64,000 nt of DNA from Myxococcales bacterium. GTDB taxonomy: Bacteria; Lernaellota; Lernaellaia; Lernaellales; Lernaellaceae. The position numbers and the translations under genes are program-made. The stretch lies in assembly GCA_012517325.1 (NCBI GenBank), contig JAAYVF010000132.1:9665-73664 (forward strand). Direction: 5' to 3'. Numbering within the stretch: the first letter of the stretch is position 1; the number at the start of each line of letters is the position of its first letter. The notes under the pieces were generated by a model, which saw only the letters and a list, made by a program, of their open reading frames with translations, ran no database searches and was not told the origin of the DNA. This document shows positions 1 through 64,000 of this stretch, in pieces.

Positions 1-243
1 ATGAAAGCCACGAAGTTGAAGAACGATCTGGTCAGCGCGGCGAAGGTCGGCAGGCAAACGGGCCTATCCCGCCACACGATCCTGCGGCGAGCCAAGCAAG
101 GGCTGATCCCGAGCTACCGCTTCGGTCGGAACCTGATCCGGTTCGACCCGGACGAGGCCGTGGAAGCCCTGCTCGCGACCGGGCAACAGCAACAAGAAGC
201 CGGTCCCGAAGGCGACCCCACCGTGATCGCAGTCGACCAGTGA
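1..243 (+). CDS. Excisionase-family helix-turn-helix DNA-binding protein (AlpA/Xis-like)
   Basis: 80 aa. The motif GLSRHTILRRAKQGLIPSYRFGRNLIRF is typical of HTH_17/excise-family proteins. It sits next to the integrase and starts at the window edge with ATG. Confidence 0.55.
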   Translation: MKATKLKNDLVSAAKVGRQTGLSRHTILRRAKQGLIPSYRFGRNLIRFDPDEAVEALLATGQQQQEAGPEGDPTVIAVDQ

Positions 244-438
244 TTCGCGATCACACGACCCCGGCGCGGCGATGGTCGCGCCGGGGTGAGTTCGGCGATC
301 CCATGATCGCCGCCTGAGCGAGACGGTCGGCGGGCCGACCTAAATCGCCCGCAGAAGTTCTAACGAGCGCGACATGCGCAGCCGTGACGACGTGAGGCAG
401 GTCGTCGTGGTGGGGAGACGGAAGCACTCCCGACCCTG

Positions 439-855
439 ATGAGGGCCGGAGCTATGAACGAGAACAGTACGATCTTCGATCCGACCACCGAGCGGTTCCT
501 CGGGACCGTTGAACTGGGCGAGCTTCTCGGCTTGGACGCCAAGACGGTTGAGCGCCTGGCACGACGAGGGGAGCTGCCGGGCGTCCGTTACGGTCGGACC
601 TGGAAGTTCCTGCTGACCGATGTGCTACGATGGCATCGGCAACATAGCAGTGATGGCTCTCGCAGGAAGGAGGATTCCGATGCGAAGACGAGAGCCAATA
701 GCACGAGTGATGCGCCTGGTAGGCGGCGGATGGCAAGGCCGGTTCTGGTACACGAACCAGACCGGAGACCGAATTCGCTTCCGCCTTCAGATTTCTTCAA
801 CGGGGACAAGGCGAGAAGCGGAGACGAAGGCGGCGGAACTGAAGCGACAAGCTGA
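439..855 (+). CDS. Second excisionase-family HTH protein. The start is ambiguous (439 or 454), and the C-terminal low-complexity part overlaps the integrase start.
   Basis: LGTVELGELLGLDAKTVERLARRGELPGVRYGRTWKF is an excise-family HTH. The frame stays open to 855 while the integrase (SD-supported) starts at 680, giving an unusual 175-nt overlap. Confidence 0.45.
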   Translation: MRAGAMNENSTIFDPTTERFLGTVELGELLGLDAKTVERLARRGELPGVRYGRTWKFLLTDVLRWHRQHSSDGSRRKEDSDAKTRANSTSDAPGRRRMARPVLVHEPDRRPNSLPPSDFFNGDKARSGDEGGGTEATS

Positions 856-1954
856 CCGGCTCGGATACGTACCCGGATTCAACGATCCCCCGCCACCGCC
901 GGAGGTAGAGGTTCGCTACACATTCTCCGGTTTCTCGGAGAGGTTCTACAAGCTCTACGCCTTGGTGGAGAACGGTCGGAGCGAGCAGAGGAACAAGGAG
1001 AGCCATATAAGAAACCATCTACTGCCTTTCTTCGGTGACATGGACATCCGCGACATCGACGCCGAGAAGGTGGCCGAGTTCAAGGCGGTCATGCAGAAGA
1101 AGCTGAAGGCGCTGCCACCGAAGACGAAGACGATGAAAAAAAGGCAAGAGAACGAGGTCGTTTCGCCAAGTACGATCAACAGAAGTCTGGGTACCTTGAG
1201 GAAGATGATGAACGTAGCTTGCGACTGGAGGTACATCAGTTCGGTGCCGAAGATCAGAGACCTGCGGCTCGACCCCGTCGAGCAGGACTGTTTCACCATC
1301 GAGGAGCGCGACCTCTTCCTTGAAACCTGCCTGAAGTACAGGCCGGAGTGGCACTGCTTCTTCGCGGTTCTGGCCCACACGGGCCTCCGAAGAGGAGAAG
1401 CTGCCGCGCTAAGATGGGAGGACATCCAGTTCGCCGACCGAACGATCCGCGTTCGGCGCTCAAGGGATCGAGATGGCACCGAAGGGCCGCCCAAGACTCG
1501 CGAGTTCCGAACGGTTGAGATGAACAGCTTCGTGTATGAACTGCTCAAGGCCCATCAGCACCTCAAGGGGCCTTACGTCTTCTACAACTCGGCCGGTGGG
1601 AAGCTGGACATCAACGGAGGCGCGAAGGTGCTCAAGTGGGTGTGCCGCATGGCTGGGCTCAGGGCCATACGGATACATGATTTCCGGCACACCTTCGTGA
1701 CCACCGCTCTCGACAAGACGGGAGACGTTTTTGCGGTCATGAAGATCGCCGGGCACAAGCACCTTTCCACTACCCAAAGGTATGGCCACGAAAACAAGGC
1801 GGCGCGGCGGAGAACAGTGGAGAGCATCGTCACCAAGAAGTCCGAAGGTGCGACGGTGGCGACGCCGGATTCTGAAACCCCAGCTTGCGCGCAACTGGCA
1901 ACGGAGGTGGCAACGGAGCCTCTGAAGCTGAAAATCGTCGGGAGTGAGCAATGA
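680..1954 (+). CDS. Tyrosine-type site-specific integrase
   Basis: The C-terminal catalytic region HDFRHTFVTTALDKTGDVFAVMKIAGHKHLSTTQRYGH carries the R..HxxR..Y signature. An AGGAGG sequence lies 6 nt upstream of the ATG at 680. It abuts a tRNA. Confidence 0.85.
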   Translation: MRRREPIARVMRLVGGGWQGRFWYTNQTGDRIRFRLQISSTGTRREAETKAAELKRQADRLGYVPGFNDPPPPPEVEVRYTFSGFSERFYKLYALVENGRSEQRNKESHIRNHLLPFFGDMDIRDIDAEKVAEFKAVMQKKLKALPPKTKTMKKRQENEVVSPSTINRSLGTLRKMMNVACDWRYISSVPKIRDLRLDPVEQDCFTIEERDLFLETCLKYRPEWHCFFAVLAHTGLRRGEAAALRWEDIQFADRTIRVRRSRDRDGTEGPPKTREFRTVEMNSFVYELLKAHQHLKGPYVFYNSAGGKLDINGGAKVLKWVCRMAGLRAIRIHDFRHTFVTTALDKTGDVFAVMKIAGHKHLSTTQRYGHENKAARRRTVESIVTKKSEGATVATPDSETPACAQLATEVATEPLKLKIVGSEQ

Positions 1955-1998
1955 GAAAGGCCCGCAAGATCATCGTCTTGCGGGCCTCACAAAAGAAG

Positions 1999-2072
1999 TC
2001 GGGATGACTGGATTTGAACCAGCGGCCCCCTACTCCCGAAGCAGGTGCTCTACCAGGCTGAGCCACATCCCG
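1999..2072 (-). tRNA. tRNA-Pro (anticodon CGG)
   Basis: The reverse complement folds as a cloverleaf: acceptor stem CGGGATG/CATCCCG, D-stem GCTC/GAGC, anticodon stem CCTGC/GTAGG, loop TTCGGGA (anticodon CGG), T-loop TTCAAAT and discriminator A. CCA is not encoded. Confidence 0.8.
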
Positions 2073-2111
2073 ATCCTGGGATGCCTCTTATAGTCAAAAA
2101 TAGGAATGGCG

Positions 2112-3650
2112 TCAAGAGGTTTCAAAACCGGCCGCATCCAAATCGGCCAACCCGCGCACCAATCGGCCGAAATCGAGAAACGAGGAATAGAGATAAACGC
2201 CGTAGCGCAGCATCAGCGGGTCCGCGACCGAGCCACCCCAGGTCGATACGGCCCGTTTGAAGAACAAAGCTTTTTCCAGCGTCACGGTTTGGCCGAGACG
2301 AAGACTGTCCATCATTCGGAGCGAGCCGGCCACCAACAAATCGCCATACCCCTGCTGCGGCGATCGATCGGGATCGGTCCAAATCCAGGGATGATCCAGC
2401 CGCGCCGCCCGGACATTGAACGACCGATCGGCCGAGTAGGAAAGAATCAGGTAGTCGGTGCCAGGAACCGGTTGCACGGAGAACTCGCCGAAAACCGGCT
2501 CCGCGATAATCGGCTTTGCCTCGTCGATCGCCCCACGGGCCCAACACTCGCTCGGATCGCCGGTATAATAATAAATCCGCGCGGCCGATTGGGGGCTCTC
2601 CAGATCGTCCAAGCTGAGATAGGCCAGATAAAGCGAGCTCTCGCGGTAATCGAGACTGAAATCGAGCGAGCATGCCGCCCAGGATTCCGCGCTGCCGCCA
2701 TCCAGGTCGTTGTCGAGGTCCATCCCACTGCCGTAAATCAACAAACCACGCTCCCCCGATTTCGTCCAAGGGATCCCGCACGCGTCATTCGCCGGCGGGA
2801 GTCGATCGCGTTCGACCAGGACCGGCGCCGCCTGGATGAATTTCTTCTCGGCGAACAACGACAGATGGCGCCATTCCCCGCTTGCCACATCCATCGCCAA
2901 AAGATGCGATTGATCGCATCGCGGGTTGTTGAGATACTTCCCATACCAATAGTAAATGGTTTCCTCATCCACTTGAATCACTCCCGTCGGTACGGAGTAA
3001 CCAAGTTCCAACCCGCGGGGAGCACCATCGACAAAAATCCGGTTTTGCTCGAATTCGGTCAGTAAGCCGGTTGCCTCGCCGGACGCATCAAAGGCGGCCT
3101 GTTCGGTCACCGAAACGTATTGAAGTCCTCCATCCAGGTCGGCCGAGGCCTCCACCCAATCCAGCGTACCGTCGCCGTTGAAATCGTACGTATACGGCAC
3201 GCCAAGGAGCGAACCACCGACCCAGAGCCGACCCGAAATCCAGCGGCTTTTCGGGATGGAATCGCCGAAGAAATAAAGAGTCGCGTCACCGACCCGGACG
3301 CTGTAACCGAGATCGGTGCCCCAGATCAGGTTCTCACTGAAATTAGCCGGCAGACCGGGAGCGGGGAGATCGCCGGGCAATCTGCGTCCCGCCAAGAAGT
3401 TCCGTTCGTAATGGCAGATTTCCACCGCCAGCCCATCGCCATCCGCGCTCAAGCAATGTGAGTAATCCACTTCCTCGCTCGGATTGACGAGGGCATTCGT
3501 CCCTTCCCACTGGCTGGCGGCGACTGCCGGGCGATGCCAAGCCAACCCGATCGCGATCACAAAAAAGAGGTGGATGAAGGATTGAATCCGGGCTTGGCGA
3601 TCGATTCGGCCGGACCGGAAAAACAAAGATGTGCAATACAAGTTGTTCAT
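2112..3650 (-). CDS. Secreted hypothetical protein with FG-GAP/VCBS-like Asp-Gly motifs
   Basis: 512 aa with an N-terminal hydrophobic signal segment. It contains DFNGDGTLDW and LDNDLDGG motifs. I recognise no catalytic signature. Confidence 0.55.
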   Translation of the reverse strand: MNNLYCTSLFFRSGRIDRQARIQSFIHLFFVIAIGLAWHRPAVAASQWEGTNALVNPSEEVDYSHCLSADGDGLAVEICHYERNFLAGRRLPGDLPAPGLPANFSENLIWGTDLGYSVRVGDATLYFFGDSIPKSRWISGRLWVGGSLLGVPYTYDFNGDGTLDWVEASADLDGGLQYVSVTEQAAFDASGEATGLLTEFEQNRIFVDGAPRGLELGYSVPTGVIQVDEETIYYWYGKYLNNPRCDQSHLLAMDVASGEWRHLSLFAEKKFIQAAPVLVERDRLPPANDACGIPWTKSGERGLLIYGSGMDLDNDLDGGSAESWAACSLDFSLDYRESSLYLAYLSLDDLESPQSAARIYYYTGDPSECWARGAIDEAKPIIAEPVFGEFSVQPVPGTDYLILSYSADRSFNVRAARLDHPWIWTDPDRSPQQGYGDLLVAGSLRMMDSLRLGQTVTLEKALFFKRAVSTWGGSVADPLMLRYGVYLYSSFLDFGRLVRGLADLDAAGFETS

Positions 3651-3990
3651 GGTCCCAACTTCGGCAACCCGGCCATCTCGACAAGCGAGATCCGTCGGCT
3701 TTGCGTCCCCACCTCGCGGCGGGTTTGCCTTTATCGGTCGGGGAAAACGCGCGACTCATTTCGCGCGGTCCGCAACCGGATGTCTATTAATGGTTTCGAC
3801 GGCTCCGCGAAAAGACTTTACCTTTTTCCAAAAACATCACCGCTATTTTCACGATCCAACGTCCATTCATGGTTTGATCGTTGTATATTTACACCAGCGG
3901 TTGACCTTTTACTCGCCACATAATGGGCTTTAGCCACTACCGATCATATAGATATAATAGAATTCACGCGAAACAAAACGGGGATTTCAT

Positions 3991-4653
3991 TCAAACCTTG
4001 ATTTGCTCGGCTTGGCGCATGGCGCGAATCGGCACGGCATAGTCGGGTTGCGAGAAGACCGCGTTGCCGGCCACGAAGGCGTCGGCGCCGGCCTGCAACA
4101 CCTCGCGAATGTTGCCCGGCCCCACCCCGCCGTCGATTTCGAGGATCACGTCGCCCCGTCCGGCCTCGACGAGCAGGCGGCGCATCCGGCGGATCTTCTC
4201 CAGTGTGCGCGGGATGAACATCTGGCCGCCGAATCCGGGATTCACGCTCATCAGCAGCACCAGGTCGACGTCGCCCAGCACGTCGGCGATTGCCTCGACC
4301 GGCGTCGCCGGATTCAGCGACACGCCCGCTTTTTTGCCGGCAGCCTTGATCTGCTGCAGCACGCGGTGCAGATGCGTGCACGCTTCCTCGTGGACCACGA
4401 TGTAATCCGCGCCCGCCGCCGCGAATTCCTCGACGTAGCGGCCCGGATCGACAATCATCAGATGCACGTCCAGCGGCAGCTTCGTGACCTGCCGCAACAA
4501 CCGCACGACCGGCTGGCCGATGGTGATGTTCGGCACGAAAACCCCGTCCATGACATCGACGTGGATCCAGTCGGCCCCGGCGGCTTCCACGGCGCGGATT
4601 TCCTCGCCGAGCCGGGTGAAATCGGCGGACAGAATGCTGGGCGCGATAATCAT
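3991..4653 (-). CDS. rpe: Ribulose-phosphate 3-epimerase
   Basis: MIIAPSILSADFTRLGEEI...HVDVMDGVFVPN...SVNPGFGGQ is canonical Rpe. The upstream ORF extension was trimmed to this ATG. Confidence 0.9.
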   Translation of the reverse strand: MIIAPSILSADFTRLGEEIRAVEAAGADWIHVDVMDGVFVPNITIGQPVVRLLRQVTKLPLDVHLMIVDPGRYVEEFAAAGADYIVVHEEACTHLHRVLQQIKAAGKKAGVSLNPATPVEAIADVLGDVDLVLLMSVNPGFGGQMFIPRTLEKIRRMRRLLVEAGRGDVILEIDGGVGPGNIREVLQAGADAFVAGNAVFSQPDYAVPIRAMRQAEQIKV

Positions 4654-4654
4654 G

Positions 4655-5986
4655 TCATTTCCTCCGGAAACGGGCGGCAAACATTCCCTCGGCGCCGGTG
4701 CGCGGCGGCAGCGAAAGGAAGGTGCCGTCTGCTTGTAGGAACCCATCGTACCGCGAGGCGAAGTCGGGACGCAAATCGTCCCGGACAAAGTCGGCCCGCT
4801 CGTTCAGAAACCGCTCTGTCACGCTGGTCGTTTCGGCCGCGGTCAGCGTGCAAACCGAATAGAGCAGGACGCCGCCGGGGCGCAATCCGTCCGCTGCCCG
4901 CCGGCAGATTTCCAATTGCAGGTCGGCAAGTCGCGCCGGATCGCCCGCGGTCGCCTGGTATTTGATTTCCGGCTGCTTGGCCAGCGTGCCGAGCGCGGTG
5001 CAAGGCGCGTCGATCAGGATCCGATCGAACGGGCCTTGTTCGCGGTAAAAATCACCCGGCGCGGCGGCGTCGAGTTGCCGGACTTCCGCCCAGGTGATTC
5101 CCAGTCGCTGAAACGTGGATTGCAGCAACCGCAAGCGGTTCGGATGCAGATCGCCCGCCACCAGTCGGCCTTGGGGACCGACCTTCGTCGCCAGAAACGA
5201 GCTTTTACCGCCGGGTGCGGCGCAGAGATCCGCCACCTTTTCGCCGGCGCGCACGTCCAGCAGATCGCCGACGATCTGCGACGCCTCGCCCTGCACCAGG
5301 AAAGCTCCCGCGGTCAAAAGCGGATGTTGCAAGGCGGGTTCCAGGCGCGGCAACCGCACGCCCCAGGGAGAATGAGGGGTCGGGCTCGGTTCCAGGTCGG
5401 TCAGCGCAACCAGGAGGGCGTCTCGATCCATTTGCAGCGGATTGACGCGCACCACGGCCGGCGGGGTGGCCTGATCGGCCTGCGCGATGGCGACCGCCGT
5501 TTCCTCGCCGAACAGGCGCGCCCATTCGCGCAGTATCCAGAGAGGATGCGACCAGCGAATCGCCGCGACGGCCAGCGGATCTTTTCCGGCGGGCACGGGC
5601 AGATCGTTTTTGCGTCGTTGCACGGTACGCAACAAGGCGTTGACCAGCCCCGCCGCGCGGCGCGGCGCCAGTTTCACCGATTCGTCCACCGCCGCGTATT
5701 CGGGAACCCGATCCAGAGACAACAGTTGGTAGGCACCCAGCCGCAGCGCATCGGCCACGCGGTTTTCCATCCGGCCGATCGGCTGGCGCGAAAAGTTGTC
5801 GAGCAACCAGTCGAGGTAGATGCGCTGCCGCAAAACACCGTAGACCAGCTCGGTGACCAGACCGCGATCGTGGTCGGCTAGTTCGTTTTTCTGGAATTCG
5901 GCGTTCAAGGCCAGATCGGCGTAGGCGCGGTGCTGACGAATACGGCGCAACACGTTCAACGCGACTTCGCGGGCCGAGGCGGCCAC
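4655..5986 (-). CDS. rsmB: 16S rRNA (cytosine967-C5)-methyltransferase RsmB/Sun
   Basis: An N-terminal NusB-like region is followed by a methyltransferase core (DLCAAPGGKS, IDAPCTALG, PGGVLLYSVCT). It is the last-but-one gene of the def-fmt-rsmB-rpe operon and starts with GTG directly after the fmt stop. Confidence 0.85.
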   Translation of the reverse strand: MAASAREVALNVLRRIRQHRAYADLALNAEFQKNELADHDRGLVTELVYGVLRQRIYLDWLLDNFSRQPIGRMENRVADALRLGAYQLLSLDRVPEYAAVDESVKLAPRRAAGLVNALLRTVQRRKNDLPVPAGKDPLAVAAIRWSHPLWILREWARLFGEETAVAIAQADQATPPAVVRVNPLQMDRDALLVALTDLEPSPTPHSPWGVRLPRLEPALQHPLLTAGAFLVQGEASQIVGDLLDVRAGEKVADLCAAPGGKSSFLATKVGPQGRLVAGDLHPNRLRLLQSTFQRLGITWAEVRQLDAAAPGDFYREQGPFDRILIDAPCTALGTLAKQPEIKYQATAGDPARLADLQLEICRRAADGLRPGGVLLYSVCTLTAAETTSVTERFLNERADFVRDDLRPDFASRYDGFLQADGTFLSLPPRTGAEGMFAARFRRK

Positions 5987-6910
5987 TTATTTCGCCTCCA
6001 ACCGGTCGCCTTCGCACAGGCGGACGCCGTTGAGAAACGCGGCGGCATCCATCGCCTTCTTGCCCTCCACCTGGACCGACAGCAGCCGGAGCGCGCCCTC
6101 GCCAGCGGCGACTATCAAGTCTTTTTTCGCCCGCAGGACGGTGCCCGGAGCGCCGGCGCCGTCGACGCATTCGGCCCGCAGAAGCTTGATCGTCTTCCCC
6201 TGCCAGAAGGTATAGGCGCCCGGCCAGGGATTCATTCCGCGCAAGCGGGCGGCGATGATCCGCGCGGGCCGGGTCCAGTCGACGAGGCCGTCTTCCTTTT
6301 TCAGCATCGGCGCGTAGGAAGCGCCGTCCGCCGGTTGCGGCCGGGGCTGGATTTTATCGGCCAGCCAGTCGCGCAGGGTTTCGAGCAGCAGCGGTCCGGC
6401 GCAAGCGGCCAGTTTTTCGAGCAGCGAGCCGGCGTCGTCCGCGGGATCGATCGGCACTTCACGCTGGGAAAGAATCGGGCCGGTGTCGATGCCCTCGTCC
6501 ATTTTCATGATCGTCACGCCGGTGACCGTCCGGCCGTCGGCGATCGCCCAGTTGACCGGCGCCGCGCCGCGATAGGCCGGCAACAGGCTGGCGTGCGCGT
6601 TAACGCACCCGAAGGGCGGCGCGTCCAGCAAGGCCGGGCGCAAAATCTTACCGAAAGCCGCGACGACGATGACCTCCGGCTCATCGGCCAGAATCCGCTC
6701 GCGATCCGCGCGAGTGATTTTTTCGGGTTGCAGGATCGGAAGGCCGGCTTCCAGGGCTACGGTCTTCACGGGGGGCGCGGCCAGACGGCGGTCCCGTCCC
6801 GCGCCGCGGTCGGGCTGCGTCACCACCAGGGAAGGACGCTCGCCCATCGTCAGAAAATAGCGAAGGATGGTGGCCGCGTATTGCGGCGTGCCGAGGTAGA
6901 CAAAGCGCAT
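5987..6910 (-). CDS. fmt: Methionyl-tRNA formyltransferase
   Basis: MRFVYLGTPQYAATIL... with formyltransferase N- and C-domains. It sits between def and rsmB, as is usual. Confidence 0.9.
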   Translation of the reverse strand: MRFVYLGTPQYAATILRYFLTMGERPSLVVTQPDRGAGRDRRLAAPPVKTVALEAGLPILQPEKITRADRERILADEPEVIVVAAFGKILRPALLDAPPFGCVNAHASLLPAYRGAAPVNWAIADGRTVTGVTIMKMDEGIDTGPILSQREVPIDPADDAGSLLEKLAACAGPLLLETLRDWLADKIQPRPQPADGASYAPMLKKEDGLVDWTRPARIIAARLRGMNPWPGAYTFWQGKTIKLLRAECVDGAGAPGTVLRAKKDLIVAAGEGALRLLSVQVEGKKAMDAAAFLNGVRLCEGDRLEAK

Positions 6911-6913
6911 GGA

Positions 6914-7438
6914 TCAACCGTTGTTGGCGGATTGAAGCTTTTGCTTCTTCAACCGTTTCTTGATGGCGGCGCGCTTCAGCGGGCTGAGGTGATCGATGAA
7001 CAGAACACCGTTCAGGTGATCGATTTCGTGTTGCAGAACAATGGCCAGATAGCCCTTACCGTCGATTTCCATCAGATGGCCGTCGGGGTCCTGCGCCTCG
7101 ACCTTGACGTGCGCGAAGCGCGGCACTTCGGCCCGTTCTTCCGGCACCGACAGGCAGCCTTCATCGATCGAGGCTTCGCCCTCGGCGAAAACGATGCGGG
7201 GGTTGATCAGCGCGACCAGCCCCGTGTTGATGTTCTCTTCCTGATCGCGGACGTCGATCACGATGACCTGCTGCAACACGCCGACCTGATTGGCGGCCAG
7301 ACCGACTCCCGGCGCGGCGTAAAGTGTTTCGGCCATGTCGCGCACCAGTTTTTTCAAATCGTCGTTGAACTTCGTGACCGGCTTGGCTTTTTCACGCAAG
7401 ACTGGGTCGGGGAAGGTATGGATCGGTTTCAGCGCCAT
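6914..7438 (-). CDS. def: Peptide deformylase
   Basis: GVGLAANQVG, EGCLSVP and HEIDHLNG are the three conserved Def motifs. Confidence 0.92.
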   Translation of the reverse strand: MALKPIHTFPDPVLREKAKPVTKFNDDLKKLVRDMAETLYAAPGVGLAANQVGVLQQVIVIDVRDQEENINTGLVALINPRIVFAEGEASIDEGCLSVPEERAEVPRFAHVKVEAQDPDGHLMEIDGKGYLAIVLQHEIDHLNGVLFIDHLSPLKRAAIKKRLKKQKLQSANNG

Positions 7439-9072
7439 TAGTCACCCTTTTGCTTCGTTTTCGGTTCAACCGCCGGGAGTTCAAGGAAAAAAGTGCTGCC
7501 GGCGCCTTTTTCGCTCTCCACCCACAGGCGGCCACCGTGACTTTCAATTATACCATAACTAATCGACAATCCCAGTCCAGTGCCCTCCCCCACTTTTTTC
7601 GTCGTAAAAAACGGGTCGAAAACATGCGGGATATCCTGGGGATCGATGCCGATGCCGGAATCGCGGATCGCCACTTGCACCAGGCCGTCCCGGGATCGCG
7701 TGCTGATCGTGATTTTGCCTTTTGCCGGGATCGCCTGGACGGAATTGTGCAAAATATTCATGAATACCTGATTGAGCTGCCCAGGATTGCCGGAAATGGG
7801 CGGCAAGGGCTCGAAATCACGTTCGATTTCGATCCGGTCCTTGTATTGGTAGTACAATAGTTGCAGCGTGGATTCGAGGCCTTCCAACAAATTCACGTCT
7901 TCGCGCACGCCCGAATCCAGGCGGGAAAAGACGCGCAGGTTCTGCACGATGGTCTTCATCCGTTCGGCGCCGGTGGCGATGTTTTTGACGATCTTCTGGA
8001 TATCCTCGGTCAGATACCCGAATTCCGCCTGGGTCTTGAGCCGGTCGATCTCCCGCCGCATTTCCTCCGACAAGGGAAGATTGTCGTATTCCTGGATGAT
8101 CTCAAAAATGACGCGAAGGTTGTCGGCGAGCAGCTTGGTGGACGCCGAGACGAAATTGAGCGGGTTGTTGATTTCGTGCGCCAGACCGGAAACCAGCACG
8201 CCCAACGACGCCATCTTTTCGGAATTGACGAGCTGCATCTGGGCTTCTTTTTGCGCCTCGTAGGCCTTGCGAAGCTGCTCGTTGGTGCGGCGCAATTCGG
8301 CATTGGCCGCCGCGAGTTGCCGCGACCGGATTTCGACGCTGCGTTCCAGCTTGATGCGCAAGGTCACATCGCGGGTCAATTCCAAGCCGGCGACGATGTT
8401 CCCCTGCTGGTCGCGGATCGGGCTGCCGGTGGCCTCGTAATAGCGCAGGTTGCCGTGCTTGTCGTAAACCCGCCGCAGGCTGCGATGGATTTGCCCGGTT
8501 TCCATGGCGATTTTCACCGGACAACCGGTGCACAACTCGCCCTTGTGTTCGTATACCCGGTAGCAATATTCGCCGACCTGGTTGCCGAACACCTCGATCA
8601 TCGGATCGTTGAGGTAAATGACCCGCATGTCGCGGTCGACGATGCTGATGCCGTCGCCGATGCTCTGCAGGAAGGCTTCGACCTGCTGTTTTTCGCCGGC
8701 CAGTTCGGTTTCGACTTCCCGGCGGATTTTCTGCTCGAGCTCGGGGCGACGGGTATCGATCAGTTTGGAAGCCTGATTGATGTTTTGCCACAAGGCCAGC
8801 AATTCCGGTTCACCCCGGAAATCGGTCGCGCCTTCGATCGGCCGTCCCGCGACGACCTCCTTGGCCTTGGATTCCAGCAGTCGCAAGCGCCGCACGTGTT
8901 GGCGTCCGAAAACGAAGGAAATCAGCAGGGCAACCGTCACTCCGGCCAGCAGCGGTACGAGCAGGGACGTTTGTGGAAAAAGGGTGTGAACGATCAACAT
9001 GACGACGGCGGGCAAAAGCGAAGCCAGACCAAGCCAGATCGCCATTTTCGTCAGAAAGCCGACGGGTTTCAT
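7438..9072 (-). CDS. Sensor histidine kinase (TM - HAMP - PAS - HisKA - HATPase)
   Basis: An N-terminal TM segment is followed by a PAS region with the Cys cluster CYRVYEHKGELCTGC. The H-box is LAHEINNPL, and the C-terminal HATPase motifs are DSGIGI and GTGLGLSIS. Its stop overlaps the def start by 1 nt. Confidence 0.8.
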   Translation of the reverse strand: MKPVGFLTKMAIWLGLASLLPAVVMLIVHTLFPQTSLLVPLLAGVTVALLISFVFGRQHVRRLRLLESKAKEVVAGRPIEGATDFRGEPELLALWQNINQASKLIDTRRPELEQKIRREVETELAGEKQQVEAFLQSIGDGISIVDRDMRVIYLNDPMIEVFGNQVGEYCYRVYEHKGELCTGCPVKIAMETGQIHRSLRRVYDKHGNLRYYEATGSPIRDQQGNIVAGLELTRDVTLRIKLERSVEIRSRQLAAANAELRRTNEQLRKAYEAQKEAQMQLVNSEKMASLGVLVSGLAHEINNPLNFVSASTKLLADNLRVIFEIIQEYDNLPLSEEMRREIDRLKTQAEFGYLTEDIQKIVKNIATGAERMKTIVQNLRVFSRLDSGVREDVNLLEGLESTLQLLYYQYKDRIEIERDFEPLPPISGNPGQLNQVFMNILHNSVQAIPAKGKITISTRSRDGLVQVAIRDSGIGIDPQDIPHVFDPFFTTKKVGEGTGLGLSISYGIIESHGGRLWVESEKGAGSTFFLELPAVEPKTKQKGD

Positions 9073-9084
9073 CTTCCGGCCGAC

Positions 9085-10254
9085 TCAACCGGGAATCACC
9101 ACGATCCGATCGCGCCCCTGCTCCTTGGCCTGATAAAGAGCTTCATCAACGAGGCTGATCAGGCTTTCGCGATTGGAAGCGCGCGGATGTGGGAAAAAGG
9201 CGATACCGATACTGGCCGACAGATGGATCTTATCGTTGTTCGGCGCGACGAAGACATGGCCCTTCAAATCCGCCTGAATCCGCTTGGCCAGAAACATGGC
9301 GCGATCGGTTCCGGTGTGCGGCAGGATGATCAGGAATTCGTCGCCGCCGTAACGGGTGGGATAATCCGTTTCGCGAATGTTGTGCCGGATGATGCGCGTC
9401 GCGGTGCGCAGCACCGTATCGCCGAACAAGTGGCCGTGCGTGTCGTTGACGATCTTGAAACGGTCCAGGTCGATCATCATCACGGTCAGAAACAGATTGT
9501 ACCGCCGCGCCCGGCCGATTTCGCCGTCCATCAAAACCAACATCTGCCGGTAATTGAAAAAACCGGTCAGGCCGTCGGTGATGCTCAATTGTTCGAGCTG
9601 GCGGTTGATCGTCTCGAGTTTGATGTTTTTCTGTTTGTTTTCTTCCTGCGCCTTGATGAGATCGAGATTGGCGCGCGCGAATTTTTCACTCATTTCGATC
9701 GCCAGCTCCCGCTGCTGGCGGTATTCATTGGCCAGTTTCTCAAAGGCCGCTTTTTGCCGTTCCAATTCGGCGTTCATGGCTAGCAATTCCTGGTTCTTGG
9801 CGATGAGATCCCGCGTCAGCCGTTCGTTTCCGGTAAGCAAATCGTATCGTTCGAGCTCTTCCGCGACGATTTGTTTGATATCGCCCGGATCCCAGGGTTT
9901 CGCGGCGAAACGATGCACGCGGCCTTGGTTGATCGCCTGCACCGCGACGTCCATGTCGCCGTAGCCGGTGACCAGCATGCGGACCACCGCCGGATATTTT
10001 TCCTGGAGCCGAATCAACAGTTCGGTGCCGGTCATCCCCGGCATGCGCTGATCGGTGATGACAAGGTGGATTTCTTCCTGCGCCATGATTTCCAAGGCTT
10101 GTTCGGCGCTGCGGGCTTTGAAAATCCGGTTGCCGCGCCGCAGCGTGGAGGCCAACAAATCGAGGTTTTCTTCTTCATCGTCGACAATCAGGATGTGATG
10201 GATTGTCGGTGACGGATCATCGGCGTTTTTTTTATCGACGACTGGTTGTTCCAT
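9085..10254 (-). CDS. Response regulator with receiver and GGDEF diguanylate cyclase domains
   Basis: The receiver is ILIVDDEEENL...LVITDQRMPGMTG. A coiled-coil linker follows, then a GGDEF domain (RYGGDEF). Confidence 0.85.
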   Translation of the reverse strand: MEQPVVDKKNADDPSPTIHHILIVDDEEENLDLLASTLRRGNRIFKARSAEQALEIMAQEEIHLVITDQRMPGMTGTELLIRLQEKYPAVVRMLVTGYGDMDVAVQAINQGRVHRFAAKPWDPGDIKQIVAEELERYDLLTGNERLTRDLIAKNQELLAMNAELERQKAAFEKLANEYRQQRELAIEMSEKFARANLDLIKAQEENKQKNIKLETINRQLEQLSITDGLTGFFNYRQMLVLMDGEIGRARRYNLFLTVMMIDLDRFKIVNDTHGHLFGDTVLRTATRIIRHNIRETDYPTRYGGDEFLIILPHTGTDRAMFLAKRIQADLKGHVFVAPNNDKIHLSASIGIAFFPHPRASNRESLISLVDEALYQAKEQGRDRIVVIPG

Positions 10255-10596
10255 TTAAAAACCTTATTTGATTCAGGATAACAGGGTTGGGCATCAGAAG
10301 GCAAGCATTGGATTGCCTTTACAAACAAACAGTTATCCCGGTCGCCGGTAGAGAGGTGGCAAAAAAACGTCTCAACCGAGGGATTGCGGCGATGCGTCGC
10401 AGCCGTGGCGCGATGCAAGAAAAGTCGCGGTATCCACCGGCATTTGGTTGACAAGATCGGATCCTGCTTTACATTGAATCCCAAGAGAAACCACCGTAAC
10501 GGAGGGTAACATGAAAAGATTCATGCTTCGCCCGATCGCCCATTGCTCCGAGGGCTGCTGTAGGTAGTCCTGGGCAAGACAGAAAACTGCCCACGG

Positions 10597-10632
10597 CAAA
10601 AAATTGAGAGCGCGTGCCTGGCCACGCGCTCT
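10597..10632 (-). terminator. Intrinsic terminator (second of the tandem pair)
   Basis: On the minus strand, a 10-bp stem (AGAGCGCGTG / CACGCGCTCT) with loop GCCAGG is followed by CAATTTTTT. Confidence 0.6.
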
Positions 10633-10640
10633 TGAATTTT

Positions 10641-10674
10641 AAAAAAGCACGGCCGGCCCGCTTGGGCCGGCCGT
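10641..10674 (-). terminator. Intrinsic terminator (first of a tandem pair) downstream of the OMP gene
   Basis: On the minus strand, an 11-bp GC-rich stem (ACGGCCGGCCC / GGGCCGGCCGT) with loop AAGC is followed by TTTTTT. Confidence 0.6.
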
Positions 10675-10694
10675 TTCGCCATCGACAAAAGTGT

Positions 10695-11378
10695 TTAGTT
10701 GAACAGGCCGAGCAAACCGATCTTCAGGCCGTATTCGGTGCGGGTCAGATCGAAATCGTGATCCGCGTTCCCGTCATCCTGAGAACCGTCACCGGTGTAA
10801 TAGTCGAGATACAACGCGGCGGACAGGCCGATGTTGTGGCTCAGATGATAAACCACGCCGCCCTTCGGCTGGATCAACCAGCCGCTGCCTTCGGTCTCGG
10901 TGTCCTTGGCGCCTTCGGCGTCCGGCTCAACTTTGTCGTCGGTGCTGGCATAGCCGACACCAAACATGCCGAAAATGGAGAATTTGTTCGCGACCGGATA
11001 GAAATAACCGATTTGCGGACCAATCGCCCAGGTCGTGGATTTTTCGGTCGCGTCATCGCCTTCGTCACTGGTGTATTCGACGTTCAGGAAGGGGCCGATC
11101 TCCAGGCGCGGGATGATGAAATAGCCGCCCAGGCCGCCCATGCTGAATTTGAATTGATCGGTACTTTCCTTGTCGCCTTCGTCCGGTTTGATTTCAGTGC
11201 TGCCGCTGGCGATGTTGAAATCGAGGTCGCCCGCGATCAGGATCGTCCCTTGTGAAAAATAACCCGGCGCGCCGCTGTCGCCGCCGCCCTTGCCCTTTTT
11301 CGCCGCGAAGGTCGGCGCCGCCGCCAGTAAAAGAATCAGGGTCAGGCAAAACAGCATCCAGAACAGTTTCTTCTTCAT
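10695..11378 (-). CDS. Outer-membrane beta-barrel protein (small OMP with signal peptide)
   Basis: The start was trimmed to MKKKLFWMLFCLTLILLLAAAPTFA, which has a GGGGAG SD. The sequence alternates hydrophobic residues, is Gly/Tyr-rich and ends with an aromatic residue (GLLGLFN), typical of 8-strand OMPs. Confidence 0.6.
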   Translation of the reverse strand: MKKKLFWMLFCLTLILLLAAAPTFAAKKGKGGGDSGAPGYFSQGTILIAGDLDFNIASGSTEIKPDEGDKESTDQFKFSMGGLGGYFIIPRLEIGPFLNVEYTSDEGDDATEKSTTWAIGPQIGYFYPVANKFSIFGMFGVGYASTDDKVEPDAEGAKDTETEGSGWLIQPKGGVVYHLSHNIGLSAALYLDYYTGDGSQDDGNADHDFDLTRTEYGLKIGLLGLFN

Positions 11379-11590
11379 GTAAAACTCCCCTTGTTTTTGA
11401 TAGTTGAAGCTGAATTTGACCGAACTATAGCATCCCGGAAAAAGAAGGGCAACGAAAACCAGCGGCATTTCCGGCCCACATGAAAATTTCCATTTGCAAC
11501 GCCGGGTTTTAACTTCGCTTTTTGTACGATAGGATTTGACAGCAAAAAATCGATGGCATATTCTGATTCGCCGATAACGTTTATCACAGG

Positions 11591-12229
11591 ATGGAGACAG
11601 CCATGCGGATCCGTAGTTTCATGATTGCGGTAGTGTGCCTTTTCATTTTCGCCGGATTAGCCGCATCCGCCCCGGTGGTGGATGAAAAGAAACCGGCCTT
11701 GGGCGCGCACTTCATGTACAGTTTCATTCCCGATTCGTTTCTGAGCATGGCCTATCAGGAACACACCTCGATTTCGGCCCTCGGCTACGGTGTCTGGGCT
11801 TCCTACGGGTTCACGCAATTCGACGCCCTCTTCCAGGTCAACAACTGGACGCTGATGATGGACGACGGCGCCTGGCGGGCGAACGGCGACAAGAAAAAAT
11901 ATCGCTACTGGATGGAAAACGACAACTTCGGCATGGCTGATTTCACGACTTCCATCCTCTGGAAGTGGCGCGTGCATCCGGCCGTCGAACCCTACGTCGG
12001 TCCGTCAATGGGCGTCGGTTTCCTTTACGGCCATTTGAAATCCTGGGACTCCAACGACGCCGGCAAACAGATCGGCGAGCCGACCAACAAAGAACTGCCG
12101 CCGGTTCTGCCGCTCGTCGGCTTCCTCGGCGGCTGCCGTTTTTACCCGGTGCCGAATTTCCGCATCTCGGCCGACCTTGGCTTTTACGCCGGGTTCGCCG
12201 GCGGTGTCAGCCTCGGTTACGCTTTCTGA
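11591..12229 (+). CDS. Outer-membrane beta-barrel-like secreted protein (alternative start 11603)
   Basis: It has a signal peptide (MRIRSFMIAVVCLFIFAGLAASA) and an alternating-hydrophobic, aromatic-rich sequence ending GVSLGYAF. Confidence 0.5.
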   Translation: METAMRIRSFMIAVVCLFIFAGLAASAPVVDEKKPALGAHFMYSFIPDSFLSMAYQEHTSISALGYGVWASYGFTQFDALFQVNNWTLMMDDGAWRANGDKKKYRYWMENDNFGMADFTTSILWKWRVHPAVEPYVGPSMGVGFLYGHLKSWDSNDAGKQIGEPTNKELPPVLPLVGFLGGCRFYPVPNFRISADLGFYAGFAGGVSLGYAF

Positions 12230-12232
12230 TCG

Positions 12233-12631
12233 ATGCTGAAAAAGCTAACCGTCCCGACGGCCAGCCGCGAACAATTTCTGGATATCACTCGTCAGGTACA
12301 GGAAGTCGTGCGTGAAGCCAGCCTGCAAAGCGGCACCGTCACGGTTTTCGTGCCGCACACCACCGCCGCGGTGACGATCAACGAAAACGCCGATCCCAGC
12401 GTGATCCACGATCTGCTGTTCGCGCTGGACCACGCCTTCCCCGACCACCGGCAATTCCGCCACGCCGAGGGCAATTCGGCGGCCCACGCCAAATCCAGCG
12501 TCGTCGGATGCAGCCTGACGGTCATCGTGGAAAACGGCCGGTTGGCGTTGGGAACCTGGCAAGGCATCTACTTCTGCGAATTCGACGGACCCCGGCAGCG
12601 GTCGTGTTACGTCAAATGCCAGGCCGACTGA
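12233..12631 (+). CDS. YjbQ/UPF0047 family protein (secondary thiamine-phosphate synthase-like)
   Basis: 132 aa. The motifs TGTVTVFVPHTTAAVTINENADP and HAKSSVVGCSLTVIVENGRLALGTWQGIYF match UPF0047. Confidence 0.7.
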   Translation: MLKKLTVPTASREQFLDITRQVQEVVREASLQSGTVTVFVPHTTAAVTINENADPSVIHDLLFALDHAFPDHRQFRHAEGNSAAHAKSSVVGCSLTVIVENGRLALGTWQGIYFCEFDGPRQRSCYVKCQAD

Positions 12632-12642
12632 GCGGCGGTTCG

Positions 12643-14376
12643 TCAATCCACGCGCGGTTTCGCCCAGACACCCCAGGCGCCGACCAGATCGCCGGACGGA
12701 TGCGGATCGGTCGACAACGCCAGGCTCACCGTGCGGCCGGCATACTCGGTCAGATCGACCGCCACCTCGTGCCAGCGGTTTTCCTCCGGGTTCGCCTTGG
12801 GATCGAGATACCGCGCGAAGCATTCATGGCCGTCGATTTCCACCTGAAAACGGACGCCTTTGCCGCCCCAACCCAAGCAAAGCGGGTCGAGGGCGATCGC
12901 GGCTGAAAAACGCGCGCCGGCGGGCACGAAAACCCGCCAAACGACCCGGCTGCGCGGATGGGCAAAGAGGCACAGCCGCTCGTCGCCGTCGATTTTCACC
13001 AGGTTCAGCCGCACCGGCTCATGGGCCAGTTCGCGCCCCACCCGGGCCGCGGGCAACTCGGCCAGCAGATCATACGAACCGAGCCGTTCCTTTTCCGCCT
13101 TGAGGCGCAGGGTCTCGCGGCGGAATTCCCAAAAGACTTCCTCCAACCGCTCGCGGCCGACCGCACCGGGTTTGAGGATCGATTTTTCGAAATAGGTCGG
13201 CCGGCCCGGTTGGTCGATCAGGTTTTCCGCCACGCAACGTCGATGCAGGCGCGTGCCCGGATAGGGATAGAAAATCGAGCACTGCGCGCCATTGGGCCGC
13301 AACTCACGGTGCAGGGCGAACAGGTCGCGGATCGTCTCCTCGGTTTCTCCGGGGAAGCCGACCATGTTGAAAGTCCAGGTCTGCAGGCCGATTTCGTCGC
13401 ACCAGCGGAAAACCCGGCGCAGGTCGTCGTTGCTCATGCGGCGGTTCAGCACCTCGGCGCGCAGGCGTTCGTTGCCCGCCTCGACGCCCGCCATCACCAT
13501 GTAACAGCCGGCGTCCTTCAGGGTCTGCAGAATCTCCCGCGTGACGGTCTGCACGTGGATGTAAATCTTGAAGGGGTACGAAAACCGTTCGCGGTACAGC
13601 GCGCAGAATCGCCGCACCCAATCGTGATCCAGGGTGAAGATGTCGTCCTCGAAAAAGATTTTGCGAAACGGGAGGTGCGCCGCGAGGTGGGCGACCAGGG
13701 CGATCATTTTTTCCGGGCGGCACATCCGCACGTACGGCCCGAGCCCCCGGTAGGCTTCACGGCGCGCGCTGTTGGCGCAATAGGCGCAGTCGAAGGGGCA
13801 GCCGCGCCCGCCCATGATGCCGATCTCGCCCAGCGCGTCGCGCAGAATTTCGTCGTGGTCCCACATCGCGCGGTCGTCGATCGGCAAGGCGTCGAGATCC
13901 GCGACCAGCGGCCGGCGCGGATTGCGTTCCACCGTTCCGTCGGGGCGGCGTTGCCACAAATTGCCGATACCGCCGGCCGGGCGACCGGCCTCGCGCGCGG
14001 CGCACCACTCGACGACGGCCGCCTCGCCCTCGCCGATGCAGACCACGTCGGCGAACGGCTCGCCGATCACGCTTTCCGGATCGAGGATCGCGTGAATGCC
14101 GCCGAACACGCAGGGCAGATCCGTCGCTTCCTTGACCCACCGAGCGTAACGCGGTGCGTCCACCCACTGATGAGTGTTGACCGGAAAAAACACGGCGTCC
14201 GGCGCGGCGGCGCGCAGCCGCGCGAGAAATTCGTCGCGCGCGAGGTGGTGGCGCAGGTAGAGCAGTTCGCTCGTGTGTCCCGCGCGCCGCAAGCAGGCAT
14301 CCAGTTGGCCGACGCCGTGATTGTAATGCACGTAATTGCCCGTCCCGGCATCGAGGTAGACCCACCAGATCTTCAT
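12643..14376 (-). CDS. B12-binding radical SAM enzyme with a ~150-aa C-terminal extension domain I do not recognise (paralog 1)
   Basis: An N-terminal Rossmann-like B12-binding region (MKIWWVYLD...) is followed by the radical SAM motif GCPFDCAYC. The C-terminal region (LFAHPRS...GVRFQVEIDG...WHEVAVDL...) is shared with the adjacent paralog. The start ATG overlaps the upstream stop as ATGA. Confidence 0.75.
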   Translation of the reverse strand: MKIWWVYLDAGTGNYVHYNHGVGQLDACLRRAGHTSELLYLRHHLARDEFLARLRAAAPDAVFFPVNTHQWVDAPRYARWVKEATDLPCVFGGIHAILDPESVIGEPFADVVCIGEGEAAVVEWCAAREAGRPAGGIGNLWQRRPDGTVERNPRRPLVADLDALPIDDRAMWDHDEILRDALGEIGIMGGRGCPFDCAYCANSARREAYRGLGPYVRMCRPEKMIALVAHLAAHLPFRKIFFEDDIFTLDHDWVRRFCALYRERFSYPFKIYIHVQTVTREILQTLKDAGCYMVMAGVEAGNERLRAEVLNRRMSNDDLRRVFRWCDEIGLQTWTFNMVGFPGETEETIRDLFALHRELRPNGAQCSIFYPYPGTRLHRRCVAENLIDQPGRPTYFEKSILKPGAVGRERLEEVFWEFRRETLRLKAEKERLGSYDLLAELPAARVGRELAHEPVRLNLVKIDGDERLCLFAHPRSRVVWRVFVPAGARFSAAIALDPLCLGWGGKGVRFQVEIDGHECFARYLDPKANPEENRWHEVAVDLTEYAGRTVSLALSTDPHPSGDLVGAWGVWAKPRVD

Positions 14377-16097
14377 CCGTCGCTCCGCGTCAAATGGGGA
14401 TGGCCCCAAAGCGCCCAAAGCGCCGTCAGGTCGTCACCGCTTTCCGGTGCGGTCAAGAGCCGCAACGATCCCTTTTCGGCGAGGCGAAAATCGGCCGCGA
14501 CCTCGTGCCAGCCGCGGTCTTCGACCCGGCGCCACGGATTCAACGCGCGGTCCAGGCAAGTCTCGTCACCGGCGCGGACGAGGAATCGCACTCCGTGGCC
14601 GTCCCATTCGTAGCAGCGCGGGTCCAGCGCCAGCGCCGCGAAAAAGCGATAACGTCCGGGCGGCAATTCGTAGGCGATCTCGCTGCGTGGATGGGCGAAA
14701 AGCGCGAATTTCGTCTCGCGGCCGATCCGCGCGCGCTGTGGGACGACGGGCTCGGCCCCCGTCCGCCGGACCAGCTCCGGCGCCCAGCGTTCGACCAGAT
14801 CCACTTCGCCGCGCCGCGCCGCCGCCAGGGCCCGCCGTAGCGCCCGCTCTTCCAGCTCCGGTATCGCCGCACAAAAAGCGCGATAGGTTTCGCGTTGTCG
14901 ATCGCTCGGAAAACCGGGCAGTTCGAGCGCCGGTTCGGCTGAAAAATACGTCGGCCGCGCGACGCCGCGATGCAGTTTTTCCACCCGGCAGCGTTCGGCG
15001 AGTTTCGTTCCCGGGTACGGTTCGAACAGGCTGACCTGGATCTGGTCGGGCAGCGTCGCGGCGCAAAGGTCGCGCGTGGCCTGCGCTGTTTCCGGCGTTT
15101 CGCCGGGCACGCCGAGAATGTGAAATGCGCGCGTCACGATGCCCAGTTCGCGGCACCAATCAAAAAACTCGGTGATTTGCGCATTGCTCATTTGGCGCCC
15201 GAGCACCTCAGCGCGGATGCGCGGGTCGCCGTGTTCCACGCCGACGTTCACCATCCACAGGCCGGCCGCGCGCAGCCGTCGCAGATCGTCCCGCGAAATC
15301 GCGCCGATCCGCGCGTAGACGCGAAACGGCAGCGCAAACCGGCTTGGGAACTCACGCAGGAATTCTTCGAGGAATTCACGGTTGAGCGTGAAAATATCGT
15401 CCTCGAAGTAAAGCGAATCGACCGCGTAACGACCGCACAAGCAATCCAGTTCCGCCAGCAGGTGCGACACGCTTCGCCACCGCACCCAGGGCTCGCCGGA
15501 ATAAAGCCGCCGCCAGCCTTCGTTGCAGCAATAGGTGCAGGGATACGGGCAGCCGCGGCCGGCGAGCGCCGTCAGTTCGCCGCCGTTGACCCGCAGGATT
15601 TCCGCCATCGGGAAATGCCGCCGGTCGTAAATCGGCAGCGCGTCCAGGTCGGTCAGCAACGGACGAAGCGCCGGGCGGTCGGTTCCCGTTTGGACATTGG
15701 CGATCGCGGTCAACGGTTTGCCGCCGGCCAGGTCGAGCAGCGCCCCCTCGCCCTCGCCGACGCAGACGCCGTCGCAGACCGCGGCGGCCAGGATTTCCTC
15801 GGGCGCGAAGGTCGCGTGCACGCCGCCCGCGAGCACGGGAACGCCGGCCTCGCGGGCCCAGGCCATCAGTTGCCGGGCGAACGGCCATTGGTGCGAGGAG
15901 AAACCGCAGGCGAGCCAATCGGGCGCGGCGGCGCGCAGTTCGAGTCGCCAGGATTCGCGCGTCAGCATTTCCTGCGGCAGGGAAACGACGGGCTCGTGGC
16001 CGGCGGCGGCGAGTCCTGCGGCCAGTGCGCCCAGGCCGTGCGGGTAATGAAGGCCGTTGCGGGTCGCGATATTCGGCACGACAAGCAGGATTCGCAT
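14373..16097 (-). CDS. B12-binding radical SAM enzyme with the same C-terminal extension (paralog 2)
   Basis: MRILLVVPNIATRNGLHYPHG is the B12-binding N-terminus, followed by the radical SAM motif GCPYPCTYC. The C-terminus (LFAHPRSEIAY...GVRFLVRAGD...GWHEVAADF...DDLTALWALWG) is homologous to paralog 1. Confidence 0.75.
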   Translation of the reverse strand: MRILLVVPNIATRNGLHYPHGLGALAAGLAAAGHEPVVSLPQEMLTRESWRLELRAAAPDWLACGFSSHQWPFARQLMAWAREAGVPVLAGGVHATFAPEEILAAAVCDGVCVGEGEGALLDLAGGKPLTAIANVQTGTDRPALRPLLTDLDALPIYDRRHFPMAEILRVNGGELTALAGRGCPYPCTYCCNEGWRRLYSGEPWVRWRSVSHLLAELDCLCGRYAVDSLYFEDDIFTLNREFLEEFLREFPSRFALPFRVYARIGAISRDDLRRLRAAGLWMVNVGVEHGDPRIRAEVLGRQMSNAQITEFFDWCRELGIVTRAFHILGVPGETPETAQATRDLCAATLPDQIQVSLFEPYPGTKLAERCRVEKLHRGVARPTYFSAEPALELPGFPSDRQRETYRAFCAAIPELEERALRRALAAARRGEVDLVERWAPELVRRTGAEPVVPQRARIGRETKFALFAHPRSEIAYELPPGRYRFFAALALDPRCYEWDGHGVRFLVRAGDETCLDRALNPWRRVEDRGWHEVAADFRLAEKGSLRLLTAPESGDDLTALWALWGHPHLTRSDG

Positions 16098-16119
16098 CGC
16101 GCGGCCCGCTCCGCCCGGC

Positions 16120-17625
16120 TTACAAGCGATAAAGCGGCGTGTATTTTTCGTCCAGGTAGTTCATGAACGGTTCGGCGCTCGGCTTTTTGCCGGTCACGCG
16201 CTCGATCAATTCGTTGCCGGCGTACCGTTTGCCGTGCACGTGGATATTCTTGCGCAGCCACCTGAGAATCGCCGTGAATCGTCCTTTTTCCACCAGCGCC
16301 AGGACGTCGGGAATGTCCGCGCGAATCTTTTCCCACAGTTGCGCCGCGTACAGGTTGCCGATGGTGTACGTCGGGAAATACCCCAGCGCGCCCAGCGACC
16401 AGTGCACGTCCTGCAACAGGCCGTTGGTGTTGTCGGGCACCGCGATGTCCAGGTACTCCTTCATCTTGGCGTTCCACAGCGCGGGCAGATCGTCGATCGC
16501 AACCCCGCCGGCCACCATCGCCCGCTCGATCTCGAAGCGCAGGATGATGTGCAGGTTGTAGGTGACCTCGTCGGCTTCCACGCGGATCAGCGACGGTTCG
16601 ACGACGTTCACGCAATGGTAGAAGTTCTCCAGCGAGAGATCGCGCAGGGATTTGGCGAAGGTGCGCTGGAATTTCGGATAGAAATATTTCCAGAACGACA
16701 GGCTGCGGCCCATGATGTTTTCCCAGAAGCGGCTCTGGCTCTCGTGCACGCCGAGCGACACCGCGTCGCCCAGCGGCGTCCCCAGGTGCGGGTCGGGCAG
16801 CCCTTGTTCGTACAGACCATGGCCCGCCTCGTGAATCGTGCCGAACAGGTGCGGCCGCGGATCGTCGACGAAGAACCGCGTGGTCAGGCGGACGTCGCCC
16901 TTGTTGCCGCCGCAGAACGGATGCGCCGAAACATCGATGCGGCCGCCCTCGAAATCGAAGCCCATCTTCCGCAGGACCAGCCGGCTGAATTTTTTCTGCT
17001 TTTCGATCGGGTAGCGGCGGCCGGCGAGCAGCAGCCGGGCGTCGTAGCGCGGGGCGCTCAGAATGCGCTGCAAAAACGGCACCAGCCGGCCCTTCAGGTC
17101 GGTCAGCAGTTCGCGGATCGACCCCTCGGTCGCAAACGGCTCGTGCAGATCCAACATCGCGTCGTAGGGGCGCTCCGCGTAGCCCAGCGCCGCCGCCTCT
17201 TCCTTGCGCAGGCGGACGGTCTTGGCGAGAAACGGCGCGAAGCGGGCGTAATTGTTATCCTGCCGGGCCTCGATCCAGGCCATTTGCGCCTGACTGTTGT
17301 GGCGGCTGATTTCCTCGACGAGCGCGGTGGGCACCTTGGTGGCGCGGTCAACTTCGCGCTTGATCTCCCGAATGTTGACCTTGCCGTCCGCGGTCAGGGC
17401 AGTCGAATGGGCCGCCAGTTCGCCGACCTTGGCCACCATCGCCGGATCGGTCATTTTGCGGTGCACCAGGCCGTCCAGAAAGGCCAGTTGCTCGCTGCGC
17501 CGCTCGAGGCCCTTTTTCGGCAGATTGACCTGCAGATCCCAACTCAGCACCTGGTTCATGCTGTTGACCAGCCAGATTTCCTTGTACCAGGCGATGACTT
17601 CCGCGTACGTTTCCTTCAGCGACAT
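16120..17625 (-). CDS. M32 family metallocarboxypeptidase (carboxypeptidase Taq-like)
   Basis: HEAGHGLYEQG is the HExxH motif. IRVEADE and LLQDVHWSLGALGYFPTYTIG are M32 signatures. Length is 501 aa. Confidence 0.8.
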   Translation of the reverse strand: MSLKETYAEVIAWYKEIWLVNSMNQVLSWDLQVNLPKKGLERRSEQLAFLDGLVHRKMTDPAMVAKVGELAAHSTALTADGKVNIREIKREVDRATKVPTALVEEISRHNSQAQMAWIEARQDNNYARFAPFLAKTVRLRKEEAAALGYAERPYDAMLDLHEPFATEGSIRELLTDLKGRLVPFLQRILSAPRYDARLLLAGRRYPIEKQKKFSRLVLRKMGFDFEGGRIDVSAHPFCGGNKGDVRLTTRFFVDDPRPHLFGTIHEAGHGLYEQGLPDPHLGTPLGDAVSLGVHESQSRFWENIMGRSLSFWKYFYPKFQRTFAKSLRDLSLENFYHCVNVVEPSLIRVEADEVTYNLHIILRFEIERAMVAGGVAIDDLPALWNAKMKEYLDIAVPDNTNGLLQDVHWSLGALGYFPTYTIGNLYAAQLWEKIRADIPDVLALVEKGRFTAILRWLRKNIHVHGKRYAGNELIERVTGKKPSAEPFMNYLDEKYTPLYRL

Positions 17626-17655
17626 CGTGCCTCTCCTTCGTTGCTTCGCCGCCGC

Positions 17656-18558
17656 CTACCACTCCGGCGCGGCGAACCCGATGCACTCGCGACCGCGCAG
17701 CCAACCGTCGCGGGCGTTGTAATAAAGACGCAGTTCGTTTCGATAAGCGACCAGGTCGAACGCGTAGACGAACGCGTTTTTCCAGCCGGGTTCGGGAGCG
17801 ATGATCGGGCGATCGTGAACCGCCTCGAAGTACAGCCCGTCGCCCGAACGCAACAACAGGATCGCCGACCGGCTGCGGCCCTCCGCGTCGCGGTACAGGC
17901 CGTTGTTGAAGGCCCAGAAGCCCTTTTTGCCGTCGGCGTACACCTTGAGCGAACCGCCGCCGAAATTGCGGTACGGCTCGGCCGGATCGGGGCCGAGGAG
18001 CGGCAACGGATGCCGCTTGTACGGCCCGAGCACGGCATCGGCCTCGGCGTAGCCGACGTAGCGCGGCTCGAAATACAGGCAATCCCACAGCCAGATCCAG
18101 GAGGTGCTGTAATAAAGACGGTACCGCCCGTCGATTTTCAGCAGGCAGGGATTGCCGACGAAGCGGATCGCCTGCCCGTCCCAGTCGAAGGTCGGTTCGG
18201 CCAGCGTTTGCGGTTCGCTCCAGTGTTCGAGGTCGGCCGATTGCCGCGCGACCACCCGGGAAGTGCGGTAATTGCGCGCGTGCAATTCGTAGAGCAGGTA
18301 AAACGTGCCGTTTTCCGGGTAGATGAACGCCCGGAAACCGCGAAACAGCCGCTGGCCGACCTGCTCCCAAGCGATGCCGTCGTCGCTTTTAAAATGCAGG
18401 ATGAAACCGACGCCGTTGGCGAACAGGTGCCATTTGCCGTCCGGCGACCGGTCGGGCGTCAACACGGTCGGATCGGCCAGCAGCCAATCCGGCTTCCGCG
18501 GTTCGATCAGCGGATTCGCCGGGAAATCCCGCCAGGTCGCCTTCGCTAAATCACGCAT
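17656..18558 (-). CDS. Glycoside-hydrolase-like five-bladed beta-propeller protein (GH43/GH130-like)
   Basis: 300 aa with repeated W/Y-rich blades (GKWHLFANG, GTFYLLYE, GRYRLYYSTS, GLYFEAVHD). The assignment is by fold-family resemblance only. Confidence 0.45.
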   Translation of the reverse strand: MRDLAKATWRDFPANPLIEPRKPDWLLADPTVLTPDRSPDGKWHLFANGVGFILHFKSDDGIAWEQVGQRLFRGFRAFIYPENGTFYLLYELHARNYRTSRVVARQSADLEHWSEPQTLAEPTFDWDGQAIRFVGNPCLLKIDGRYRLYYSTSWIWLWDCLYFEPRYVGYAEADAVLGPYKRHPLPLLGPDPAEPYRNFGGGSLKVYADGKKGFWAFNNGLYRDAEGRSRSAILLLRSGDGLYFEAVHDRPIIAPEPGWKNAFVYAFDLVAYRNELRLYYNARDGWLRGRECIGFAAPEW

Positions 18559-18597
18559 TAAAATCCTCGTTGAATTTCAGCGGAACCCGGCAAGTCT

Positions 18598-18619
18598 GCC
18601 AAGCCGGCGGCGGCTTGGC
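18598..18619. promoter_or_regulatory. Perfect 9-bp inverted repeat (GCCAAGCCG-gcgg-CGGCTTGGC) in the divergent promoter region between the two radical SAM operons; candidate operator
   Basis: A 22-nt palindrome seen directly in the sequence. It lies centrally in the 154-nt gap between divergently transcribed genes. A TATAAT hexamer sits 5 nt upstream of the 18713 start. Confidence 0.4.
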
Positions 18620-18712
18620 AAGCGGGAAGGCGAAATTGGCTGCCGCAACACGATCAGCCTGGCGACACAAGCGCGGATTCCCGCTTTTTTCCGACTCGCG
18701 CTATAATAAGGC

Positions 18713-19711
18713 ATGATTCCTCTGCCGCGATTCGTCACTTTTCACGTCACCAACCGCTGCAACTGCCGGTGCCGCCATTGCAACATCTGGCAGTTGCCCG
18801 AGCCGCCCGCGCCGGAAACGGAACAGTTTTGCCGCGCCGTAGACGATCTGGCCGACTGGCTCGGCCCGACCGAATTGGTCGTGGCCGGCGGCGAGCCTCT
18901 GCTTTGCCGCCACACGCTGCCGGTGCTCGAACGGGCGGCGCGGCGCGGCCTGCGAGCTTCCCTGGCCACCAACGGCCTGCTGCTCGACGAGGACATCGTG
19001 CGGCGGCTGGCCGCGCTCGGCCTCGAGGCGGTAAACATCAGCCTGGACGGCTTCGACCACACGCACGACCGGATCCGCAACCAACCGGGAGCGTTCGCGC
19101 GAGTGCTGCAAGCCGCCGAGGCGCTGCACCGGGCCGGCATCCGCGTCTGTGCGATCTGCGTGCTCATGGACGACAACCTCGACCAGATCACCGGCCTGGT
19201 CGATTTCCTCGCGCGCGGCGACCTGTTCGACGGCATCTTCTTCCAGGCGATGGCGCTGCCGTTCGGCACGCGCGCGGCCATCCCCGGCTGGTGGCGGGAA
19301 CACCCGCGGTTTCCGCACGACACCGCCCGCGTACGCGCCCTGCTCGACGAATTGCTGGCCATGAAGCGCGGCGGCTGGTTCATCCTCAACGAAGACAACC
19401 AATTCCCGGCGATGCAGGCCTACTTCGCCGCGCCCGATCGCTTCACGCTGGAGCGTTGCGCGGTCGGGGAGATCGGTTTCACGGTGAACGCCGGCGGCGA
19501 CGTGATGCTGTGCAATTACTTGGAACCGATCGGCAACATCGCCCGGGGTTCGCTCCGCGACATCTATTATTCGCCGGAGGCTGAACGACGGCGCCGGGAA
19601 ATGGCGGCCTGCCGGGACAACTGCCATCTGCTGATCAATTGCTGCTTCGATCCGTCACAACTGGTTTTACCTCCCGCGACGGCGGTCGCCACGGACGGCA
19701 GCCATGACTGA
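18713..19711 (+). CDS. Radical SAM protein with a C-terminal SPASM-like Cys-rich domain
   Basis: The N-terminal motif is CNCRCRHC (CxxxCxxC). The C-terminus has CAVGE...MLCNY...CRDNCHLLINCC, typical of SPASM/twitch auxiliary-cluster domains. Confidence 0.7.
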   Translation: MIPLPRFVTFHVTNRCNCRCRHCNIWQLPEPPAPETEQFCRAVDDLADWLGPTELVVAGGEPLLCRHTLPVLERAARRGLRASLATNGLLLDEDIVRRLAALGLEAVNISLDGFDHTHDRIRNQPGAFARVLQAAEALHRAGIRVCAICVLMDDNLDQITGLVDFLARGDLFDGIFFQAMALPFGTRAAIPGWWREHPRFPHDTARVRALLDELLAMKRGGWFILNEDNQFPAMQAYFAAPDRFTLERCAVGEIGFTVNAGGDVMLCNYLEPIGNIARGSLRDIYYSPEAERRRREMAACRDNCHLLINCCFDPSQLVLPPATAVATDGSHD

Positions 19712-20318
19712 GCCGCCGGTGGGGATGCGCCGCCGCACCATTGCCCTGCTGATCGCGATCAATTTCGCCTATCTCTTTTTCTGTTGCTTTTTTCAGCCTC
19801 CCTGGCGTTACGAATACCCGTTCGAACTCATGGGCGACGTCATCGCCTTCGTGCTCTTCGTCGCGGGATACATCCTTTATCTGTTCGTATTCTGGCTGCT
19901 CGGCCGCCGGATGGCCTTTCGCCCGAAGACCCGGCTCATCGGTCATCTGCTGCCCCTGGCGGTGATGACGGCGTTTTTCTTCCGCGATCTGACCGGCATC
20001 GGCGCGTACAACGGCGAACAGGTCATCCCCTCGCCCGATCGGTCACTGACGCTGGAAACCTACATCAATTGGCAGGCGAAGCATCCGACGGCCTGCAAAA
20101 CCTGCGTCGTCCTGCGTGTTAGGGACAAGGACGGCCGTGTTTTGACCGAAATTGATACCCATGCCAGCGATGTCCAGGGTTGGTCGGTCGATTGGCTGGA
20201 CAACGAGCAGATCGATTTTCACAGCAGCGATATCGGCGACACGAAATACCGGCGAGTCAGCGAGCGGGAATGGGCGCCGGTCGACCGCCAATCGCCTCGT
20301 TCCGATTTCAACGAATAG
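19704..20318 (+). CDS. Membrane protein of unknown function (N-terminal TM bundle plus C-terminal soluble domain)
   Basis: It overlaps the upstream stop by 8 nt. There are four hydrophobic helices. No motif I know. Confidence 0.5.
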   Translation: MTEPPVGMRRRTIALLIAINFAYLFFCCFFQPPWRYEYPFELMGDVIAFVLFVAGYILYLFVFWLLGRRMAFRPKTRLIGHLLPLAVMTAFFFRDLTGIGAYNGEQVIPSPDRSLTLETYINWQAKHPTACKTCVVLRVRDKDGRVLTEIDTHASDVQGWSVDWLDNEQIDFHSSDIGDTKYRRVSEREWAPVDRQSPRSDFNE

Positions 20319-20406
20319 AATGCTTTTGTCTCCCCGCGTATCCAAATCCGGTTGTCTGCTTCCGGCCGGCAAGGTATATTGATCGCGACATTTTTCAGGA
20401 GAATTC

Positions 20407-20782
20407 GATGCGCGTCGGCCGGATCATCGGTTTTTCGTTCACCGTGCTTTTTATCCTCCTGGGTTTGATCTTTCTGCTGGCCACGGGCAGCGCGCAGAAC
20501 ACCAACAAGAGCCAGGACCTGACGCTCGGCCTGATCCTCCTGGCGATCGGCATCGGCCTGCTGGTGCTGGTCTTGAAATTTCTGCCCGCGACCAAGGTGG
20601 AACACACGGTCATTCAGCGGGTGGAACTGACCGGAAAAATCGACCTGAACCAGATCAAGTGCCGCAACTGCGGCGGCAGCCTCGCCGCCGAGAGCCTCAA
20701 AATCGCCGGCGACGGAACGGTCGTCGCCTCTTGCCCGTATTGCGGCACCACGTTTCACGTCACGGAGGAACCCAAATGGTAA
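20407..20782 (+). CDS. Small membrane protein with C-terminal zinc-ribbon (CxxC...CxxC)
   Basis: 125 aa. Two TM helices are followed by CRNCGGSL...CPYCGTTFHV. Confidence 0.5.
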
Positions 20783-22380
20783 GCCGACGCGTTTGGCTGC
20801 TGGCCTTCCTCCTGCTGCTGGCCTTCGCGCCCGCCGCCGAAGCCGTAACCTACCTGTTCGAAGTGCCGTCGATGACCATCGACCTCCGGCCGCAGACCGA
20901 CGGCGGTTTGCACGTCCGCTACGACATCGTTTTCAAAAATCTCAGTTCGGACCCGATCGACATCGTCGACATCGGCACCCCCGATAAGAACTTCGCCCTT
21001 GGAACGTTCACCGCGACGCTCAACGGCAAGCCGCTCGGCGAGGTCCGCCCCAGTTCCTACGTCACCGGCGTGGAAGTACCGCTGACCGGCCATGAAATCC
21101 GCACCGGCAAGACCGGCCGGCTGGTCGTCGAATTCACCCACCCCAAAATGGTCTATGCGGACAGCGACGACGACGCCTACACCAGCGTCGAGTTCGGCAA
21201 CACCTACTTCGGCGCCGAATACGCCAAGAGCACCATGGACCTGACGGTGAACTGGCATTTCCCGGACGGCGTGACCGGCAACGAGACCAAGTGGCACGGC
21301 GACGAGCCGACGAGCAAAAAGGTGAGCGGCGACCACATCGTCTTCACCTACGAAAAACCGGCCGCCTCGCCGAGCCAGATGTACAAGTTCGGCATCGGTT
21401 TTCCCGCCCGCGTCATGCAGCCGGGCGCGATCGTCAAGGTGACGTTGCTCGATAGCTGCCTCGGCCTGCTAGCCGCCCTGGTGGGCGCGCTGGCGGGTCT
21501 GATGGCGATGATCTTCCCGATCGCCCTGTTCGCCGTGCCGATCATTCTGCGCCTGGTGCTGCATCGCCGCCGCATGAAGCATTACCTGCCGCCCGCCCTG
21601 GGCATCGAAGGCGCCGGACCGAAACGCGGCCTGACGGCCCCCGAGGCCGCCGTTGTGCTGGAAATGCCGCCCGACCGGGTATTGATGATGATCCTCTTCA
21701 GCCTGATGAAAAAAGGCGCCGTCACCGTTCAATCGACCAAACCGCTGAAGCTCGCCAAGGCCGACGTGATTCCCGACGAACTGCGCCCATACGAAAAAGA
21801 CTTTATCGGCACGATCCGCAAAGACGGCACCCCCGCCGAGGGCAAGCTGCGCGACCTGTTCGTCGATTTCATCAAGGCCGTGAACGCGAAGCTCAAGGGG
21901 TTTTCGCGCAAGGAAACCAAGGCGTTCTATCAAAGCGTCGTCGCCGCGGCCTGGAAACAGGTGGAAGGCGCCGCGACGCCGGAGGTCGGCAACCTCTTCG
22001 CCGACCGGGCGGAATGGCTGGCGATGGACGAGGATTTCGGCCGGAAATCCGATCGTATGTTCCGCGAACGCGAGGTGATCTTCCTGCCGGATTGGTGGCA
22101 TCACGGCTGGGGTTATAGCCGGCCGGTCGCCACGGCTGGCGGCGCGGCGCCCGGGCCGTTCTCCCTGCCCGGCGCGGATTTCGCGCACCAGTTCACTTCG
22201 TCCCTGTCGGCTTTTTCCAGCAACATCGTCGAGTCCATCTCCTCGTTTACCAATTCCAACACGTCCAAAACCAATCCGCCGCCGGTCACGACCAGTTCGG
22301 GCGGACATAGCGGCGGCGGTTGCGCCTGCGCCTGCGCTTGCGCCGGCTGTGCCTGTGCGTGTGCGGGAGGCGGTCGCTAG
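20776..22380 (+). CDS. DUF2207-like membrane protein (signal peptide, extracytoplasmic domain, TM, C-terminal domain) ending in a poly(Cys-Ala) tail
   Basis: The signal peptide is MVSRRVWLLAFLLLLAFAPAAEA. A long hydrophobic TM segment lies near aa 270-305. The C-terminus reads SSGGHSGGGCACACACAGCACACAGGGR. The overall architecture resembles DUF2207 proteins, whose tails are normally Gly/Ser-rich. The start overlaps the upstream stop (ATGGTAA). Confidence 0.55.
   Translation: MVSRRVWLLAFLLLLAFAPAAEAVTYLFEVPSMTIDLRPQTDGGLHVRYDIVFKNLSSDPIDIVDIGTPDKNFALGTFTATLNGKPLGEVRPSSYVTGVEVPLTGHEIRTGKTGRLVVEFTHPKMVYADSDDDAYTSVEFGNTYFGAEYAKSTMDLTVNWHFPDGVTGNETKWHGDEPTSKKVSGDHIVFTYEKPAASPSQMYKFGIGFPARVMQPGAIVKVTLLDSCLGLLAALVGALAGLMAMIFPIALFAVPIILRLVLHRRRMKHYLPPALGIEGAGPKRGLTAPEAAVVLEMPPDRVLMMILFSLMKKGAVTVQSTKPLKLAKADVIPDELRPYEKDFIGTIRKDGTPAEGKLRDLFVDFIKAVNAKLKGFSRKETKAFYQSVVAAAWKQVEGAATPEVGNLFADRAEWLAMDEDFGRKSDRMFREREVIFLPDWWHHGWGYSRPVATAGGAAPGPFSLPGADFAHQFTSSLSAFSSNIVESISSFTNSNTSKTNPPPVTTSSGGHSGGGCACACACAGCACACAGGGR
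22315..22377 (+). repeat. Imperfect hexanucleotide tandem repeat (TGCGCC/TGTGCG units) encoding the Cys-Ala tail
   Basis: tgcgcctgcgcctgcgcttgcgccggctgtgcctgtgcgtgtgcg is seen directly in the sequence. Confidence 0.7.
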
Positions 22381-22423
22381 CATGGGTTTCCCCAAGGCGG
22401 GAAAGCGGTAGGAAATCAAGCGC

Positions 22424-23815
22424 ATGAATTTACGGAAATGGGATCGCGCGGACACGGTCGGCTTGCTCTGCATTGCCGTCGGGTTGGGCGCGAATTTCCT
22501 GGTTCTGCAAAAATTGGTCAGCCCCACCGGCCAGATGCATACCCTCGTCTACAAGATTGCCATCACCGCCTTCGATCTGCTGGCGGTGGCGACGGGCGTT
22601 TTTCTGTTTCGCCGCGATCGCGTCAAGCTGCGAAAAGACAAGCGGCGCGCACTGGCTTTTTCGCTTTCGCTGGTACTTTCCCTCGTCGCGCTGGAGTTGT
22701 TTTTACGGCTCTACGACGACTATTTCCGGCCGCAACCGCCGCACGCCGGCTTCCTGCAAGCGAATCCGCACGGCACGGGCAGCTTTCGATTGATGCCGAA
22801 CACCGAAAAGGAACTGCTGCTCATGGGCCGTAAAAGCGTGGTGCGAATCAACTCGCTCGGCCTGCACGGCCCCGAGGTCCGGCGCGAGCCCGACCCGGGC
22901 CGGCCGCGCGTCGCCTTCGCCGGCGATTCCTTCACCTTCGGTTCGTTCGCCAGCGATTACGAGAAAACCTTCGTCAGCGTGTTCCAGCGAAAAGTGAAGC
23001 CGTCGATCGAAGCGTTGAATTTCGGCGTTTTCGGTTACGGCGTGGACGACATCCGGCTTTACCTGTCCGAGGAAATCCTTTCGTTCCACCCGGACTATCT
23101 CGTGGTCGTGATCTACGCGGGCAACGACTTTTCCGACACCTATCTCGGCTTGAACAAGCGGATCATCAACCCGGACGGGACGCTCGTCTGGAACGAAGCC
23201 TTGCTCGCCGAAAAAATCCCGCCGGAGTGGCGGCACAAGGAAAGCGCCGCCGGTCCGCCGAAGAACAACCGTCTGGGTTTGCGGCTGATCGAGGGCCTGG
23301 AATCGCTTCGCGTCGCCAACCTGCTGATGGACCTGACCTTCCGCTGGAACCAGCGGTTCATCGAAAAATCCGACTTTACCAGGTTCCGCGTACACGACGA
23401 CTTTCAAAGCGCGACGTTCTGGAGCCGCAAGGATTATCCGCCGATCGCCCGGGAAGCCGTCGCGGCCGTTCTGGACGAGCTGGCGCGTATTCAAGCCATT
23501 TGCAACGAACACGGCATCGTCCTGGCCCTCGCCGCGTTGCCCAGCAAGGAACAGGTTTACACGAAGCAACCGGTCGGGGCGGATTATGACATCGCCTATC
23601 CGCAGAAATTTCTCGCCGACTTCGCCGCCGAACGGCGGATTCCATACCTGGATCTGCAACCGATCCTGCGCCGCGCCTACCACGAGGAAGGGAAGTCGCC
23701 GTTCATGAACAACGACTCGCACTTCAACGACACCGGACATCGGCTGGTCGGCAAAGCGCTGGTGCGGTTTTTCCTCGAGGCCGTGCAGCCGTCGCGGCAG
23801 CAGCCCCTGCCCTGA
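22424..23815 (+). CDS. Membrane-anchored SGNH/GDSL-family hydrolase
   Basis: An N-terminal TM region precedes GDSFTFG (the GDS(L) block). There is a conserved Gly/Asn block, and DSHFNDTGH near the C-terminus (the DxxH block). Confidence 0.6.
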   Translation: MNLRKWDRADTVGLLCIAVGLGANFLVLQKLVSPTGQMHTLVYKIAITAFDLLAVATGVFLFRRDRVKLRKDKRRALAFSLSLVLSLVALELFLRLYDDYFRPQPPHAGFLQANPHGTGSFRLMPNTEKELLLMGRKSVVRINSLGLHGPEVRREPDPGRPRVAFAGDSFTFGSFASDYEKTFVSVFQRKVKPSIEALNFGVFGYGVDDIRLYLSEEILSFHPDYLVVVIYAGNDFSDTYLGLNKRIINPDGTLVWNEALLAEKIPPEWRHKESAAGPPKNNRLGLRLIEGLESLRVANLLMDLTFRWNQRFIEKSDFTRFRVHDDFQSATFWSRKDYPPIAREAVAAVLDELARIQAICNEHGIVLALAALPSKEQVYTKQPVGADYDIAYPQKFLADFAAERRIPYLDLQPILRRAYHEEGKSPFMNNDSHFNDTGHRLVGKALVRFFLEAVQPSRQQPLP

Positions 23816-23816
23816 T

Positions 23817-25550
23817 TCAGCGGACGCTCAACAGCAGCAGGCTCGGCCGCTCGTCGTCGTGGAAAATCTTGATCCGCGCTTTTTCGTATTGCCGCGCGGC
23901 GCCCACCTCGTCGGCGGTGCAGGGATTGGGCGCGAAACGCGGGAAATTGGAGGCCGCGACGTGGACGCGCAACTGGTGGCCCTTTTTCACGATGTGGCTG
24001 ATGCCCCACAGGTCGACCTCGATTTCCGTCGGCTTGCCGGGTTCGAGCCAGGCGGGCCGGTCGCCGTTGCGATAACGGGCGCGGGCGATGCCGTCGACCA
24101 GGATGCGCGCCGCCCCGTCATCGTCCACGTCCAGCAGGCTCACGGCGATGTCGACGTCCGGCGTGCTGGCGCTGAACCAGATTTTCGCGCGGATCGGGCC
24201 GGTGATTTCCAGCTCTTCGGTGAACGTCTTGGACGTATAAACCAAAACGTCTTCGCGCCGCCCCTGCTTGGCGACGTCGGCGGGTCCGGCGAAGATGGGC
24301 GGATACAGCGCTCCGCCCAGCGTCGGCACCAGTTGCGCGGGATCGTGGACGAATTGATCGCTAATTTCAGTGCCGGGCTTGGTGCGGCCGAGATCGCCGT
24401 CGCCGATCCGCTGCGCCTGGCCGCCCGAATGCAGGTACCAGCGCTCGACCCGGGCGTTGGGCGGCGGCCAGTCGCCGAGGTTGCGCCATTCGTTGATGCC
24501 CGTGGTGAACACCCGGACGCGCGGCAGGTCGACCTTCCCCTGGCCCATCAGGTAGGCGTCGAACCACTCCAGGTAGATTTTTGAAAACGACAGGAAATCG
24601 GCGTCGGAACCGAAATTGACGCCTTGCAATTTGTGGTTGAAGGAGTGCGCCCACGGGCCCATGATCAACCGGCTTTCACGCCGTGCCAGGCGGCCGCCGT
24701 TGGCGTTTAATTCCTTCCAATCCGCCAGCATGCTGCCGGCGAACAGATCGTACCAGCCGCCGACCATCAGCACCGGCGCATTGACGTTTTCCCAGCGGCC
24801 TTCGCTGCTGGCCGGCCGCCAATAGGCGTCGAACGTATCGTGTTTGATCCAATTCTTGAAGAACGGAATCGATCGGCCGAACCGTTGTTCGGCGTTCATC
24901 AGCGGCGGTTCCCAATTCATGAGGCGTTCGAAATCGATGTTCTCGTTGCTGCGGTGGCCGGCGTTGGCGACGCCCCAACCCATGGCCGTCAGGTACGACA
25001 AGGCGCCCTGGCGGTAGATAATGTCGTAGATGCGGCTGCCGGTGACGGTCGGCGTCAGGGCTTGGACCGATTTTTCGGAGTAAGAGGCGGCTTGCCATTG
25101 CGTGAAGCCGAAGTAGCTCATGCCGAACAAGCCAACCACGTCGTTGTTCCACTTCTGTCGCCTGACCCAGTCGACCGTGTCGGCGCCGTCCGGGCCCTCG
25201 TTGCGGAACGGGTCCCACTCTCCCTCGCTGTCGTAGCGGCCGCGCACGTCCTGAACCACCACCGCGTAGCCGCGCTTGGCGTAGATTTTCGCGAGCACCG
25301 ACTGGCCGGAGCCCTTGCCGTAAGGCGTGCGGATCAGAATGGCGGGGAAAGGCCCCTCGGTTTTCGGCAGATACAGGTCCGTGGCCAGCCGGACGCCGTC
25401 GCGCATCGACGCCATGACCGTGCGCACGTCCTGCAGGTCGTACTCGCCGGGCCGCACGCCGTAAGCCTGGCTGAGAATCGCCGCGCACCCGCCGACGATC
25501 AAGAGAATCCCCAGTGCGAACGCCCAACGCACCAGCGGCAACCGTCGCAT
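23817..25550 (-). CDS. CocE/NonD family hydrolase (S15 X-Pro dipeptidyl-peptidase-like), probable lipoprotein
   Basis: GMSYFG is the GxSxG nucleophile elbow. The N-terminal region is PFPAILIRTPYGKG...VVVQDVRG. The signal ends in a lipobox-like VGGC. It is convergent with the SGNH gene, 1 nt apart. Confidence 0.7.
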   Translation of the reverse strand: MRRLPLVRWAFALGILLIVGGCAAILSQAYGVRPGEYDLQDVRTVMASMRDGVRLATDLYLPKTEGPFPAILIRTPYGKGSGQSVLAKIYAKRGYAVVVQDVRGRYDSEGEWDPFRNEGPDGADTVDWVRRQKWNNDVVGLFGMSYFGFTQWQAASYSEKSVQALTPTVTGSRIYDIIYRQGALSYLTAMGWGVANAGHRSNENIDFERLMNWEPPLMNAEQRFGRSIPFFKNWIKHDTFDAYWRPASSEGRWENVNAPVLMVGGWYDLFAGSMLADWKELNANGGRLARRESRLIMGPWAHSFNHKLQGVNFGSDADFLSFSKIYLEWFDAYLMGQGKVDLPRVRVFTTGINEWRNLGDWPPPNARVERWYLHSGGQAQRIGDGDLGRTKPGTEISDQFVHDPAQLVPTLGGALYPPIFAGPADVAKQGRREDVLVYTSKTFTEELEITGPIRAKIWFSASTPDVDIAVSLLDVDDDGAARILVDGIARARYRNGDRPAWLEPGKPTEIEVDLWGISHIVKKGHQLRVHVAASNFPRFAPNPCTADEVGAARQYEKARIKIFHDDERPSLLLLSVR

Positions 25551-25708
25551 CCCGTTTCTCCTTCGCCGTGATTATCCGTGGCTTCGCTTAAGTATGCTCA
25601 CTTTTTTCGTTTTGCGAAGGGGCGCCAAGCCTCTTTGAATATTGGTTCAAAACCGATTATATTAAAGGGTCTTGGTTGGTTGCGGATCCCAAATTCAGGA
25701 GGTTTCTC

Positions 25709-27325
25709 ATGTCTTGCTGCCGATTCTTTCTTCCCCTGCTCTTGGCCGTGCTCTTGATCGGTTTCGCCCTTACGGCCTGCGGCGACGATGACGACGACAA
25801 CGACAACGACAACGACAACTCGCCGGTCGACGACGATACCGGCGGCGCGGACGATGACGACGACGATAACGACGACAACGACGATAACGACGATAACGAT
25901 GACAACGACGATAATGACGACAACGACGACAATGACGACAACGACGACAATGACGACGTGACGCCCGACGACTACCTCGCGCCCTGGCCGCAGGACGCGC
26001 TGGAGCCGCGGGACTACGACGAAACGCCGACCGCCGGCGATCTCCGCGTCAAAGCGGAGGAATACGACGCTTGGCATCTGGCCTGGCATCAGCCCGACAA
26101 GGGCGGCACCGTCGAAACGACCTTTGCCGACGACACCTGGACCACTCCGGTGGGTTACGGCGGTTGGGGCGACAGCACCATCTGGACCGGCACCTACCTG
26201 GGCAGCCAGGCGCTGCGCTACTACGTGACCGGCGACGCCCAGGCCAAGCAAAACGCAATCAACATGGTGCACACGCTTTCCGGCCACCTGCACGTGACCG
26301 GCGTGACCGGCTTCATCGCCCGCTATTGGGGCTCGCAAACCTCGCTGATCTATCAGGGCGACGAATGGTGCGACAACCCCGATACCCGCTGCCACCACAT
26401 CGAGGACGGCGAATTCGCCGGCGACTTCTGGTGGGGCGAAACGAGCCGCGACCAGTACACCGGTTGGTTCTTCGGCATGACGATGGCGTATGACCTGGTC
26501 GACGACGAGGACATGCGGCAGATCATCCGCGACGACATCGCCGAGGTGCTGCTCACCCTGCGCGACCAGAACTGGCGCATCCTCAACGAAAACGGCCAGC
26601 CGACCGACGCCGCGCCGCAAATCCTGCCGCCTTTCCGGGTGTCCTGGCTGATGGCGGGCTATCACATCACCGGCAACGAGGAAACCAAAACCGAATTGCA
26701 GAAATGGCTGCTCGACAGCAGCCGGACCTCGATCCGCCTCGCGACCATCAACTTCATGAACCAATACGCGCAGTATTACGGCAACAATCTCAGCCACACG
26801 AACTGGTATACGTTCCTGCGCCTGGCACGCGTCTACCTGAGCGATGACGACTACCTGTGGTACCGCGACTACTTCTCCACCCACGAACATTCCTACACGC
26901 GGCTGTCGCACAACGCCTGGTTCGAGGGCATCTACATGAGCCAGGGCGACTACACGCCCGCGGCGAAGGACGATCCCTATTACGACCAGGTGCTGCAGGA
27001 TTTGACCGAATTCCAGGACGCGCCGAATTTCGGCTTTTACCGCCCCGAGCAAACCGGCGTGACGCTGGATCCGGTTTCGGTCTTCCTCTACAATCTGGAG
27101 CAGCAGTTCCCCTTCATCAGCGACCTGATCGGCACCATCAATCCGCAGGCGCTGGAAGCCTTCCCGGTGCCGCTGCAATGCTCGGAGGACTTCCTCTGGC
27201 AGCGCAATCCCTTCGTGGTCGGGGCTTGCGGCGCGGACCAGCCGGAACACGTCAATCCGGGCGTCGATTACCTCGTGGCCTATTGGCTGGCGAGCTACCA
27301 CAAATTCATCACCAAGGACATGTAA
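25709..27325 (+). CDS. Lipoprotein with a long Asp/Asn-rich low-complexity linker and a C-terminal domain I could not assign
   Basis: AGGAGG lies 6 nt upstream of the ATG. The signal/lipobox is LLLAVLLIGFALTAC. It is followed by GDDDDDNDNDNDN...DDNDDNDDNDDNDD. Confidence 0.6.
   Translation: MSCCRFFLPLLLAVLLIGFALTACGDDDDDNDNDNDNSPVDDDTGGADDDDDDNDDNDDNDDNDDNDDNDDNDDNDDNDDNDDVTPDDYLAPWPQDALEPRDYDETPTAGDLRVKAEEYDAWHLAWHQPDKGGTVETTFADDTWTTPVGYGGWGDSTIWTGTYLGSQALRYYVTGDAQAKQNAINMVHTLSGHLHVTGVTGFIARYWGSQTSLIYQGDEWCDNPDTRCHHIEDGEFAGDFWWGETSRDQYTGWFFGMTMAYDLVDDEDMRQIIRDDIAEVLLTLRDQNWRILNENGQPTDAAPQILPPFRVSWLMAGYHITGNEETKTELQKWLLDSSRTSIRLATINFMNQYAQYYGNNLSHTNWYTFLRLARVYLSDDDYLWYRDYFSTHEHSYTRLSHNAWFEGIYMSQGDYTPAAKDDPYYDQVLQDLTEFQDAPNFGFYRPEQTGVTLDPVSVFLYNLEQQFPFISDLIGTINPQALEAFPVPLQCSEDFLWQRNPFVVGACGADQPEHVNPGVDYLVAYWLASYHKFITKDM
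25786..25960 (+). repeat. In-frame 9-nt (GACGAYAAY-type) tandem repeats encoding the Asp/Asn linker
   Basis: Seen directly: repeated gacgataac and gacgacaac units. They are coding, not a CRISPR array. Confidence 0.7.
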
Positions 27326-27345
27326 CGACATCCGCGATGCGCACG

Positions 27346-27376
27346 GCGGCCGGGCCGGGCCCGGCCGCTTTTTTTT
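27346..27376 (+). terminator. Intrinsic terminator after the lipoprotein gene
   Basis: A 9-bp stem GCGGCCGGG / CCCGGCCGC with loop CCGGG is followed by TTTTTTTT. Confidence 0.65.
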
Positions 27377-27425
27377 CGCCCGGCGACTCCCCCGGCCTCG
27401 GGAAACCGTGTAAGCTCGCCGAACG

Positions 27426-28775
27426 ATGGAACGCCGATACGATCTGACCTCCGGACCGTTGATCCCGAGCATCCTGCGGCTCGCGGGCCCCGCCGTGCTG
27501 ATGATGCTCTTGCAGGGCGTGTACAATTACATCGACACCTATTTCGTCGGGTACCTGGGCGCCGAAGCGCTGGCCGGGATCAGCACCGGTGCGTTCATTC
27601 TCTGGATGACGTTTTCGCTGGCCAATCTGCTGGCAGTGGGCGCGGCGGCCAAGGTGGCGCGCCGCCTGGGCGAACGCAATCGCGTGGAAGCCGACCGGAC
27701 GGCCTTGCGCGGCATGATCTACGTCGTCGGCTGGGCCGGGTTGATCGGCGTCGTCTTGTATTTCGGCTCACCCCTGCTCTTTCGCCTGATGAACACGCCG
27801 GAAAAAGTCACCACGGACGGACTGGCTTTTTTAATGCCGCAAATTTACGCGATGCCGCTGGTCTTTCTTTCCTTTCTGGTCAACGGCATTTTTTCCTCGG
27901 CCGGCGACACGCGCAGCCCGTTCTTCATCATGTTTCTGAGCTTGCTGCTCAACGCCTTTCTCGACCCGCTGATGATCTTCGGCTTCGCCGGTTTCCCGGC
28001 GATGGGCATCGCCGGCGCCTCCTGGGCGACGGTGATCGCGCGGTTGGTCTGGCTTTACCTGACCTTGCGCAAACTGACGGCGACCGGCGGCGCGATCTCA
28101 CTGCGGGCGCATCGTCGGCTCGGCGCCGGTTGGCGGGATTTGCTGTCCATCGCCCGGATCGGCGCGCCGAAAACCCTGACCGGCGTCCTGTTCTCGGGCG
28201 TTTACATGGCGTTGACCCGCATCGCCGCCGACTACGGAACGCCGCAGATCGCCGCGCTGCGCATCGGCCACATCTACGAAGGCATTACCTTTCTTTCGTC
28301 GCTCGGCTTTTCCATGGCCGTCGGCGCGGTGGTCGGGCAGAACCTGGGCGCCGGCGATTCGCGGCGAGCGGCGAAAGCGGCGTGGAGCACCGCCCTGATC
28401 GTCGCCCTTTTTGCGGCGGGTGTGGGCGCCGCGTTTCGTTTCGCGGCCGTTCCGCTCGCCGGCGTCTTCAGTCTGGACAGCTCGGTAATCCATGCCGCCG
28501 CGGGATACCTCTTGATCCTGGCCTGGAGCCAGCCGTTCATGGCGGTAGAAATGGTCATCGAAGGCTGTTTTTCCGGCGCGGGCGATACGGTGCCGCCGAT
28601 GGTCATTCAATTGCCGTTGACCGTGCTGCGTTGGCCGGCGGCCTATTTCATGGCCTATCACACCAGTCTGGGCGTGGAGGGCGTTTGGTGGGCGATCAGC
28701 GGCTCGTCCATCTTGAAAGCCGTTCTGCTCGCCTGGTGGTTCCGCCAGGGCCGCTGGGTAAAAAAGAAGGTTTGA
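27426..28775 (+). CDS. MATE family efflux transporter
   Basis: 449 aa with about 12 TM helices. The N-terminus ILRLAGPAVLMMLLQGVYNYIDTYFVGYLG is typical of NorM/DinF-type MATE proteins. Confidence 0.8.
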   Translation: MERRYDLTSGPLIPSILRLAGPAVLMMLLQGVYNYIDTYFVGYLGAEALAGISTGAFILWMTFSLANLLAVGAAAKVARRLGERNRVEADRTALRGMIYVVGWAGLIGVVLYFGSPLLFRLMNTPEKVTTDGLAFLMPQIYAMPLVFLSFLVNGIFSSAGDTRSPFFIMFLSLLLNAFLDPLMIFGFAGFPAMGIAGASWATVIARLVWLYLTLRKLTATGGAISLRAHRRLGAGWRDLLSIARIGAPKTLTGVLFSGVYMALTRIAADYGTPQIAALRIGHIYEGITFLSSLGFSMAVGAVVGQNLGAGDSRRAAKAAWSTALIVALFAAGVGAAFRFAAVPLAGVFSLDSSVIHAAAGYLLILAWSQPFMAVEMVIEGCFSGAGDTVPPMVIQLPLTVLRWPAAYFMAYHTSLGVEGVWWAISGSSILKAVLLAWWFRQGRWVKKKV

Positions 28776-28797
28776 ACTATTTTCGGCAAATCCGCGG

Positions 28798-28827
28798 TTG
28801 ACAAATGCATCAATGTAGATATATAGT
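28798..28827 (+). promoter_or_regulatory. Sigma70-like promoter (TTGACA-N18-TATAGT) immediately upstream of the arsR-family gene; would give a near-leaderless transcript
   Basis: TTGACA is at 28798. TATAGT ends 9 nt before the ATG at 28837. No strong SD is visible. Confidence 0.4.
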
Positions 28828-28836
28828 ATATTCACT

Positions 28837-29142
28837 ATGATTGACAAAGAAAAAAGCACTTTATTGAATCCGCAGGTGGCGTACCGGCGTTCCGAAACGC
28901 TCAAGGCGCTGGGGCATCCGATCCGCTTGAGCATTGTCGAACTGCTCAATCAGCAGGAACACAATGTCGGCGACCTGGCGCGCGAACTGACTCTGGACAG
29001 TGCCATCGTCAGCCAACAATTGAAAATCCTTCGGATGTCGGGGCTCGTGCAATCCGAGCGGCGCGAGGGGCACAGCTTTTACCGGTTGGCGATTCCCCAA
29101 CTTTCGCGCCTGCTCGAGTGCCTGCGTTCCTGCGATCATTGA
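28837..29142 (+). CDS. ArsR/SmtB family transcriptional regulator
   Basis: LKALGHPIRLSIVELL...VGDLARELTLDSAIVSQQLKILRMSGLV is a canonical ArsR wHTH. Confidence 0.85.
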   Translation: MIDKEKSTLLNPQVAYRRSETLKALGHPIRLSIVELLNQQEHNVGDLARELTLDSAIVSQQLKILRMSGLVQSERREGHSFYRLAIPQLSRLLECLRSCDH

Positions 29143-29173
29143 AAAATCCGTTTTGACGACGGGATAGAAAAAA

Positions 29174-29263
29174 ATGAAAGACGCATTGCTGCCGATTCTC
29201 ATTCTCGCCCTGTGGCTGGCCTTGCAGTTGTGGATTCTCCCCGCACTCGGCGTCTCCACCTGA
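29174..29263 (+). CDS. Possible 29-aa hydrophobic micropeptide (MKDALLPILILALWLALQLWILPALGVST)
   Basis: A short ORF not in the supplied track. It is a single predicted TM helix with a weak GGGA SD. It is speculative. Confidence 0.25.
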   Translation: MKDALLPILILALWLALQLWILPALGVST

Positions 29264-29372
29264 CTGCGCTCGACTTGCAATCTCCCGGGCGGAGAGAAAA
29301 CGAAAGAAAACAACACCGGTTCCCTGCCGGCTGAAAGCCAGACCGAGAAACATGTGCCAGGGGTAAACGATC

Positions 29373-29579
29373 ATGCCGATTTATGAATACACCTGCGATG
29401 ATTGCGGCCATCGTTTTGAAAAACTGGTCCGTTCCGCCGATCCGGCGGCGCCGGCTTGCCCGAGTTGTCAGTCGGCGAAAACCCACAAGCAACTGAGCGG
29501 CTTTGTGTCGCGTTCCGGGAATTCGGTCGGCGGTGGAAGCAGCGCGGCACCGGCGCCTTCATCCTCACGTTTCACCTGA
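29373..29579 (+). CDS. FmdB-family zinc-ribbon protein
   Basis: MPIYEYTCDDCGHRFE...CPSCQS is the FmdB signature. Confidence 0.75.
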   Translation: MPIYEYTCDDCGHRFEKLVRSADPAAPACPSCQSAKTHKQLSGFVSRSGNSVGGGSSAAPAPSSSRFT

Positions 29580-29582
29580 GCG

Positions 29583-29625
29583 GGCAACTGCTGAAACCCG
29601 CGTGACGGGTTGCCGATTGTACTAT
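29583..29625 (+). terminator. Possible terminator hairpin after the fmdB-like gene
   Basis: GGCAAC...GTTGCC encloses a CCCG-cgtga-CGGG hairpin and is followed by a T-containing tract. There is no clean T-run. Confidence 0.3.
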
Positions 29626-30026
29626 CCGGCGTGATTCGGCTGTCATTCACCCAAGCTTATGAGTTCGGCGGAAAATGGACAATTCCATTTGGAATCCTCT
29701 AAAAAAATGGCAAATTTTTTCAATTTTAATGGTTTCCGGTTCTATATTTTTCCGTTTTGATTGATCCCAACCGCCCTATTTGGGAATAAAATCAAAATAA
29801 TTAGATCTAAGAGAATTCATGTTTTTTGCCACATTATCAACATGTTAGATCGCTTTTAGCTAGACTTACCCACGATCAATCCTCCAATTAAAAGGCATTT
29901 CAATAGAATGCCAAACTGAATAATACAGGCTTTCTTTTTTTTCTTGACAACTCATTCCGAATTATGCATACTCGGATTGTACAGAGTTGGTGAATTCGAA
30001 ACTAGCTTGTTTGTGAGGGAAGAGAA

Positions 30027-30503
30027 GTGATTCCGGTAAGTGGCAAAAAAGACGCATTCCAGAACTACCTTCGTTTCGTCAAGGTACGCCACTATCTGGA
30101 CATTATCTACTACGCGCAAAAAAAGCTGACGAAAGAAATCAAAAAGATCACCGGCATCAGTTTACGCGAAGTCAAGTTCCTGATGCAAATCAAACTCAAC
30201 CCCGGTTGCAGTTTGGTCAGCGTGCAAAAAAACCAATTCTTGCCGAGTTCCACCGCGGCCTGGCTGGCGGACAACCTGGTTCAAAAAGGTCTGTTGGCCC
30301 GCCGGCAAAATCCGAGCAATCGCCGCGAAGTGATCTTGGAACTCTCGCCCGAAGGCGAAAAATTGCTCGACCGAATCGACGTCCACTTCGTTACCCCCGA
30401 AGTGGAAAAACGGCTGGCGACGGCCAACGAACGACTGGTCGTCGTCATCGAGGATTCGCTGAAATCGCTGTGCTCCATGTACGGCGTCGAAATTAAAGAT
30501 TAG
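30027..30503 (+). CDS. MarR family transcriptional regulator (GTG start)
   Basis: The wHTH region is LREVKFLMQIKLNPGCSLVSVQKNQFLPSSTAAWLADNLVQKGLLARRQNPSNRREVILELSPEG. It has low GC compared with its surroundings. Confidence 0.7.
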   Translation: MIPVSGKKDAFQNYLRFVKVRHYLDIIYYAQKKLTKEIKKITGISLREVKFLMQIKLNPGCSLVSVQKNQFLPSSTAAWLADNLVQKGLLARRQNPSNRREVILELSPEGEKLLDRIDVHFVTPEVEKRLATANERLVVVIEDSLKSLCSMYGVEIKD

Positions 30504-30887
30504 CTCTTTCAAATCGAAATAGCAGACCGGATAAACGAAAGTGGCCGAGGACGCTCATGCGACTGTGATTGGTGGTCCTCCTCTACTGATGTGACGGTTG
30601 GTTTTCGCGCCGGCCTAAAAGGCCCGCGCAATTTCCCGTGAAACATTCCGATACTCGGCCATTTTCAAAATATACGGCGGTCTCAGAGACATTCCATCGT
30701 AGATTCGACATCGATGAGACCGCCAACCATTAAATGGCGGAAGGGTGTGGTTGGCCGAGCCCTATTCAGTCCGACCCTCCCATATACATCCTGCACTACA
30801 AAAGGTTGCACCTGGTCGACCTAATCCTTCCGCCGGTCTTTTTCAAACAATCAAGCGAAAAGCTGTTTGATACTCCCCCTCTGATCA

Positions 30888-30929
30888 TCACCGTCGACTT
30901 TTGATTTTGGAGTCACGGTGATTTTTTTT
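30888..30929 (+). terminator. Strong plus-strand intrinsic terminator with no annotated plus-strand gene within 380 nt upstream (orphan)
   Basis: TCACCGTCGACT-tttgattttgg-AGTCACGGTGA is followed by TTTTTTTT. On the minus strand there is no U-run, so it is directional for the plus strand. Confidence 0.55.
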
Positions 30930-30957
30930 GCCCGAAATTCGCGGAATTTACGAGAGA

Positions 30958-32430
30958 TCAGCGAGCCAGCACCGGACGCGGATCCACGATGACAATGCCG
31001 CCGGCGGATAGCACCAGAAGACGTCCGTCGCCGTTGGGCGCGATGGAGCGAATCCGCCGGCCGACGAACAGGCGCCCGATTTCCCGCAACGACTCGCCGT
31101 CCAAGGCGATCAGGTCGCCGCGGAAATACGAACCGAGCCACAGGACTCGCGCGCTGTCATCCCAATAAAGGTTGCGAATCCCGCGATCGACCGGCACTTC
31201 GCCGAGCGGCGCCAGCGTGTCGGTCCGAAACACCTGGATCTTTTTTCCGGCCATGTTGCCGACGAACAAGCGCGCGGTCGCCGGATCGATGGCCAGCAGA
31301 TGAAACAGTCCCAGCGGCGATAATTCGGCCTGGCCGCGGATCGAATCGCCGGAGTATCGGCGAAGTTTTCCGGTCAGGGTCGAAAGGAAAAATCCACCGG
31401 CCGGATCGGCCAGCAGATCGCTGATCGGCCCGTCGTGCCAATCGCGGATCGCCAGCAGCCGCTGCGGTTCGAAAAGGCGCACCTGAGTCCACTCGTCGGC
31501 GACATAGATGCCCTCGCCGCCCCGTCGCGCGACCAGCGCGCCGCGCGCCAGTTTCTGCTGCTCGCCCAGGTCCATTTCCGGGGAAGACAACCGAGCGATC
31601 CGGCCGTCGCGGGTCGGTAGATACGCGTCCTTGGTTTCCGGATCGACGGCGAAATTATCGGCGGCGGGCCCGACGGGCAGTTGAACCGTTTCAAAAGGAC
31701 GCGCCAGAAATACGCCGCGATCGCCGCCCACCACCAGATCCCCGTAACCGTTGCGCTGGGCAAATCGCAGGTCGGTGCCGAAACGCCCGACGAAAGCGGC
31801 CGCTTTCCGGTTCCAGGCCAGAATCGTCTCCACGCCCGGCCGTTCGCCGATTCGCGACAGGCGGATATCCGTCCCGTGATAGAAGAAGTCGTTGGCTCCC
31901 ATTGCGGATGCGGCCAGAAAGAACACGAGGAACAGCGGCTTGCCGATCACCGCCAGGCGATCGGCATAGATCGTCAACAGCAGCAGCGTCAGGCCGGCGG
32001 CGGTCGCCAGCGCCATGACTTCATCCGAGGAAAGCCGCGCCTCGGTTGCCACGAAAACGAGGGCCGATAAAACCGTGGCCGCGATCAAACCGGCGATCGG
32101 CGTCAGATCCCGGCACACCAGCCAGAAAATCGCCAGACAGGCCAAGCCGATCACCAACCACAACCCAATGCTGAAAAAGGCGACCAGCACCCAGCTCAGG
32201 AGAGCCGGCACACTCACCGCGATGAAATAGCCGGCGAGGACCGCACGCCGCACGGAACGGCCCGGCAAGTTCAGCCGCCAGGAACGCGCGACACCCACCG
32301 CCGCCGCCCCGATGGTCAGCGCGGCCCAGACCGGCCAGCCCGCCAACGGCGCGACGAACAAACACAACAGCCCATGAACCAGCAGCCCGGTCAGACCATC
32401 GAGCAGCAACCAGAGCGGATGCGTTTTCAT
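30958..32430 (-). CDS. Polytopic membrane protein fused to a C-terminal beta-propeller-like domain (paralog A)
   Basis: There are about 6 N-terminal TM helices. The C-terminal half has repeated G..I.V.D / LY..D motifs suggesting a propeller. Confidence 0.55.
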   Translation of the reverse strand: MKTHPLWLLLDGLTGLLVHGLLCLFVAPLAGWPVWAALTIGAAAVGVARSWRLNLPGRSVRRAVLAGYFIAVSVPALLSWVLVAFFSIGLWLVIGLACLAIFWLVCRDLTPIAGLIAATVLSALVFVATEARLSSDEVMALATAAGLTLLLLTIYADRLAVIGKPLFLVFFLAASAMGANDFFYHGTDIRLSRIGERPGVETILAWNRKAAAFVGRFGTDLRFAQRNGYGDLVVGGDRGVFLARPFETVQLPVGPAADNFAVDPETKDAYLPTRDGRIARLSSPEMDLGEQQKLARGALVARRGGEGIYVADEWTQVRLFEPQRLLAIRDWHDGPISDLLADPAGGFFLSTLTGKLRRYSGDSIRGQAELSPLGLFHLLAIDPATARLFVGNMAGKKIQVFRTDTLAPLGEVPVDRGIRNLYWDDSARVLWLGSYFRGDLIALDGESLREIGRLFVGRRIRSIAPNGDGRLLVLSAGGIVIVDPRPVLAR

Positions 32431-33923
32431 GGCGATATTCTCGCGGCGATCCGCTCGAGGTTCAAGCGAAAGACCCCCGCGGCGCTGACGCCGAGGCAGT
32501 GGTCGCCGTCCATCGTCAAATCGCGGACCCGCCGCCCCACCGGCAAGCGCACGGGTTTACCCGGCGCATACGGCCGATAGACCCAAACCTCCCCGGTGAA
32601 ATAGCTGCCGCCCAAAAGTAATTGCCGTGGCCGATCGTAGGCCAGGCAGCGCACGCCGTAAGGCGCCGTCAACTTCGCCACGAGCGTTAGATCCAGCGGG
32701 TCCAGCACCCGAATTACCGCCCCCAACCAATCCGACAAAAACAAGCGCTCATGGTCGGAATCGTAAACCATGGTTCCGCCGACGCTGGTCGGCAAAGCCA
32801 GACGGCCGCGCACGGCCAAGGTTCCCGGCTCGAGCATTTCGACGCCTCCGAAGAGGCTGGAGCGATACAACGAATGGGTTTCCGGCACGAACAACAGGTC
32901 GATATTGATTCCCGTCCGCCGCTCGACCAGCGGATCGAGGCCGGGCAATCGCAGCACCGTCAGCAAGTCCGTCCGCCCCATGGCAAAAGCGCGGCGCGTC
33001 GTCGGGTCGGCCTGCACCTTAAGAATCGGTTGGGGAAGCATCAACCGGCGCGGTTCGCCTTTGGCCGGTCGCCACACCACCTCCCCGTTTCGCAAACCGT
33101 AGAACAAAGCCTCCTCGGCGGTGCAGGACACCAATAAATTATCGCCCGCCGGCGCATGCTCCACTTCCAGCGGGGGCTTCGCCAGCCGTTCCAATCCGGG
33201 CTGATCGGCGCTGCCCAAGAGCAGTTCGCCGGCGCAATCGCGCACCGCGAAGCGCAGGTCGGCGCCGTTTCGCACCGGCGGCAAGGTCGCGGGATCGGCG
33301 GCGGAGTAAAGGAATTCGACGTCCGGATCGGCCTGCAGCGAGGTTTCCGGAAAGCGATAAAAAGCGGTGAGGACGAAAATCGTCGGCGCCAACAGAATCA
33401 ACACGGTGAAATCGAACCGACGCGCCCGATGGACCTCGCCCGTGGCGAAGAGCCAGGCGATGCTGCCGAGAAAAACGGCCCCGAATAGCAAGCGCGCCGC
33501 GTCCGCGGCGAGCAGCGGTTCGCGCCAGACCGCCAGCGCCACCGCCGCCGCGAAGGAACCGTAGGCAACCCATTGCCGCTGATTTTTTTCGAACGCCCAG
33601 CAGCCGACTCCCGCGAGCGCGACGACTCCCGCCAGCAGCCAGCGATCAACCAGCAGCGCCAGCAACAGGACGCCGGCGGTGAATCCCAACACCCAGAGGC
33701 GGTAGAGCCCCGCGGCCAGGCGGGACAGGATTGGATGGTCGACGCGGATTTCCGTCCGCCGGAAAACCGCGACCAGGACGATCGGCGGGATGAGCAAAGC
33801 CAGCGGCGTCCAGATCGCCGCCAATCCCGAATAGGCCAGCGCCAGAGGGAAATGGTAGATCAGGTAAAGGCCGACCGCCGCCGGCGGCCAGCGAAATATT
33901 TTTCGCCGCGCGGATGAAGTCAT
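32427..33923 (-). CDS. Polytopic membrane protein fused to a beta-propeller-like domain (paralog B)
   Basis: Same architecture as paralog A, with a 4-nt ATGA overlap with A. Confidence 0.55.
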   Translation of the reverse strand: MTSSARRKIFRWPPAAVGLYLIYHFPLALAYSGLAAIWTPLALLIPPIVLVAVFRRTEIRVDHPILSRLAAGLYRLWVLGFTAGVLLLALLVDRWLLAGVVALAGVGCWAFEKNQRQWVAYGSFAAAVALAVWREPLLAADAARLLFGAVFLGSIAWLFATGEVHRARRFDFTVLILLAPTIFVLTAFYRFPETSLQADPDVEFLYSAADPATLPPVRNGADLRFAVRDCAGELLLGSADQPGLERLAKPPLEVEHAPAGDNLLVSCTAEEALFYGLRNGEVVWRPAKGEPRRLMLPQPILKVQADPTTRRAFAMGRTDLLTVLRLPGLDPLVERRTGINIDLLFVPETHSLYRSSLFGGVEMLEPGTLAVRGRLALPTSVGGTMVYDSDHERLFLSDWLGAVIRVLDPLDLTLVAKLTAPYGVRCLAYDRPRQLLLGGSYFTGEVWVYRPYAPGKPVRLPVGRRVRDLTMDGDHCLGVSAAGVFRLNLERIAARISP

Positions 33924-33953
33924 GGGACCTACATTACTCAGGACGCCGTAAAT

Positions 33954-34700
33954 TTATTTGGGAAGGCCGGCCAGCAGTTTCTTCGCCAAAGCCTGGTCGT
34001 CGGCCAATTCACGCTCGAAACCGGGCATGGGCTTGAGCGCGATCACCTTTTCGCAAAGTTGTTTCGCCTCGCCGTACTGCTTCTCGGCGATCAGCACCTC
34101 CGCCAGACTGACCAGGGTCAGGGAGTAATCGGGCGCGTAGGTCAGGCTCTTGCGCAGCAGCTTGATCGCTTCCTGGTTCGAGGCGACCGGACTCTTGTAT
34201 AGGATCATGCCCATCGCCCGATCCGGACCGCCGAAAAAGTAGGTCGGATTCAGAACGGCCGCTTTTTTCAGATGGCTCTCGAGATCGTTCTTGCTGCGCA
34301 TTTTGGTCATCACGCTTTTGTCTTCCAGGCTTTTCGCCAGACAAGCGGAGTACCAATAATGGCTGCCGGCATGGCCGGAATCGGCGTCAAAACCTTTTTT
34401 CGCCGCATCCATCCCCTGTTGATAAATCGCTTCCTTTTGCGCGGCCGGCGCAAAGCGGCCCAGGAAATAATAGCCGCGCGCCATGGCGGCGAACGCCTCG
34501 GCGAGCTTGGGATCCGCCGCGCCCGCCTGACGGTAATAGTCGATCGCCTGTCGCGCGTGGCTGTCGCCGGACGAACGCAGCAGCCATTCGGCATCGCCCT
34601 TTTGCATCCATTCGCCGGCGGTTTGCGCCCACGCCATCGCCGCCAGGCCCAGAACGAGCGCCAGAACCGCCGCGCCGAAACCGCCTTTTACCTTTGCCAT
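33954..34700 (-). CDS. Secreted tetratricopeptide-repeat (TPR) protein
   Basis: Signal peptide MAKVKGGFGAAVLALVLGLAAMAWAQ. Helical repeats carry the TPR W-LG-Y / A-F-P pattern. Confidence 0.6.
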   Translation of the reverse strand: MAKVKGGFGAAVLALVLGLAAMAWAQTAGEWMQKGDAEWLLRSSGDSHARQAIDYYRQAGAADPKLAEAFAAMARGYYFLGRFAPAAQKEAIYQQGMDAAKKGFDADSGHAGSHYWYSACLAKSLEDKSVMTKMRSKNDLESHLKKAAVLNPTYFFGGPDRAMGMILYKSPVASNQEAIKLLRKSLTYAPDYSLTLVSLAEVLIAEKQYGEAKQLCEKVIALKPMPGFERELADDQALAKKLLAGLPK

Positions 34701-34721
34701 CGCCGTCCGTTTCCCCGTCGT

Positions 34722-37406
34722 TCAAGTCGTTTTTTGGCTTTTCAGGCGGAATTCTATGCGGCTGAGCGATTCGCCGGCCGTCTTGATCCAGTCCTTTTTC
34801 TTCTTGCGCATCTGCATCGGCACCAGCAGCGCCCCGAGAACGAAGTTGCCGCCGACCCGGATGAACCGGCGCAGGGCGGCGCGCGATTTTTCGCGCCCGA
34901 TGGCGCCCGCGGCTTTCAAGGCGGCGACGCGCAGATCGTCGTCCTCGGTGAAAATCTTGCCGATCGTTCCGGTCATGCGGTAATGAGCCGCGCCGCTCAG
35001 CAGGTTTTCGGCTTCCTCGCCGCCGATCCGGCCCAGGGCGTTGACCACCGGAATCCGCAGGCGCGGCTCGGCGTAAAACAGGTCGACCAGCGCCGGCAGA
35101 TCGTCCGGCCCGCCCATCTGGCCGAGAATATTGATCGACGCCTCGGCGACCACCGGATCGCTGTCGTGCAACCGCATCTTGGCCAGCAGCACGCCCTCGT
35201 TCTGATCCAGCTTGGCAATGGCTTCGATGACCTCGGCGCGGATGCGCGGATCGTGGTCGTCGGAAATGCTGCGCAGCAATTCCAGATCGCGCTTGCTGCC
35301 CAGCCGCGACACCAGTTCGATGCAATTGCGCGCCACGTAGTACGAGTCCTCGGTCAACTCGCCCTCTTCCCGCCGCCGCTGGAACTGCATCGGATCGCCG
35401 AGGTGCTTCAGTTTCCAATTGCTGACCAGCAGGGTTTTTTCGCCGAGCGTCGTCAAAATCTGATAGGCGCGGTTGCGCAGGCTGCGTTGCGGGCTCTTGA
35501 AAAAGTCGAGCAGTTCGCTGATCACCTTTTCGGTGCCGAGCACCTCGAGAATTTTCATCGCGTTGTCGATCTGGGTCATGTTGTCGCCTTCCATCTCGCG
35601 GCCGAGAGCCTGGATGATCTCGGCGGTGGAGACGGCGACTTTCATCATTTCGCCCAGTTCGCATACGGCGCGGGTGTAATCGTCCTTCTTTTCGGCCGGC
35701 AGGTTGTCGAGGTAATTGACCATGTTGGACACGGAGCGGACGATTTTCAGCGCCGGCGCGTATTTGCCGTTGAGCACAAGATAGCGCGTCAGGTTGCCAA
35801 AGGTGTCGAACAGGCGGCTGAGCACCTCGGTGTCGCGCTCCTTGTTCCGGAGGCGATCGGTGAGGCGGTCGATGATCGCCACCAGGCTCGTTTCCTTGTT
35901 GCGGCTGATCGCCAGTTCGGCCATTTTTTCGATATTTTCGAGGGTGCTGATGCGCTGGTCCGGCCCGCCCTTGCCCAGGTCCTCGAGCAGTTGCTCGATC
36001 ATCTTGCGCGCCGAGGACCAACTCATTTCCTCGCGCAGGCCCGTCTTGGAGAACACCGCCGCCTCGGCCAGGTCCGGATCGAGCGAAAGGATCATTTGCG
36101 CCAGGCTGCGGCGCGCGTTCTTGTCTTTCGCCATGGATCCCGACAGCATTTCCTTGATCATCGAACCCAACTCGGCCGGGCTGAGCTTGTCGATATCGCC
36201 CGATTGGATTTTATTGATGACCTCGGCGAAGACGACGTTGGAAATCAGTTTTTCGTCGGCGCCCAGGTTGTCGGTTTCTTCGTGGTCGGAGGAAATGATG
36301 CCGTAGCGGAACTGGTCGACCATGACGTGGCTGACGCCCTTGCTTTCGAGGATCGCCTTGACGCCGCCTTGTTTTTTGATCTGCGCGTCGGTCTGCGCGA
36401 AGATCATCAGGAAGGCGCGCACTTCCTCGAGCGAGATGCCCCGCTTCAGGGTCATGGCGTTGACGTTGCGCTGCTCCAGGGCGGTCAGAAAATCCTCGAG
36501 GAATTTTTCCTTTTTCTTGATCTTGATGTCTTCGATCAACAGGTCGCCGCCCAGGCGGGTCAGGGTCAGGCCTTCGCGGCCCTGCATCGCGTTTTCGATG
36601 GTCGCCAGCAGGCTTTCCAGCGCCGCCGAGACCGACGGGTGATCGGCGCTCTGGTACATCTGGGTCGTGCGCAAAAGCAGGTTCAACCGCTTGATGATGT
36701 TGGTGCCGAAGCGGACCAGGACCGCGTCCGACAGCCGGGCCTCGCCGGCGCCGCCGGAGCCCGAGGAAGCCAGGATCGAGCCGGTCTGGTACTGTTCGAC
36801 CAGCGAATCGGTCAACAGCATTTCAAAAATGACGCCGTCCTTGCTTTGAAAATCGGCTTCCTTCAACTGCTCGATCAGCATGTTCCAATACGCTTTGCCG
36901 TAGACGTTCAGATCGACCTTGATTTTTTTCACGTTCAGCTCGGGGTCGCCGAGCAGCCGCTGGATCAAATCGGTGGCCGAAATCCGTAGGGCGGGCAACC
37001 CTTCCTCCTGCACCCGGTCGCGCACGAGGTAGAGCAATTGAAACAGCATCGCCGCCTTGGCCTTGAGCAACTTGACGATCTTGTCGTCCAGGCCGCCGAT
37101 CTGCTCGGCGATATCGGCCAGTTCCTTGTATTTTTCCGAGCCCTTGAAGGTGAAGAGATATTGGCCGACCGTCTTGCGGCCCATCACCTTGTTGAGCACC
37201 GGCAAATCCATAAACAGCAACAGTGCCTTGGCGTAGCCGAGGTCATCGAGCGCCTTTTTGGATATTTCGTGCCAGATTTCCGCTACTTGTCGAACCGAAG
37301 TCTTGCTGAACGCGTTGTTGATAATCTCGGCCTGACGTTCCGGTTCCGCGGTTGAGGAGATGGAAGCGATCAATCGTTTGAGATCGAGATTTTCGTCAGC
37401 GATCAT
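34722..37406 (-). CDS. Large (894 aa) cytoplasmic alpha-helical protein with C-terminal HEAT/PBS-lyase-like repeats
   Basis: The C-terminal repeats are DPRIRAEVIEAIAKL, DSDPVVAEASINILGQMG and RLRIPVVNALGRIGG. The remainder is helical with no catalytic motif I recognise. Confidence 0.55.
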   Translation of the reverse strand: MIADENLDLKRLIASISSTAEPERQAEIINNAFSKTSVRQVAEIWHEISKKALDDLGYAKALLLFMDLPVLNKVMGRKTVGQYLFTFKGSEKYKELADIAEQIGGLDDKIVKLLKAKAAMLFQLLYLVRDRVQEEGLPALRISATDLIQRLLGDPELNVKKIKVDLNVYGKAYWNMLIEQLKEADFQSKDGVIFEMLLTDSLVEQYQTGSILASSGSGGAGEARLSDAVLVRFGTNIIKRLNLLLRTTQMYQSADHPSVSAALESLLATIENAMQGREGLTLTRLGGDLLIEDIKIKKKEKFLEDFLTALEQRNVNAMTLKRGISLEEVRAFLMIFAQTDAQIKKQGGVKAILESKGVSHVMVDQFRYGIISSDHEETDNLGADEKLISNVVFAEVINKIQSGDIDKLSPAELGSMIKEMLSGSMAKDKNARRSLAQMILSLDPDLAEAAVFSKTGLREEMSWSSARKMIEQLLEDLGKGGPDQRISTLENIEKMAELAISRNKETSLVAIIDRLTDRLRNKERDTEVLSRLFDTFGNLTRYLVLNGKYAPALKIVRSVSNMVNYLDNLPAEKKDDYTRAVCELGEMMKVAVSTAEIIQALGREMEGDNMTQIDNAMKILEVLGTEKVISELLDFFKSPQRSLRNRAYQILTTLGEKTLLVSNWKLKHLGDPMQFQRRREEGELTEDSYYVARNCIELVSRLGSKRDLELLRSISDDHDPRIRAEVIEAIAKLDQNEGVLLAKMRLHDSDPVVAEASINILGQMGGPDDLPALVDLFYAEPRLRIPVVNALGRIGGEEAENLLSGAAHYRMTGTIGKIFTEDDDLRVAALKAAGAIGREKSRAALRRFIRVGGNFVLGALLVPMQMRKKKKDWIKTAGESLSRIEFRLKSQKTT

Positions 37407-37724
37407 AGCAGCCTCCCGGATCGGTGTCCGTCGGTTGGTTGGCCCAATGGCGCGTGTTCTCGATGCTAAATAGTAAGGGCTGTTATTGTCAACTTATCGT
37501 CATCAAATACTTGGAAAATTTTTTCAGCCGTTTTATTTTTTCAGTATGGCATTTCGGCGGCGTAAATACCAGCGAGCGGGGAAATGAGCCGGGCGAAGGC
37601 GATCCCGATCATCCACGAAGGCCGCCGGTTGAGGCTTGTTTACAAAATCCGGTTCTGGTGCTAAATCCAACGTCCTGTTTGATCCCTTCCGCGGGATCAA
37701 GAAGAAAACGGGTATTTACCGGAA

Positions 37725-38924
37725 ATGATGAGCCTTTTGATCCTCTGTCTGCTGACCGCCGGGTTTATCGGCTTTGGCGTGGTCGAGCGGGTTTTCCATC
37801 AGCGCAGCCTGGCCGCGGTCCCGACCCGCATCCACGTCAGCGGCACGCGCGGCAAATCGAGTGTCACCCGGCTCATCGCCTCGGGATTGCGCGAGGCCGG
37901 CATCGTCACCGCCGCCAAGACCACGGGGACGCTGGCCCGGATGATTCTGCCCGACGCGCGCGAAGTACCGATCTTCCGTCCCTCCGGGCCGAACATCATC
38001 GAGCAGACGCGCATCATCGCCGCGGCCGCCGATATGGGCTGCCAGGCCCTGGTCATCGAATGCATGGCGCTTCAGCCCGAGTTGCACTGGCTGAGCGAAA
38101 ACAAACTGATCCACGCCACACACGGCGTGATCACCAACGCCCGCGCCGACCACCTGGACGTCATGGGGCCGACCGAGGTCGACGTCGCCAAGACCCTGGC
38201 CAGCATGACGCCGGTCGGCGGCGTCCTCTACACCGCCGAGCAGCGCCACCTGGATATCCTGCGGGAAGCGGCGGCCGACCGCAGTACGCGCCTGGTCGCC
38301 GTCGACACGGCGGACATCGCGGCGATCACCGACGAGGAAATCGGCAAATTTTCGTATACCGAGCACAAGGAAAACGTGGCGCTGGCCTGGAAGGTGCTGG
38401 CGGACCTGGGCGTCTCGCGCGAGGTCGCCTTCCGGGGAATGTGGAAAACCAATCCCGATCCCGGCGCGCTCAGCGTGTCGACGGTCGATTTTTTCAAGCG
38501 CCGCATCGTCTTCGTCAACGGTTTCGCCGCCAACGACCCGGAGTCGACCGAGCGCATCTGGCGGCTGGCGCGGCAACGCTACCCGGAGATCAAACGCGCC
38601 GTGGCCGTGTTCAATCTGCGGGCCGACCGCGTTTCACGCACCTCGCAGATGGCGCAGGACACGACGTTCTGGCACGAGGCCGACGCGGTCCTGTTGATGG
38701 GCACCGGCGCCTATCACTTCGCGCGGATGGCCGCCAAGACCGATTACGACACCGGCGAATTCATCTTCGCCGATCAATTGGAAGTGGACCAGATCTTCGA
38801 AAGCATCGTGGAAGCGTGCACCAGCCCGGTCACCCTGGTGATCGGCATGGGCAACATCGGCGGCCAGGGACTGCCGCTGGTCCGGTATTTTAAAAACCGC
38901 GCCTTGCCTGGAGAAATGTCATGA
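37725..38924 (+). CDS. pgsB: Poly-gamma-glutamate synthase PgsB/CapB (Mur-ligase-family amide ligase)
   Basis: An N-terminal TM helix is followed by the P-loop HVSGTRGKSSVTRL, then ECMALQPE, NARADHLDVMGPT and FVNGFAANDPEST. This is collinear with Bacillus PgsB. Confidence 0.8.
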   Translation: MMSLLILCLLTAGFIGFGVVERVFHQRSLAAVPTRIHVSGTRGKSSVTRLIASGLREAGIVTAAKTTGTLARMILPDAREVPIFRPSGPNIIEQTRIIAAAADMGCQALVIECMALQPELHWLSENKLIHATHGVITNARADHLDVMGPTEVDVAKTLASMTPVGGVLYTAEQRHLDILREAAADRSTRLVAVDTADIAAITDEEIGKFSYTEHKENVALAWKVLADLGVSREVAFRGMWKTNPDPGALSVSTVDFFKRRIVFVNGFAANDPESTERIWRLARQRYPEIKRAVAVFNLRADRVSRTSQMAQDTTFWHEADAVLLMGTGAYHFARMAAKTDYDTGEFIFADQLEVDQIFESIVEACTSPVTLVIGMGNIGGQGLPLVRYFKNRALPGEMS

Positions 38925-39367
38925 CCGACATTCTGTCGCTATCGGTGGGCATCGGCCTGGTCGTGGGCATGCTGTTCACCGAATTGTTCGGGATCGCCTC
39001 GGGCGGCCTGATCGTGCCCGGCTACATCGGCCTGTACATGACCAAGCCCTGGGACGTCGCGGTCACGATCGGCGTGAGCTGCCTCACCTTCGCCATCGTC
39101 CGCACTCTCTCGTCGTTTCTGATCGTCTACGGGCGGCGGCGTTCGGCGTTGATGATCCTGATCGGCTACATCATCGGCTCGATCATCCGCAGCTTCGCCG
39201 ATTTGCCGATCGAGCACCTTTCCGTCATCGGCTACGTCATTCCCGGCCTGATCGCGATCTGGATGGACCGCCAGGGCGTGCTGCAAACCATGGCCTCGCT
39301 GATCATCGTCTCCACCATCGTGCGACTGATTCTGGTCATTGCCGTCGGGACGGAGTTGCTGCCATGA
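38921..39367 (+). CDS. pgsC: Poly-gamma-glutamate biosynthesis membrane protein PgsC/CapC
   Basis: 148 aa with 4-5 TM helices. GLIVPGYIGLY...YGRRR...VIPGLIA matches PgsC. It overlaps pgsB by 4 nt. Confidence 0.75.
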   Translation: MTDILSLSVGIGLVVGMLFTELFGIASGGLIVPGYIGLYMTKPWDVAVTIGVSCLTFAIVRTLSSFLIVYGRRRSALMILIGYIIGSIIRSFADLPIEHLSVIGYVIPGLIAIWMDRQGVLQTMASLIIVSTIVRLILVIAVGTELLP

Positions 39368-40509
39368 AGAAGCTTTACTGGCGCCCGCAGCGCGCTTCGC
39401 TGCGCGTTTTGTGGCTGGTGGCCCTGCTCGCCATCGGCGGCTTGTTCATGGTCGAGAAATTCCGCATCCAGGAAGAACAGCCGTTTTTCCGCGAAAAGGT
39501 GCGCGCCTCGCAATTGGCCGCCGAGTGCTTCAAGGCGATCAAGGACGAACGCCTGAAGCGCGACATTCCGATCGACCCCGAATCCGACCCCACGATGTCC
39601 GGCCTGGTCGGCGAACTGCTGACGCCGGTCACCACCAACCCGGGCCACCTGCCCTCCAAGCAGACCGCGATCAACCCCAATTTCGCGGCGGTGGTCGTGC
39701 ACTTGCTCAAGCGGATCGGCGTCGCGCCGGGCGACGTGGTCGCCCTGGGCATTTCGGGTTCCTTCCCGGCCGAGAACATCGCCGTGCTGGCGGCCATCCA
39801 ATCCCTGGGGCTGCAGCCGATCCTGATCTCCAGCGTCGGTTCCTCGCAGTGGGGCGCCAACAACCCGAAATTTCTCTGGCCGGAAATGGAACAGCTTCTG
39901 TACGACCAGCACCTGATCAACTTCCGGTCGGTGGCGCTCTCCCGCGGCGGCCTGGAAGACAAGGCGCTGGGCATGACCAAGGAAGGCAAGGAAATCATCG
40001 ACCGGGTCATCGACCGCAGCGGAATCGCGAAAATCGAGGCGAAGAGCTATGCCGAGAGCGTGGAGCGGCGCATGGAAATCTACCTGGCCAGCGCCGGCGA
40101 CAAGGGCATCAAGGCGTACATCAACGTCGGCGGCGGCACGGCGTCGGTCGGCGCGCGCCTGGGCCGCAAGCTGTTCAAGCCCGGCCTGAACCGCACCATG
40201 CCGCAGGGCGCCTCCGAAATCGACTCGGTGATGGCGCGTTTCATCGCCAACGACGTGCCGGTCATTCACATCATGAACATCGACAAGCTCGCGCAACGCT
40301 ACGGCTTGCCGCTGGAGCCCAAAACCATGCCGGCCGTCGGCCAGGGCAAAATATTCGTCCGCGAGGTGCACAACCGCTGGCTGGCGCTGGGCGCGACGGT
40401 CTTCCTGATTCTGGTCCTGATCGCGTTCGTCCGCTTCGACTGGGGCTACCGGATCTTCACCGCCGGCAGCCGGGAACGGACCTCGACCCGCCCGCAAAAA
40501 ATGGTTTGA
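39364..40509 (+). CDS. Putative poly-gamma-glutamate system accessory protein. It is not CapA/PgsA-like and has N- and C-terminal membrane anchors.
   Basis: It lacks the CapA metallophosphatase motifs (GNFE, GHHPH). It has TM helices at both ends. I recall a protein family that co-occurs with PgsB/PgsC in place of CapA; I could not verify membership. Confidence 0.4.
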   Translation: MKKLYWRPQRASLRVLWLVALLAIGGLFMVEKFRIQEEQPFFREKVRASQLAAECFKAIKDERLKRDIPIDPESDPTMSGLVGELLTPVTTNPGHLPSKQTAINPNFAAVVVHLLKRIGVAPGDVVALGISGSFPAENIAVLAAIQSLGLQPILISSVGSSQWGANNPKFLWPEMEQLLYDQHLINFRSVALSRGGLEDKALGMTKEGKEIIDRVIDRSGIAKIEAKSYAESVERRMEIYLASAGDKGIKAYINVGGGTASVGARLGRKLFKPGLNRTMPQGASEIDSVMARFIANDVPVIHIMNIDKLAQRYGLPLEPKTMPAVGQGKIFVREVHNRWLALGATVFLILVLIAFVRFDWGYRIFTAGSRERTSTRPQKMV

Positions 40510-40601
40510 TCCGGCGCCTGCCGGGGCGGCGCGTTGAACGAAAGTTCCCGTCCCGGTAGAATGGCGGACGGCGATAAACGAGCAACCCCCGGGAAGGACG
40601 C

Positions 40602-41501
40602 ATGAGCCCCGCGCGATCCAAGACCAAGGCGCGACTGATGGAAGTCGTCACGCCCCACAAACCGGTCAACGTCCAGTTGACCGACCTGGATCTCGAGGAC
40701 CAACTGCGCGGCGAAAAAGCTTCCTCGCTGTTTCTCGGGCAATTCGAACTGGAACGGATTCAAGGCGCCCTGGAGCGTTTCGGCATCACCGAACAACTGC
40801 ACAAGCTGGGTTACGCCGAGATCGAGGCCGAGTTCCACGCCCGCAGCGCGTTCGAGCATTTTCTGCGCATTTTCAGCCGGGAACAGCACGACAAGGTGCT
40901 GCTCGGCGAAATCATCCTGAAAGAAGGCCACTACACGCCGCGCGCGCCGGCACTGCCGGATTTCACGCTGCCGCCACTGGACGTGCTGTCGATCGAGTGG
41001 ATCCTGATGCAGCACGTGCGCGGCCAGTTCACGCCCAATCACCGCCGCCTGCCCGGCCAGAACCATCCGGGCCTCGGCCTGGGCCACAAGGTGGTGGATC
41101 TGCTCTTGTGGGTCACGCATCTGATGGAAAAGGAAGCGCTGATCAACATGCCCGAATATTTCCACAACGCGCTGTTCTACGACCGCTGGTTCAAGTTCTA
41201 CGATCCGCGCGTTCAGGGCACGATGCAGGCCGTGATCCGCGACCTGGCGGCGGCCGGCTACGACCTGGCGGACATGTCGTACGCGGCTTATTTCAATTGC
41301 CTGCTCAACAGCAAAACCGGCGAGCGCTTTTGCTGGCAGCCGCAGGAACAACTGCTGGCCATGTCCGAACCGGCCCGGCACTATCTCGAACACCCCGATT
41401 ACGCGCGGCTGGTGCGCGAAACGAGCGAAGCCCTCTCTTTCACCGTCGATGGCGCCTTGTTCATGGAAAAGATCGCCAAGGCCGATCATCTGGAGTGGTA
41501 G
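40602..41501 (+). CDS. Hypothetical protein (no family I recognise)
   Basis: 299 aa, soluble. It is tightly followed (5 nt) by a radical SAM gene. Confidence 0.5.
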   Translation: MSPARSKTKARLMEVVTPHKPVNVQLTDLDLEDQLRGEKASSLFLGQFELERIQGALERFGITEQLHKLGYAEIEAEFHARSAFEHFLRIFSREQHDKVLLGEIILKEGHYTPRAPALPDFTLPPLDVLSIEWILMQHVRGQFTPNHRRLPGQNHPGLGLGHKVVDLLLWVTHLMEKEALINMPEYFHNALFYDRWFKFYDPRVQGTMQAVIRDLAAAGYDLADMSYAAYFNCLLNSKTGERFCWQPQEQLLAMSEPARHYLEHPDYARLVRETSEALSFTVDGALFMEKIAKADHLEW

Positions 41502-41506
41502 GATTC

Positions 41507-42376
41507 ATGGAATACGAAGGCATGGTGATCCGCCCCCCGAGCGAGGCCCGCTCGCTGATTTTGCAGGCGACCTTCGGGTGTAGCCACAACCGCTGCACCT
41601 TCTGCCCGACCTACAAAGGCACCCGCTTCCGCATCAAGGACGAAGACCGCCTCTTCGCCGAGATCGACGAGATGGCCGCCCTGCGGCCCTGGCGCCGCGT
41701 GTTTCTGGCCGACGGCGACGCGCTGATCATCCCCCAGGCGCGGCTGGTCCGCATCCTGGAAAAACTGCGCGGGACGATCCGCGGCCTGGAACGCGTCGGC
41801 ATCTACGGCAATGCGAAATCCGTCGAAAAGAAAAGCGTCGAGGAACTGCGCGAACTGCGCCGGCTCGGCCTGGGCATCGTTTACTTCGGCCTGGAATCGG
41901 GCGACGACGACACCCTCGCCTTCATCGGCAAAGGGAAAACCGCCGCCGAGATGATCGCCGCCGGCCGGCGGGTGAAGGAATCCGGGATCGAACTGTCGAT
42001 CACGGTGCTGCTGGGCATCGCGGGCGGGCGTTCGCGGGAACATGCGATTCATACCGGCCAGGTGCTCACGGCGATCGACCCCGATTACGTCGGCGCCTTG
42101 ACGGTGATGGTCGTCCCCAACACGCCGCTGTGGGATTTGCAGGAAAGCGGCGCCTGGACGCTGCCCGACGAATTCACCTCGCTGGAGGAACTGGCCCTGA
42201 TGCTGGCCCACACCGAAATGACGCGCGGCCTGTTCATGAGCAACCACGCCAGCAACTATCTGCCGATGCGCATCGCCATGCCGCACGAAAAAGAAGCCGC
42301 CCTCGCCGAACTGCGCGACGTGCTCGCCCGCCGCGACCGCTCGGTGCTCAAACCCGAGTGGTGGCGAGCGCTGTAG
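41507..42376 (+). CDS. Radical SAM protein (B12-independent), subfamily unassigned
   Basis: The start was trimmed to MEYEGMVIRPP. The motif is GCSHNRCTFC. The supplied ORF's long N-terminal extension was rejected. Confidence 0.65.
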   Translation: MEYEGMVIRPPSEARSLILQATFGCSHNRCTFCPTYKGTRFRIKDEDRLFAEIDEMAALRPWRRVFLADGDALIIPQARLVRILEKLRGTIRGLERVGIYGNAKSVEKKSVEELRELRRLGLGIVYFGLESGDDDTLAFIGKGKTAAEMIAAGRRVKESGIELSITVLLGIAGGRSREHAIHTGQVLTAIDPDYVGALTVMVVPNTPLWDLQESGAWTLPDEFTSLEELALMLAHTEMTRGLFMSNHASNYLPMRIAMPHEKEAALAELRDVLARRDRSVLKPEWWRAL

Positions 42377-42401
42377 CGGGTCGGGGCAAGGCCCTCAATG
42401 C

Positions 42402-43139
42402 TCAATCCGCGTACATTTCCCGCCAACCGAGCGGCCGGTCGAAGGGCTCCTGCTTCGATTCGCAGCCGATGAAGGTCGCGTAATCGATTTTGCTGAATAC
42501 CGGCGTGCAGTGAATGTCCGGCGGAATAAACGAACGGATGCAGGTCCGCAGATCCGTGATTTCCTCGCAAGGCGTGTCGGTGATTTCATGAATCAAGGCG
42601 TCTTGAATCGTCTCGGCGGTCCAGGATGCGTCGGTTCCGCCCGCTCCCTGTAATGCCCAACCGGTCACCGTCCAGGCATCGTTCGGATCGGGATCGCAAA
42701 GATAGCCGTTTGTTTTCTCCGAGAGCATCCCATATTTCGGTCCCAGCCATAAATAATCGAAATGGTCTCCACCATATTCGTTCATATAATTGATGCAGAA
42801 ATGGAAATTTACGCTTTCTAAATTTACCCCGGACTCGCATTGGATCGAATACCGCAAATCATCGGTGACCTTCCGAAACCTCAACCTCGTTGCCACGCAA
42901 TATCGCCCTTCACAACTGGAATCGGCGTTTTTGCATTCGGCCGCCCACTCCTCGATTTGATTCAGTGAACCGGTGGCCTGTTCCGGGCTGTGCTGCCAAC
43001 AGGTGGGCTCGCAAGGCGGCGACGAATCGTCGTCATCCGTGGCGTTATCATCGTTTTTATCTTGAGCACAGGCAAGAAATGAAATGAAAAGAAGAATCGT
43101 TAGTACCGTTAGAAAATACATTCGCATGATCAGCCTCAT
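42402..43139 (-). CDS. Cys-rich, Asp-rich lipoprotein of unknown function in a low-GC patch
   Basis: The lipobox is LFISFLAC. An acidic stretch QDKNDDNATDDDDSS follows. It has 14 Cys. Local GC is about 48% against about 65% in the flanks. Confidence 0.55.
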   Translation of the reverse strand: MRLIMRMYFLTVLTILLFISFLACAQDKNDDNATDDDDSSPPCEPTCWQHSPEQATGSLNQIEEWAAECKNADSSCEGRYCVATRLRFRKVTDDLRYSIQCESGVNLESVNFHFCINYMNEYGGDHFDYLWLGPKYGMLSEKTNGYLCDPDPNDAWTVTGWALQGAGGTDASWTAETIQDALIHEITDTPCEEITDLRTCIRSFIPPDIHCTPVFSKIDYATFIGCESKQEPFDRPLGWREMYAD

Positions 43140-43178
43140 AATTCCTTACCGCAGGCTGCTGTCTTTGCTTAGAATATC

Positions 43179-43763
43179 TTAATTTACTTTGTTTACAATC
43201 CGCAATGGTTCGACGGCGGCAAGACCGCATTGGCGGCCCCAGGCGGCGGCGGATTCGCGCACGGCGGCTTCGGTCCAAAGATGAGCCGTCGCTCGCGGAA
43301 GTTGCCTGAGCGCCATGATTTTTTGTTCAATCGTCGCGGCGATGTCGGAAAACATGTTGGGAACGAACAAGGAACCGGCGGTATCCGCAAGGCCGGTCAT
43401 CGCCGGATCGATATCCATGGCGATTCTACTGACCGCCTTGCCGCCGCGCCCGGCCAAAAAACATCCATCGACCGCCTCGCCAACGATTCGATGATCCGCA
43501 TCCGGGTCGCCGTGCCAATGCGAAAAGACCACATCGGGATCGAACGAAGCGACTGCCGCCGCGATGTTCGCCAGGTCCGACTGAAGAATTTCCGCGATTC
43601 CCAGCGCGCGGCGGATACCCGCTAAAATGTCGGGGGCGCAGTTTTCACAACCGACAATCAGCCAGCGGGTTTGAATGCCGTCCCGCGACAGGCGGGCAAA
43701 GGTTCCCCCGGCGCACAGCACCGCGTCCGTCAGATGAGCCGCGATCAGCAGGGCTTTTTTCAT
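43179..43763 (-). CDS. PIG-L/LmbE family N-acetylglucosaminyl deacetylase-like protein (with a degenerate AHPDDE box)
   Basis: The N-terminus is LLIAAHLTDAVLCAGGT, and HWHGDPDADHR lies mid-protein. The fold-family call is moderate. Confidence 0.5.
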   Translation of the reverse strand: MKKALLIAAHLTDAVLCAGGTFARLSRDGIQTRWLIVGCENCAPDILAGIRRALGIAEILQSDLANIAAAVASFDPDVVFSHWHGDPDADHRIVGEAVDGCFLAGRGGKAVSRIAMDIDPAMTGLADTAGSLFVPNMFSDIAATIEQKIMALRQLPRATAHLWTEAAVRESAAAWGRQCGLAAVEPLRIVNKVN

Positions 43764-43764
43764 T

Positions 43765-44955
43765 TCACCGCCGGAAGGCGGCGACGACCTTGTGGACGGC
43801 GGTCACCACGTCGTCGCGGTCGGCGGCGGTCAGGCCGACGAACAAGGGGAGGCTGATTTCGCGGGCGAAGAAGGTTTCGGCGCCGGGAGTCAGCGCCGGA
43901 TCGTAGCCGAGGCCGCGATAAAACGGATGGCGCGGCACCGGAATGTAGTGCACCTGAACGCCGATCCCCTCGGCGCGCAGCGCCGCGAAGAGCGTCCGCT
44001 TGTCGCAGGTCAGCGCGTCCATATCGAAGAGCAGCGGATAGAGGTGATAGGCGCAGGTGCGTTTTTCGTCGACCGGCAGGAAAGCCACGCCGGGCAGCGC
44101 GGCGAACTCGCGGTCGTACGCGGCGGCGTGCTCGCGCCGGACGCGTAGGAACTCGTCGAGCTTGCCGAGCTGCGACAGGCCGAGCGCGGCCTGAAAATCC
44201 GTCAGCCGGTAGTTGAAGCCGAGAAAGCGCATTTCGTAATGCCAGCCGCCCTCGCGCTCCACCGCCGCCGGGTCCTTCGCGATGCCGTGCGTGCGGAAAC
44301 AACGCAGCCGTTCGGCGTATTCGGGGTTGTCGGTCAGCACCATCCCACCCTCGCCGGTCGTCAGGTGCTTCACCGGATGGAAGCTGAAACAGGCCAGGTG
44401 TCCCCAGCGGCCAGCCGGTTTGCCGCGAAACAGCGCGCCGGGCGCATGGCAGGCGTCCTCGATCACGATCAGCCGCCGGCTTTCGGCCAGGGCCATGATC
44501 TCGTCCAGGTCGGCCGGCAACCCGGCGTAATGGACCGGCAGCACGGCGCGGGTCCGGGTGCCGAGCGCTTTTTTCAGGGAGGCGACCGAAATCAGGCCCG
44601 TGCGCGGATCGACATCGGCGAACGCCGGCCGGGCGCCGACGTAGAGCGCGGCGTTGGCGGTCGCGGCGAAGGTGATGGCGGGAACGACGGCTTCGTCGCC
44701 GGGTCCGAGGCCGGCGGCAAAGCAGGCGGCGTGCAAGGCGGCGGTGCCGTTGGCGAAGGCGACGGCGTGGGCCGCGCCGAAGCGGGCGGCGAAGGCATCC
44801 TCGAAGCGCGCGATCGCCGGCCCCTGGGTCAGCCAATCGCCGGCGAGCACTTCGTGCACGGCGGCGCGGTCGGCCTCGTCGATCGCCTGCCGGCCGTAGG
44901 GAAGAAGTTCACGCCGCACCGGCCGGCCGCCATGGATCGCCAAAGGTTCGTTCAC
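43765..44955 (-). CDS. DegT/DnrJ/EryC1 family PLP-dependent sugar aminotransferase (PseC-like)
   Basis: LPYGRQAIDEADRAAV...LTQGP...FE... resembles the PseC N-terminus. The PLP-lysine region is FSFHPVKHLTTGEGG. Confidence 0.7.
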   Translation of the reverse strand: MNEPLAIHGGRPVRRELLPYGRQAIDEADRAAVHEVLAGDWLTQGPAIARFEDAFAARFGAAHAVAFANGTAALHAACFAAGLGPGDEAVVPAITFAATANAALYVGARPAFADVDPRTGLISVASLKKALGTRTRAVLPVHYAGLPADLDEIMALAESRRLIVIEDACHAPGALFRGKPAGRWGHLACFSFHPVKHLTTGEGGMVLTDNPEYAERLRCFRTHGIAKDPAAVEREGGWHYEMRFLGFNYRLTDFQAALGLSQLGKLDEFLRVRREHAAAYDREFAALPGVAFLPVDEKRTCAYHLYPLLFDMDALTCDKRTLFAALRAEGIGVQVHYIPVPRHPFYRGLGYDPALTPGAETFFAREISLPLFVGLTAADRDDVVTAVHKVVAAFRR

Positions 44956-45031
44956 CGGATTCCTCGCGGTAGAGGTTAGTCGAGACGGACTTCGCGGCGA
45001 GGCGGCGCGACGGAAAATCGGCGCCCGGCGG

Positions 45032-45769
45032 TTACTCTTCCTTTTGGAAGGTCGCCGTTTCCTCTTCGCTTTCCTGATAAACCAGCGAGTCCTGATAGGC
45101 GTTTTGCAATTTCAGTTGTTTCGGATCGATGCCCGCCAGCACGGTGCCGATGAGCAGCGATTTTTCGAACACCGCTCCGCTCAGATTGGCGTTCGCCAGG
45201 TTCGTGGCGAGCAGCCGGGTGCGCGTCAGGTCGGCGAAACTCAGGTCGATGCCTTCCATTTCGGCGCAATCCAGATCGGCGTTGGTGAAGTTGGCGTTTT
45301 TCAGCTGGCAATTGCGAAACGCGCAAAGCGACAGGCTGGTCTGGGTAAAATCGGCGCCGTTGAAATTCGCGCCCTGGAAGAGCGAATTCTGCAGATCGCA
45401 TTCTTTGAACAGCGCCCGCTCGCAATTGACGCGATTGAGGTGGCACAACCGCCACTTCGCGCTTTGCACCTTGACCTCGATCATTTCGCAATCGCGGAAG
45501 ATGATGCCCTGCGCCGCGGTCTTGGTGAACGAGGCACCGCTCAGGCCGCAGCCCAGGAAAAAAGCGCGGTCGAGGTTGCCGTGGCTGAAATCGACGTCGT
45601 TGAAGATGCATTTCTCGAATTGGGTGAGGTTCATCGTCGAGCCGCGTAGGTCGGCGCCGGTAAAATCCACTTCGACCAGATACAACCCGCTCAGGTCGAC
45701 CTTGGTCAGCTTTTTGTCGCTGGCCAGGCGGGACTGCACGTCATCTTTTGTCAGTTTGAGCAAGGACAT
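45032..45769 (-). CDS. Pentapeptide-repeat protein
   Basis: Tandem A(D/N)LxG/F pentapeptides run throughout (ADLRGSTMNLTQFEKCIFNDVDFSHGNLD...). Confidence 0.75.
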   Translation of the reverse strand: MSLLKLTKDDVQSRLASDKKLTKVDLSGLYLVEVDFTGADLRGSTMNLTQFEKCIFNDVDFSHGNLDRAFFLGCGLSGASFTKTAAQGIIFRDCEMIEVKVQSAKWRLCHLNRVNCERALFKECDLQNSLFQGANFNGADFTQTSLSLCAFRNCQLKNANFTNADLDCAEMEGIDLSFADLTRTRLLATNLANANLSGAVFEKSLLIGTVLAGIDPKQLKLQNAYQDSLVYQESEEETATFQKEE

Positions 45770-47270
45770 GTTCGTGGTCCATGAACGGCAAGACGTCGAT
45801 GTTGCCGTCGTTGTTGGTCAGCGTGGCGTAGGTGATCGCCTTTTTCACGTTCATCGAAGCCAGTTGGATATTGACCTCCACGTTGGGGAAAAGCTGGTTG
45901 ACGATGTGCAAATGGCTCTTTTTGTTGATGTAGACGCTTTCGTAAAGCGCCGTCAGCTCGATGGCCTCGTTCATCGCGGTCAGGCGCATTTTCGTCATCG
46001 TCAGCAGCAGGCGCTGGTACAATTCCTCGCGGTCCTGGTCCAGCTTGCCGCCCAGCCGTCCTTTTTCGCGCTGGATGAAAAACAGGCTTTTGCGCAACTG
46101 GTCGAGCGTGTTGAAGCGCTTTTCCACCACCCCTTCCAACTCGGCGATCCGGTCCAGGTCTTCTTTGGAGACGCCGACCATGATCTTGGTCGGAATTTCC
46201 ATCTCGCCGCCGATGTTGTTGCAGTGGATTTCCTCGGTCGCGGAGGCGTTGCCGCCCAAGATGCGGCCGCGGTTGGGATTCTCGTTGACGACGTGGATCG
46301 ATTTTCCGGCGCGCAGCGTGCTGTTGCGCGAATACTCCTCGATGAAGATGTTCTTCGCGGCGCGCAGGTCGGCGTCCTGCGTGAATTTGGCGTAGATGTT
46401 GCCTTCCTTGGATTCGACCTTCGCGTGGCCCTTGCCGAAGACGCCGCCGACGATGGCGATCTCGCCCAGTGCCTTGACCTGCGAGGCGCCGACGCTGCCC
46501 ATGATGCGCACGTCGGCGGTGCTGTCGATGACGAACCCGTCCTCGACGATGCCTTTTACCACCACCGTGCCCTTGAAGCGGATGTTGCCGGTTTCGGAAT
46601 TGATGTTTTCCAGTTCGATGATGTTTTCGACGCTGATCTGGTCGTTGCGGTAGATCACCTGGCCGGCGATTTCGCTGTACCACTTGAGGCCGGCCTCGTC
46701 CATGCGCACGCCCTTGCCGGCCCGGATGCGCAGATCCTTGCCCTTCACCTGACGGATCACCTTGCCGGTGATCGTGCGGCCCGGCGTACCGTCGGTGGGC
46801 GGAATTTTTTCCAGCAGCATTTCGTCGGGTTCGGTGTTGATGATCTTGCTCAGTTCCTTGAAATCGACCCGGTTGAAATTGTCGATGCTGGTATCCTGGC
46901 GATGGATAAATTTATCGAAATGGTAAACGAGCTGGGCGTCGATGCCGTTCTGGGGTTCGTCGCCGACGGCGACGGTCACCGGCTTCATGTACTGTTTTTC
47001 GAGGACGATTTTTTGCAGCGCTTCCTCGTCGATGCCGTGGACGATTTTCTTGTCGGCGATCGACTTTTTCAGCATTTCGACGGTGATGTGATTGCCGGTG
47101 CCGGTGGGCGGAATGACCTGAACGGTCGCCCGCATGTCGTTGTTCAGACGTTCGACGATCGCTTCGGCCGGATGGCTGTCGAGGCCGCCGAGCTTGTCTT
47201 TTTTTTCGCCCGCCGAAGAAGCCGCGGCTTCCGGCGCCGGCGATTGCTCTTTTTCCGGCTCGTCGCTCAA
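45741..47270 (-). CDS. FapA/DUF342 family protein (flagellar assembly protein A-like beta-helix)
   Basis: Repetitive G-x-V/I-x-I-x-G beta-helix turns are visible (GTVVVKGIVEDGFVIDSTADVRIMGSVG...GEIAIVGGVFGKGHAKV). The last 29 nt overlap the downstream pentapeptide gene. Confidence 0.55.
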   Translation of the reverse strand: MSDEPEKEQSPAPEAAASSAGEKKDKLGGLDSHPAEAIVERLNNDMRATVQVIPPTGTGNHITVEMLKKSIADKKIVHGIDEEALQKIVLEKQYMKPVTVAVGDEPQNGIDAQLVYHFDKFIHRQDTSIDNFNRVDFKELSKIINTEPDEMLLEKIPPTDGTPGRTITGKVIRQVKGKDLRIRAGKGVRMDEAGLKWYSEIAGQVIYRNDQISVENIIELENINSETGNIRFKGTVVVKGIVEDGFVIDSTADVRIMGSVGASQVKALGEIAIVGGVFGKGHAKVESKEGNIYAKFTQDADLRAAKNIFIEEYSRNSTLRAGKSIHVVNENPNRGRILGGNASATEEIHCNNIGGEMEIPTKIMVGVSKEDLDRIAELEGVVEKRFNTLDQLRKSLFFIQREKGRLGGKLDQDREELYQRLLLTMTKMRLTAMNEAIELTALYESVYINKKSHLHIVNQLFPNVEVNIQLASMNVKKAITYATLTNNDGNIDVLPFMDHEHVLAQTDKR

Positions 47271-47325
47271 TCGTTCCTCCCACGACGTTTAGTTTTATCG
47301 GCACACCGGTATATTAACCAAGTAT

Positions 47326-50086
<2,761 letters not shown>

Positions 50087-50509
50087 TTAGTCCGCGTTCA
50101 CCGCCTGTGCATCCAGTGCCGGTTCCAGGCGCAGATGAATTTTTACCCGCCGGATCAAGTCGATCAGATCGAAAGGTTTGGCGATAAAATCGACCGCTCC
50201 GCAGCTTCTGCCGTATTTGATCGTTTCGTCGTCATGCCGGCCGCTGATGAAAATAATCGGGATCGACCGGTACTCGGGCATTTGATGGATCAACCGGCAC
50301 AGTTCGAAGCCGTCGATCCAGCTCATGTGAATGTCGAGCAATATCAAATCCGGGCGGGCGACCTCCAAACAGGCGACCAATTTCAGGCCATTGGGTACGC
50401 TGCTGGCCCGAAAACCGGCATTAACCAGAGTTTTTTCCAATAATTCGCGCATCAACTCGTCGTCGTCGACGATTAAAATCCTCTTTTTCCGACGTTTGTT
50501 GCCGGACAT
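50087..50509 (-). CDS. Single-domain CheY-like response regulator
   Basis: The receiver has the acidic pocket DDDE, the phospho-Asp in LILLDIHM, the conserved Ser/Thr (FISG) and the Lys (AKPF). Confidence 0.8.
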   Translation of the reverse strand: MSGNKRRKKRILIVDDDELMRELLEKTLVNAGFRASSVPNGLKLVACLEVARPDLILLDIHMSWIDGFELCRLIHQMPEYRSIPIIFISGRHDDETIKYGRSCGAVDFIAKPFDLIDLIRRVKIHLRLEPALDAQAVNAD

Positions 50510-50678
50510 GATGCATTCGCCCCCGGGTTGGTCGCCTTTTTAACACCCAACGCTTTTTCAGGCAATCCATTGGCGAATGAAAAAGCGTTACGTGGAAAAA
50601 GCGGTTTCCGAGAAAAAACAATTGCATAGTCTATCGGTAAATACTATTAAGAGATTGAACTAAATCGATGTTTTCAAA

Positions 50679-51902
50679 ATGGAAATCCGCAAAATGCTCA
50701 CAAAGTCGGTTTTTTGGATTGTTTCGACGATCTGGCTGCCGGTTCTTTTCGTTTTTCCAGCCGTTGCCGGAGCGAATTCGCACACGACCGTGGCGCGTTT
50801 CGAGAAGCCGGCAGCGACCGCGCTCGATGTTTTCGACGATTTCCAGCCGCCCGACGAACGCGGCCCCTACGAGGTGGGCGTCACCACCACTTATCTGACC
50901 GACACGAGCCGCTGGGAAGACCAGGATGAGATGTATCGCACCCTGCCGCTGGAAATCTGGTATCCCGCGTCCGGCGACGACGCCCCGGTCAACACCGTCG
51001 AGGACATGATCGGCGAAGTGCCCAAGTGGGGCCTGAACGAACTGAAATTGTACTACGAGGATTCGCTCGACGAACTGCTGTCGATGACCACCAGCGCCCG
51101 CCGCGACGCGCCGCCGCTGACCGAAGAAGGCCCCTTCCCCGTGCTCTTGTTCAGCCACGGCTTGACGGCCATTCGCTTCCAAAACTTCACCCTTTGCGAG
51201 CACCTGGCCAGTCACGGGTTCATCGTCGTGGCGCCCGATCATTTCGGCAACGCGGTCTTCACCAATGTACCCGGCGACGACGTGATCATTTTCGAACCGC
51301 TCAGCCTGATCACCGGCCTGGTCGACCGGCCGCTCGACGTAAATTTCGTCTATCAATCCCTGCTCAACGGTGGACGCGACCGGTTCATGCCGTTCGAACT
51401 GCCGCTGGATCTGGACACCTTCGCCGTGGTCGGCCACAGCTACGGCGGCCTGACGGCCATGCTCGCGGGCCCGATTTACGATTACATCGACGCCATCGTG
51501 CCGCTCAACCCGTTCTTCCTGGATTTTTATCCGCCCTGGTTCACCAAGCCCGTGCTGATGCTGCAAAGCGAAATGGACGAGGTCGTGGGCATGGTCAACG
51601 ACGCCGCGCGCGGCGCGTTCAATAAAATGAACTCCGACCGAAAAATCCACCTTTTCCTTTACGCCGGCAGCCATTTCAGCGCGACCGACGCCTGCCGGCT
51701 TTTTCCGCCGAAGATGATTTATCCGTCGATGGGCTGCGGTTCGCCGGAACGGATCGACTTCGTGCTGGCCAATCAGATCGCCCTCTCCTACATCACCGCG
51801 TTTCTCAAATCGGTGTTGCTGGGCGACGACCGCTACGACGAATACCTGTTGGCCAACCACTTCCCCGACAACATCGAGCTGACGACCGTCTGGCCGGAAT
51901 GA
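50679..51902 (+). CDS. Secreted alpha/beta hydrolase (PAF-acetylhydrolase/dienelactone-hydrolase-like)
   Basis: It has a signal peptide. GHSYGG is the nucleophile elbow, and LLFSHGL is an oxyanion-hole region. An alternative start lies at 50694. Confidence 0.55.
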   Translation: MEIRKMLTKSVFWIVSTIWLPVLFVFPAVAGANSHTTVARFEKPAATALDVFDDFQPPDERGPYEVGVTTTYLTDTSRWEDQDEMYRTLPLEIWYPASGDDAPVNTVEDMIGEVPKWGLNELKLYYEDSLDELLSMTTSARRDAPPLTEEGPFPVLLFSHGLTAIRFQNFTLCEHLASHGFIVVAPDHFGNAVFTNVPGDDVIIFEPLSLITGLVDRPLDVNFVYQSLLNGGRDRFMPFELPLDLDTFAVVGHSYGGLTAMLAGPIYDYIDAIVPLNPFFLDFYPPWFTKPVLMLQSEMDEVVGMVNDAARGAFNKMNSDRKIHLFLYAGSHFSATDACRLFPPKMIYPSMGCGSPERIDFVLANQIALSYITAFLKSVLLGDDRYDEYLLANHFPDNIELTTVWPE

Positions 51903-51986
51903 TTGACAGCGCGGAAGCGGGTTTTTTATGATCGCCTGGCCACACCGCCCGGACGATGGTTAAATTGCCGAAAAAGGGGTTCGCCG

Positions 51987-52253
51987 ATGACAACGAACAC
52001 GACGCAAAAACCGACCCTGTACATCATCACCACTTGCCCGCGCTGTCGCCGGGTAAAGGAATTTCTGGAACAACTGGGAATCGACTACGACCTGGTGCCG
52101 GTCGATCTGATGTCGCGCGAAGAGCGCATGGCCATCGTGGAAAAATTCCGCCAGTTCCACCCGGTGGTGTCTTTTCCGATCATTGAAACGGGCGATACCA
52201 TTCTGATCGGCACCAACCCGGATGAAGTGCGTCAGGTTTTCGGAGGAATGTAA
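51987..52253 (+). CDS. Glutaredoxin/NrdH-like small redoxin (CPRC active site)
   Basis: LYIITTCPRCRRVKEFL with a thioredoxin-fold-length sequence. A GGGG SD lies 8 nt upstream. Confidence 0.6.
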   Translation: MTTNTTQKPTLYIITTCPRCRRVKEFLEQLGIDYDLVPVDLMSREERMAIVEKFRQFHPVVSFPIIETGDTILIGTNPDEVRQVFGGM

Positions 52254-52594
52254 TGGCCAAACCGCAAAACGCGGAACAATATTTCGAAGTCTTCCGCGTG
52301 CACTGCGAACGCAAGGGAATGCATTTCAATCCCAACATTGAAATCACCTGGTCGCTGGTCGAAGGCCTTTGGACCAACAAAAACCGTTACGGCTATCCGA
52401 GTTGTCCCTGCCGCCTGGCTTGCGAGGAACTCGAGAAAGACCGCGACATCATCTGTCCGTGCGAATACGCGCCGGCCGACATCGCGGAATTCGGCCAGTG
52501 CTATTGCGGTCTTTTCGTCAACCAGAAGTACCTGGAAGGCAAAATGGAGTTGCGCCTGACGCCGGAACGCCGGCCGTTCGAAAAAATGTGCTAG
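52253..52594 (+). CDS. Ferredoxin:thioredoxin reductase catalytic-subunit-like protein (CPC...CPC...CYC variant)
   Basis: SCPCRLACEELEKDRDIICPCEY...QCYCGLF has the FTR-B Cys pattern, with Tyr replacing the usual His. Its ATG overlaps the upstream TAA. Confidence 0.6.
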   Translation: MAKPQNAEQYFEVFRVHCERKGMHFNPNIEITWSLVEGLWTNKNRYGYPSCPCRLACEELEKDRDIICPCEYAPADIAEFGQCYCGLFVNQKYLEGKMELRLTPERRPFEKMC

Positions 52595-53124
52595 GCGCCG
52601 TCCAACCCGCCCTTTTCCCGTTCGCGGAACCACGCATTCGGATCGGTCAGGTAAAGCTTCATATCGGCCAATAGTTCGTGGTGCAGTTCTTCCTCGGCCA
52701 CCATCGCCCGGATGAATTCGCGCTCCAGTTCGTTTTGCGCGTGGGCCAGGTGTTCGCGGTAGAAATTAACGGCTTTCAATTCGAAATCGAGCCCGACGTC
52801 GATCGCCTCGAGATCGCCGGCCTCCGCGGACAGCCGCTGGCGATGCTCCTCTGCCAGTCGGTGGAAGATTTGCGATAGGTCGCGCTGTTGGACCGTGACG
52901 ATCTTCCAGTCGTCGGTCCAGTCCTGCCCGCCGGAAAGCTGCTGAAAGAGCCGCTGGATGCGTTCGACGTGGGTGATCTCGTCCTCTTTCAGCATCTGGA
53001 AAATGCGGCGGCCCAATTCGTTGCCGGAAGTCGCCACGACTTTTTCGTAGAATTGATACCCTTTTTCTTCCATCGACAGGGCGGTTTTCAGCATGCCCAA
53101 CGCCCGTTCGTTCTTTTCAGCCAT
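52591..53124 (-). CDS. Rubrerythrin-like ferritin-fold diiron protein (no rubredoxin domain)
   Basis: It has two E...ExxH motifs (EDEITHVER, EEELHHELL) in four-helix-bundle spacing. Confidence 0.6.
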   Translation of the reverse strand: MAEKNERALGMLKTALSMEEKGYQFYEKVVATSGNELGRRIFQMLKEDEITHVERIQRLFQQLSGGQDWTDDWKIVTVQQRDLSQIFHRLAEEHRQRLSAEAGDLEAIDVGLDFELKAVNFYREHLAHAQNELEREFIRAMVAEEELHHELLADMKLYLTDPNAWFREREKGGLDGA

Positions 53125-53236
53125 GATTCCTCCAAGCGATTGCGGTTCACGATTGATCGTTTGATTCCTGATTTTCCTCGAATATAACCTCTTTTTCGCC
53201 GTCTGCCGCGATGGACCGGCCGGCGGCGGAAAAAAT

Positions 53237-53794
53237 TTACCGCCGGCTGACGATCTCCGCTGCAGCCTTGCGCAGGCGCGGCTTTCGGGCCAGATCCCGG
53301 GCGTATTCCGGCAAGTGGTCCTCGTCGGCCGACGGATAACCCACGGCGATCATCACCAGCGGTTGCGCGCTTTCCGGCAAGGCGAACAACTCCTTCGCCT
53401 TGGCGGGATTGAAGCCGGCCATCGGGCGGGCGACCAGCCGCCGCGTCGTCGCGGCCAGCAGCATACTCATGACCGACATTCCCAGGTCGAACTGATGATA
53501 CTTCCGGCCGTCCGGATTGGCGCAATCGTCGGCTTCCGCGGAATAACCGATGATCAACAGTGGCGCACGGCCGGCCCATTTGGCATTACCGGCAGACAGG
53601 CAGGCGATCGCCTTTTCCCGGCCCGCCTCGCTCAAGCAAAACAAAAATCGCCAGGGCTGGTTGTTGTAACAAGAAGGAGTCAGGCGGATGGCTTCGCTCA
53701 GTTCGTCCACGATTTCCTCGGCGAACGGTTCGACGGCGATGGCGCGCGTCGCGTATCGCTCCTGAAGCAGGCGGATGACCACGTTCTCGTCCAT
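53237..53794 (-). CDS. Nitroreductase family protein
   Basis: LTPSCYNNQPWRF is the FMN-binding signature region. Confidence 0.75.
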   Translation of the reverse strand: MDENVVIRLLQERYATRAIAVEPFAEEIVDELSEAIRLTPSCYNNQPWRFLFCLSEAGREKAIACLSAGNAKWAGRAPLLIIGYSAEADDCANPDGRKYHQFDLGMSVMSMLLAATTRRLVARPMAGFNPAKAKELFALPESAQPLVMIAVGYPSADEDHLPEYARDLARKPRLRKAAAEIVSRR

Positions 53795-53819
53795 CGCAGC
53801 TCCTTTCCCCCGCGACCGC

Positions 53820-54746
53820 TCAGCCGGTCGGTTGCAGAATGAATTTCTCCACCAGGTGGTGCGGATGATAGCTTTCCTTCGCCTGACGCAGGCCCGGCAG
53901 GCCCAAATCCTGCTCGCGATTGACGAACGTCATTGCGGCCAGCGCCTTTTCGCAAAACAAGCGGTTGAGCGCCTGATAAACGCCGGGATATTGCGTGGTG
54001 CCTTTTTCGAAGTGAATCACCGCCGTGTCGGCGGTCAACCGCTCGGCGACGGTGAAGGCCAGAATCCGCCGCGGGCCGTCGGCGGTGAGCAAGGCGCCGC
54101 CGAAAAGCGGTAGTCGGTCCCAATATTCCAGGGCGCGGCAGACCGCCTCGTTTTCGGCGTCCAGGTCGGGATGTTCGCTGCATTCCCGCACCTCGCACCA
54201 ATCCTTTTGCATCTCCAGGCAGAACGCGACCAGATCGGCATCGAGCGGCTGGTAAACGGCGGCGACCGATTTTTCGAATTTTTTAATCAGGTTTCGCTTG
54301 CCGTCGAATTTGCGGCCGCTCAGGGTCGCCAGTTCCTCGCGGAGATAGACGTAATCGGCCTGATCGCGGTCGGCGACGAGCGACAGTTCCGGATCGACGG
54401 CGTGCAATCGGTGCGCGGCGCTCGCGGGCAGCCGGGCGAATCGCGGCGCGCCGCCCATGGCGGCGGCCCAGGCCAAGACCGCGCGGATGCCGATCCGGTC
54501 GAGCGGTTCGCCGTACGGCGGCAACAGATAGCCGCGCTCGCGCGGGCCGCGCCAGAGCAACAGCGTATTTCGCCAGCGCGCCAGAAAAACGGGGTGCGAC
54601 CCGCTCCAGGCGAAGAGGTTGGTGAAGGTCATTTCGGAGGTGCCGGACGGTTCGGTGGCGAACCGCGCGGCGAGAAAAGGCTGATCCGCGAGAGCCAACG
54701 GCCGGCACGCGGGCAGTTCGGGCACCTGCGACAAAAATTCCAACAT
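53820..54746 (-). CDS. DUF2156 domain protein (MprF C-terminal aminoacyl-lipid synthase-like domain, standalone)
   Basis: DYVYLREELATLSGRKFDGKRNLIKKF matches the conserved DUF2156/LPG-synthase C-domain block. Confidence 0.6.
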   Translation of the reverse strand: MLEFLSQVPELPACRPLALADQPFLAARFATEPSGTSEMTFTNLFAWSGSHPVFLARWRNTLLLWRGPRERGYLLPPYGEPLDRIGIRAVLAWAAAMGGAPRFARLPASAAHRLHAVDPELSLVADRDQADYVYLREELATLSGRKFDGKRNLIKKFEKSVAAVYQPLDADLVAFCLEMQKDWCEVRECSEHPDLDAENEAVCRALEYWDRLPLFGGALLTADGPRRILAFTVAERLTADTAVIHFEKGTTQYPGVYQALNRLFCEKALAAMTFVNREQDLGLPGLRQAKESYHPHHLVEKFILQPTG

Positions 54747-54769
54747 GGTCGTCTCGCTGAAAGTCGGCG

Positions 54770-54952
54770 CTAGTATTGTACTTTTTTCGTCCAGGTATTT
54801 TCAAAGGTTTTATTGCGCTGAGCCCACATCGTCCAGGCGGTGACGACCGAGCGCTTCAGTTCCGGCCAGCTTTTAATTCGCCAGAGCGCCTTCAAGATGT
54901 AACGCGGCCGGAAATAAAAAGCCAGATAGGCCTTCCGCGTCCAGGCCTGCAC
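54770..54952 (-). CDS. Possible small basic Trp/Lys-rich protein (60 aa, GTG start 3 nt after the upstream stop)
   Basis: MQAWTRKAYLAFYFRPRYILKALWRIKSWPELKRSVVTAWTMWAQRNKTFENTWTKKVQY. It lies in a low-GC stretch. Coding status is uncertain. Confidence 0.3.
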   Translation of the reverse strand: MQAWTRKAYLAFYFRPRYILKALWRIKSWPELKRSVVTAWTMWAQRNKTFENTWTKKVQY

Positions 54953-54955
54953 TTC

Positions 54956-56257
54956 TTACTCGGTCAGGCTCGTATTGGGCCGCGGCAGGAAAATATCTTT
55001 GGCCTCGTCGAGGATGTACTCGCGCCAATAGTCTTTTCGCCCGTCGGCGATCAACATCCGGTACAACTCGGTGGCCGGCATGGGCGTCACCTTGGAAAAC
55101 TGCGCGAAATCCAGCTTGAGATCGATGGCGAATCGCGTGGTCTTTTGAATCGTCTCCGCCGTTTCGCCCGGGCTGCCGATCATGAAGTAGCCAAAGGTGT
55201 CGATCTTGTGTTTGCGGGTCAGGCCGATGACCTCGGTGATCCGTTCGAGCTTGGTTTCCTTGCGCAGCGTCAGCAGGATTTGCGGGTCGGCCGATTCGAT
55301 TCCATAGTAAATCCGCTTGCAACCGGCGCCCTTCAGCGCGATCAGCATTTCCTCGTCGACCAGGTCGACGCGGCTGCGGATCGCCCAACAGATTTTAATG
55401 TTCCGTCGTCGGATTTCCTCGCAAATGCCGATGACCCGCCGTTTGTCGACCGTGAACGACGAGTCGAAAAAATCGAACTCGCGCGCCTTATAGACGTGGT
55501 AACACTCCTCGATCTCGTCGGCGACGTTCGCGGGCGTACGTGGCCGAAACTTCATGCCGCCCTGCTCGCAGAAAATGCAATGAAACGGGCAGCCGCGGCT
55601 GGTGATCATCGGCGTGAAATTGCGGAACTGGCTGATGAAGCTGAAATAGCGGTCGTTGGGCAGCAGGTGGCGCGCCGGAAACGGCGCCAGGTTCACATCG
55701 TCGAGCGGCGCCGCGCATTCGTTGACCGCTACGCGATCGCCGTCGCGCCAGATCACGCCCTTGACCCGCCCGAGGTCGCCGCCTTCGTTCAGCGTCCGGA
55801 GAAACGGCGGCAGGACGACCTCGGCCTCGCCGGTGCAGCCGTAATCGATGCTGTGATGGCTGAAGGTTTCCTCGGGATAGATGCCCATGTGGACGCCGCC
55901 GAGCAGCGTCGGCACCTGCAGGGCCTCGCGCAACGCGCGGACCCAGGCGAGCGTCTGGTAAAACAGATAAGTCGTGATCGTGAACGCCAGCAGGTCGGGC
56001 TGGAACGCCTTGACGCGACGGATGGTTTCCTCGAGCGACAGCTCCAGCGCGTTGGCGTCGATGAACTGGATTTGATAGCCCTCGCGTTCCGCGACGGCGG
56101 CGACGTAGGCCAGCGAGAGCGAGGGAAACACGCCGTAGTTTTCCTTGACGGCGCGGATGCCGGGCTCGTTTTTCACCACGCCATAGGGCGGATAAACGAA
56201 ACTGATACGTCGGACGGCGCGGCGCGGCAATGGCTGGGCTCGTTGTGGCGTGGTCAC
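54956..56257 (-). CDS. B12-binding radical SAM protein (third copy in window, no C-terminal extension)
   Basis: An N-terminal B12-binding Rossmann region precedes the motif GCPFHCIFC. Length is 433 aa. Confidence 0.75.
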   Translation of the reverse strand: MTTPQRAQPLPRRAVRRISFVYPPYGVVKNEPGIRAVKENYGVFPSLSLAYVAAVAEREGYQIQFIDANALELSLEETIRRVKAFQPDLLAFTITTYLFYQTLAWVRALREALQVPTLLGGVHMGIYPEETFSHHSIDYGCTGEAEVVLPPFLRTLNEGGDLGRVKGVIWRDGDRVAVNECAAPLDDVNLAPFPARHLLPNDRYFSFISQFRNFTPMITSRGCPFHCIFCEQGGMKFRPRTPANVADEIEECYHVYKAREFDFFDSSFTVDKRRVIGICEEIRRRNIKICWAIRSRVDLVDEEMLIALKGAGCKRIYYGIESADPQILLTLRKETKLERITEVIGLTRKHKIDTFGYFMIGSPGETAETIQKTTRFAIDLKLDFAQFSKVTPMPATELYRMLIADGRKDYWREYILDEAKDIFLPRPNTSLTE

Positions 56258-56291
56258 CGGCCGACTCCCCGATGTTTCACCGTCGCGGTTT

Positions 56292-56879
56292 TCAGAGCAA
56301 ATCCTCGATCATCAAGGAAAGAATGTCCTTGTCGTATTCGTGCGTCCGCAGTTCGATGGTGAAATCGCGGCTTAACAGCATATTGAACGGCAAAATCTGT
56401 TCGAGAAAATAGGGTTGCAGGCTGTAGTCGGGATCGGCGCAGACCAGGTAGGTGACGCCGAATTCGTCGCGCCAGGCCGTGGCCGTCGCCGGGGTCGCGG
56501 GGTTGTAGTCGACGTCCGCCACGATCAATTGGATCAGCTGAAAATCCTCGTCCTGATATTCTTCCCACAAATCCTTCTGCAGGCTCGGGGTTTCCTCGCG
56601 GCACGGTTCGCACCAGAAAGCCGCCGTGTTGAGCAACACCACTTTTCCCAAAAAGTCGTACAAATGGACCTCGTTGCCGTCGGCGTCGATCCAGGTGTAA
56701 TCCTCGATCTCGGGCTGGACGGCGTCGTCGTTGTCGTCGTCGGTCGCGTCGTCGCCGGCATCGTCGCCGGCGTCGTCGTCATCCTCGAGGTCCTCACCGT
56801 CGTAACGGCCTTTGGCGGTGCCGCAGGCGACGAGCGCCAGCAGGCCGAGAATCAGAACCAACCAAAAGCATTTTTTCAT
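56292..56879 (-). CDS. TlpA/ResA-like thiol-disulfide oxidoreductase lipoprotein with acidic linker
   Basis: The lipobox is LLALVAC. An Asp-rich linker (EDLEDDDDAGDDAGDDATDDDNDD) follows, then the WCEPC active site. Confidence 0.7.
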   Translation of the reverse strand: MKKCFWLVLILGLLALVACGTAKGRYDGEDLEDDDDAGDDAGDDATDDDNDDAVQPEIEDYTWIDADGNEVHLYDFLGKVVLLNTAAFWCEPCREETPSLQKDLWEEYQDEDFQLIQLIVADVDYNPATPATATAWRDEFGVTYLVCADPDYSLQPYFLEQILPFNMLLSRDFTIELRTHEYDKDILSLMIEDLL

Positions 56880-56946
56880 GACGCCTCCACGGGCGGTTCG
56901 ATTTCCCTCAATTGCGGCATTTTAGCCGTCAAACCCGCCGCAAGCA

Positions 56947-56977
56947 AACAAAAAGGAGAACGCCGGGCGTCCTCCTT
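56947..56977 (-). terminator. Possible intrinsic terminator downstream of rpsI
   Basis: On the minus strand, an imperfect hairpin AAGGAGGACGCCC/GGCGTTCTCCTT is followed by a T-rich tract (TTTTTGTTTG). Confidence 0.35.
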
Positions 56978-57007
56978 CGTTTGACGATCGATCGCCAGCC
57001 GCGCGGG

Positions 57008-57400
57008 TTAACGCTTGCTGAACTGGAAGCGGCGGCGGGCCTTGGCGCGGCCGTACTTCTTGCGTTCGACGACGCGGGCGTCGCGGGTCAGGTAACCGGC
57101 GACCTTCAAGGGTTTGCGGTATTCCTCGTTGTACTCCAACAAGGCGCGCGAGATGCCGTGGCGGATGGCGCCGGCCTGGCCGGTCAAGCCGCCGCCCGTC
57201 ACGATGATCTGCACGTCGAACTTGTTGTTGGTACCCGTCGCGTCGAACGGCTGACGCACGGAGACGCGGGCCATTTCGCGCGGGAAGTATTCGTCCACTT
57301 CGCGCTCGTTGATCAGGATTTTACCCGTGCCGGGTTTCAGCCAAACGCGCGCGATGGAGCACTTACGTTTTCCGGTTCCGTAGTATTGCAGTTCACCCAT
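57008..57400 (-). CDS. rpsI: 30S ribosomal protein S9
   Basis: [19 protein letters not shown] and the C-terminal [16 protein letters not shown] are S9 signatures. Confidence 0.92.
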
Positions 57401-57410
57401 CGTTCACTCC

Positions 57411-57839
57411 TCAGAAATCCAGTTGCACGGGTTTCTGCGCGCCGTGCGGATGCTCAGCGCCGGAATACACCTTGAGCTTCTTGAGCAGATTGCGGCCCAT
57501 GGTGTTCTTCGGCAACATGCCGCGCACGGCGTGCTTGATGATTTCTTCCGGTTTGTTTTCCAGCAGCCGCTTGGCGTTGACCGTCTTGAGGCCGCCGGGA
57601 TAACCGGTGTGGTGGTGATACAGCTTGTCCTCGACCTTCTGGCCGGTAAGCTTGATTTTTTCAGCGTTGATGGCGATGACGAAATCACCCACGTCTTCAT
57701 GCGGAGTGAAAGTCGGCTTGTGCTTGCCGCGCAAAATCTTGGCGATTTCACTCGCCGCGCGACCGAGCACCTTGCCGTCCAAATCGACAATGTACCATCC
57801 CCGCTCGACCTGTCCGGGTTTCGCACTGAATGTCTTCAT
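57411..57839 (-). CDS. rplM: 50S ribosomal protein L13
   Basis: [27 protein letters not shown]...HHTGYPGG is canonical L13. The start was trimmed from the supplied ORF. Confidence 0.92.
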
Positions 57840-58078
57840 GACCCTCATACTCCTTCGGGCATCTTCTCCACCCTTTTCGCCGCCCGGGGTCGATGGGCGA
57901 CTTGGCGGAAAAGACGCATCGCAAATTGACTTAGGGTGATCGCCACCCGCCATCAAGATGTAACGGGGCGCTTAACGTAATGAAAAAGAAAACAAATTGC
58001 AAGCGCGATTTTATTTATTCCGAGAAAACCGGACCGGCCTCGCCGGAGGACGGCAGCATCCGCCATAACAATTTGATT

Positions 58079-58327
58079 TTACGCGAATATTTTTGATATC
58101 AATGCCGGGATTTGTTCGGAGATGAACGAGCCGGCCCATAGAATACCGGCCACCAGGCAGTAAACGAGGCAGACCAGCGCCAGACTTTTCAGCAGCAGGC
58201 GCGTCCAGCGCAATTCCGCCAACTGCGCTTCCGCCCGTTCCTTCACCTTCGCCAGTTCGGCTTCCAGGTCGATCGGCTCCGGCTCGGGCATCCCTTCCGC
58301 GACTTTCGGCGGCATTTCCGTTTGCAT
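58079..58327 (-). CDS. Small membrane protein (82 aa: acidic N-terminus, one C-terminal TM helix) downstream of flgE
   Basis: A coiled-coil-like N-terminus and a C-terminal TM helix. It occupies the position taken by flbD/fliL-type small genes in other hook operons. It is not recognisably either. Confidence 0.4.
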   Translation of the reverse strand: MQTEMPPKVAEGMPEPEPIDLEAELAKVKERAEAQLAELRWTRLLLKSLALVCLVYCLVAGILWAGSFISEQIPALISKIFA

Positions 58328-58427
58328 ATCACCCGCTCCCCTCGCGGCCCGTTCGGCCCCCCGAAAATCGGCGAACCTTTGGGGAGGCGGCCGCGGCCGC
58401 CTCCCCGCTCCATCAAACCATCAAACC

Positions 58428-59720
58428 TTATCTCGAGATGTTGATCAACTCGGCGATCATCGTATCGGCCGTGGTGATCGACTTGCTGTTCGCCTGGAAA
58501 CCGCGCTGCGTCGTGATCATCTCGACGAACTGCTGCGCGATGTCGACGTTGGACAATTCCAGGGTGTTGGAGAAGATCGAACCGTTGCCGGACACGTTGG
58601 CGATGGAAATGATCGGTTCGCCGGATTCGGAAGTCGAACCGAACATATTGTTGCCGCGGTGGTCCAGGCCGATCGCGTTGGAGAAGTTGACGATGGCGAT
58701 CTGGGCGATTTCGCGTGTCTCGCCGTTGCCGTACAGGGCGATCACCTTGCCGTCGGAGTCGATGTTCAGGCTGTCGATGTAGCTGGTGCCGTACCCGTCC
58801 TGGCTGGCGAAGACCAACGCCGAGCCCTCGCCGAACTGGGTGGTGCCGTCGGTGCCGGTGCCGCCGGCCGAGATCGGGGTGCCGAATTCGAAGCTGATGT
58901 CCTGGTTCTGCAACGGATTGCCGGCGAAGTCGAAATCGGGCGGTTGCGTGATCACCTGGTCGAGCAGCGCGCCTTCGGTGCTGAACTCGATCGTGCCGGA
59001 GGTCGCGACGTAATCGGCGCCGGTCGCCGAGTCGGCGGCATCGACCACGATGTTGTATTCCCAGACGTTGCCGCCGCCCGCGCCGGGCGCGGCGTTGCGC
59101 GAGAAGTACGACGTCACCTGGTGCGGATTGCCCAAGGTGTCGTAAACCGTGATCGAGGCGGTGAAATTGCTGGTGTTGACCGGGTTGGTGATGTCGAACG
59201 GGCCGACGATTTCCGCCTGCGAATCGAGGTTGGCATAGAGCGAAACCTCGGTGGTGACCTTGGGCGCCAGGGGCGCCTGGGTCACGCGGATATCGTGCGG
59301 AACGCCGGAGGCCGTGCTGTTTTCGTTCAGGCTGAAACCCATCAGCTTCATGCCGGCGGAATTAGTCACGTAACCGTTTTTGTCGACCATGAAACTGCCG
59401 TTGCGCGTATACAACATGCTGTTGGTCGCGTCATCCCGCACCATGAAAAAGCCCTTGCCGGAAAGGGCGATGTCGGTCACGTTTTCCGTCGATTGAAAGC
59501 CGCCTTGCGCCATCACCATGCTGGTGTCGCCGACGCGCGAACCACGGCCGATTTCCATGCCGCCGGCCAGTGTTTTGGCGAGCACGTCGGAAAAATCGGC
59601 CCGGCTGAACTTGAAGGCGGGCGTGTTGATGTTGGCCAAGTTGTTGCCGATGATTTCCATCATCGTGGCATTGGAACCCAAGCCGCTGATGCCTGAGTAC
59701 ATTGCGCCAATGATTGACAT
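58428..59720 (-). CDS. flgE: Flagellar hook protein FlgE
   Basis: The N-terminus is MSIIGAMYSGISGLGSNATMMEIIGNNLANINT, and the C-terminus is GFQANSKSITTADTMIAELINISR. These are the flagellar rod/hook conserved termini at hook length. Confidence 0.85.
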   Translation of the reverse strand: MSIIGAMYSGISGLGSNATMMEIIGNNLANINTPAFKFSRADFSDVLAKTLAGGMEIGRGSRVGDTSMVMAQGGFQSTENVTDIALSGKGFFMVRDDATNSMLYTRNGSFMVDKNGYVTNSAGMKLMGFSLNENSTASGVPHDIRVTQAPLAPKVTTEVSLYANLDSQAEIVGPFDITNPVNTSNFTASITVYDTLGNPHQVTSYFSRNAAPGAGGGNVWEYNIVVDAADSATGADYVATSGTIEFSTEGALLDQVITQPPDFDFAGNPLQNQDISFEFGTPISAGGTGTDGTTQFGEGSALVFASQDGYGTSYIDSLNIDSDGKVIALYGNGETREIAQIAIVNFSNAIGLDHRGNNMFGSTSESGEPIISIANVSGNGSIFSNTLELSNVDIAQQFVEMITTQRGFQANSKSITTADTMIAELINISR

Positions 59721-59789
59721 GTTACTTTTCTCCTTCCCGCTTCGGTCATTCCGCGGGATGAAGCCTCCCCATACGGGGTCCGGCTTCGT

Positions 59790-60188
59790 CTATTCGACGA
59801 ACACCGTGCTGTCGATGTTCGTCACCACGTTTTCGTTCATCCCCGACCGGTTCATCGCGGTGATGACCGTCCGGTTGGGGACATTGACGATCAGGGCATA
59901 ATCGTCGCCGATCACCAGCGTGTTGCGCGAACCCTTGTCCGCCGCGCGATCCACCGCGTCGGTGATCTTGCCGACCTCCGCCGTGCCCAGCGTCATCTGC
60001 CGAGACGCCATTCGTTCCTTGGCATGAGCCGAAAACTGCACCGGTTGGCTTTGCTGCAGTTGCCGTTCCAGCACTTGCCGGAACGACTCCTGAGCCGCCG
60101 GCGCGGCGGCCGCGCCGACTTTCGCCGTCGATGCCGTTTTTTCGACCGGCCGCGCAACGAAAAATGAGGGGTTGATTGTGTTGTTCAT
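59790..60188 (-). CDS. Small flagellar operon protein between flgD and flgE (recalled TIGR02530-type family, unverified)
   Basis: 132 aa located between flgD and flgE. The assignment is by position and size only. Confidence 0.4.
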   Translation of the reverse strand: MNNTINPSFFVARPVEKTASTAKVGAAAAPAAQESFRQVLERQLQQSQPVQFSAHAKERMASRQMTLGTAEVGKITDAVDRAADKGSRNTLVIGDDYALIVNVPNRTVITAMNRSGMNENVVTNIDSTVFVE

Positions 60189-60192
60189 AGAC

Positions 60193-60888
60193 CTAGTTCC
60201 CTTCGAAAATCTCCAGAATGTCGCCCATGGTGACTTCCTGGGAACCGATTTGCATGTAGGGCACGCCGTCCTTGAAGACGATTCCCGTGACCCGTCCCGT
60301 CAGGTACGTGCTGGCGGTCACCGCGTTTCCTTCGGCGTCGGTGGCGGTAACGGCAAAGGTATAGTTGCCGGCATCCAACGGCGAACCGTCGTTGTTGGCG
60401 CCGTCCCATTCCGCGGTCTGCTCGCCGCTCTCCTGGGAACCCAGTTGCAGCGTCCGCTGCAAGGTTCCATCCGACTTGTAAACCTTGATCGTCACGGTCG
60501 CGGCGTCCTCGTCCAACTGGTACTTGAGCGTCGCCGTCCCGTCGCCGTCGAAGTAGAAGGAATCGCCGCTGGCTTTCACTTCCTTGCCGATCATGGAAAC
60601 CGATTGCGCGTTGTTGATGCTCGATTGGAAGAGCTGTAGGGTTTCCAGATTGGTGTTGATGGTCCGCGTCTGTTCGACCAGGGACAATTGGGCCAGCTGG
60701 GCGACGTATTCCTGGTTGCTCATCGGATCGAGCGGATCCTGGTTTTTCATTTCCTCGATCAGCAGGTTGATGAATACCTCCGGATCGGTCAGGTCGGTCT
60801 GCTGCGATTCGTACAGGTTGGTCGCGTCGCTGGTCGAGCCGAGCCCGTAAATGTTCGCCCCAACGTTGGTCAGTTCGGTTGCAGCCAC
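60193..60888 (-). CDS. flgD: Flagellar hook capping/assembly protein FlgD
   Basis: FINLLIEEMKNQDPLDPMSNQEYVAQLAQLSLVEQ is the conserved FlgD N-domain. A C-terminal Ig-like domain follows. Confidence 0.85.
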   Translation of the reverse strand: MAATELTNVGANIYGLGSTSDATNLYESQQTDLTDPEVFINLLIEEMKNQDPLDPMSNQEYVAQLAQLSLVEQTRTINTNLETLQLFQSSINNAQSVSMIGKEVKASGDSFYFDGDGTATLKYQLDEDAATVTIKVYKSDGTLQRTLQLGSQESGEQTAEWDGANNDGSPLDAGNYTFAVTATDAEGNAVTASTYLTGRVTGIVFKDGVPYMQIGSQEVTMGDILEIFEGN

Positions 60889-60911
60889 TTCTTACCTCCT
60901 TCTGTTCCGGC

Positions 60912-62732
60912 TCACGCCCGGACGCGAATATTGCCGGACATGCCGCGCAAAGCGTAAATCGCGGCGTGGCCCACTTGACTTTGGGCCGAGCGACTCGTGC
61001 TTTCCGAGCCCGCCTGGGAACCCGGCCGCGGATCCGCGAACGATCGCGAACCGGACATCAGGTCCCGTCCTGGTTGTTGATTGGGCAACTGCTGGAACAC
61101 ATCGAACCGCTGCAGATCCATTCCCTTCTCGTTGAACATCTGCCGGAGCTGGGGCAGATTATCGAGCAGCACCTGCTTGACCTGGCTGCTTTCCACCACC
61201 GCCGCCGCGCGAACGCCGTCCTTATCCACCTGAATGTCCAATTTCATCTGACCCAATTGCGGCGGTTCCAATTGCAACCGGATCGAGCCGCCGCCGGCCG
61301 CCGCCTTGCTGGCGATCGTCCGACCGGTGATCGATACGAGGTCCCGCAACCGTTCGATCCGCGCCGTCATGGTTTCCGTGGAAACCGTGGCCGGCGGCGT
61401 GGAAGCGGCCTGCTGAACCGTCGGCGTTTCCTTCAACGAAACAGTGCTGACCGGCGTGACCGGCGAAGCGGTGCCGTTCGTCGGCTGACTAACTTCCCGT
61501 TCGCCGATTGCCGGTTGCGCGTCCATGGCTTTATTCGCCGGAGCAGCAGAGTCATCCGCGGCCACCGCCGCCTTCGGCTCGTTGGATTGATAATCCGCGG
61601 TGCGCGGCCGCCGTTCCATCGTCTTCTCGGCTTCCGTGGCCTGACCGGAGGAATCCGAACGCAACGACTGATCGACCGTCGGTTGAGCCGTTTCGACCTT
61701 CGGTTTCGTTTCCGTGCTCACAGCCGAAACCCCGACGGACCGATAAGCCGCCAATGCTTCCTTCCGGTAACTCGCGGCGACTCCCTGTCGCTGTTGGGTG
61801 AAAGACTTGCGGATCGTCGGTTGATAGGTCGTACCTTGCTGTTCGTTCAGGTTGGCTTGCGCCGTCGGTGCGACTGTTTCCACCGATTCCCGAATCGCTT
61901 GAACGCTCGGCGTTTCGCCAAAGGCATGGGGCGCCGGGATTTCCCGCGCCACGCCATTGGCATTCGCCTGCGCCGTCATCCAAGAAACCGTCGTCTCCAA
62001 GGACCGATCGACCTCGGGGGCGATCGGAACGGCAGGCGTCTGAACCGTGGGATTCGGGTTGGCGGTCGGCTTGGCCGATGCCTCCGCGGCGGTCGGCAAA
62101 GCTTGCCCATCGATTTGGGGCACCAGGGAATTATCTGCCGTGGATTGGCCGATCGAAATCGGCTTGATCGGCGCGGCGGTCGGGGTCTCGGTCACTTCAC
62201 TTTGCAGGCCCAATAGTGTTATTGGGACATCTTCAACGATTCCCTCACCCGTTTGCGCCGTCATCGATTGCGCGACTGTCTGGACAGTTATCCCTTGGTT
62301 GTCTGATTCACTCGTGAATTGCCCCATCACCGCTGGAGCCATCTCCTCGGTGGTCGTCGCAACCGGCGTGACGGACTGCGTCAACTCGGAAGCGGATTGG
62401 GCTTCCACCGGTTTCGCAGCGGTCTGCTCCGTCGATTGCGCTTCCCCTTCCGGTTTGGCGGTAACCGACGTATCCACTTGATTATTCTGATCTTTCGCAG
62501 TTTCAGCCGTTTGTTGACCATCGGTTTTGGCGACCGACTGCTCTGCCGGGGAATCCTTCACCGTACTTGCGCGTTCCGAGTTCTGAATCGATTCCAGAGT
62601 ACTGGCGAAATCACTGCTTTTCGTATTTCCGGAATCGGCGGAAACGGCTTGGGTCGGTGTCGAATTCACGACAGGCGTCTGGCCGATATGAACCATCAAT
62701 TGCGTGATATCAAGACGCTCTATTTTCGGCAT
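60912..62732 (-). CDS. fliK: Flagellar hook-length control protein FliK
   Basis: A long Ser/Thr/Gln/Ala-rich linker is followed by the C-terminal Flg_hook domain (IRLQLEPPQLGQMKLDIQVDKDGVRAAAVVESSQVKQVLLDNLPQLRQ). Confidence 0.8.
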   Translation of the reverse strand: MPKIERLDITQLMVHIGQTPVVNSTPTQAVSADSGNTKSSDFASTLESIQNSERASTVKDSPAEQSVAKTDGQQTAETAKDQNNQVDTSVTAKPEGEAQSTEQTAAKPVEAQSASELTQSVTPVATTTEEMAPAVMGQFTSESDNQGITVQTVAQSMTAQTGEGIVEDVPITLLGLQSEVTETPTAAPIKPISIGQSTADNSLVPQIDGQALPTAAEASAKPTANPNPTVQTPAVPIAPEVDRSLETTVSWMTAQANANGVAREIPAPHAFGETPSVQAIRESVETVAPTAQANLNEQQGTTYQPTIRKSFTQQRQGVAASYRKEALAAYRSVGVSAVSTETKPKVETAQPTVDQSLRSDSSGQATEAEKTMERRPRTADYQSNEPKAAVAADDSAAPANKAMDAQPAIGEREVSQPTNGTASPVTPVSTVSLKETPTVQQAASTPPATVSTETMTARIERLRDLVSITGRTIASKAAAGGGSIRLQLEPPQLGQMKLDIQVDKDGVRAAAVVESSQVKQVLLDNLPQLRQMFNEKGMDLQRFDVFQQLPNQQPGRDLMSGSRSFADPRPGSQAGSESTSRSAQSQVGHAAIYALRGMSGNIRVRA

Positions 62733-62977
62733 TCATTCTACACCTCCTTCCGTGCCGGATTGGTCCGTTATCGTGCGACCGACTCGATGTCGAAACACGC
62801 TGGACCTGGCTTCACCGCTTTTTTTTGCTGGTTTCATGCCAAAAGAGGGCGTCAAGAAAACGAGGCGCGATCGGTAAGGCTCGCAGGGTGCAATCTGTTC
62901 GATAACTATTTAGTATTGCGGAATATATTCAAGTTTCCGGCTCGCCAAGGATTCGAAGCGGAACGTCTAAAGATAGC

Positions 62978-63604
62978 TTATTTCGACTTTTTATTTAAAA
63001 GCAGTTTGGAAGTTTTGGCCGCCGTGTCGGGGTCCATGAGTTCCAGGAGTTGGCCGACCTTCTTTTCCTTCAAGCGATTGAGAATCTTGACCCGGAGATC
63101 CTCGGGCAGTTTTTCCATCACGGGCGCCAGTTCATCCAACCGCATTTTGTCGTAGATGGCTATCAGTCGCGTCACTTTCAGTTCGGTCGCCTGATCTTCC
63201 TTGGCCAATCGTTGGTCGATCTGGGTCTGCACTTCCTCCAGTTTTTTCAATTCCTTCTGGACATCGGCCTTGAGGGTTGCCAGCGATTTCTGCTCTTCCT
63301 CGATTTGGATCAACTGGGATTTGAGGTAGGTCGCGTGTTCTTCCTCGGGAGTCGGCTTGGCCTCGAATTCCGGCACGTTGATCTTTTCCGGTTCGGGCAG
63401 CGCCTTTTCGACGTTCTCACCGATTTTCGCAGGGTCGTAACCGAGCGCGCGGCGCAACGCGTCCTTTTTCACCTGCTCATCCGCGGCCGGATCTTTTTGT
63501 TCCTCGGCCGCCGCGCGGGCCAGAAAGCCGCAAGACCAGACCAGCGCCGCGCCCGCCAGCAACGCCAGCACCAGAATCTGCCACCAGTGATTTCGCTTTT
63601 TCAT
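62978..63604 (-). CDS. YlxF/MotE-like flagellar protein (MgtE-N-like domain) between fliJ and fliK
   Basis: An N-terminal TM helix (MKKRNHWWQILVLALLAGAALVW) is followed by a coiled coil and then RLIAIYDKMRLDELAPVMEKLPEDLRVKILNRL (MgtE_N-like). The supplied ORF's 123-aa N-terminal extension was rejected. Confidence 0.6.
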   Translation of the reverse strand: MKKRNHWWQILVLALLAGAALVWSCGFLARAAAEEQKDPAADEQVKKDALRRALGYDPAKIGENVEKALPEPEKINVPEFEAKPTPEEEHATYLKSQLIQIEEEQKSLATLKADVQKELKKLEEVQTQIDQRLAKEDQATELKVTRLIAIYDKMRLDELAPVMEKLPEDLRVKILNRLKEKKVGQLLELMDPDTAAKTSKLLLNKKSK

Positions 63605-64000
63605 GACCGTCCCGATTCCTGCTCCGCCGTCCGGCGGGCAAACCGCAAGAGCGCGGTTTCCGCCAATTGCTTCTCGGCCTGTTTGTTCGTTTCGTAATTG
63701 ACCCGAATCGTGAATTTTTCTTTCAGCTTCTCGACGACCTGCCGCCGCCGCGTCGCTTCGATCAATTCCTCGCGCACCCAATCGCGCTTCTGGGCCGCCT
63801 GTAGGATGACCACTTCCTGCATCAACCGGTTTTGCCGCAACATCATCAAATGGGTTTCCCGCAACCGCAGTTCGTCGATGGTGATCCCACCGACGGCGTG
63901 TTCGTTGTATGCCTGCTGCGCCGCCGCGATCCGCCGATCGATTTCGTCGCGTTCCTGCGTCGCGGTGATCCACTCGCGGAGCGCGTCACCGAACTCGCGC
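63601..64000 (-). CDS. fliJ: Flagellar export chaperone FliJ (5'-truncated by the window end)
   Basis: The frame stays open beyond position 64000 (...REFGDALREWITATQERDEIDRRIAAAQQAYNE...LRQNRLMQEVVILQAAQKRDWVREELIEATRRRQVVEKLKEKF). It is a coiled-coil FliJ-like sequence. Its stop overlaps the ylxF-like ATG (ATGA). Confidence 0.6.
   Translation of the reverse strand, partial: REFGDALREWITATQERDEIDRRIAAAQQAYNEHAVGGITIDELRLRETHLMMLRQNRLMQEVVILQAAQKRDWVREELIEATRRRQVVEKLKEKFTIRVNYETNKQAEKQLAETALLRFARRTAEQESGRS

Follow-up and report, generated by a model that had tools for sequence, protein, structure and literature searches.

The locus consists of four co-directional genes on the minus strand (12643-18558) of the window, by which we mean the whole 64,000-nucleotide stretch of DNA that was analysed. 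They encode a propeller protein, an M32 metallocarboxypeptidase and two class-B (B12-binding) radical SAM proteins, which we refer to as rSAM-A and rSAM-B (Table 1). An initial annotation of this DNA had described the four genes as operon-like, with gaps of 22-30 nt and an ATGA overlap, and our reading of the junctions agrees with that layout. The propeller and M32 genes are separated by 30 nt, with a GGAGAGG ribosome-binding site ahead of M32; 22 nt separate M32 from rSAM-A; and the stop codon of rSAM-A overlaps the start codon of rSAM-B in the ATGA at 14376-14373. Only 11 nt follow rSAM-B on its 3' side. A scan of positions 12000-19800 was uninformative, with no promoter-like sites and with terminator-like sites at chance level. 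Rfam gave neither a cobalamin riboswitch nor any other RNA element ahead of the operon. Elsewhere in the window, the Rfam matches are one c-di-GMP riboswitch and one tRNA. The divergently transcribed rSAM/SPASM gene upstream had been overlooked in the initial annotation; an ORF on the opposite strand at 18701-19627 (-) is a shadow ORF, and the rSAM/SPASM gene on the plus strand is the real gene there.

Table 1. Genes and domains at the radical SAM locus (positions in the window)
Feature	Position	Strand	Remarks
Propeller gene	17656-18558	-	300 aa
M32 metallocarboxypeptidase (Taq-type) gene	16120-17625	-	501 aa; HEAGH and HESQS; no signal peptide
rSAM-A, class-B (B12-binding) radical SAM	14373-16097	-	574 aa; CX3CX2C at C183/C187/C190
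rSAM-B, paralogous class-B radical SAM	12643-14376	-	577 aa from ATG; start overlaps rSAM-A stop
rSAM-A C-terminal domain, residues ~436-574	14376-14792	-	predicted CBM51/NPCBM-like beta-sandwich
rSAM-B C-terminal domain, residues ~439-577	12646-13062	-	predicted CBM51/NPCBM-like; tail HMM 177 bits
rSAM/SPASM protein, divergently transcribed	18713-19711	+	332 aa; Pfam Radical_SAM 93.2 bits, SPASM 27.6 bits

Two paralogous class-B radical SAM proteins

Both proteins carry a B12-binding domain (PF02310; 48.9 bits in rSAM-A and 50.7 bits in rSAM-B against a Pfam threshold of 32.1) and a radical SAM domain (PF04055; 60.4 and 71.5 bits against 29.5). The cluster cysteines C183, C187 and C190 do not vary across an alignment of 30 homologs. 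All homologs come from uncultured MAGs. The two proteins can be aligned end to end with 38% identity (BLASTP, E 2e-118), in keeping with their earlier description as paralogs of 577 and 574 residues.

Neither protein reached the NCBIfam equivalog cut-off of any named B12-rSAM family, PhpK included, so no characterised B12-rSAM family claims them. For both, the best NCBIfam match was HpnJ (115 bits against a cut-off of 577.6), the second was the RiPP methylase ApyD (111-112 bits against 750) and the third was a ladderane-lipid B12-rSAM, far below its cut-off; BchE gave 79-81 bits against 481, and AprD4 63-78 bits against 500. Among solved structures, AprD4 is the closest in sequence (63 bits). 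Since AprD4 and some other proteins annotated with a B12 domain do not use cobalamin, methyl transfer by rSAM-A or rSAM-B is not assured.

A CBM51/NPCBM-like domain at the C-terminus

The initial annotation had noted a homologous beta-rich extension at the end of both proteins, which it did not recognise. Both observations were borne out: no Pfam or NCBIfam model scored above threshold over the last ~150 residues in HMM searches, and the AlphaFold model of the tail is all-beta, with 10 strands and a pLDDT of 93.9. The shared blocks listed at that time (LFAHPRS, ALDP.C..W.G.GVRF.V, WHEVA.D and DL..W..W) are all found in the alignment of rSAM-A with rSAM-B. In the window, the tail HMM matches these two proteins only, and the third B12-rSAM (54956-56257, 433 aa) was thus rightly said to lack the extension. 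Between the paralog groups, the tail (~135 aa) is 39% identical and the core 38%; with conservation equal to that of the catalytic core, the tail is a genuine homologous domain under constraint.

The modelled tail has the beta-sandwich fold of CBM51. By sequence, the Pfam NPCBM model (PF08305) gave the window tails 16.0-18.9 bits, under the gathering score of 23.9, and matched the rSAM-B tail with an E-value of 0.0016 in the same register as in rSAM-A. Six of 20 tails matched this model at E<=1, the best at 1.2e-4. A profile of the tail had no significant match in PDB sequences, and a word-indexed search seeded with the tail alignment gave 4 fragments only. At E<=1e-3, the tail family comprises 3,753 clusters (50% identity clusters), and ten sampled members include PMT_2, Wzy_C+TPR and sulfatase/phosphodiesterase proteins, as well as a B12-rSAM+methyltransferase fusion and an rSAM+DUF6716 glycosyltransferase fusion. 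On the model and these matches, the tails are CBM51/NPCBM-like beta-sandwiches and candidate substrate-recognition domains. A jelly-roll tail could equally serve in oligomerisation, or in contact with a membrane or lipid.

We compared the tails with the CBM51/NPCBM modules of Clostridium perfringens GH95, GH98 and ZmpB and of an Akkermansia galactosidase. They are only 9-18% identical to these modules, and their Pfam scores all lie under 23.9 bits. The CBM51 modules known to date are found outside the cell, appended to glycosidases or peptidases, whereas the tail domain of rSAM-A and rSAM-B, a putative ligand binder, is cytoplasmic and fused to a radical SAM enzyme.

Conservation of the gene pair and its neighbours

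In an NJ tree, the leading gene of the pair groups with clade A and the following gene with clade B at every locus, Lernaellota included. The A-then-B gene pair is ancient and is present also in Lernaellota. Proteins of the A/B type with the tail form a small family of a few dozen clusters. The four-gene block recurs in 8 distinct MAG loci, all of one MAG clade, and a metagenome scan returned only duplicates of L005 and L011. All but one of the four-gene loci also have long-range flanking synteny in common, and they therefore belong to a single clade. In more distant genomes, the pair is retained without M32 or propeller; outside the clade, it adjoins rSAM/SPASM and sugar-type genes, and never M32 or propeller.

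The neighbourhood survey proposed in the initial annotation thus had a divided outcome, in that the four-gene block does recur but M32 and the propeller lie beside the pair in a single clade. The suggestion that these two belong to the same tailoring pathway as the radical SAM enzymes was not supported, given that the pair occurs elsewhere without both and that the propeller also stands alone. By gene content, M32 and the propeller share a predicted operon with the pair only in a Myxococcota-like clade, and both are probably local neighbours only, outside the conserved core.

M32 itself is an ordinary protein. It matches PF02074 over its full length (578.8 bits against 25.1), contains the HEXXH motif (HEAGH) of family M32 and scores 448 bits against the Thermus carboxypeptidase structure 5wvu. 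The match to the Thermus aquaticus-type enzymes is likewise full-length, with HEXXH and HESQS in both; what is unusual is its clade-specific place upstream of a radical SAM pair, where it is more likely a passenger. The propeller is five-bladed, predicted to be cytoplasmic and placed between GH130 and GH43. Its match to GH43 (PF04616) is partial (residues 84-182; 28.3 bits, under 32.2), and compared with the GH130 beta-mannoside phosphorylases and the GH43 glycosidases it lies equally far from several families. Propellers of this family are widespread, and elsewhere they are solitary in unrelated contexts. Close orthologs of the window propeller (56-64% identity, among them P0275 and P0287) lie on contigs whose lengths match those of none of the listed rSAM-A orthologs. 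Here, the protein may act on the same glycan as the pair.

The rSAM/SPASM protein of the window has a counterpart at the corresponding place in L002, with which it shares 61% identity, and rSAM/SPASM genes are likewise found beside the A/B pair in L007, L009, L015 and L010. These recurring neighbours could not be treated as orthologs, the window and L007 proteins being only 23% identical. The window protein is possibly a partner of the pair, by association only. The nearest solved relatives of the L007 SPASM protein (521 aa) are the sugar-acting BlsE and BtrN; the window protein matches 7tol at a generic level only (7e-8), among SkfB, PqqE and MoaA.

Several relatives lie among glycan-type genes. 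In L010, a GT2 with the same tail (E 7.7e-19) is found two genes upstream of a tail-bearing B12-rSAM, separated from it by a 67-aa DUF6485 gene, and both belong to a polysaccharide locus with a Wzm/Wzt_C ABC transporter. Among the tail-less relatives, the closest one lies in a locus of the Wzx/Wzz/GT4/PMT_2 kind. L002 has GT2 and GT4 genes upstream and GH38 downstream, and in L015 a SPASM gene comes after the pair, with an NDP-sugar-type SDR gene after that. No glycosyltransferase or polysaccharide exporter gene is next to the operon in the window. Five of the 8 four-gene loci have, after the pair, a gene for a 688-aa protein that resembles VolA/Pla-1 phospholipases in one segment (E 2.5e-11); this gene is absent from the window and from L002.

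Possible functions of the pair

The explanation that we prefer, and that we consider a real possibility a little short of an even chance, is that rSAM-A and rSAM-B are radical SAM enzymes that modify a glycan or glycoconjugate and recognise their substrate through a CBM-like domain. It starts from what the data show, namely the domain architecture, the tail fold, the paralogy and conservation of the two genes as a pair, and the glycan-type neighbours of relatives. In the mechanism, all of which we infer, the beta-sandwich would act in the cytoplasm, recognising either a sugar chain or a glycoconjugate by its sugar headgroup, and would hand one residue to the radical SAM barrel. There, the [4Fe-4S] cluster would split SAM, and the resulting 5'-deoxyadenosyl radical would abstract a hydrogen from a sugar carbon that is not activated. 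The radical thus formed on the substrate could then receive a methyl group from methylcobalamin (C-methylation), or could undergo a rearrangement or elimination as in HpnJ or AprD4. The two paralogs might carry out two different, probably consecutive, modifications, or might form one complex, and we propose that this is why the A-then-B order with overlapping stop and start codons has been kept across phyla.

The class-B radical SAM enzymes GenK/GenD1, AprD4 and HpnJ act on sugar carbons and have sugar-type substrates. All share with rSAM-A and rSAM-B the N-terminal B12-binding domain and the CX3CX2C radical SAM barrel; the present proteins differ in that they fall under the curated cut-offs and occur as two paralogs in a fixed gene pair. 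We know of no described class-B radical SAM sugar enzyme with a C-terminal CBM51-like beta-sandwich, and a literature search gave no account of any B12-rSAM that carries a CBM or NPCBM domain. The best NCBIfam matches (HpnJ, ApyD, the ladderane-lipid B12-rSAM and BchE) include lipid and peptide enzymes, which counts against a glycan substrate.

Tailoring of a glycolipid or membrane lipid, on its sugar headgroup (as HpnJ does on glucosaminyl-bacteriohopanetetrol) or on an alkyl chain, with the beta-sandwich contacting the headgroup or the membrane, seems unlikely to us. The first and third places of HpnJ (115 bits) and the ladderane-lipid B12-rSAM among the NCBIfam matches, the phospholipase-like gene after the pair in five of the eight four-gene loci and the tail on membrane enzymes (PMT_2, Wzy_C) speak for it, but all lipid-family scores are far under their cut-offs (115 against 577.6) and the phospholipase-like gene is missing from the window and L002. 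The idea of a tetraether-synthase-like trio (two B12-rSAMs and an ~520-aa rSAM; compare GrsA/GrsB with Tes) was tested and was unsupported: the L007 SPASM protein matches BlsE/BtrN, and not GDGT-MAS, the tetraether synthase of known structure. Were the target a sugar headgroup, lipid and glycan tailoring would overlap.

A small soluble metabolite, such as an aminoglycoside- or nucleoside-like sugar derivative, with a tail that is structural or regulatory rather than polymer-binding, is distinctly improbable as the substrate. Although AprD4 is the nearest solved structure, and BtrN and BlsE, the nearest to the SPASM partner, act on small sugar-derived antibiotic precursors, no other genes of secondary metabolism (for aminotransferases, further tailoring enzymes, resistance or exporters) lie beside the pair in any examined locus, and the same tail occurs on a GT2 in a Wzm/Wzt polysaccharide locus. 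We regard as very unlikely a RiPP-like pathway in which the B12-rSAMs would C-methylate a peptide, the rSAM/SPASM protein would cross-link it and M32 would trim its C-terminus. Such a pathway would fit the second-best match to ApyD (111-112 bits), the recurrence of rSAM/SPASM neighbours and the presence of M32 within the operon in 8 loci. Yet the ApyD score is far under the cut-off of 750, the gaps of 30 and 22 nt, the overlap and the 11 nt after rSAM-B leave no room for a precursor gene, and Pfam and NCBIfam gave no RiPP-recognition element in rSAM-A or rSAM-B, whose substrate-side domain is CBM-like. Moreover, M32 is missing wherever the pair occurs outside one clade, and relatives are located in polysaccharide loci. 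Small neighbouring ORFs of L007, L009 and L010 were considered as precursor candidates and rejected; they are not conserved between loci.

To our knowledge, the sugar-acting B12-radical SAM enzymes have small antibiotic precursors or a hopanoid headgroup as substrates, and the C-methyl sugars of polysaccharides are, as far as we know, made at the nucleotide-sugar stage. A CBM-like module on a radical SAM enzyme, near glycosyltransferases and exporters in relatives, would, if the glycan explanation is true, point to radical chemistry directly on glycans. The pair and its tail suggest an undescribed radical modification of a glycan. It is a more doubtful step to propose cobalamin/radical-SAM C-methylation, or other radical rewriting, on assembled or lipid-linked polysaccharide under the guidance of the CBM51-like module, the same module being a common glycan handle on thousands of envelope enzymes (GT2, PMT_2, Wzy-like proteins and sulfatases). 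If the substrate is ordinary, the finding shrinks to a new arrangement of domains within a very large superfamily. The A/B-type proteins would offer enzymologists a small, defined family to test, and the wider tail domain family (>3,700 clusters at 50% identity), which has no Pfam model, could be annotated as CBM51-like.

Gene organization and the radical SAM pair

The interval 12643-18558 of the window is filled by four minus-strand ORFs, encoding a GH-like propeller protein, a Taq-type M32 carboxypeptidase and two paralogous class-B (B12-binding) radical SAM enzymes, rSAM-A and rSAM-B. The initial annotation had described four co-directional genes with small gaps, and the junctions, read directly in the sequence, bear this out: the propeller stop codon is followed by 30 nt, including GGAGAGG, before the M32 ATG; 22 nt separate the M32 stop from the rSAM-A ATG; and rSAM-A and rSAM-B overlap by ATGA. 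Both rSAM proteins exceed the Pfam thresholds for B12-binding and Radical_SAM and align from end to end (38% identity, 2e-118), including a common C-terminal extension of ~135-150 aa (hereafter, the tail) with the shared blocks originally quoted for it. Identity between the paralog groups is about the same in the tail (39%) as in the catalytic core (38%), which marks the tail as a homologous domain under constraint, not a low-complexity extension. As first reported, it is absent from the third B12-rSAM of the window (433 aa). No Pfam or NCBIfam model covers the last ~150 residues of rSAM-A or rSAM-B, the HMM check having given no match above threshold in either paralog.

Coordinates of features in the window
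Feature	Position	Strand	Evidence or remark
Propeller (300 aa)	17656-18558	-	ORF
M32 (501 aa)	16120-17625	-	ORF; Pfam M32, 578.8 bits
rSAM-A (574 aa)	14373-16097	-	ORF; Pfam B12-binding + Radical_SAM
rSAM-B (577 aa from ATG)	12643-14376	-	ORF; Pfam B12-binding + Radical_SAM
rSAM/SPASM (332 aa)	18713-19711	+	divergent from propeller
Shadow ORF (830 aa)	16057-18549	+	
Shadow ORF (308 aa)	18701-19627	-	
Third B12-rSAM	54956-56257	-	tail-less
LPG_synthase_C-domain protein	53820-54746	-	
AhpC/TSA-like protein	56292-56879	-	
c-di-GMP-I-GGC riboswitch	3659-3738	-	Rfam 66.6 bits (gathering score 59)
512-aa ORF	2112-3650	-	weak DUF4185
FlgE	58428-59720	-	flagellar hook
FliK	60912-62732	-	flagellar hook
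Integrase, phage-type	620-1954	+	
tRNA gene	1999-2072	-	

The initial annotation overlooked the rSAM/SPASM gene, which shares with the propeller gene the 154-bp region upstream of the latter. Its product is 61% identical to that of the gene in the same position in L002, one of the other loci compared. Genes of this type recur near the pair in L007, L009 and L015, and also in L010; these neighbours are non-orthologous (23% identity), so the association holds at superfamily level only. Long shadow ORFs lie opposite the real genes in this region of ~64% GC.

Identity and spread of the tail

When 20 tails were scanned singly, the sole recurring Pfam family was NPCBM (CBM51), which matched six of them (best E 1.2e-4); both window paralogs matched in the same register, and all matches fell below the gathering score. 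We therefore read the tail as a beta-sandwich that is CBM51/NPCBM-like but divergent. The tail profile, run exhaustively against 1.84 billion cluster representatives, yielded 3,753 tail-family members with E<=1e-3, of which 1,678 reach E<=1e-10 (counted as clusters at 50% identity, >3,700 in total), many of them 700-1,300 aa long with two tail copies. In 10 sampled members the partner domains included TPR, Wzy_C with TPR, sulfatase or phosphodiesterase, and PMT_2 glycosyltransferase, and in all 10 the tail-like region was without a Pfam model. This is a widespread domain that has no Pfam model and keeps company with glycan enzymes of the cell envelope; the rare part is its fusion to a B12-rSAM.

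Among homologs P0125-P0269, the tandem double tail is frequent in TPR proteins of 700-1,300 aa. The 10 sampled members include two unusual fusions, P0202 (B12-rSAM, tail and methyltransferase) and P0233 (rSAM, DUF6716 glycosyltransferase, tail and FliW). The rSAM-A ortholog of L004 (P0008; 8001-9761) carries an 11-residue internal tandem duplication, FCLFAHPKAEH/FCLFAHPRSE, in the tail's first conserved strand.

Distribution of the pair and of the four-gene block

Of the best 120 rSAM-A homolog clusters, about 33 span at least 90% of the query length and hence extend through the tail; shorter homologs, of ~470 aa, end before it. A scan for the motif, with each of 185,579 species represented by one genome, turned up five loci, every one of them in a MAG. 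By tblastn of the window proteins against all fetched loci, the propeller-M32-A-B order occurs in eight distinct loci (the window, L002, L004, L005 and L011-L014), at identities to the window proteins of 56-69% (propeller), 60-69% (M32), 56-62% (A) and 67-73% (B). Among the seven loci other than the window, five have common flanks, with two unknown membrane proteins upstream and, downstream, the 688-aa protein discussed below, YjbQ and a 212-aa protein; the L014 sequence is not long enough for its flanks to be seen. This long-range synteny places them in one clade. The only block locus with different flanks is L002 (rSAM/SPASM, GT2 and GT4 upstream; GH38 downstream). The neighbourhood is therefore conserved, as the initial annotation had asked, but within one clade; distant genomes keep the A/B pair without M32 and propeller. 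In L007 and L015, A-like and B-like genes precede a 521-aa rSAM/SPASM gene, followed in L015 by an NDP-sugar-type SDR, and in L009 (Candidatus Alcyoniella australis, phylum Lernaellota) they precede a third, tail-less B12-rSAM, an rSAM/SPASM and a methyltransferase. In a neighbour-joining tree the first genes of all loci form one clade and the second genes its sister clade. The duplication must therefore be old, and the A-then-B order has persisted, in most cases with the stop codon of the first gene overlapping the start codon of the second.

The partnership of M32 and propeller with the pair, as originally proposed, did not hold up in these distant genomes. The propeller family is broad (287 matches at 45-70% identity, including Bdellovibrionota, Binatia, Lernaellota and Asgard archaea); in the three other genomes examined the propeller stands alone among unrelated housekeeping genes, and in the Lernaellota MAG it and the rSAM trio lie on different contigs. 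M32 is an ordinary, intact enzyme, and an S15 X-Pro dipeptidyl peptidase in the same syntenic region fits general peptide catabolism. Given the solitary propeller and this setting of M32, we regard the link as clade-specific. The propeller could plausibly act on the same glycan as the pair; M32 is tied to the pair by adjacency and nothing further.

Proposed function

The reading with most support, at a little less than even confidence, is that A and B modify glycans or glycoconjugates. The CBM51-like tail would choose and position the sugar substrate, a 5'-deoxyadenosyl radical would abstract a hydrogen, and methyl transfer from methylcobalamin, or an HpnJ- or AprD4-type rearrangement, would follow, the chemistry being inferred from that of the superfamily. 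L010, from a separate clade that also bears the tail (HPPS motif), has just one such rSAM, surrounded by Wzm, Wzt_C, GT2 and two rSAM/SPASM genes. The GT2 glycosyltransferase of this polysaccharide locus (6281-7744, +) has the same tail (E 7.7e-19) and lies two genes upstream of the tail-bearing B12-rSAM; the gene between them encodes a 67-aa Cys-rich DUF6485 protein. The closest tail-less relative examined is in a Wzx/Wzz/GT4/PMT_2 polysaccharide locus.

Modification of a lipid or glycolipid is an unlikely alternative, to which HpnJ and the ladderane family point as being among the best NCBIfam matches, though far below threshold; no curated family claims rSAM-A or rSAM-B. In most loci of the clade the pair is also followed by the 688-aa protein (L004 11561-13627; also L005, L011, L012 and L013), which has a VolA/Pla-1 phospholipase-like segment (E 2.5e-11) and is missing from the window and L002. 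Still less likely is a small sugar-derived metabolite as substrate, although the nearest solved relatives are AprD4, BtrN and BlsE. The RiPP pathway suggested by the M32 pairing is the weakest reading, and an improbable one, since the operon is too tight for a precursor gene, a recognition element is absent and M32 accompanies the pair in one clade only. In the one full-text library searched, no account of a B12-rSAM carrying a CBM or NPCBM domain turned up. What is new, on evidence that is wholly computational and drawn from MAGs, is an undescribed fusion of a familiar enzyme superfamily with a familiar fold, conserved as a paralog pair.

Other features of the window

The flanking genes of the third B12-rSAM, encoding LPG_synthase_C-domain and AhpC/TSA-like proteins, give it what looks like a lipid-modification setting, unrelated to the A/B pair. 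The riboswitch lies directly upstream of the 512-aa ORF, whose only match is a weak one to the propeller-like DUF4185. Flagellar hook genes are present in this MAG, labelled Myxococcales by NCBI; to our knowledge, classical myxobacteria are without flagella, so the label may be loose. Finally, the phage-type integrase adjoins a tRNA gene, possibly at the boundary of an integrated element.

What the first reader, a model, noticed from the sequence alone, without database searches (positions are those of the whole stretch)
18713..23815. Divergent rSAM-SPASM operon with three membrane proteins, one ending in a 7-Cys poly(Cys-Ala) tail: candidate protein-tail maturation system
A SPASM-type radical SAM enzyme is followed, with overlapping start/stop codons (8-nt and 7-nt overlaps), by a membrane protein, a TM+zinc-ribbon protein and a DUF2207-like membrane protein. 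SPASM enzymes are known to form Cys-derived thioether or other crosslinks in RiPPs such as sactipeptides, ranthipeptides/SCIFF and PQQ. The C-terminus of the last protein is GGGCACACACAGCACACAGGGR, whereas DUF2207 tails are normally Gly/Ser-rich. No short precursor-peptide ORF is visible next to the rSAM. The Cys-rich tail of the co-transcribed protein is therefore the most obvious candidate substrate. The divergent operon carries two B12-rSAMs and a carboxypeptidase, and the tail ends in a GGGR that could be trimmed. Together this would be a protein-level, RiPP-like modification system that, as far as I know, has not been described.
Basis: inference. Interest (0 to 1): 0.7.

Follow-up and report, generated by a model that had tools for sequence, protein, structure and literature searches.

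The report
Invariant Cys-Ala tail, non-cognate rSAM
A membrane protein here ends in a Cys-Ala tail that is nearly identical from Chloroflexi to Asgard archaea and usually sits beside a dedicated peptide-modifying radical-SAM enzyme set, but that set is missing from this window and the radical-SAM gene next door appears unrelated.

Summary

The tail defines a family. All 120 homologues listed at 33-59% identity, and 132 of 147 cluster representatives, end in (CA)n…GGGR. Only synonymous codon changes occur in the tail.

In most other genomes the tail gene lies in a cassette with no curated-family or literature match found:
- a two-helix membrane protein with a zinc ribbon (ZnR)
- the Cys-Ala-tail protein (CA protein)
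- a ~460-aa PqqD/RRE + radical SAM + SPASM enzyme (rSAM1)
- a paralogue without its cluster cysteines (rSAM2)
- a class I methyltransferase (MT)

Of 74 species-level CA-gene loci, 67 carry rSAM1. Of 66 rSAM1 loci, 65 have a tail upstream. So the idea that the tail is a radical-SAM substrate is well supported by gene context.

- It has no RRE.
- It scores 77 bits against the rSAM1 profile; true members score 608-825.
- It is absent from all seven loci of the window's clade, which keep ZnR and the CA protein alone.
- Its own orthologues sit beside glycosyltransferase-type genes, never a tail gene.
- Its downstream membrane protein has no homologue outside near-identical strains.
- ZnR and the CA protein have their own promoter-like site, at the same position in two relatives.

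Modelling places the tail in the cytoplasm. The chemistry is unknown.

The parts
20776..22380 (+). Cys-Ala-tail membrane protein (CA protein), 534 aa. It has a signal peptide, an extracytoplasmic beta-sandwich (residues ~28-210), one long transmembrane helix (224-268), a cytoplasmic winged-helix plus helical domain (288-499) and a disordered tail (512-534).
   Evidence: ORF. 120 homologues listed. AF2 model with pLDDT 87.4. Hydropathy, with HRRRMKH following the helix. Foldseek matches to the N-terminal domains of ribophorin I/Ost1 and M1 aminopeptidases. 475 clusters at 50% identity with E <= 1e-30.
22321..22377 (+). The tail CACACACAGCACACAGGGR-COOH, which is the proposed core (substrate) peptide.
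   Evidence: Sequence. Almost invariant in 120 homologues. Present in 132 of 147 cluster representatives; the other 15 are truncated. 47 distinct DNA versions with only synonymous variation. Within the window's clade, 10-15 of 57 nt differ and all changes are synonymous.
22246..22284 (+). Conserved motif F491-x4-T496-x2-T499-N500-P501-x-P503, located 12-25 residues upstream of the core. It may act as a leader-like recognition element for an RRE (inferred).
   Evidence: F491, T499 and P501 are invariant and T496, N500 and P503 nearly invariant across 110 sequences.
20408..20782 (+). ZnR: 124 aa, two transmembrane helices plus a cytoplasmic CxxC…CxxC zinc ribbon, ending in …TEEPKW. It is translationally coupled to the CA gene by a 7-nt overlap.
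   Evidence: It scores 116.9 bits against a profile built from 56 ZnR neighbours of CA genes. It lies upstream of the CA gene in about 60 of 76 genome loci and in 42 of 44 metagenome loci. 54 of 56 ZnR proteins end in PKW.
20352..20380 (+). Sigma-70-like promoter site TTGTCT-17-TATATT in the 89-nt gap upstream of ZnR.
   Evidence: It is the only such site in 18400-24000 (1.2 expected by chance, so weak on its own). Similar -35 and -10 elements align at the same position upstream of ZnR in L077 and L001, where no radical SAM gene precedes it.
18713..19711 (+). rSAM332: radical SAM (C16-x3-C20-x2-C23) plus a variant SPASM/twitch domain (C-x17-C … C-x3-C-x5-CC). It has no RRE. It belongs to a separate module and is probably not the tail maturase.
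   Evidence: best NCBIfam hit is AhbD at 99 bits, cut-off 500. (76.7 bits against the rSAM1 profile, 17 bits against rSAM2). (small family of about 19 proteins). (contexts without a CA gene). (nearest PDB sequence matches SkfB, BlsE, PqqE, Tes and MoaA, over the core only).
19704..20318 (+). TM204: a 204-aa membrane protein with no homologues outside near-identical strains, overlapping rSAM332 by 8 nt.
   Evidence: Only itself was found among 5.8 billion proteins. One near-identical strain copy lies on the same 5.4-kb contig as a 96%-identical rSAM332. No hit in 76 related loci.
22424..23815 (+). GDSL/SGNH (AlgX-like) hydrolase with N-terminal transmembrane segments.
   Evidence: Pfam hits. 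No homologue in any of the 76 related loci. Absent from the syntenic loci L001, L066 and L167.
12643..18558 (-). Divergent block: GH43-like gene (17656-18558), M32 carboxypeptidase (16120-17625) and two B12-binding radical SAM genes (14373-16097 and 12643-14418). These are syntenic neighbours within this lineage only.
   Evidence: Pfam hits. The M32 and GH43-like genes flank ZnR-CA in L001, L066, L077, L078 and L167; in L002 only the GH43-like gene is visible. The same block flanks an rSAM332 orthologue with no CA gene in L083. M32 and the B12 radical SAM genes were found in only 2 of the 76 family loci.

Best explanation
The region holds two unrelated modules.

**Module 1 (20352-22380).** This is the substrate half of a widespread radical-SAM tail-maturation system for which I found no description.

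Shown here:
- A zinc-ribbon membrane protein (ZnR) is translationally coupled to a type I membrane protein (CA protein).
- The C-terminus of the CA protein is an invariant (Cys-Ala)4-Gly-(Cys-Ala)3-Gly-Gly-Gly-Arg.
- In most lineages these two genes are followed directly by three others: an RRE + radical SAM + SPASM enzyme (rSAM1), a paralogue that has lost its cluster cysteines (rSAM2), and a class I SAM methyltransferase (MT).

Inferred:
- The signal peptide exports the N-terminal beta-sandwich. A single helix spans the membrane. The helical domain and the tail stay in the cytoplasm, next to the ZnR zinc ribbon.
- The RRE of rSAM1 docks on the conserved F-x4-T-x2-TNP-x-P motif just upstream of the Ser/Gly linker.
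- rSAM1 then cross-links the tail cysteines, most likely as sactionine- or ranthionine-type thioethers to neighbouring Ala carbons. This would give a rigid ladder that stays on the protein, since the cassette has no conserved protease or exporter.

Speculative:
- rSAM2 acts as a scaffold for the bipartite core.
- The methyltransferase caps a thiol or the C-terminal carboxylate.

In this window, and in its whole clade, the three maturase genes are absent from the neighbourhood. The tail and the upstream motif are nevertheless under strict purifying selection, so the maturase is probably encoded elsewhere in the genome.

**Module 2 (18713-20318).** This is an RRE-less SPASM/twitch radical SAM gene plus a membrane protein with no homologues outside near-identical strains. 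Orthologues of the enzyme head operons with glycosyltransferase-type or other envelope-type genes. It most likely acts on a non-peptide, envelope-related substrate and lies next to Module 1 only through local synteny.
For: **Tail as a family hallmark.**. Selection acts at the protein level.

**Cassette.**
- Genome loci: 67 of the 74 loci that hold a CA gene also hold an rSAM1-family gene, about 56-60 of 76 have ZnR, and 42-48 have the methyltransferase.
- Metagenome loci recovered with rSAM1 as the query: CA gene 60/60, ZnR 42/44, rSAM2 63/65, MT 40/47. The order zn>ca>r1>r2>mt is the commonest.
- L169 (Zixibacteria) shows ZnR-CA-rSAM-MT in independent gene calls.

**rSAM1 architecture.** PqqD, Radical_SAM and SPASM domains, with a full CxxxCxxC motif and a 7-Cys SPASM. 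The nearest solved relatives are the peptide cross-linkers SkfB, PqqE, SuiB and CteB.

**rSAM2.** Its cluster cysteines are replaced. Only partial Radical_SAM and weak PqqD hits remain.

**Topology.**

**Two modules in the window.**
- An 89-nt gap holds a promoter-like site, with similar elements at the same position in two relatives.
- rSAM332 is not in the rSAM1/rSAM2 clade.
- rSAM332 and TM204 are missing from L001, L002, L066, L077, L078 and L167. ZnR-CA also stands alone, with no radical SAM gene nearby, in L168 and L170.
- rSAM332 orthologues occur in other contexts.
- TM204 has no homologue outside near-identical strains.
- The 64-kb window has no methyltransferase or rSAM2 homologue.
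Against: - No chemistry was observed. The modification, its type and even the identity of the modified residues are inferred from gene context and from analogy with RRE + SPASM enzymes.
- At least ten loci have ZnR-CA with no radical SAM gene within 8-10 kb: the window's clade, L168, L170 and L043. A tail function that needs no maturase is therefore possible.
- I could not search the rest of this MAG, so a maturase encoded elsewhere is an assumption.
- rSAM332 is on the same strand, 0.7 kb upstream, and read-through into ZnR-CA is not excluded.
- The promoter-like site alone is no more than chance would give (1 found, 1.2 expected).
- The 80 loci in the reciprocal test are all close rSAM1 relatives (56-69% identity), so they are not independent.
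- ZnR also has a near-invariant C-terminus (…EEPKW) and could be a second substrate, or the real one.
Confidence: 0.6

Rival explanations
1. One reading: rSAM332 is the tail maturase in this genome. It would have replaced the canonical RRE enzyme, and rSAM332, TM204, ZnR and the CA protein would form one operon.
For: - The genes share a strand and lie close together, and rSAM332 is the only SPASM-type enzyme in the 64-kb window.
- The canonical maturase genes are missing from the neighbourhood.
- The tail is cytoplasmic and so accessible.
- No short precursor ORF competes as a substrate.
Against: - rSAM332 has no RRE.
- It scores 76.7 bits against the rSAM1 profile. True members score 608-825, and even the degenerate paralogue scores 180-299.
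- All seven loci of the window's clade keep an invariant tail without rSAM332 nearby.
- All four orthologue contexts examined lack a CA gene.
- ZnR-CA has a separate promoter-like site.
- TM204 has no homologue outside near-identical strains.
Confidence: 0.1
2. The (Cys-Ala)n tail works unmodified, as a cytoplasmic metal- or Fe-S-binding or redox-sensing motif. The neighbouring RRE + radical SAM + SPASM enzyme would then act on something else, for example the ZnR C-terminus …EEPKW, or would deliver a cluster.
For: - Seven cysteines at i, i+2 spacing would line one face of an extended strand (from the sequence).
- Stand-alone ZnR-CA pairs with intact tails exist in several lineages.
- The ZnR C-terminus is nearly invariant, with 54 of 56 ending in PKW.
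- SuiB, a Lys-Trp cross-linker, is among the solved relatives of rSAM1.
Against: - RRE-fused SPASM enzymes characteristically act on an adjacent peptide core (established knowledge of AlbA, CteB, SuiB and PqqD/E).
- The CA gene accompanies rSAM1 in 60 of 60 loci. ZnR is missing from the Heimdall/Hodarchaeota loci, which still have CA plus rSAM1.
- A conserved leader-like motif lies at a typical distance upstream of the core.
- Ala, and not only Cys, is invariant, which fits an enzyme-recognised core better than a simple ligand set.
Confidence: 0.17
3. In this clade the divergent B12-binding radical SAM pair and the M32 carboxypeptidase process the tail, by C-methylation and by trimming of GGGR.
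For: - The M32 and GH43-like genes flank ZnR-CA in every locus of the clade where that flank is visible. The B12 pair flanks it in the window, L001, L066 and L167.
- The B12 enzymes give weak hits to RiPP enzymes: ApyD at 111 bits and rSAM_ocin_1.
Against: - The same B12, M32 and GH43-like block occurs with no CA gene in L083.
- L077 and L078 lack the B12 genes.
- The block was found in only 2-3 of 76 family loci.
- All hits are far below family cut-offs, and HpnJ scores equally well.
- GGGR is conserved as the true C-terminus across the family, including lineages with no M32 nearby.
Confidence: 0.05
4. The tail is a lipidation (S-acylation) or membrane-tethering signal, and no radical SAM enzyme is involved.
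For: The cysteine-rich C-terminus belongs to a membrane protein and is predicted to be disordered.
Against: - No acyltransferase is conserved in the cassette.
- Exact conservation of 19 residues across bacteria and archaea, together with a dedicated RRE + radical SAM partner, is not expected for a lipidation patch.
Confidence: 0.03

Closest known systems
Sactipeptide and ranthipeptide maturation, including SCIFF: RRE + radical SAM + SPASM enzymes such as AlbA, SkfB, CteB and PapB acting on Cys-rich precursor peptides
   Same: The family's partner enzyme has the same three-part architecture, PqqD/RRE + radical SAM + a 7-Cys SPASM. SkfB and CteB are among its nearest solved relatives. The presumed core is C-terminal and Cys-rich, and a conserved motif precedes it.
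   Different: The 'precursor' is the tail of a 530-570-aa type I membrane protein and not a 40-60-aa peptide. The cassette has no conserved protease or exporter. A catalytically degenerate paralogue and a methyltransferase accompany the enzyme. No NCBIfam model for these systems reaches its cut-off. In this window the enzyme itself is absent.
QhpD acting on QhpC: thioether cross-linking of the gamma subunit of quinohemoprotein amine dehydrogenase by a SPASM radical SAM enzyme
   Same: A SPASM enzyme makes Cys-derived cross-links that remain in a functional protein and are not released as a peptide (my own knowledge, not tested here).
   Different: QhpC is a small periplasmic subunit, and its cross-links run from Cys to Asp or Glu. 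It has no (CA)n repeat, no membrane anchor and no RRE-fused architecture of this kind.
Anaerobic sulfatase-maturating enzymes (anSME/AtsB)
   Same: A SPASM radical SAM enzyme acts on a Cys in a full-length protein. The rSAM1 profile matches the anSME SPASM region (E = 1e-9).
   Different: anSME has no RRE and targets a single C/S-x-P-x-R motif. rSAM332 gives no significant match to anSME, and no sulfatase is present.
ACGX-repeat peptide system (TIGR04340 radical SAM/SPASM enzyme with ACGX-repeat peptides)
   Same: A SPASM enzyme is paired with a short repeat that contains Ala and Cys. rSAM332 hits TIGR04340 weakly.
   Different: The score is 92 bits against a cut-off of 400, so rSAM332 is not a member. 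The repeat unit and the protein context differ. My recollection of the peptide family is from memory only.
DUF2207 and TIGR04222 membrane proteins with low-complexity C-terminal tails
   Same: They share the overall layout: an exported N-terminal domain, a transmembrane helix, a cytoplasmic region containing a G-L-T-x-x-E-A-A motif and a low-complexity tail. UniRef labels one family member as DUF2207.
   Different: PF09972 hits 0 of 16 members. DUF2207_C and TIGR04222 hit only below threshold. The exact (CA)n…GGGR tail and the radical SAM cassette are specific to this family. The function of DUF2207 is itself unknown (PMC10457818).
PqqE/PqqD/PqqA and mycofactocin MftC/MftB/MftA
   Same: PqqE is the best NCBIfam hit for three of the five rSAM1 proteins scanned. 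These are RRE-guided modifications of residues in the C-terminal core.
   Different: All scores are far below the cut-offs (103-152 against 381). Those products are small cofactors cut out of short peptides.

Membership tests
Radical SAM / SPASM superfamily (rSAM332) | A CxxxCxxC motif with a Radical_SAM domain, plus a C-terminal Cys-rich SPASM/twitch domain | tested here: met
   PF04055 at E = 2.6e-26. PF13186 at 27.6 bits, above its 21.5 cut-off. The motif is C16-x3-C20-x2-C23. The C-terminal cysteine pattern is C-x17-C…C-x3-C-x5-CC, which deviates from the canonical C-x2-C-x5-C-x3-C (read from the sequence).
RiPP maturases with an RRE (AlbA, CteB, SuiB type), tested for rSAM332 | An N-terminal PqqD-like RiPP recognition element | tested here: not met
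   There is no PF05402 hit. The cluster motif starts at residue 16, which leaves no room for an RRE. The family partner rSAM1 does have one.
rSAM1, the cognate maturase family of CA-tail proteins, tested for rSAM332 | Scores like a member against a profile built from 28 rSAM1 sequences | tested here: not met
   76.7 bits against 608-825 for members. The pseudo-enzyme paralogues score 180-299.
AhbD / AhbC / NirJ, the best NCBIfam hits of rSAM332 | Score at or above the curated cut-off | tested here: not met
   99, 95 and 94 bits against cut-offs of 500, 650 and 515. The matches cover only residues 8-170.
Anaerobic sulfatase maturase, tested for rSAM332 | Sequence similarity to anSME, and a sulfatase substrate | tested here: not met
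   anSME is not among the PDB sequence matches at E <= 1e-3. No sulfatase was seen among the neighbours scanned. The rest of the genome was not searched.
CA-tail protein family, defined here | A C-terminal (C-A/V)n[G/S](C-A/V)n-GGGR-COOH tail preceded by a Ser/Gly linker and a TNPxP-type motif | tested here: met
   Window tail. Family alignments. 132 of 147 representatives carry the tail.
CA-tail protein family, defined here | Architecture: signal peptide, beta-sandwich, single transmembrane helix, cytoplasmic winged-helix and helical domain | tested here: met
   AF2 model with pLDDT 87.4. Hydropathy and charge distribution. The topology is predicted and not measured.
CA-tail cassette, defined here | A ZnR gene immediately upstream and translationally coupled | tested here: met
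   A 7-nt overlap. 116.9 bits against the ZnR profile.
CA-tail cassette, defined here | Adjacent RRE + radical SAM + SPASM gene, with or without the pseudo-enzyme and the methyltransferase | tested here: not met
   The 64-kb window contains no rSAM1, rSAM2 or methyltransferase homologue apart from the weak rSAM332 match. The same is true of the clade relatives within 10 kb.
DUF2207 (PF09972) | Pfam HMM score at or above the gathering threshold | tested here: not met
   0 of 16 members hit at E <= 0.1.
TIGR04222 domain-containing membrane proteins | NCBIfam score of 43 bits or more | tested here: not met
   24.4 bits over residues 250-373. Four of 16 members hit below threshold. The family is probably a distant relative.
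Sactipeptide / ranthipeptide chemistry | Cys-S to C-alpha, C-beta or C-gamma thioether links in the product | not testable with these tools
   This requires mass spectrometry or NMR of the modified tail.

The most novel reading that the evidence does not exclude
The (Cys-Ala)n…GGGR tail, with ZnR, the RRE + radical SAM + SPASM enzyme, its dead paralogue and a methyltransferase, would be an undescribed and ancient system. It is found in Chloroflexota, Planctomycetota, Zixibacteria, Acidobacteriota and Aminicenantes. It is also found in Methanomassiliicoccales, Thermoplasmatota, Nanoarchaeia and Heimdall-type Asgard archaea. The system would install a radical-derived cross-linked structure on the cytoplasmic C-terminus of a full-length type I membrane protein. 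That would be RiPP chemistry used to build a permanent protein feature and not a secreted peptide. This window would hold a member whose maturase is encoded elsewhere in the genome.
Probability: 0.5. Interest if true: 0.85.

Novelty: new variant of a known kind. Interest (0 to 1): 0.7.

Why it matters
RRE-guided radical SAM/SPASM enzymes are known almost only as makers of small secreted or cofactor peptides. Here the same machinery appears tied to one exact 14-21-residue Cys-Ala sequence at the cytoplasmic end of a large membrane protein. That sequence is conserved codon-independently across bacterial phyla and archaea, including Asgard lineages.

If the tail is modified, three things follow:
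- RiPP-type chemistry would extend to permanent modification of a protein.
- A defined, easily expressed substrate-enzyme pair would become available for finding the reaction. Cultured hosts exist: Ornatilinea apprima (locus L020) and Leptolinea tardivitalis (P0096).
- There would be a first functional handle on the very large group of DUF2207/TIGR04222-like membrane proteins with unexplained low-complexity tails.

For genome mining, this is a caution. The nearest radical SAM gene is not necessarily the cognate one. Here it is a decoy.

Tried and rejected
**Rejected after testing**
- A short precursor ORF next to rSAM332. ORFs of 20 aa or more in both intergenic regions show nothing Cys-rich or otherwise convincing.
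- A riboswitch or other RNA element. Rfam finds nothing in 12000-30000.
- rSAM332 as an RRE-truncated orthologue of rSAM1 or rSAM2. The profile scores reject this.
- The GDSL hydrolase, M32 carboxypeptidase and B12 radical SAM genes as cassette members. They are not conserved with CA genes, and the block occurs without a CA gene in L083.
- Filing the CA protein under DUF2207. The HMM does not hit.

**Led nowhere**
- Extending beyond the window to look for the maturase. The left-edge protein is not on record. The right-edge protein returned only a 4.4-kb contig with flagellar genes.
- The AFDB50 fold library was unavailable.
- The PDB fold search gave only generic matches for the N-terminal beta-sandwich (ribophorin I, M1 aminopeptidase) and no functional lead for the cytoplasmic domain.
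- Five literature searches found no description of the tail or the cassette. One of them was badly designed, because 'SPASM' matched clinical 'spasm'.

**Not examined**
- Whether the roughly 520 other genome stretches that matched the CACACACA or GCACACAG peptide patterns are tails on other architectures or simply low-complexity DNA. They were not kept as loci.

Full report
**1. What is in the window**

The + strand between 18713 and 23815 carries five ORFs. NCBI's annotation of the source MAG ('Myxococcales bacterium') calls the first four exactly as I delimit them, as NLH51115.1 to NLH51118.1.

| Coordinates | Length | Name used here | Main features |
|---|---|---|---|
| 18713-19711 | 332 aa | rSAM332 | Pfam Radical_SAM and SPASM |
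| 19704-20318 | 204 aa | TM204 | two clear transmembrane segments; 8-nt overlap with rSAM332 |
| 20408-20782 | 124 aa | ZnR | two transmembrane segments plus CxxC…CxxC |
| 20776-22380 | 534 aa | CA protein | 7-nt overlap with ZnR; ends GGGCACACACAGCACACAGGGR |
| 22424-23815 | 463 aa | GDSL463 | GDSL/SGNH/AlgX-like hydrolase |

The divergent strand carries a GH43-like gene, an M32 carboxypeptidase and two B12-binding radical SAM genes.

One thing was missed. TM204 and ZnR are separated by 89 nt. That gap contains the only sigma-70-like site in the region, TTGTCT-17-TATATT at 20352-20380, followed by an AGGAG ribosome-binding site.

**2. The tail is the signature of a family**

A search with the 534-aa protein listed 120 homologues at 33-59% identity. 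Virtually all end in the identical 19 residues CACACACAGCACACAGGGR. In alignments of 16 and 110 sequences the tail columns are invariant, while mean column identity is 44-50%.

The search tool selects candidates by shared words, which could favour tail-bearing proteins. I therefore ran an unbiased profile search of 1.84 billion cluster representatives.
- It found 475 clusters at E <= 1e-30 and 1269 at E <= 1e-3.
- Of the 147 newly returned representatives among the best 150, 132 end in a (CA)n tail. The other 15 are visibly truncated.

The tail varies by lineage:

| Group | Tail |
|---|---|
| Most bacteria | (CA)4-G-(CA)3-GGGR |
| Planctomycete-type | (CA)3-G-(CA)4-GGGR |
| Methanomassiliicoccales and Heimdall-type archaea | (CA)5-6-GGGR |
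| Nanoarchaeia-type | longer forms with C-V and Ser |

At the DNA level, 47 loci encode the canonical tail with 47 different sequences, using both Cys codons and all Ala and Gly codons. Selection therefore acts on the peptide and not on a nucleotide repeat.

**3. The conserved neighbourhood**

A scan of one genome per GTDB species returned 76 loci. They come from Chloroflexota/Anaerolineae, Planctomycetota, Acidobacteriota, Aminicenantes, Sabulitectum, Hydrogenedentales and Myxococcota. Archaeal loci come from Methanomassiliicoccales, Thermoplasmatota, Nanoarchaeia and Heimdall/Hodarchaeota.

I clustered all ORFs within 6 kb of the CA gene. This gives a cassette in the order ZnR, CA protein, rSAM1, rSAM2, methyltransferase:
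- rSAM1-family genes are present in 67 of the 74 loci that hold a CA gene.
- ZnR is present in about 56-60 of the 76 loci.
- The methyltransferase is present in 42-48.
- Planctomycete-type loci use the order ZnR, rSAM1, rSAM2, CA, MT.
- All 8 loci with an uninterrupted tail, 7 of them named as archaea, have CA, rSAM1 and usually MT, but no rSAM2.

The components look like this:
- **rSAM1** is about 460 aa. It carries PqqD (an RRE), Radical_SAM and SPASM domains. It has an intact CxxxCxxC motif and a canonical 7-Cys SPASM ending in CGGGCP. Its nearest solved relatives are SkfB, PqqE, SuiB and CteB, all of which cross-link peptides.
- **rSAM2** is about 385 aa and is a clear paralogue (180-354 bits in cross-profile scoring). 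Its radical SAM and SPASM cysteines are replaced, so it is a pseudo-enzyme that keeps an RRE-like N-terminus.
- **The methyltransferase** is a class I Methyltransf_11 protein.

No cassette protein reaches any NCBIfam cut-off. Five literature searches found no description of the cassette.

For the reciprocal test I used an rSAM1 alignment as the query against metagenome contigs and obtained 80 loci.
- Of 66 loci with enough upstream DNA, 65 have a CA-tail stop codon upstream, 58 of them within 600 nt.
- By profile assignment, a CA gene is present in 60/60, ZnR in 42/44, rSAM2 in 63/65 and MT in 40/47.
- These 80 loci are all close relatives (56-69% identity), so they are not independent. The genome-level set supplies the taxonomic breadth.

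Independent gene calls for a Zixibacteria contig show ZnR-CA-rSAM/SPASM-MT.

**4. Topology and a leader-like element**

The AF2 model has a mean pLDDT of 87.4. Its elements are:

| Residues | Element |
|---|---|
| N-terminus | signal-peptide helix |
| 28-210 | beta-sandwich |
| 224-268 | one continuous helix |
| 288-499 | winged-helix plus helical domain |
| 512-534 | disordered tail |

The helix is followed by HRRRMKH. With a cleaved signal peptide and a single span, the C-terminal domain and the tail are cytoplasmic. ZnR has a positively charged N-terminus and two spans, which places its zinc ribbon in the cytoplasm as well. These are predictions.

A conserved motif lies 12-25 residues before the core. 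F491, T499 and P501 are invariant and T496, N500 and P503 nearly invariant. It is followed by a variable Ser/Gly linker. This is the geometry of a RiPP leader and core, and the motif is a plausible RRE docking site (inference).

The fold search matched only the N-terminal sandwich, to ribophorin I/Ost1 and M1 aminopeptidase N-terminal domains.

**5. Why the neighbouring radical SAM gene is not the partner**

- rSAM332 starts its cluster motif at residue 16, so it has no room for an RRE.
- It scores 76.7 bits against the rSAM1 profile, where members score 608-825, and 17 bits against rSAM2. This is less than it scores against AhbD in NCBIfam (99 bits against a cut-off of 500).
- Its SPASM cysteine pattern is atypical: C-x3-C-x5-CC.
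- The window's own clade comprises L001, L002, L066, L077, L078 and L167, whose CA proteins are 52-59% identical to the window's. It is syntenic with the window: the M32 and GH43-like genes lie divergently upstream wherever that flank is visible, and the S15 peptidase lies downstream in several of these loci. In all of them ZnR follows the divergent intergenic region directly. None has rSAM332, TM204 or the GDSL gene, and none has any radical SAM/SPASM gene within 10 kb.
- L168 and L170, which are more distant, are also stand-alone ZnR-CA pairs.
- The -35 and -10 elements upstream of ZnR in the window align with similar elements at the same position in L077 and L001. This suggests that ZnR-CA is an inherited transcription unit.
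- rSAM332 belongs to a small family of about 19 proteins at 44-96% identity. The four orthologue contexts are shown below; none contains a CA gene.

| Locus | Context of the rSAM332 orthologue |
|---|---|
| L083/L084 | same B12x2/M32/GH43-like block upstream; rSAM, then GT2, then GT4 |
| L081/L082 | rSAM, then PMT_2 |
| L079/L080 | rSAM, then GH79C |
| L085 | rSAM, then DUF123, near PcrB, a B12-binding radical SAM gene and PEMT |

- TM204 matches only itself and one near-identical strain among 5.8 billion proteins.

**6. The tail is still under selection in the clade that lacks an adjacent maturase**

Across the window, L001, L002, L066, L077, L078, L167 and L168, the 57 tail nucleotides differ from the window at 10-15 positions. 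Every change is synonymous. The leader-like motif is also retained.

The most economical reading is that the maturase is encoded elsewhere in these genomes. The alternatives are that the unmodified tail has a function or that another enzyme substitutes. I keep these as rival explanations.

**7. Mechanism**

Shown:
- the tail is a family hallmark under purifying selection
- tight mutual gene linkage with an RRE + radical SAM + SPASM enzyme
- the composition of the cassette
- the two-module structure of the window

Inferred:
- cytoplasmic exposure of the tail
- RRE docking on the upstream motif
- radical SAM-catalysed cross-linking of the tail cysteines, most likely as thioethers, by analogy with SkfB, CteB, AlbA, PapB and QhpD
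- retention of the product on the protein, because the cassette has no protease or exporter

Speculative:
- rSAM2 as a scaffold. It occurs only with bipartite tails, in 43 of 65 such loci against 0 of 8 with uninterrupted tails. This split largely follows the divide between bacteria and archaea, so phylogeny confounds it.
- The target of the methyltransferase.

rSAM332 most likely acts on a non-peptide substrate connected with the cell envelope. That is a weak inference from its neighbours.

**8. Verdict**

The system that emerges is a new variant of RiPP-type radical SAM maturation. It acts on the tail of a full-length membrane protein, it is widespread in anaerobic bacteria and archaea, and it is absent from Pfam, from NCBIfam and from the literature I could search.

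In this window only the substrate half is present.

Noticed in passing
window 20753-20782, and the ZnR genes of L001-L074: The small zinc-ribbon membrane protein also has a near-invariant C-terminus. Of 56 homologues, 54 end in PKW-COOH, typically YQLTEEPKW, and all 56 have CxxC…CxxC. It could be a second substrate or a docking partner. SuiB, a Lys-Trp cross-linker, is among the solved relatives of rSAM1.
   Followed up: partly
L020:13135-14295, L027:12978-14159, L031:13483-14628 and about 40 other loci: A paralogue of the maturase follows it in most bacterial cassettes. It keeps the RRE-like N-terminus but has lost the CxxxCxxC and SPASM cysteines, so it is a pseudo radical SAM protein. It is absent from all 8 loci with uninterrupted (CA)n tails, 7 of which are named as archaea.
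   Followed up: partly
L040:9839-11620 and 11692-13620; P0159, P0160, P0162, P0165: One Chloroflexia MAG (record title 'uncultured Chloroflexia bacterium') has two tandem CA-tail paralogues. Some representatives are 766-774 aa long and match the profile in two stretches. This suggests an additional or duplicated N-terminal domain, which I did not check.
   Followed up: no
window 18702-18715: A perfect TATAAT hexamer ends 5 nt before the ATG of rSAM332, and there is no Shine-Dalgarno sequence. The gene may be expressed from a leaderless mRNA.
   Followed up: no
window 25676-27325 (+); L001:15596-17260; L066:13424-15058: A roughly 550-aa lipoprotein-like protein has an extraordinary Asp/Asn-rich low-complexity stretch just after its N-terminal Cys (…CGDDDDDNDNDNDN…DDNDDNDDNDDN…). 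It has no Pfam hit and is conserved in the syntenic relatives.
   Followed up: partly
window 12643-16097 (-); L083:1926-5380; L167:3594-7057: Two tandem B12-binding radical SAM genes of about 575-590 aa have a C-terminal extension of about 190 aa. Their best hits, HpnJ and ApyD, are far below the cut-offs. They travel with the M32 and GH43-like genes in several related genomes, with or without the CA gene. Their substrate is unknown.
   Followed up: partly
window 58428-62732 (L086); L077:15902-21605: Flagellar genes (FliK-like Flg_hook, FlgD and FlgE, plus flagellins in the relative L077) occur in a MAG labelled 'Myxococcales bacterium'. Myxobacteria are not flagellated (my own knowledge), so the taxonomic label of the MAG is doubtful.
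   Followed up: no
L085:1-4000: One rSAM332 orthologue lies near PcrB (GGGP-synthase-like), a B12-binding radical SAM gene, PEMT and an FAD-dependent reductase. This looks like a lipid-modification context and is a possible lead to the substrate class of the rSAM332 family.
   Followed up: no
L069:6293-6637 and 13 other loci: A small PAS-like protein of about 114 aa recurs downstream of the cassette in 14 Anaerolineae-type loci.
   Followed up: no

Follow-up and report, generated by a model that had tools for sequence, protein, structure and literature searches.

The window analysed here, a stretch of 64 kb from an uncultured bacterium of the candidate phylum Lernaellota (FEN-1099), contains four co-directional genes, G1 to G4 (Table 1). 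The gaps between G1 and G2 and between G2 and G3 measure 21 and 30 nt, respectively, and G3 and G4 share a 4-nt ATGA overlap, which confirms the operon-like organisation claimed in the preliminary description. A GGGAGG ribosome-binding site lies 8 nt before the ATG of G1, and the operon promoter candidate sits in a divergent intergenic region of 318 nt that is shared with pgsB. Gene order and spacing show G1 to G4 to be a putative single transcription unit, with a single sigma-70-like promoter candidate ahead of it. The compartments proposed earlier were also borne out: G1 is predicted to be cytoplasmic, G2 periplasmic, and G3 and G4 are predicted to reside in the inner membrane. As had been stated for all four proteins, no catalytic motif was recognised, and Pfam, NCBIfam and PADLOC-DB gave no enzyme family for any of them. 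No system-level assignment was obtained from Pfam and NCBIfam for the four proteins.

Table 1. Features of the G1–G4 operon and of the adjoining genes (nt, nucleotide positions in the window; aa, residues)
Feature	Position (nt)	Residues	Strand	Remark
Operon G1–G4	30958-37406		-	four co-directional genes
Promoter candidate, sigma-70-like, TTGACA-18-TAGCAT	37463..37492		-	consensus match only, not functional evidence
G1, multidomain protein	34722..37406	894 aa	-	cytoplasmic; no TM segment, no signal peptide
G1 helical domain		aa 9-135
G1 small alpha/beta domain		aa 144-207
G1 domain X	36267..36728	aa ~227-380	-
G1 low-confidence linker		aa 367-426
G1 HEAT/ARM alpha-solenoid	34728..36119	aa ~430-893	-
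G2, secreted TPR-like protein, TatT/BstC superfamily	33954..34700	248 aa	-
G3, inner-membrane protein	32427..33923	498 aa	-	7 TM helices at aa 14-190, N-terminus cytoplasmic; propeller at aa ~200-488
ATGA overlap, G3 stop/G4 start	32427..32430		-	translational coupling
G4, paralog of G3	30958..32430	490 aa	-	same architecture as G3
Poly-gamma-glutamate genes	37725..40509			adjoin G1
pgsB	37725-38924		+	divergent from operon; neighbour, membership not supported
pgsC	38921-39367		+	neighbour
TIGR04332, 'poly-gamma-glutamate system protein'	39364-40509		+	neighbour
299-aa/radical-SAM pair	40602..42376
299-aa protein, no family match	40602-41501	299 aa	+	neighbour
Radical-SAM protein	41507-42376	289 aa	+	neighbour

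Of the four proteins, G1 is by far the most conserved, its family showing a mean column identity of 63%. Structure predictions were made for G1 and G3. The solenoid of G1 is confined to the C-terminal half of the protein, and PBS-lyase-type HEAT_2 repeats are recognisable at residues ~683-855 (HEAT_2, 1.1e-19; alphaRep structures were also matched). These repeats liken G1 to the PBS-lyase HEAT-like proteins, namely CpcE/F, NblB and the alphaRep designs, but they make up just the C-terminal fifth of the protein, and the N-terminal ~430 residues, comprising the helical domain, the alpha/beta domain and domain X, have no counterpart in these families. A full-length match to the NblB model (NF045915) was not obtained, as the score of 43.7 bits lies below the cut-off of 300 and only residues 726-805 are aligned.

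The earlier view of G1 as a helical scaffold proved too simple, since domain X is fused elsewhere to signal-transduction modules, which points to regulation more than to structure. This domain has the consensus ..YP..HP....ltl.v..g.Llv....Fa..L..R.I.SitF..Glt.eEl..Fl....GG....l...Gi.hI..ne..Y. and is found again as the N-terminal part of HEAT-repeat, HD-GYP, GGDEF, MshEN-T2SSE ATPase, Ser/Thr kinase, PilZ and histidine-kinase proteins, the fused modules being HD_5, GGDEF, MshEN+T2SSE, Pkinase, PilZ+cNMP, PAS-HisKA and REC. HEAT repeats are its commonest partner, and modules related to c-di-GMP as well as kinase modules are also found. A single-sequence search with residues 1-680 of G1 retrieved 414 cluster representatives; among the matches listed, those that are not full-length G1 family members align via the domain X region. 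The word-index profile search with domain X returned next to nothing, and its profile gave no consistent match in Pfam-A and no credible sequence match in the PDB. We considered DUF3391, the known N-terminal domain of HD-GYP proteins, and rejected it: the order of elements predicted for domain X disagrees with its fold, in which two helices come after four strands. A literature search for proteins combining HEAT repeats with c-di-GMP found none. The window contains a c-di-GMP riboswitch, from which it can be concluded that the organism probably uses c-di-GMP signalling. Domain X (~140 residues) is a candidate for a new domain of sensory or receptor function. It is the most portable result of this study, whatever the role of the operon, and nucleotide binding by it is directly testable.

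G2 carries a Sec signal peptide (residues 1-25, AWA|Q) without a lipobox. No lipobox cysteine was found at the cleavage site in 10 G2 orthologs, whose signal peptides end in AxA followed by Q, D or N; the protein is thus predicted not to be a lipoprotein. It had been described as a periplasmic TPR adaptor, a label that gives way to that of a TatT/BstC homolog. The superfamily used for comparison (TRAP T-component, Pfam PF16811, IPR038537) includes Tp0956, Es_TatT (PDB 8G52) and BstC (PDB 7T1S), and the full-length G2 family profile matches the latter two at 1.8e-15 and 2.5e-12, respectively. The family-specific middle segment, comprising 87 profile positions, retrieves both structures on its own (i-E 2.3e-8 for 8G52 and 1.3e-8 for 7T1S), each in a single co-linear stretch with the common motif YWY...LDPxFyxGGPxRxlG; in G2 itself, the family motif reads HYWY...L(D/N)PxFyfGGPxRxlG. 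As this segment is non-canonical and matches both structures, the homology exceeds generic TPR similarity.

Nevertheless, G2 remains below the cut-off of the curated NCBIfam BstC model (NF045602; 36.4 vs 350 bits), and the Pfam TAtT model PF16811 was reached by just three of the 10 orthologs, and weakly (best E=3e-4). By its profile matches, G2 is a divergent relative of TatT and BstC and no equivalog of either. It resembles them in being periplasmic, all-helical and TPR-like and in length (248 residues vs 258 in the BstC chain), whereas the lipoprotein anchor of TatT is absent. All three characterised TatTs bind lipids (PMC11713862, PMC10942540), and characterised TatT/BstC members hold a fatty acid or a sterol inside a hydrophobic cavity; G2 is likely a ligand binder as well, with a lipid as the probable ligand. 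Neither TRAP P/Q/M nor RND genes were found in the operon or elsewhere in the 64-kb window, and the operon lacks a BstA/BstB partner, which places G2 with the ~25% of TatTs that have non-TRAP genomic partners (PMC11713862). An MMPL/sterol-sensing RND gene is located ~5 kb downstream in three loci only (L006, L007 and L009); as it is missing from the window, it was rejected as a partner.

G3 and G4 are 27% identical to each other. Their architecture of seven TM helices followed by a propeller is seen in the AF2 model (pLDDT 87), which predicts a seven-bladed beta-propeller of YncE-like fold. The predicted cytoplasmic loops of 17 family members contain 178 lysine and arginine residues, while the periplasmic loops contain 14, consistent with a cytoplasmic N-terminus, seven TM helices and propellers facing the periplasm. 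The cytoplasmic loops are short (6-14 residues) and basic. Similarity to the YncE/YVTN-type propellers (PDB 3VGZ) is marginal at the sequence level (YncE at E=0.042 in a profile comparison with the PDB), and no Pfam model matched at E<=1 beyond noise. YncE is soluble, whereas the propellers of G3 and G4 are tethered by a membrane domain of seven helices, and the two genes form a paralog pair with translational coupling. No sequence match for this membrane domain was obtained in Pfam, NCBIfam or the PDB. The stop/start overlap is kept as ATGA or GTGA in all eight loci with both genes, and G3 and G4 plausibly form a heteromeric pair, as the preliminary description had suggested.

The joint occurrence of a periplasmic TPR-like protein and propellers, the envelope location and the lack of an evident enzyme are reminiscent of Tol-Pal (TolB/CpoB), BAM (BamB/BamD) and the exopolysaccharide scaffolds AlgK, PelB, BcsC and PgaA. 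In contrast to these systems, the operon encodes no TolQRA, Pal, BamA or synthase partner, its propellers are fused to 7TM domains, and it includes a large cytoplasmic HEAT protein. None of the curated TolB, CpoB, BamB/D, PilW and Tgl models in NCBIfam and Pfam was matched at threshold by G1 to G4. The best envelope or pilus matches, PilW (27.9 bits, cut-off 154) and Tgl (24.2 bits, cut-off 225), correspond to one generic TPR motif; G3 and G4 did not match any envelope-scaffold or type IV pilus TPR model. Among the anti-phage defence models of PADLOC-DB, two marginal HEAT-type matches were obtained for G1 (16 bits) and none for G2 to G4. Judged by these sequence comparisons, none of the described motility, secretion, export or defence systems fits the four-gene operon.

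The four genes are not uniformly conserved as a set, an outcome that the preliminary description had named as counting against its reading. The G1-G2 pair stands as a stable core, whereas G3 and G4 occur in one subclade and are absent or single elsewhere in Lernaellota. G1 and G2 remain neighbours even where Lernaellota loci diverge most (L003, L013 and L017; 40-43% G1 identity), and none of the other genes that flank the operon in the window is present there; in Ca. Lernaella stagnicola, the pair shares a 4-nt overlap. Homologs of G3 and G4 were never observed apart from G1-G2, and a reciprocal metagenome scan with G3/G4 recovered G1-G2 upstream in 4 of the 4 loci having upstream sequence. 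Within Lernaellota, G2 is missing beside G1 in L004/L005, L006 and L016, and G3/G4 in L013, L015 and L017, while the single-copy loci L006 and L007 retain the G4 type. Two candidate homologs were rejected: a 501-aa membrane protein in L004, which matches the G3/G4 profile in the propeller region only (E=7e-10), and a downstream lipoprotein in L029, compared with G2 (hhalign probability 0.2%).

We tentatively interpret the operon as a lineage-restricted envelope module for the handling of a lipid or another hydrophobic ligand, coupled to a cytoplasmic signalling scaffold. G2 would carry this ligand, which would be a lipid or a lipid-like component of the envelope, in the periplasm, and the G3/G4 pair would act as a heteromeric docking or translocation partner in the inner membrane, filling the place of the TRAP or RND components of other TatT-family proteins. 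G1 could couple this unit to intracellular signalling, possibly through a nucleotide second messenger; domain X would then serve in sensing or interaction, and the HEAT solenoid would be the platform on which the short basic loops of G3 and G4, or other partners, dock. The flow could be import, export or outside-in sensing. Against this interpretation, loops of 6-14 residues leave little surface for G1, relatives of G1 occur without G2 to G4, and G2 scores far below the BstC cut-off.

The relatives in question (24-29% identity), from a Fermentibacteria MAG and unclassified MAGs, are found in five loci of other lineages (three of which share synteny with one another), and no G2, G3 or G4 homolog was detected in these loci. 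This suggests that G1 can work without the others, and it is possible that the operon is one of convenience, in which G1 is an autonomous signalling or adaptor protein built from domain X and HEAT repeats, G2 to G4 are unrelated and merely co-transcribed, and no trans-envelope complex exists. The dispensability of each of G2, G3 and G4 somewhere in Lernaellota and the far better conservation of G1 agree with such independence. The close relatives of the window also keep other gene orders, namely the 299-aa/radical-SAM pair and the downstream MarR-ArsR-MATE genes, which are unrelated to the operon and equally syntenic, so that part of the gene-order conservation reflects shared ancestry. However, an operon of convenience is harder to reconcile with the G1-G2 adjacency in L003, L013 and L017, with its tight or overlapping junctions, and with the observation that G3 and G4 are never seen apart from G1-G2. 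If the genes form such a loose unit, the finding is an ordinary one: four hypothetical proteins of common repeat folds.

If, on the other hand, the proposed envelope module exists, TatT-family lipid carriers would have a third type of membrane partner besides those of the TRAP and RND kinds, and the envelope biology of Lernaellota, an uncultured phylum, would gain its first functional handle. A bolder version, which we regard as doubtful, is that the operon could be the founding member of a hitherto undescribed trans-envelope system for lipid handling or signalling, in which a TatT-type carrier and a 7TM propeller heteromer replacing TRAP or RND would be controlled by the domain X scaffold, domain X then being a new widespread sensor or second-messenger receptor common to HD-GYP, GGDEF, MshEN-ATPase, kinase and PilZ proteins.

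It is unlikely that the operon encodes an outside-in sensor, with G3 and G4 as 7TM receptors whose propellers, together with a ligand-presenting G2, detect a cue that G1 relays to c-di-GMP-type or other effectors. Domain X does take the usual sensor or input position in HD-GYP, histidine-kinase, GGDEF and Ser/Thr-kinase proteins, seven TM helices with a large periplasmic domain would suit a receptor, and the operon encodes no enzyme or energy-coupling component. Nevertheless, G3 and G4 have short loops only and no cytoplasmic signalling domain, and G1 has no recognisable output domain. Furthermore, consistent linkage to the operon was not seen for any kinase, cyclase or regulator, the downstream MarR and ArsR genes being convergent and merely syntenic.

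A role as an accessory of a poly-gamma-glutamate capsule or slime, in which G1 to G4 move, anchor or regulate the PgsB-PgsC-TIGR04332 polymer across the diderm envelope, is very unlikely, and its likening to the TPR scaffold and second-messenger receptor of synthase-dependent exopolysaccharide systems is an analogy to which we give little credence. PGA production has been reported for Lernaellota MAGs (PMC9324843), the two units are divergent and have the 318-nt promoter region in common in the window as well as in L006 and L007, and surface-polymer genes occur near G1 (GT2/GT4 in L008, PglD-like and CMP-sugar synthetase genes in L016, ALGX in both L003 and the window). However, the pgs genes adjoin G1 in the window, L006 and L007 only, without consistent pgsBC co-location, and are absent beside it in L003, L004, L008, L009-L013, L015-L017, L023 and L024; none of the Pgs/Cap family models was matched by G1 to G4, and the specific relatives of G2 bind lipids rather than polyanions.

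Regarding other neighbours, a Peptidase_C25 gene lies near G1 in L008, L019, L021 and L028. The loci L019, L021 and L028 belong to a single syntenic lineage, whose C25 proteins share just 22-25% identity with that of L008; the link was rejected, as the proximity may be due to chance. The 299-aa/radical-SAM pair is divergent from G1 in nine distinct loci, with or without the pgs genes in between.

Four consecutive minus-strand ORFs were found at precisely the coordinates given in the preliminary description (see table). The gaps along G1-G2-G3-G4 are 21 nt and 30 nt, followed by a 4-nt ATGA overlap, and no terminator-like site was found between the four genes. 5' of G1 lie a candidate promoter resembling the sigma-70 consensus (TTGACA-18-TAGCAT) and the ribosome-binding site GGGAGG. 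As all four ORFs have conserved homologs, they are real genes. The operon is genuine. A long ORF antisense to G1, covering most of it, was taken for a shadow ORF of high-GC sequence; the G1 frame is backed by HEAT matches and 18 homologs. An ENA metagenome contig (ERZ928041 k127_215024) is identical to the window. Its relatives, MAGs that carry the labels fen_1099 and Ca. Lernaella stagnicola, are from the candidate phylum Lernaellota (=FEN-1099), which was described from MAGs and is depicted with an outer membrane (PMC9324843).

Features of the window, of the G1 protein and of related loci
Feature	Sequence	Position	Strand	Size
G1, HEAT-repeat scaffold	window	34722-37406	-	894 aa
G2, secreted TPR-like	window	33954-34700	-	248 aa
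G3, 7TM + propeller	window	32427-33923	-	498 aa
G4, paralog of G3	window	30958-32430	-	490 aa
Helical domain	G1, AF2 model	aa 9-135		
Small alpha/beta domain	G1, AF2 model	aa 144-207		
Compact domain	G1, AF2 model	aa 227-365		
Low-confidence linker	G1, AF2 model	aa 367-426		
Alpha-solenoid	G1, AF2 model	aa 430-893		
ORF antisense to G1	window	34272-36989	+	905 aa
MATE, ArsR/SmtB, MarR genes	window	27426-30503	+	
pgs operon, U299-rSAM pair	window	37725-42376	+	
c-di-GMP-I-GGC aptamer	window	3659-3738	-	
ORF 3' of aptamer	window	2112-3650	-	512 aa
Peptidase_C25	L008	7624-9717		
Peptidase_C25	L019	14816-16774		
Peptidase_C25	L021	13370-15385		
Peptidase_C25	L028	9725-11767		
MMPL/Patched RND transporter	L006	17839-20157		
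MMPL/Patched RND transporter	L007	18213-20522		
MMPL/Patched RND transporter	L009	21806-22670		
PALP enzyme	L009	13540-14631		
PALP enzyme	L017	13615-14652		
PALP enzyme (probable)	L025	3421-4561		
YVTN/YncE lipoprotein	L020	10755-13511		918 aa

Each product could be assigned to a compartment. G2 has a signal peptide with an AxA cleavage site, both kept in 10 orthologs, in which no lipobox was found. Besides generic TPR matches, the G2 family profile matched Es_TatT (8G52, 1.8e-15), BstC (7T1S, 2.5e-12) and RMD3 (7CC7, 2.7e-8). When generic TPR similarity was controlled by searching the non-canonical middle segment alone (aa 86-172), the best natural matches were still Es_TatT (i-E 2.3e-8) and BstC (i-E 1.3e-8), which have a YWY...LDPxFyxGGPxRxlG motif in common with the G2 family. 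Judging from these profile and middle-segment matches, G2 is homologous to the lipid-binding TatT proteins and a new, divergent member of their superfamily rather than an equivalog, scoring 36 bits against the curated BstC cut-off of 350. A lipid role of the TatT/BstC superfamily is supported by the literature. 8G52 is the Enhygromyxa TatT with bound palmitate, BstC binds sterols and the preferred ligands of Tp0956 are long-chain fatty acids; for about 25% of TatTs the genomic partners are not related to TRAP proteins (PMC11713862, PMC10942540).

G3 and G4 are predicted to have an N-in orientation, seven TM helices and, on the periplasmic side, the propeller, because K+R residues number 178 in the predicted cytoplasmic loops versus 14 in the periplasmic loops (17 family members). 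The propellers are YncE-like, and the 7TM domain found no match among Pfam, NCBIfam or PDB sequences. The two genes are translationally coupled: the 4-nt overlap of G3 stop and G4 start, with its upstream purine-rich site, is kept in all eight loci that have both, which argues for synthesis in stoichiometric amounts and would fit a heteromer.

With regard to G1, neither a TM segment nor a signal peptide is present, and its C-terminus is an ordinary HEAT solenoid in the AF2 model (alignment of 19 sequences, pLDDT 80). When aa 1-680 were used as the query of an exhaustive HMMER search, 414 cluster representatives matched at E<=1e-3, about 30 of them at E<1e-30. The full-length family (866-1091 aa, identity down to 24%) extends beyond Lernaellota, with one member from a Ca. 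Fermentibacteria MAG. The same search revealed that aa ~227-380, here called domain X, act as a separate mobile domain: outside the G1 family this region is the matching part among the matches listed, usually at the N-terminus. No consistent match was obtained in a Pfam-A scan of 29 isolated copies, and no credible relative in a PDB sequence search. HEAT_2 repeats are the partner in 45/70 of the census and in most of 20 individually scanned proteins. Other partners are HD_5/HD-GYP (5/70, plus P0088), MshEN with T2SSE ATPase (P0067, P0083, P0124), Ser/Thr kinase (P0097, P0100, P0157), GGDEF, DUF4388, cNMP-binding with PilZ, PAS-HisKA-HATPase and a receiver domain. Such signalling-type partners usually accompany the input or interaction domains of signal transduction, here with a leaning towards c-di-GMP. 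Domain X is a useful lead. Elsewhere in the window, a riboswitch aptamer (Rfam RF03167, 66.6 bits versus gathering 59) lies directly 5' of an ORF with only a weak DUF4185 match; it suggests signalling by c-di-GMP, or a related dinucleotide, in this organism.

We tentatively propose a scheme in which G2 would act as the periplasmic carrier of a hydrophobic ligand, G3/G4 would form the inner-membrane partner, and G1 would tie the unit to cytoplasmic signalling. About equally possible is a loose operon in which G1 is autonomous. Loci were collected by looking up encoding contigs and by one scan each of genomes and metagenomes, and tblastn and HMM served to compare them. G2 lies directly 3' of G1 in 14 distinct Lernaellota-type loci, also in the most divergent ones (L003, L013, L017; 40-43% G1 identity), from which the window's other flanking genes are all absent. 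G1 lacks an adjacent G2 in L004/L005, L006 and L016. Both G3 and G4 lie 3' of G1-G2 in the window, L008, L009, L011 and L012/L023, and both are present in L022 and L026, where the 5' sequence is cut off. In L024, L025 and L027, G3 is followed by the contig end; L006 and L007 have a single G4-type gene, and L013, L015 and L017 have neither within 4-9 kb 3' of G2. The four genes are not uniformly co-conserved, an outcome that the preliminary description had named as speaking against it, G2 or G3/G4 being missing at several G1 loci. A reciprocal scan with a G3/G4 profile found G1-G2 in 4/4 loci with upstream sequence. The dependency therefore runs in one direction: where G3/G4 occur, so does G1-G2, and where G2 occurs, so does G1, but not the other way round. 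Gene-order conservation is partly inherited synteny, because close relatives also share the downstream MarR-ArsR-MATE genes and the upstream U299-rSAM pair (a 299-aa protein and a radical-SAM protein). The MATE efflux transporter, ArsR/SmtB and MarR genes, convergent to G4 in the window, are kept in most close relatives, which shows that much of the local order is inherited, not functionally selected. No G2, G3 or G4 was found beside the distant G1 relatives in L019, L020, L021, L028 and L029; their neighbours are often exported (C25 peptidase, YVTN-propeller lipoprotein, TPR-containing lipoprotein), a weak pattern.

G1-G4 match no described motility, secretion or polysaccharide-export system, nor Tol-Pal/BAM or defence systems. 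New are domain X, the 7TM anchor and the way in which the parts are combined. We rate the operon as a variant built from parts of known kinds, in an arrangement not yet described; its interest is limited by an inferred function, a narrow family and common folds. A categorically new interpretation, in which the operon would encode a trans-envelope system of a new type and domain X would be a new receptor domain, is unlikely, and so is an outside-in sensor.

Divergent from G1 lie PgsB, PgsC and a TIGR04332 'poly-gamma-glutamate system protein', forming a poly-gamma-glutamate-type operon without PgsA, then the U299-rSAM pair, whose first member gave no family match and whose second (289 aa) gave a weak, partial HpnJ-like one. 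That the four genes are a PGA accessory apparatus is improbable. Adjacency of pgs genes to G1 is confined to the window, L006 and L007. In nine loci G1 has the U299-rSAM pair beside it, even without pgs genes. The recurrence of surface-polymer genes close to G1 in other loci is suggestive and not specific.

Among other neighbours, genes for secreted, gingipain-like Peptidase_C25 proteins adjoin G1-family genes or lie close to them, both in a single Lernaellota locus and in a lineage resembling Fermentibacteria, where a VIT-VWA protein follows; this may be coincidence, because identity between the L008 protein and the other three is no more than 22-25%. An MMPL/Patched/sterol-sensing-domain RND transporter gene lies ~5 kb 3' of the cluster in three relatives and is absent from the window; it is of note because BstA, the partner of BstC, is an RND protein. 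A gene for a PALP (pyridoxal-phosphate-dependent) enzyme is directly 3' of G2 in two loci and probably a third; in L009 this gene separates G2 from G3 in an otherwise unbroken cluster. Finally, a lipoprotein with a C-terminal YVTN/YncE-type propeller is encoded 3' of the distant G1 relative P0042 (27% identity to G1 by tblastn); it has no similarity to G3/G4 by BLAST and may represent an independent recurrence of the G1-propeller pairing.
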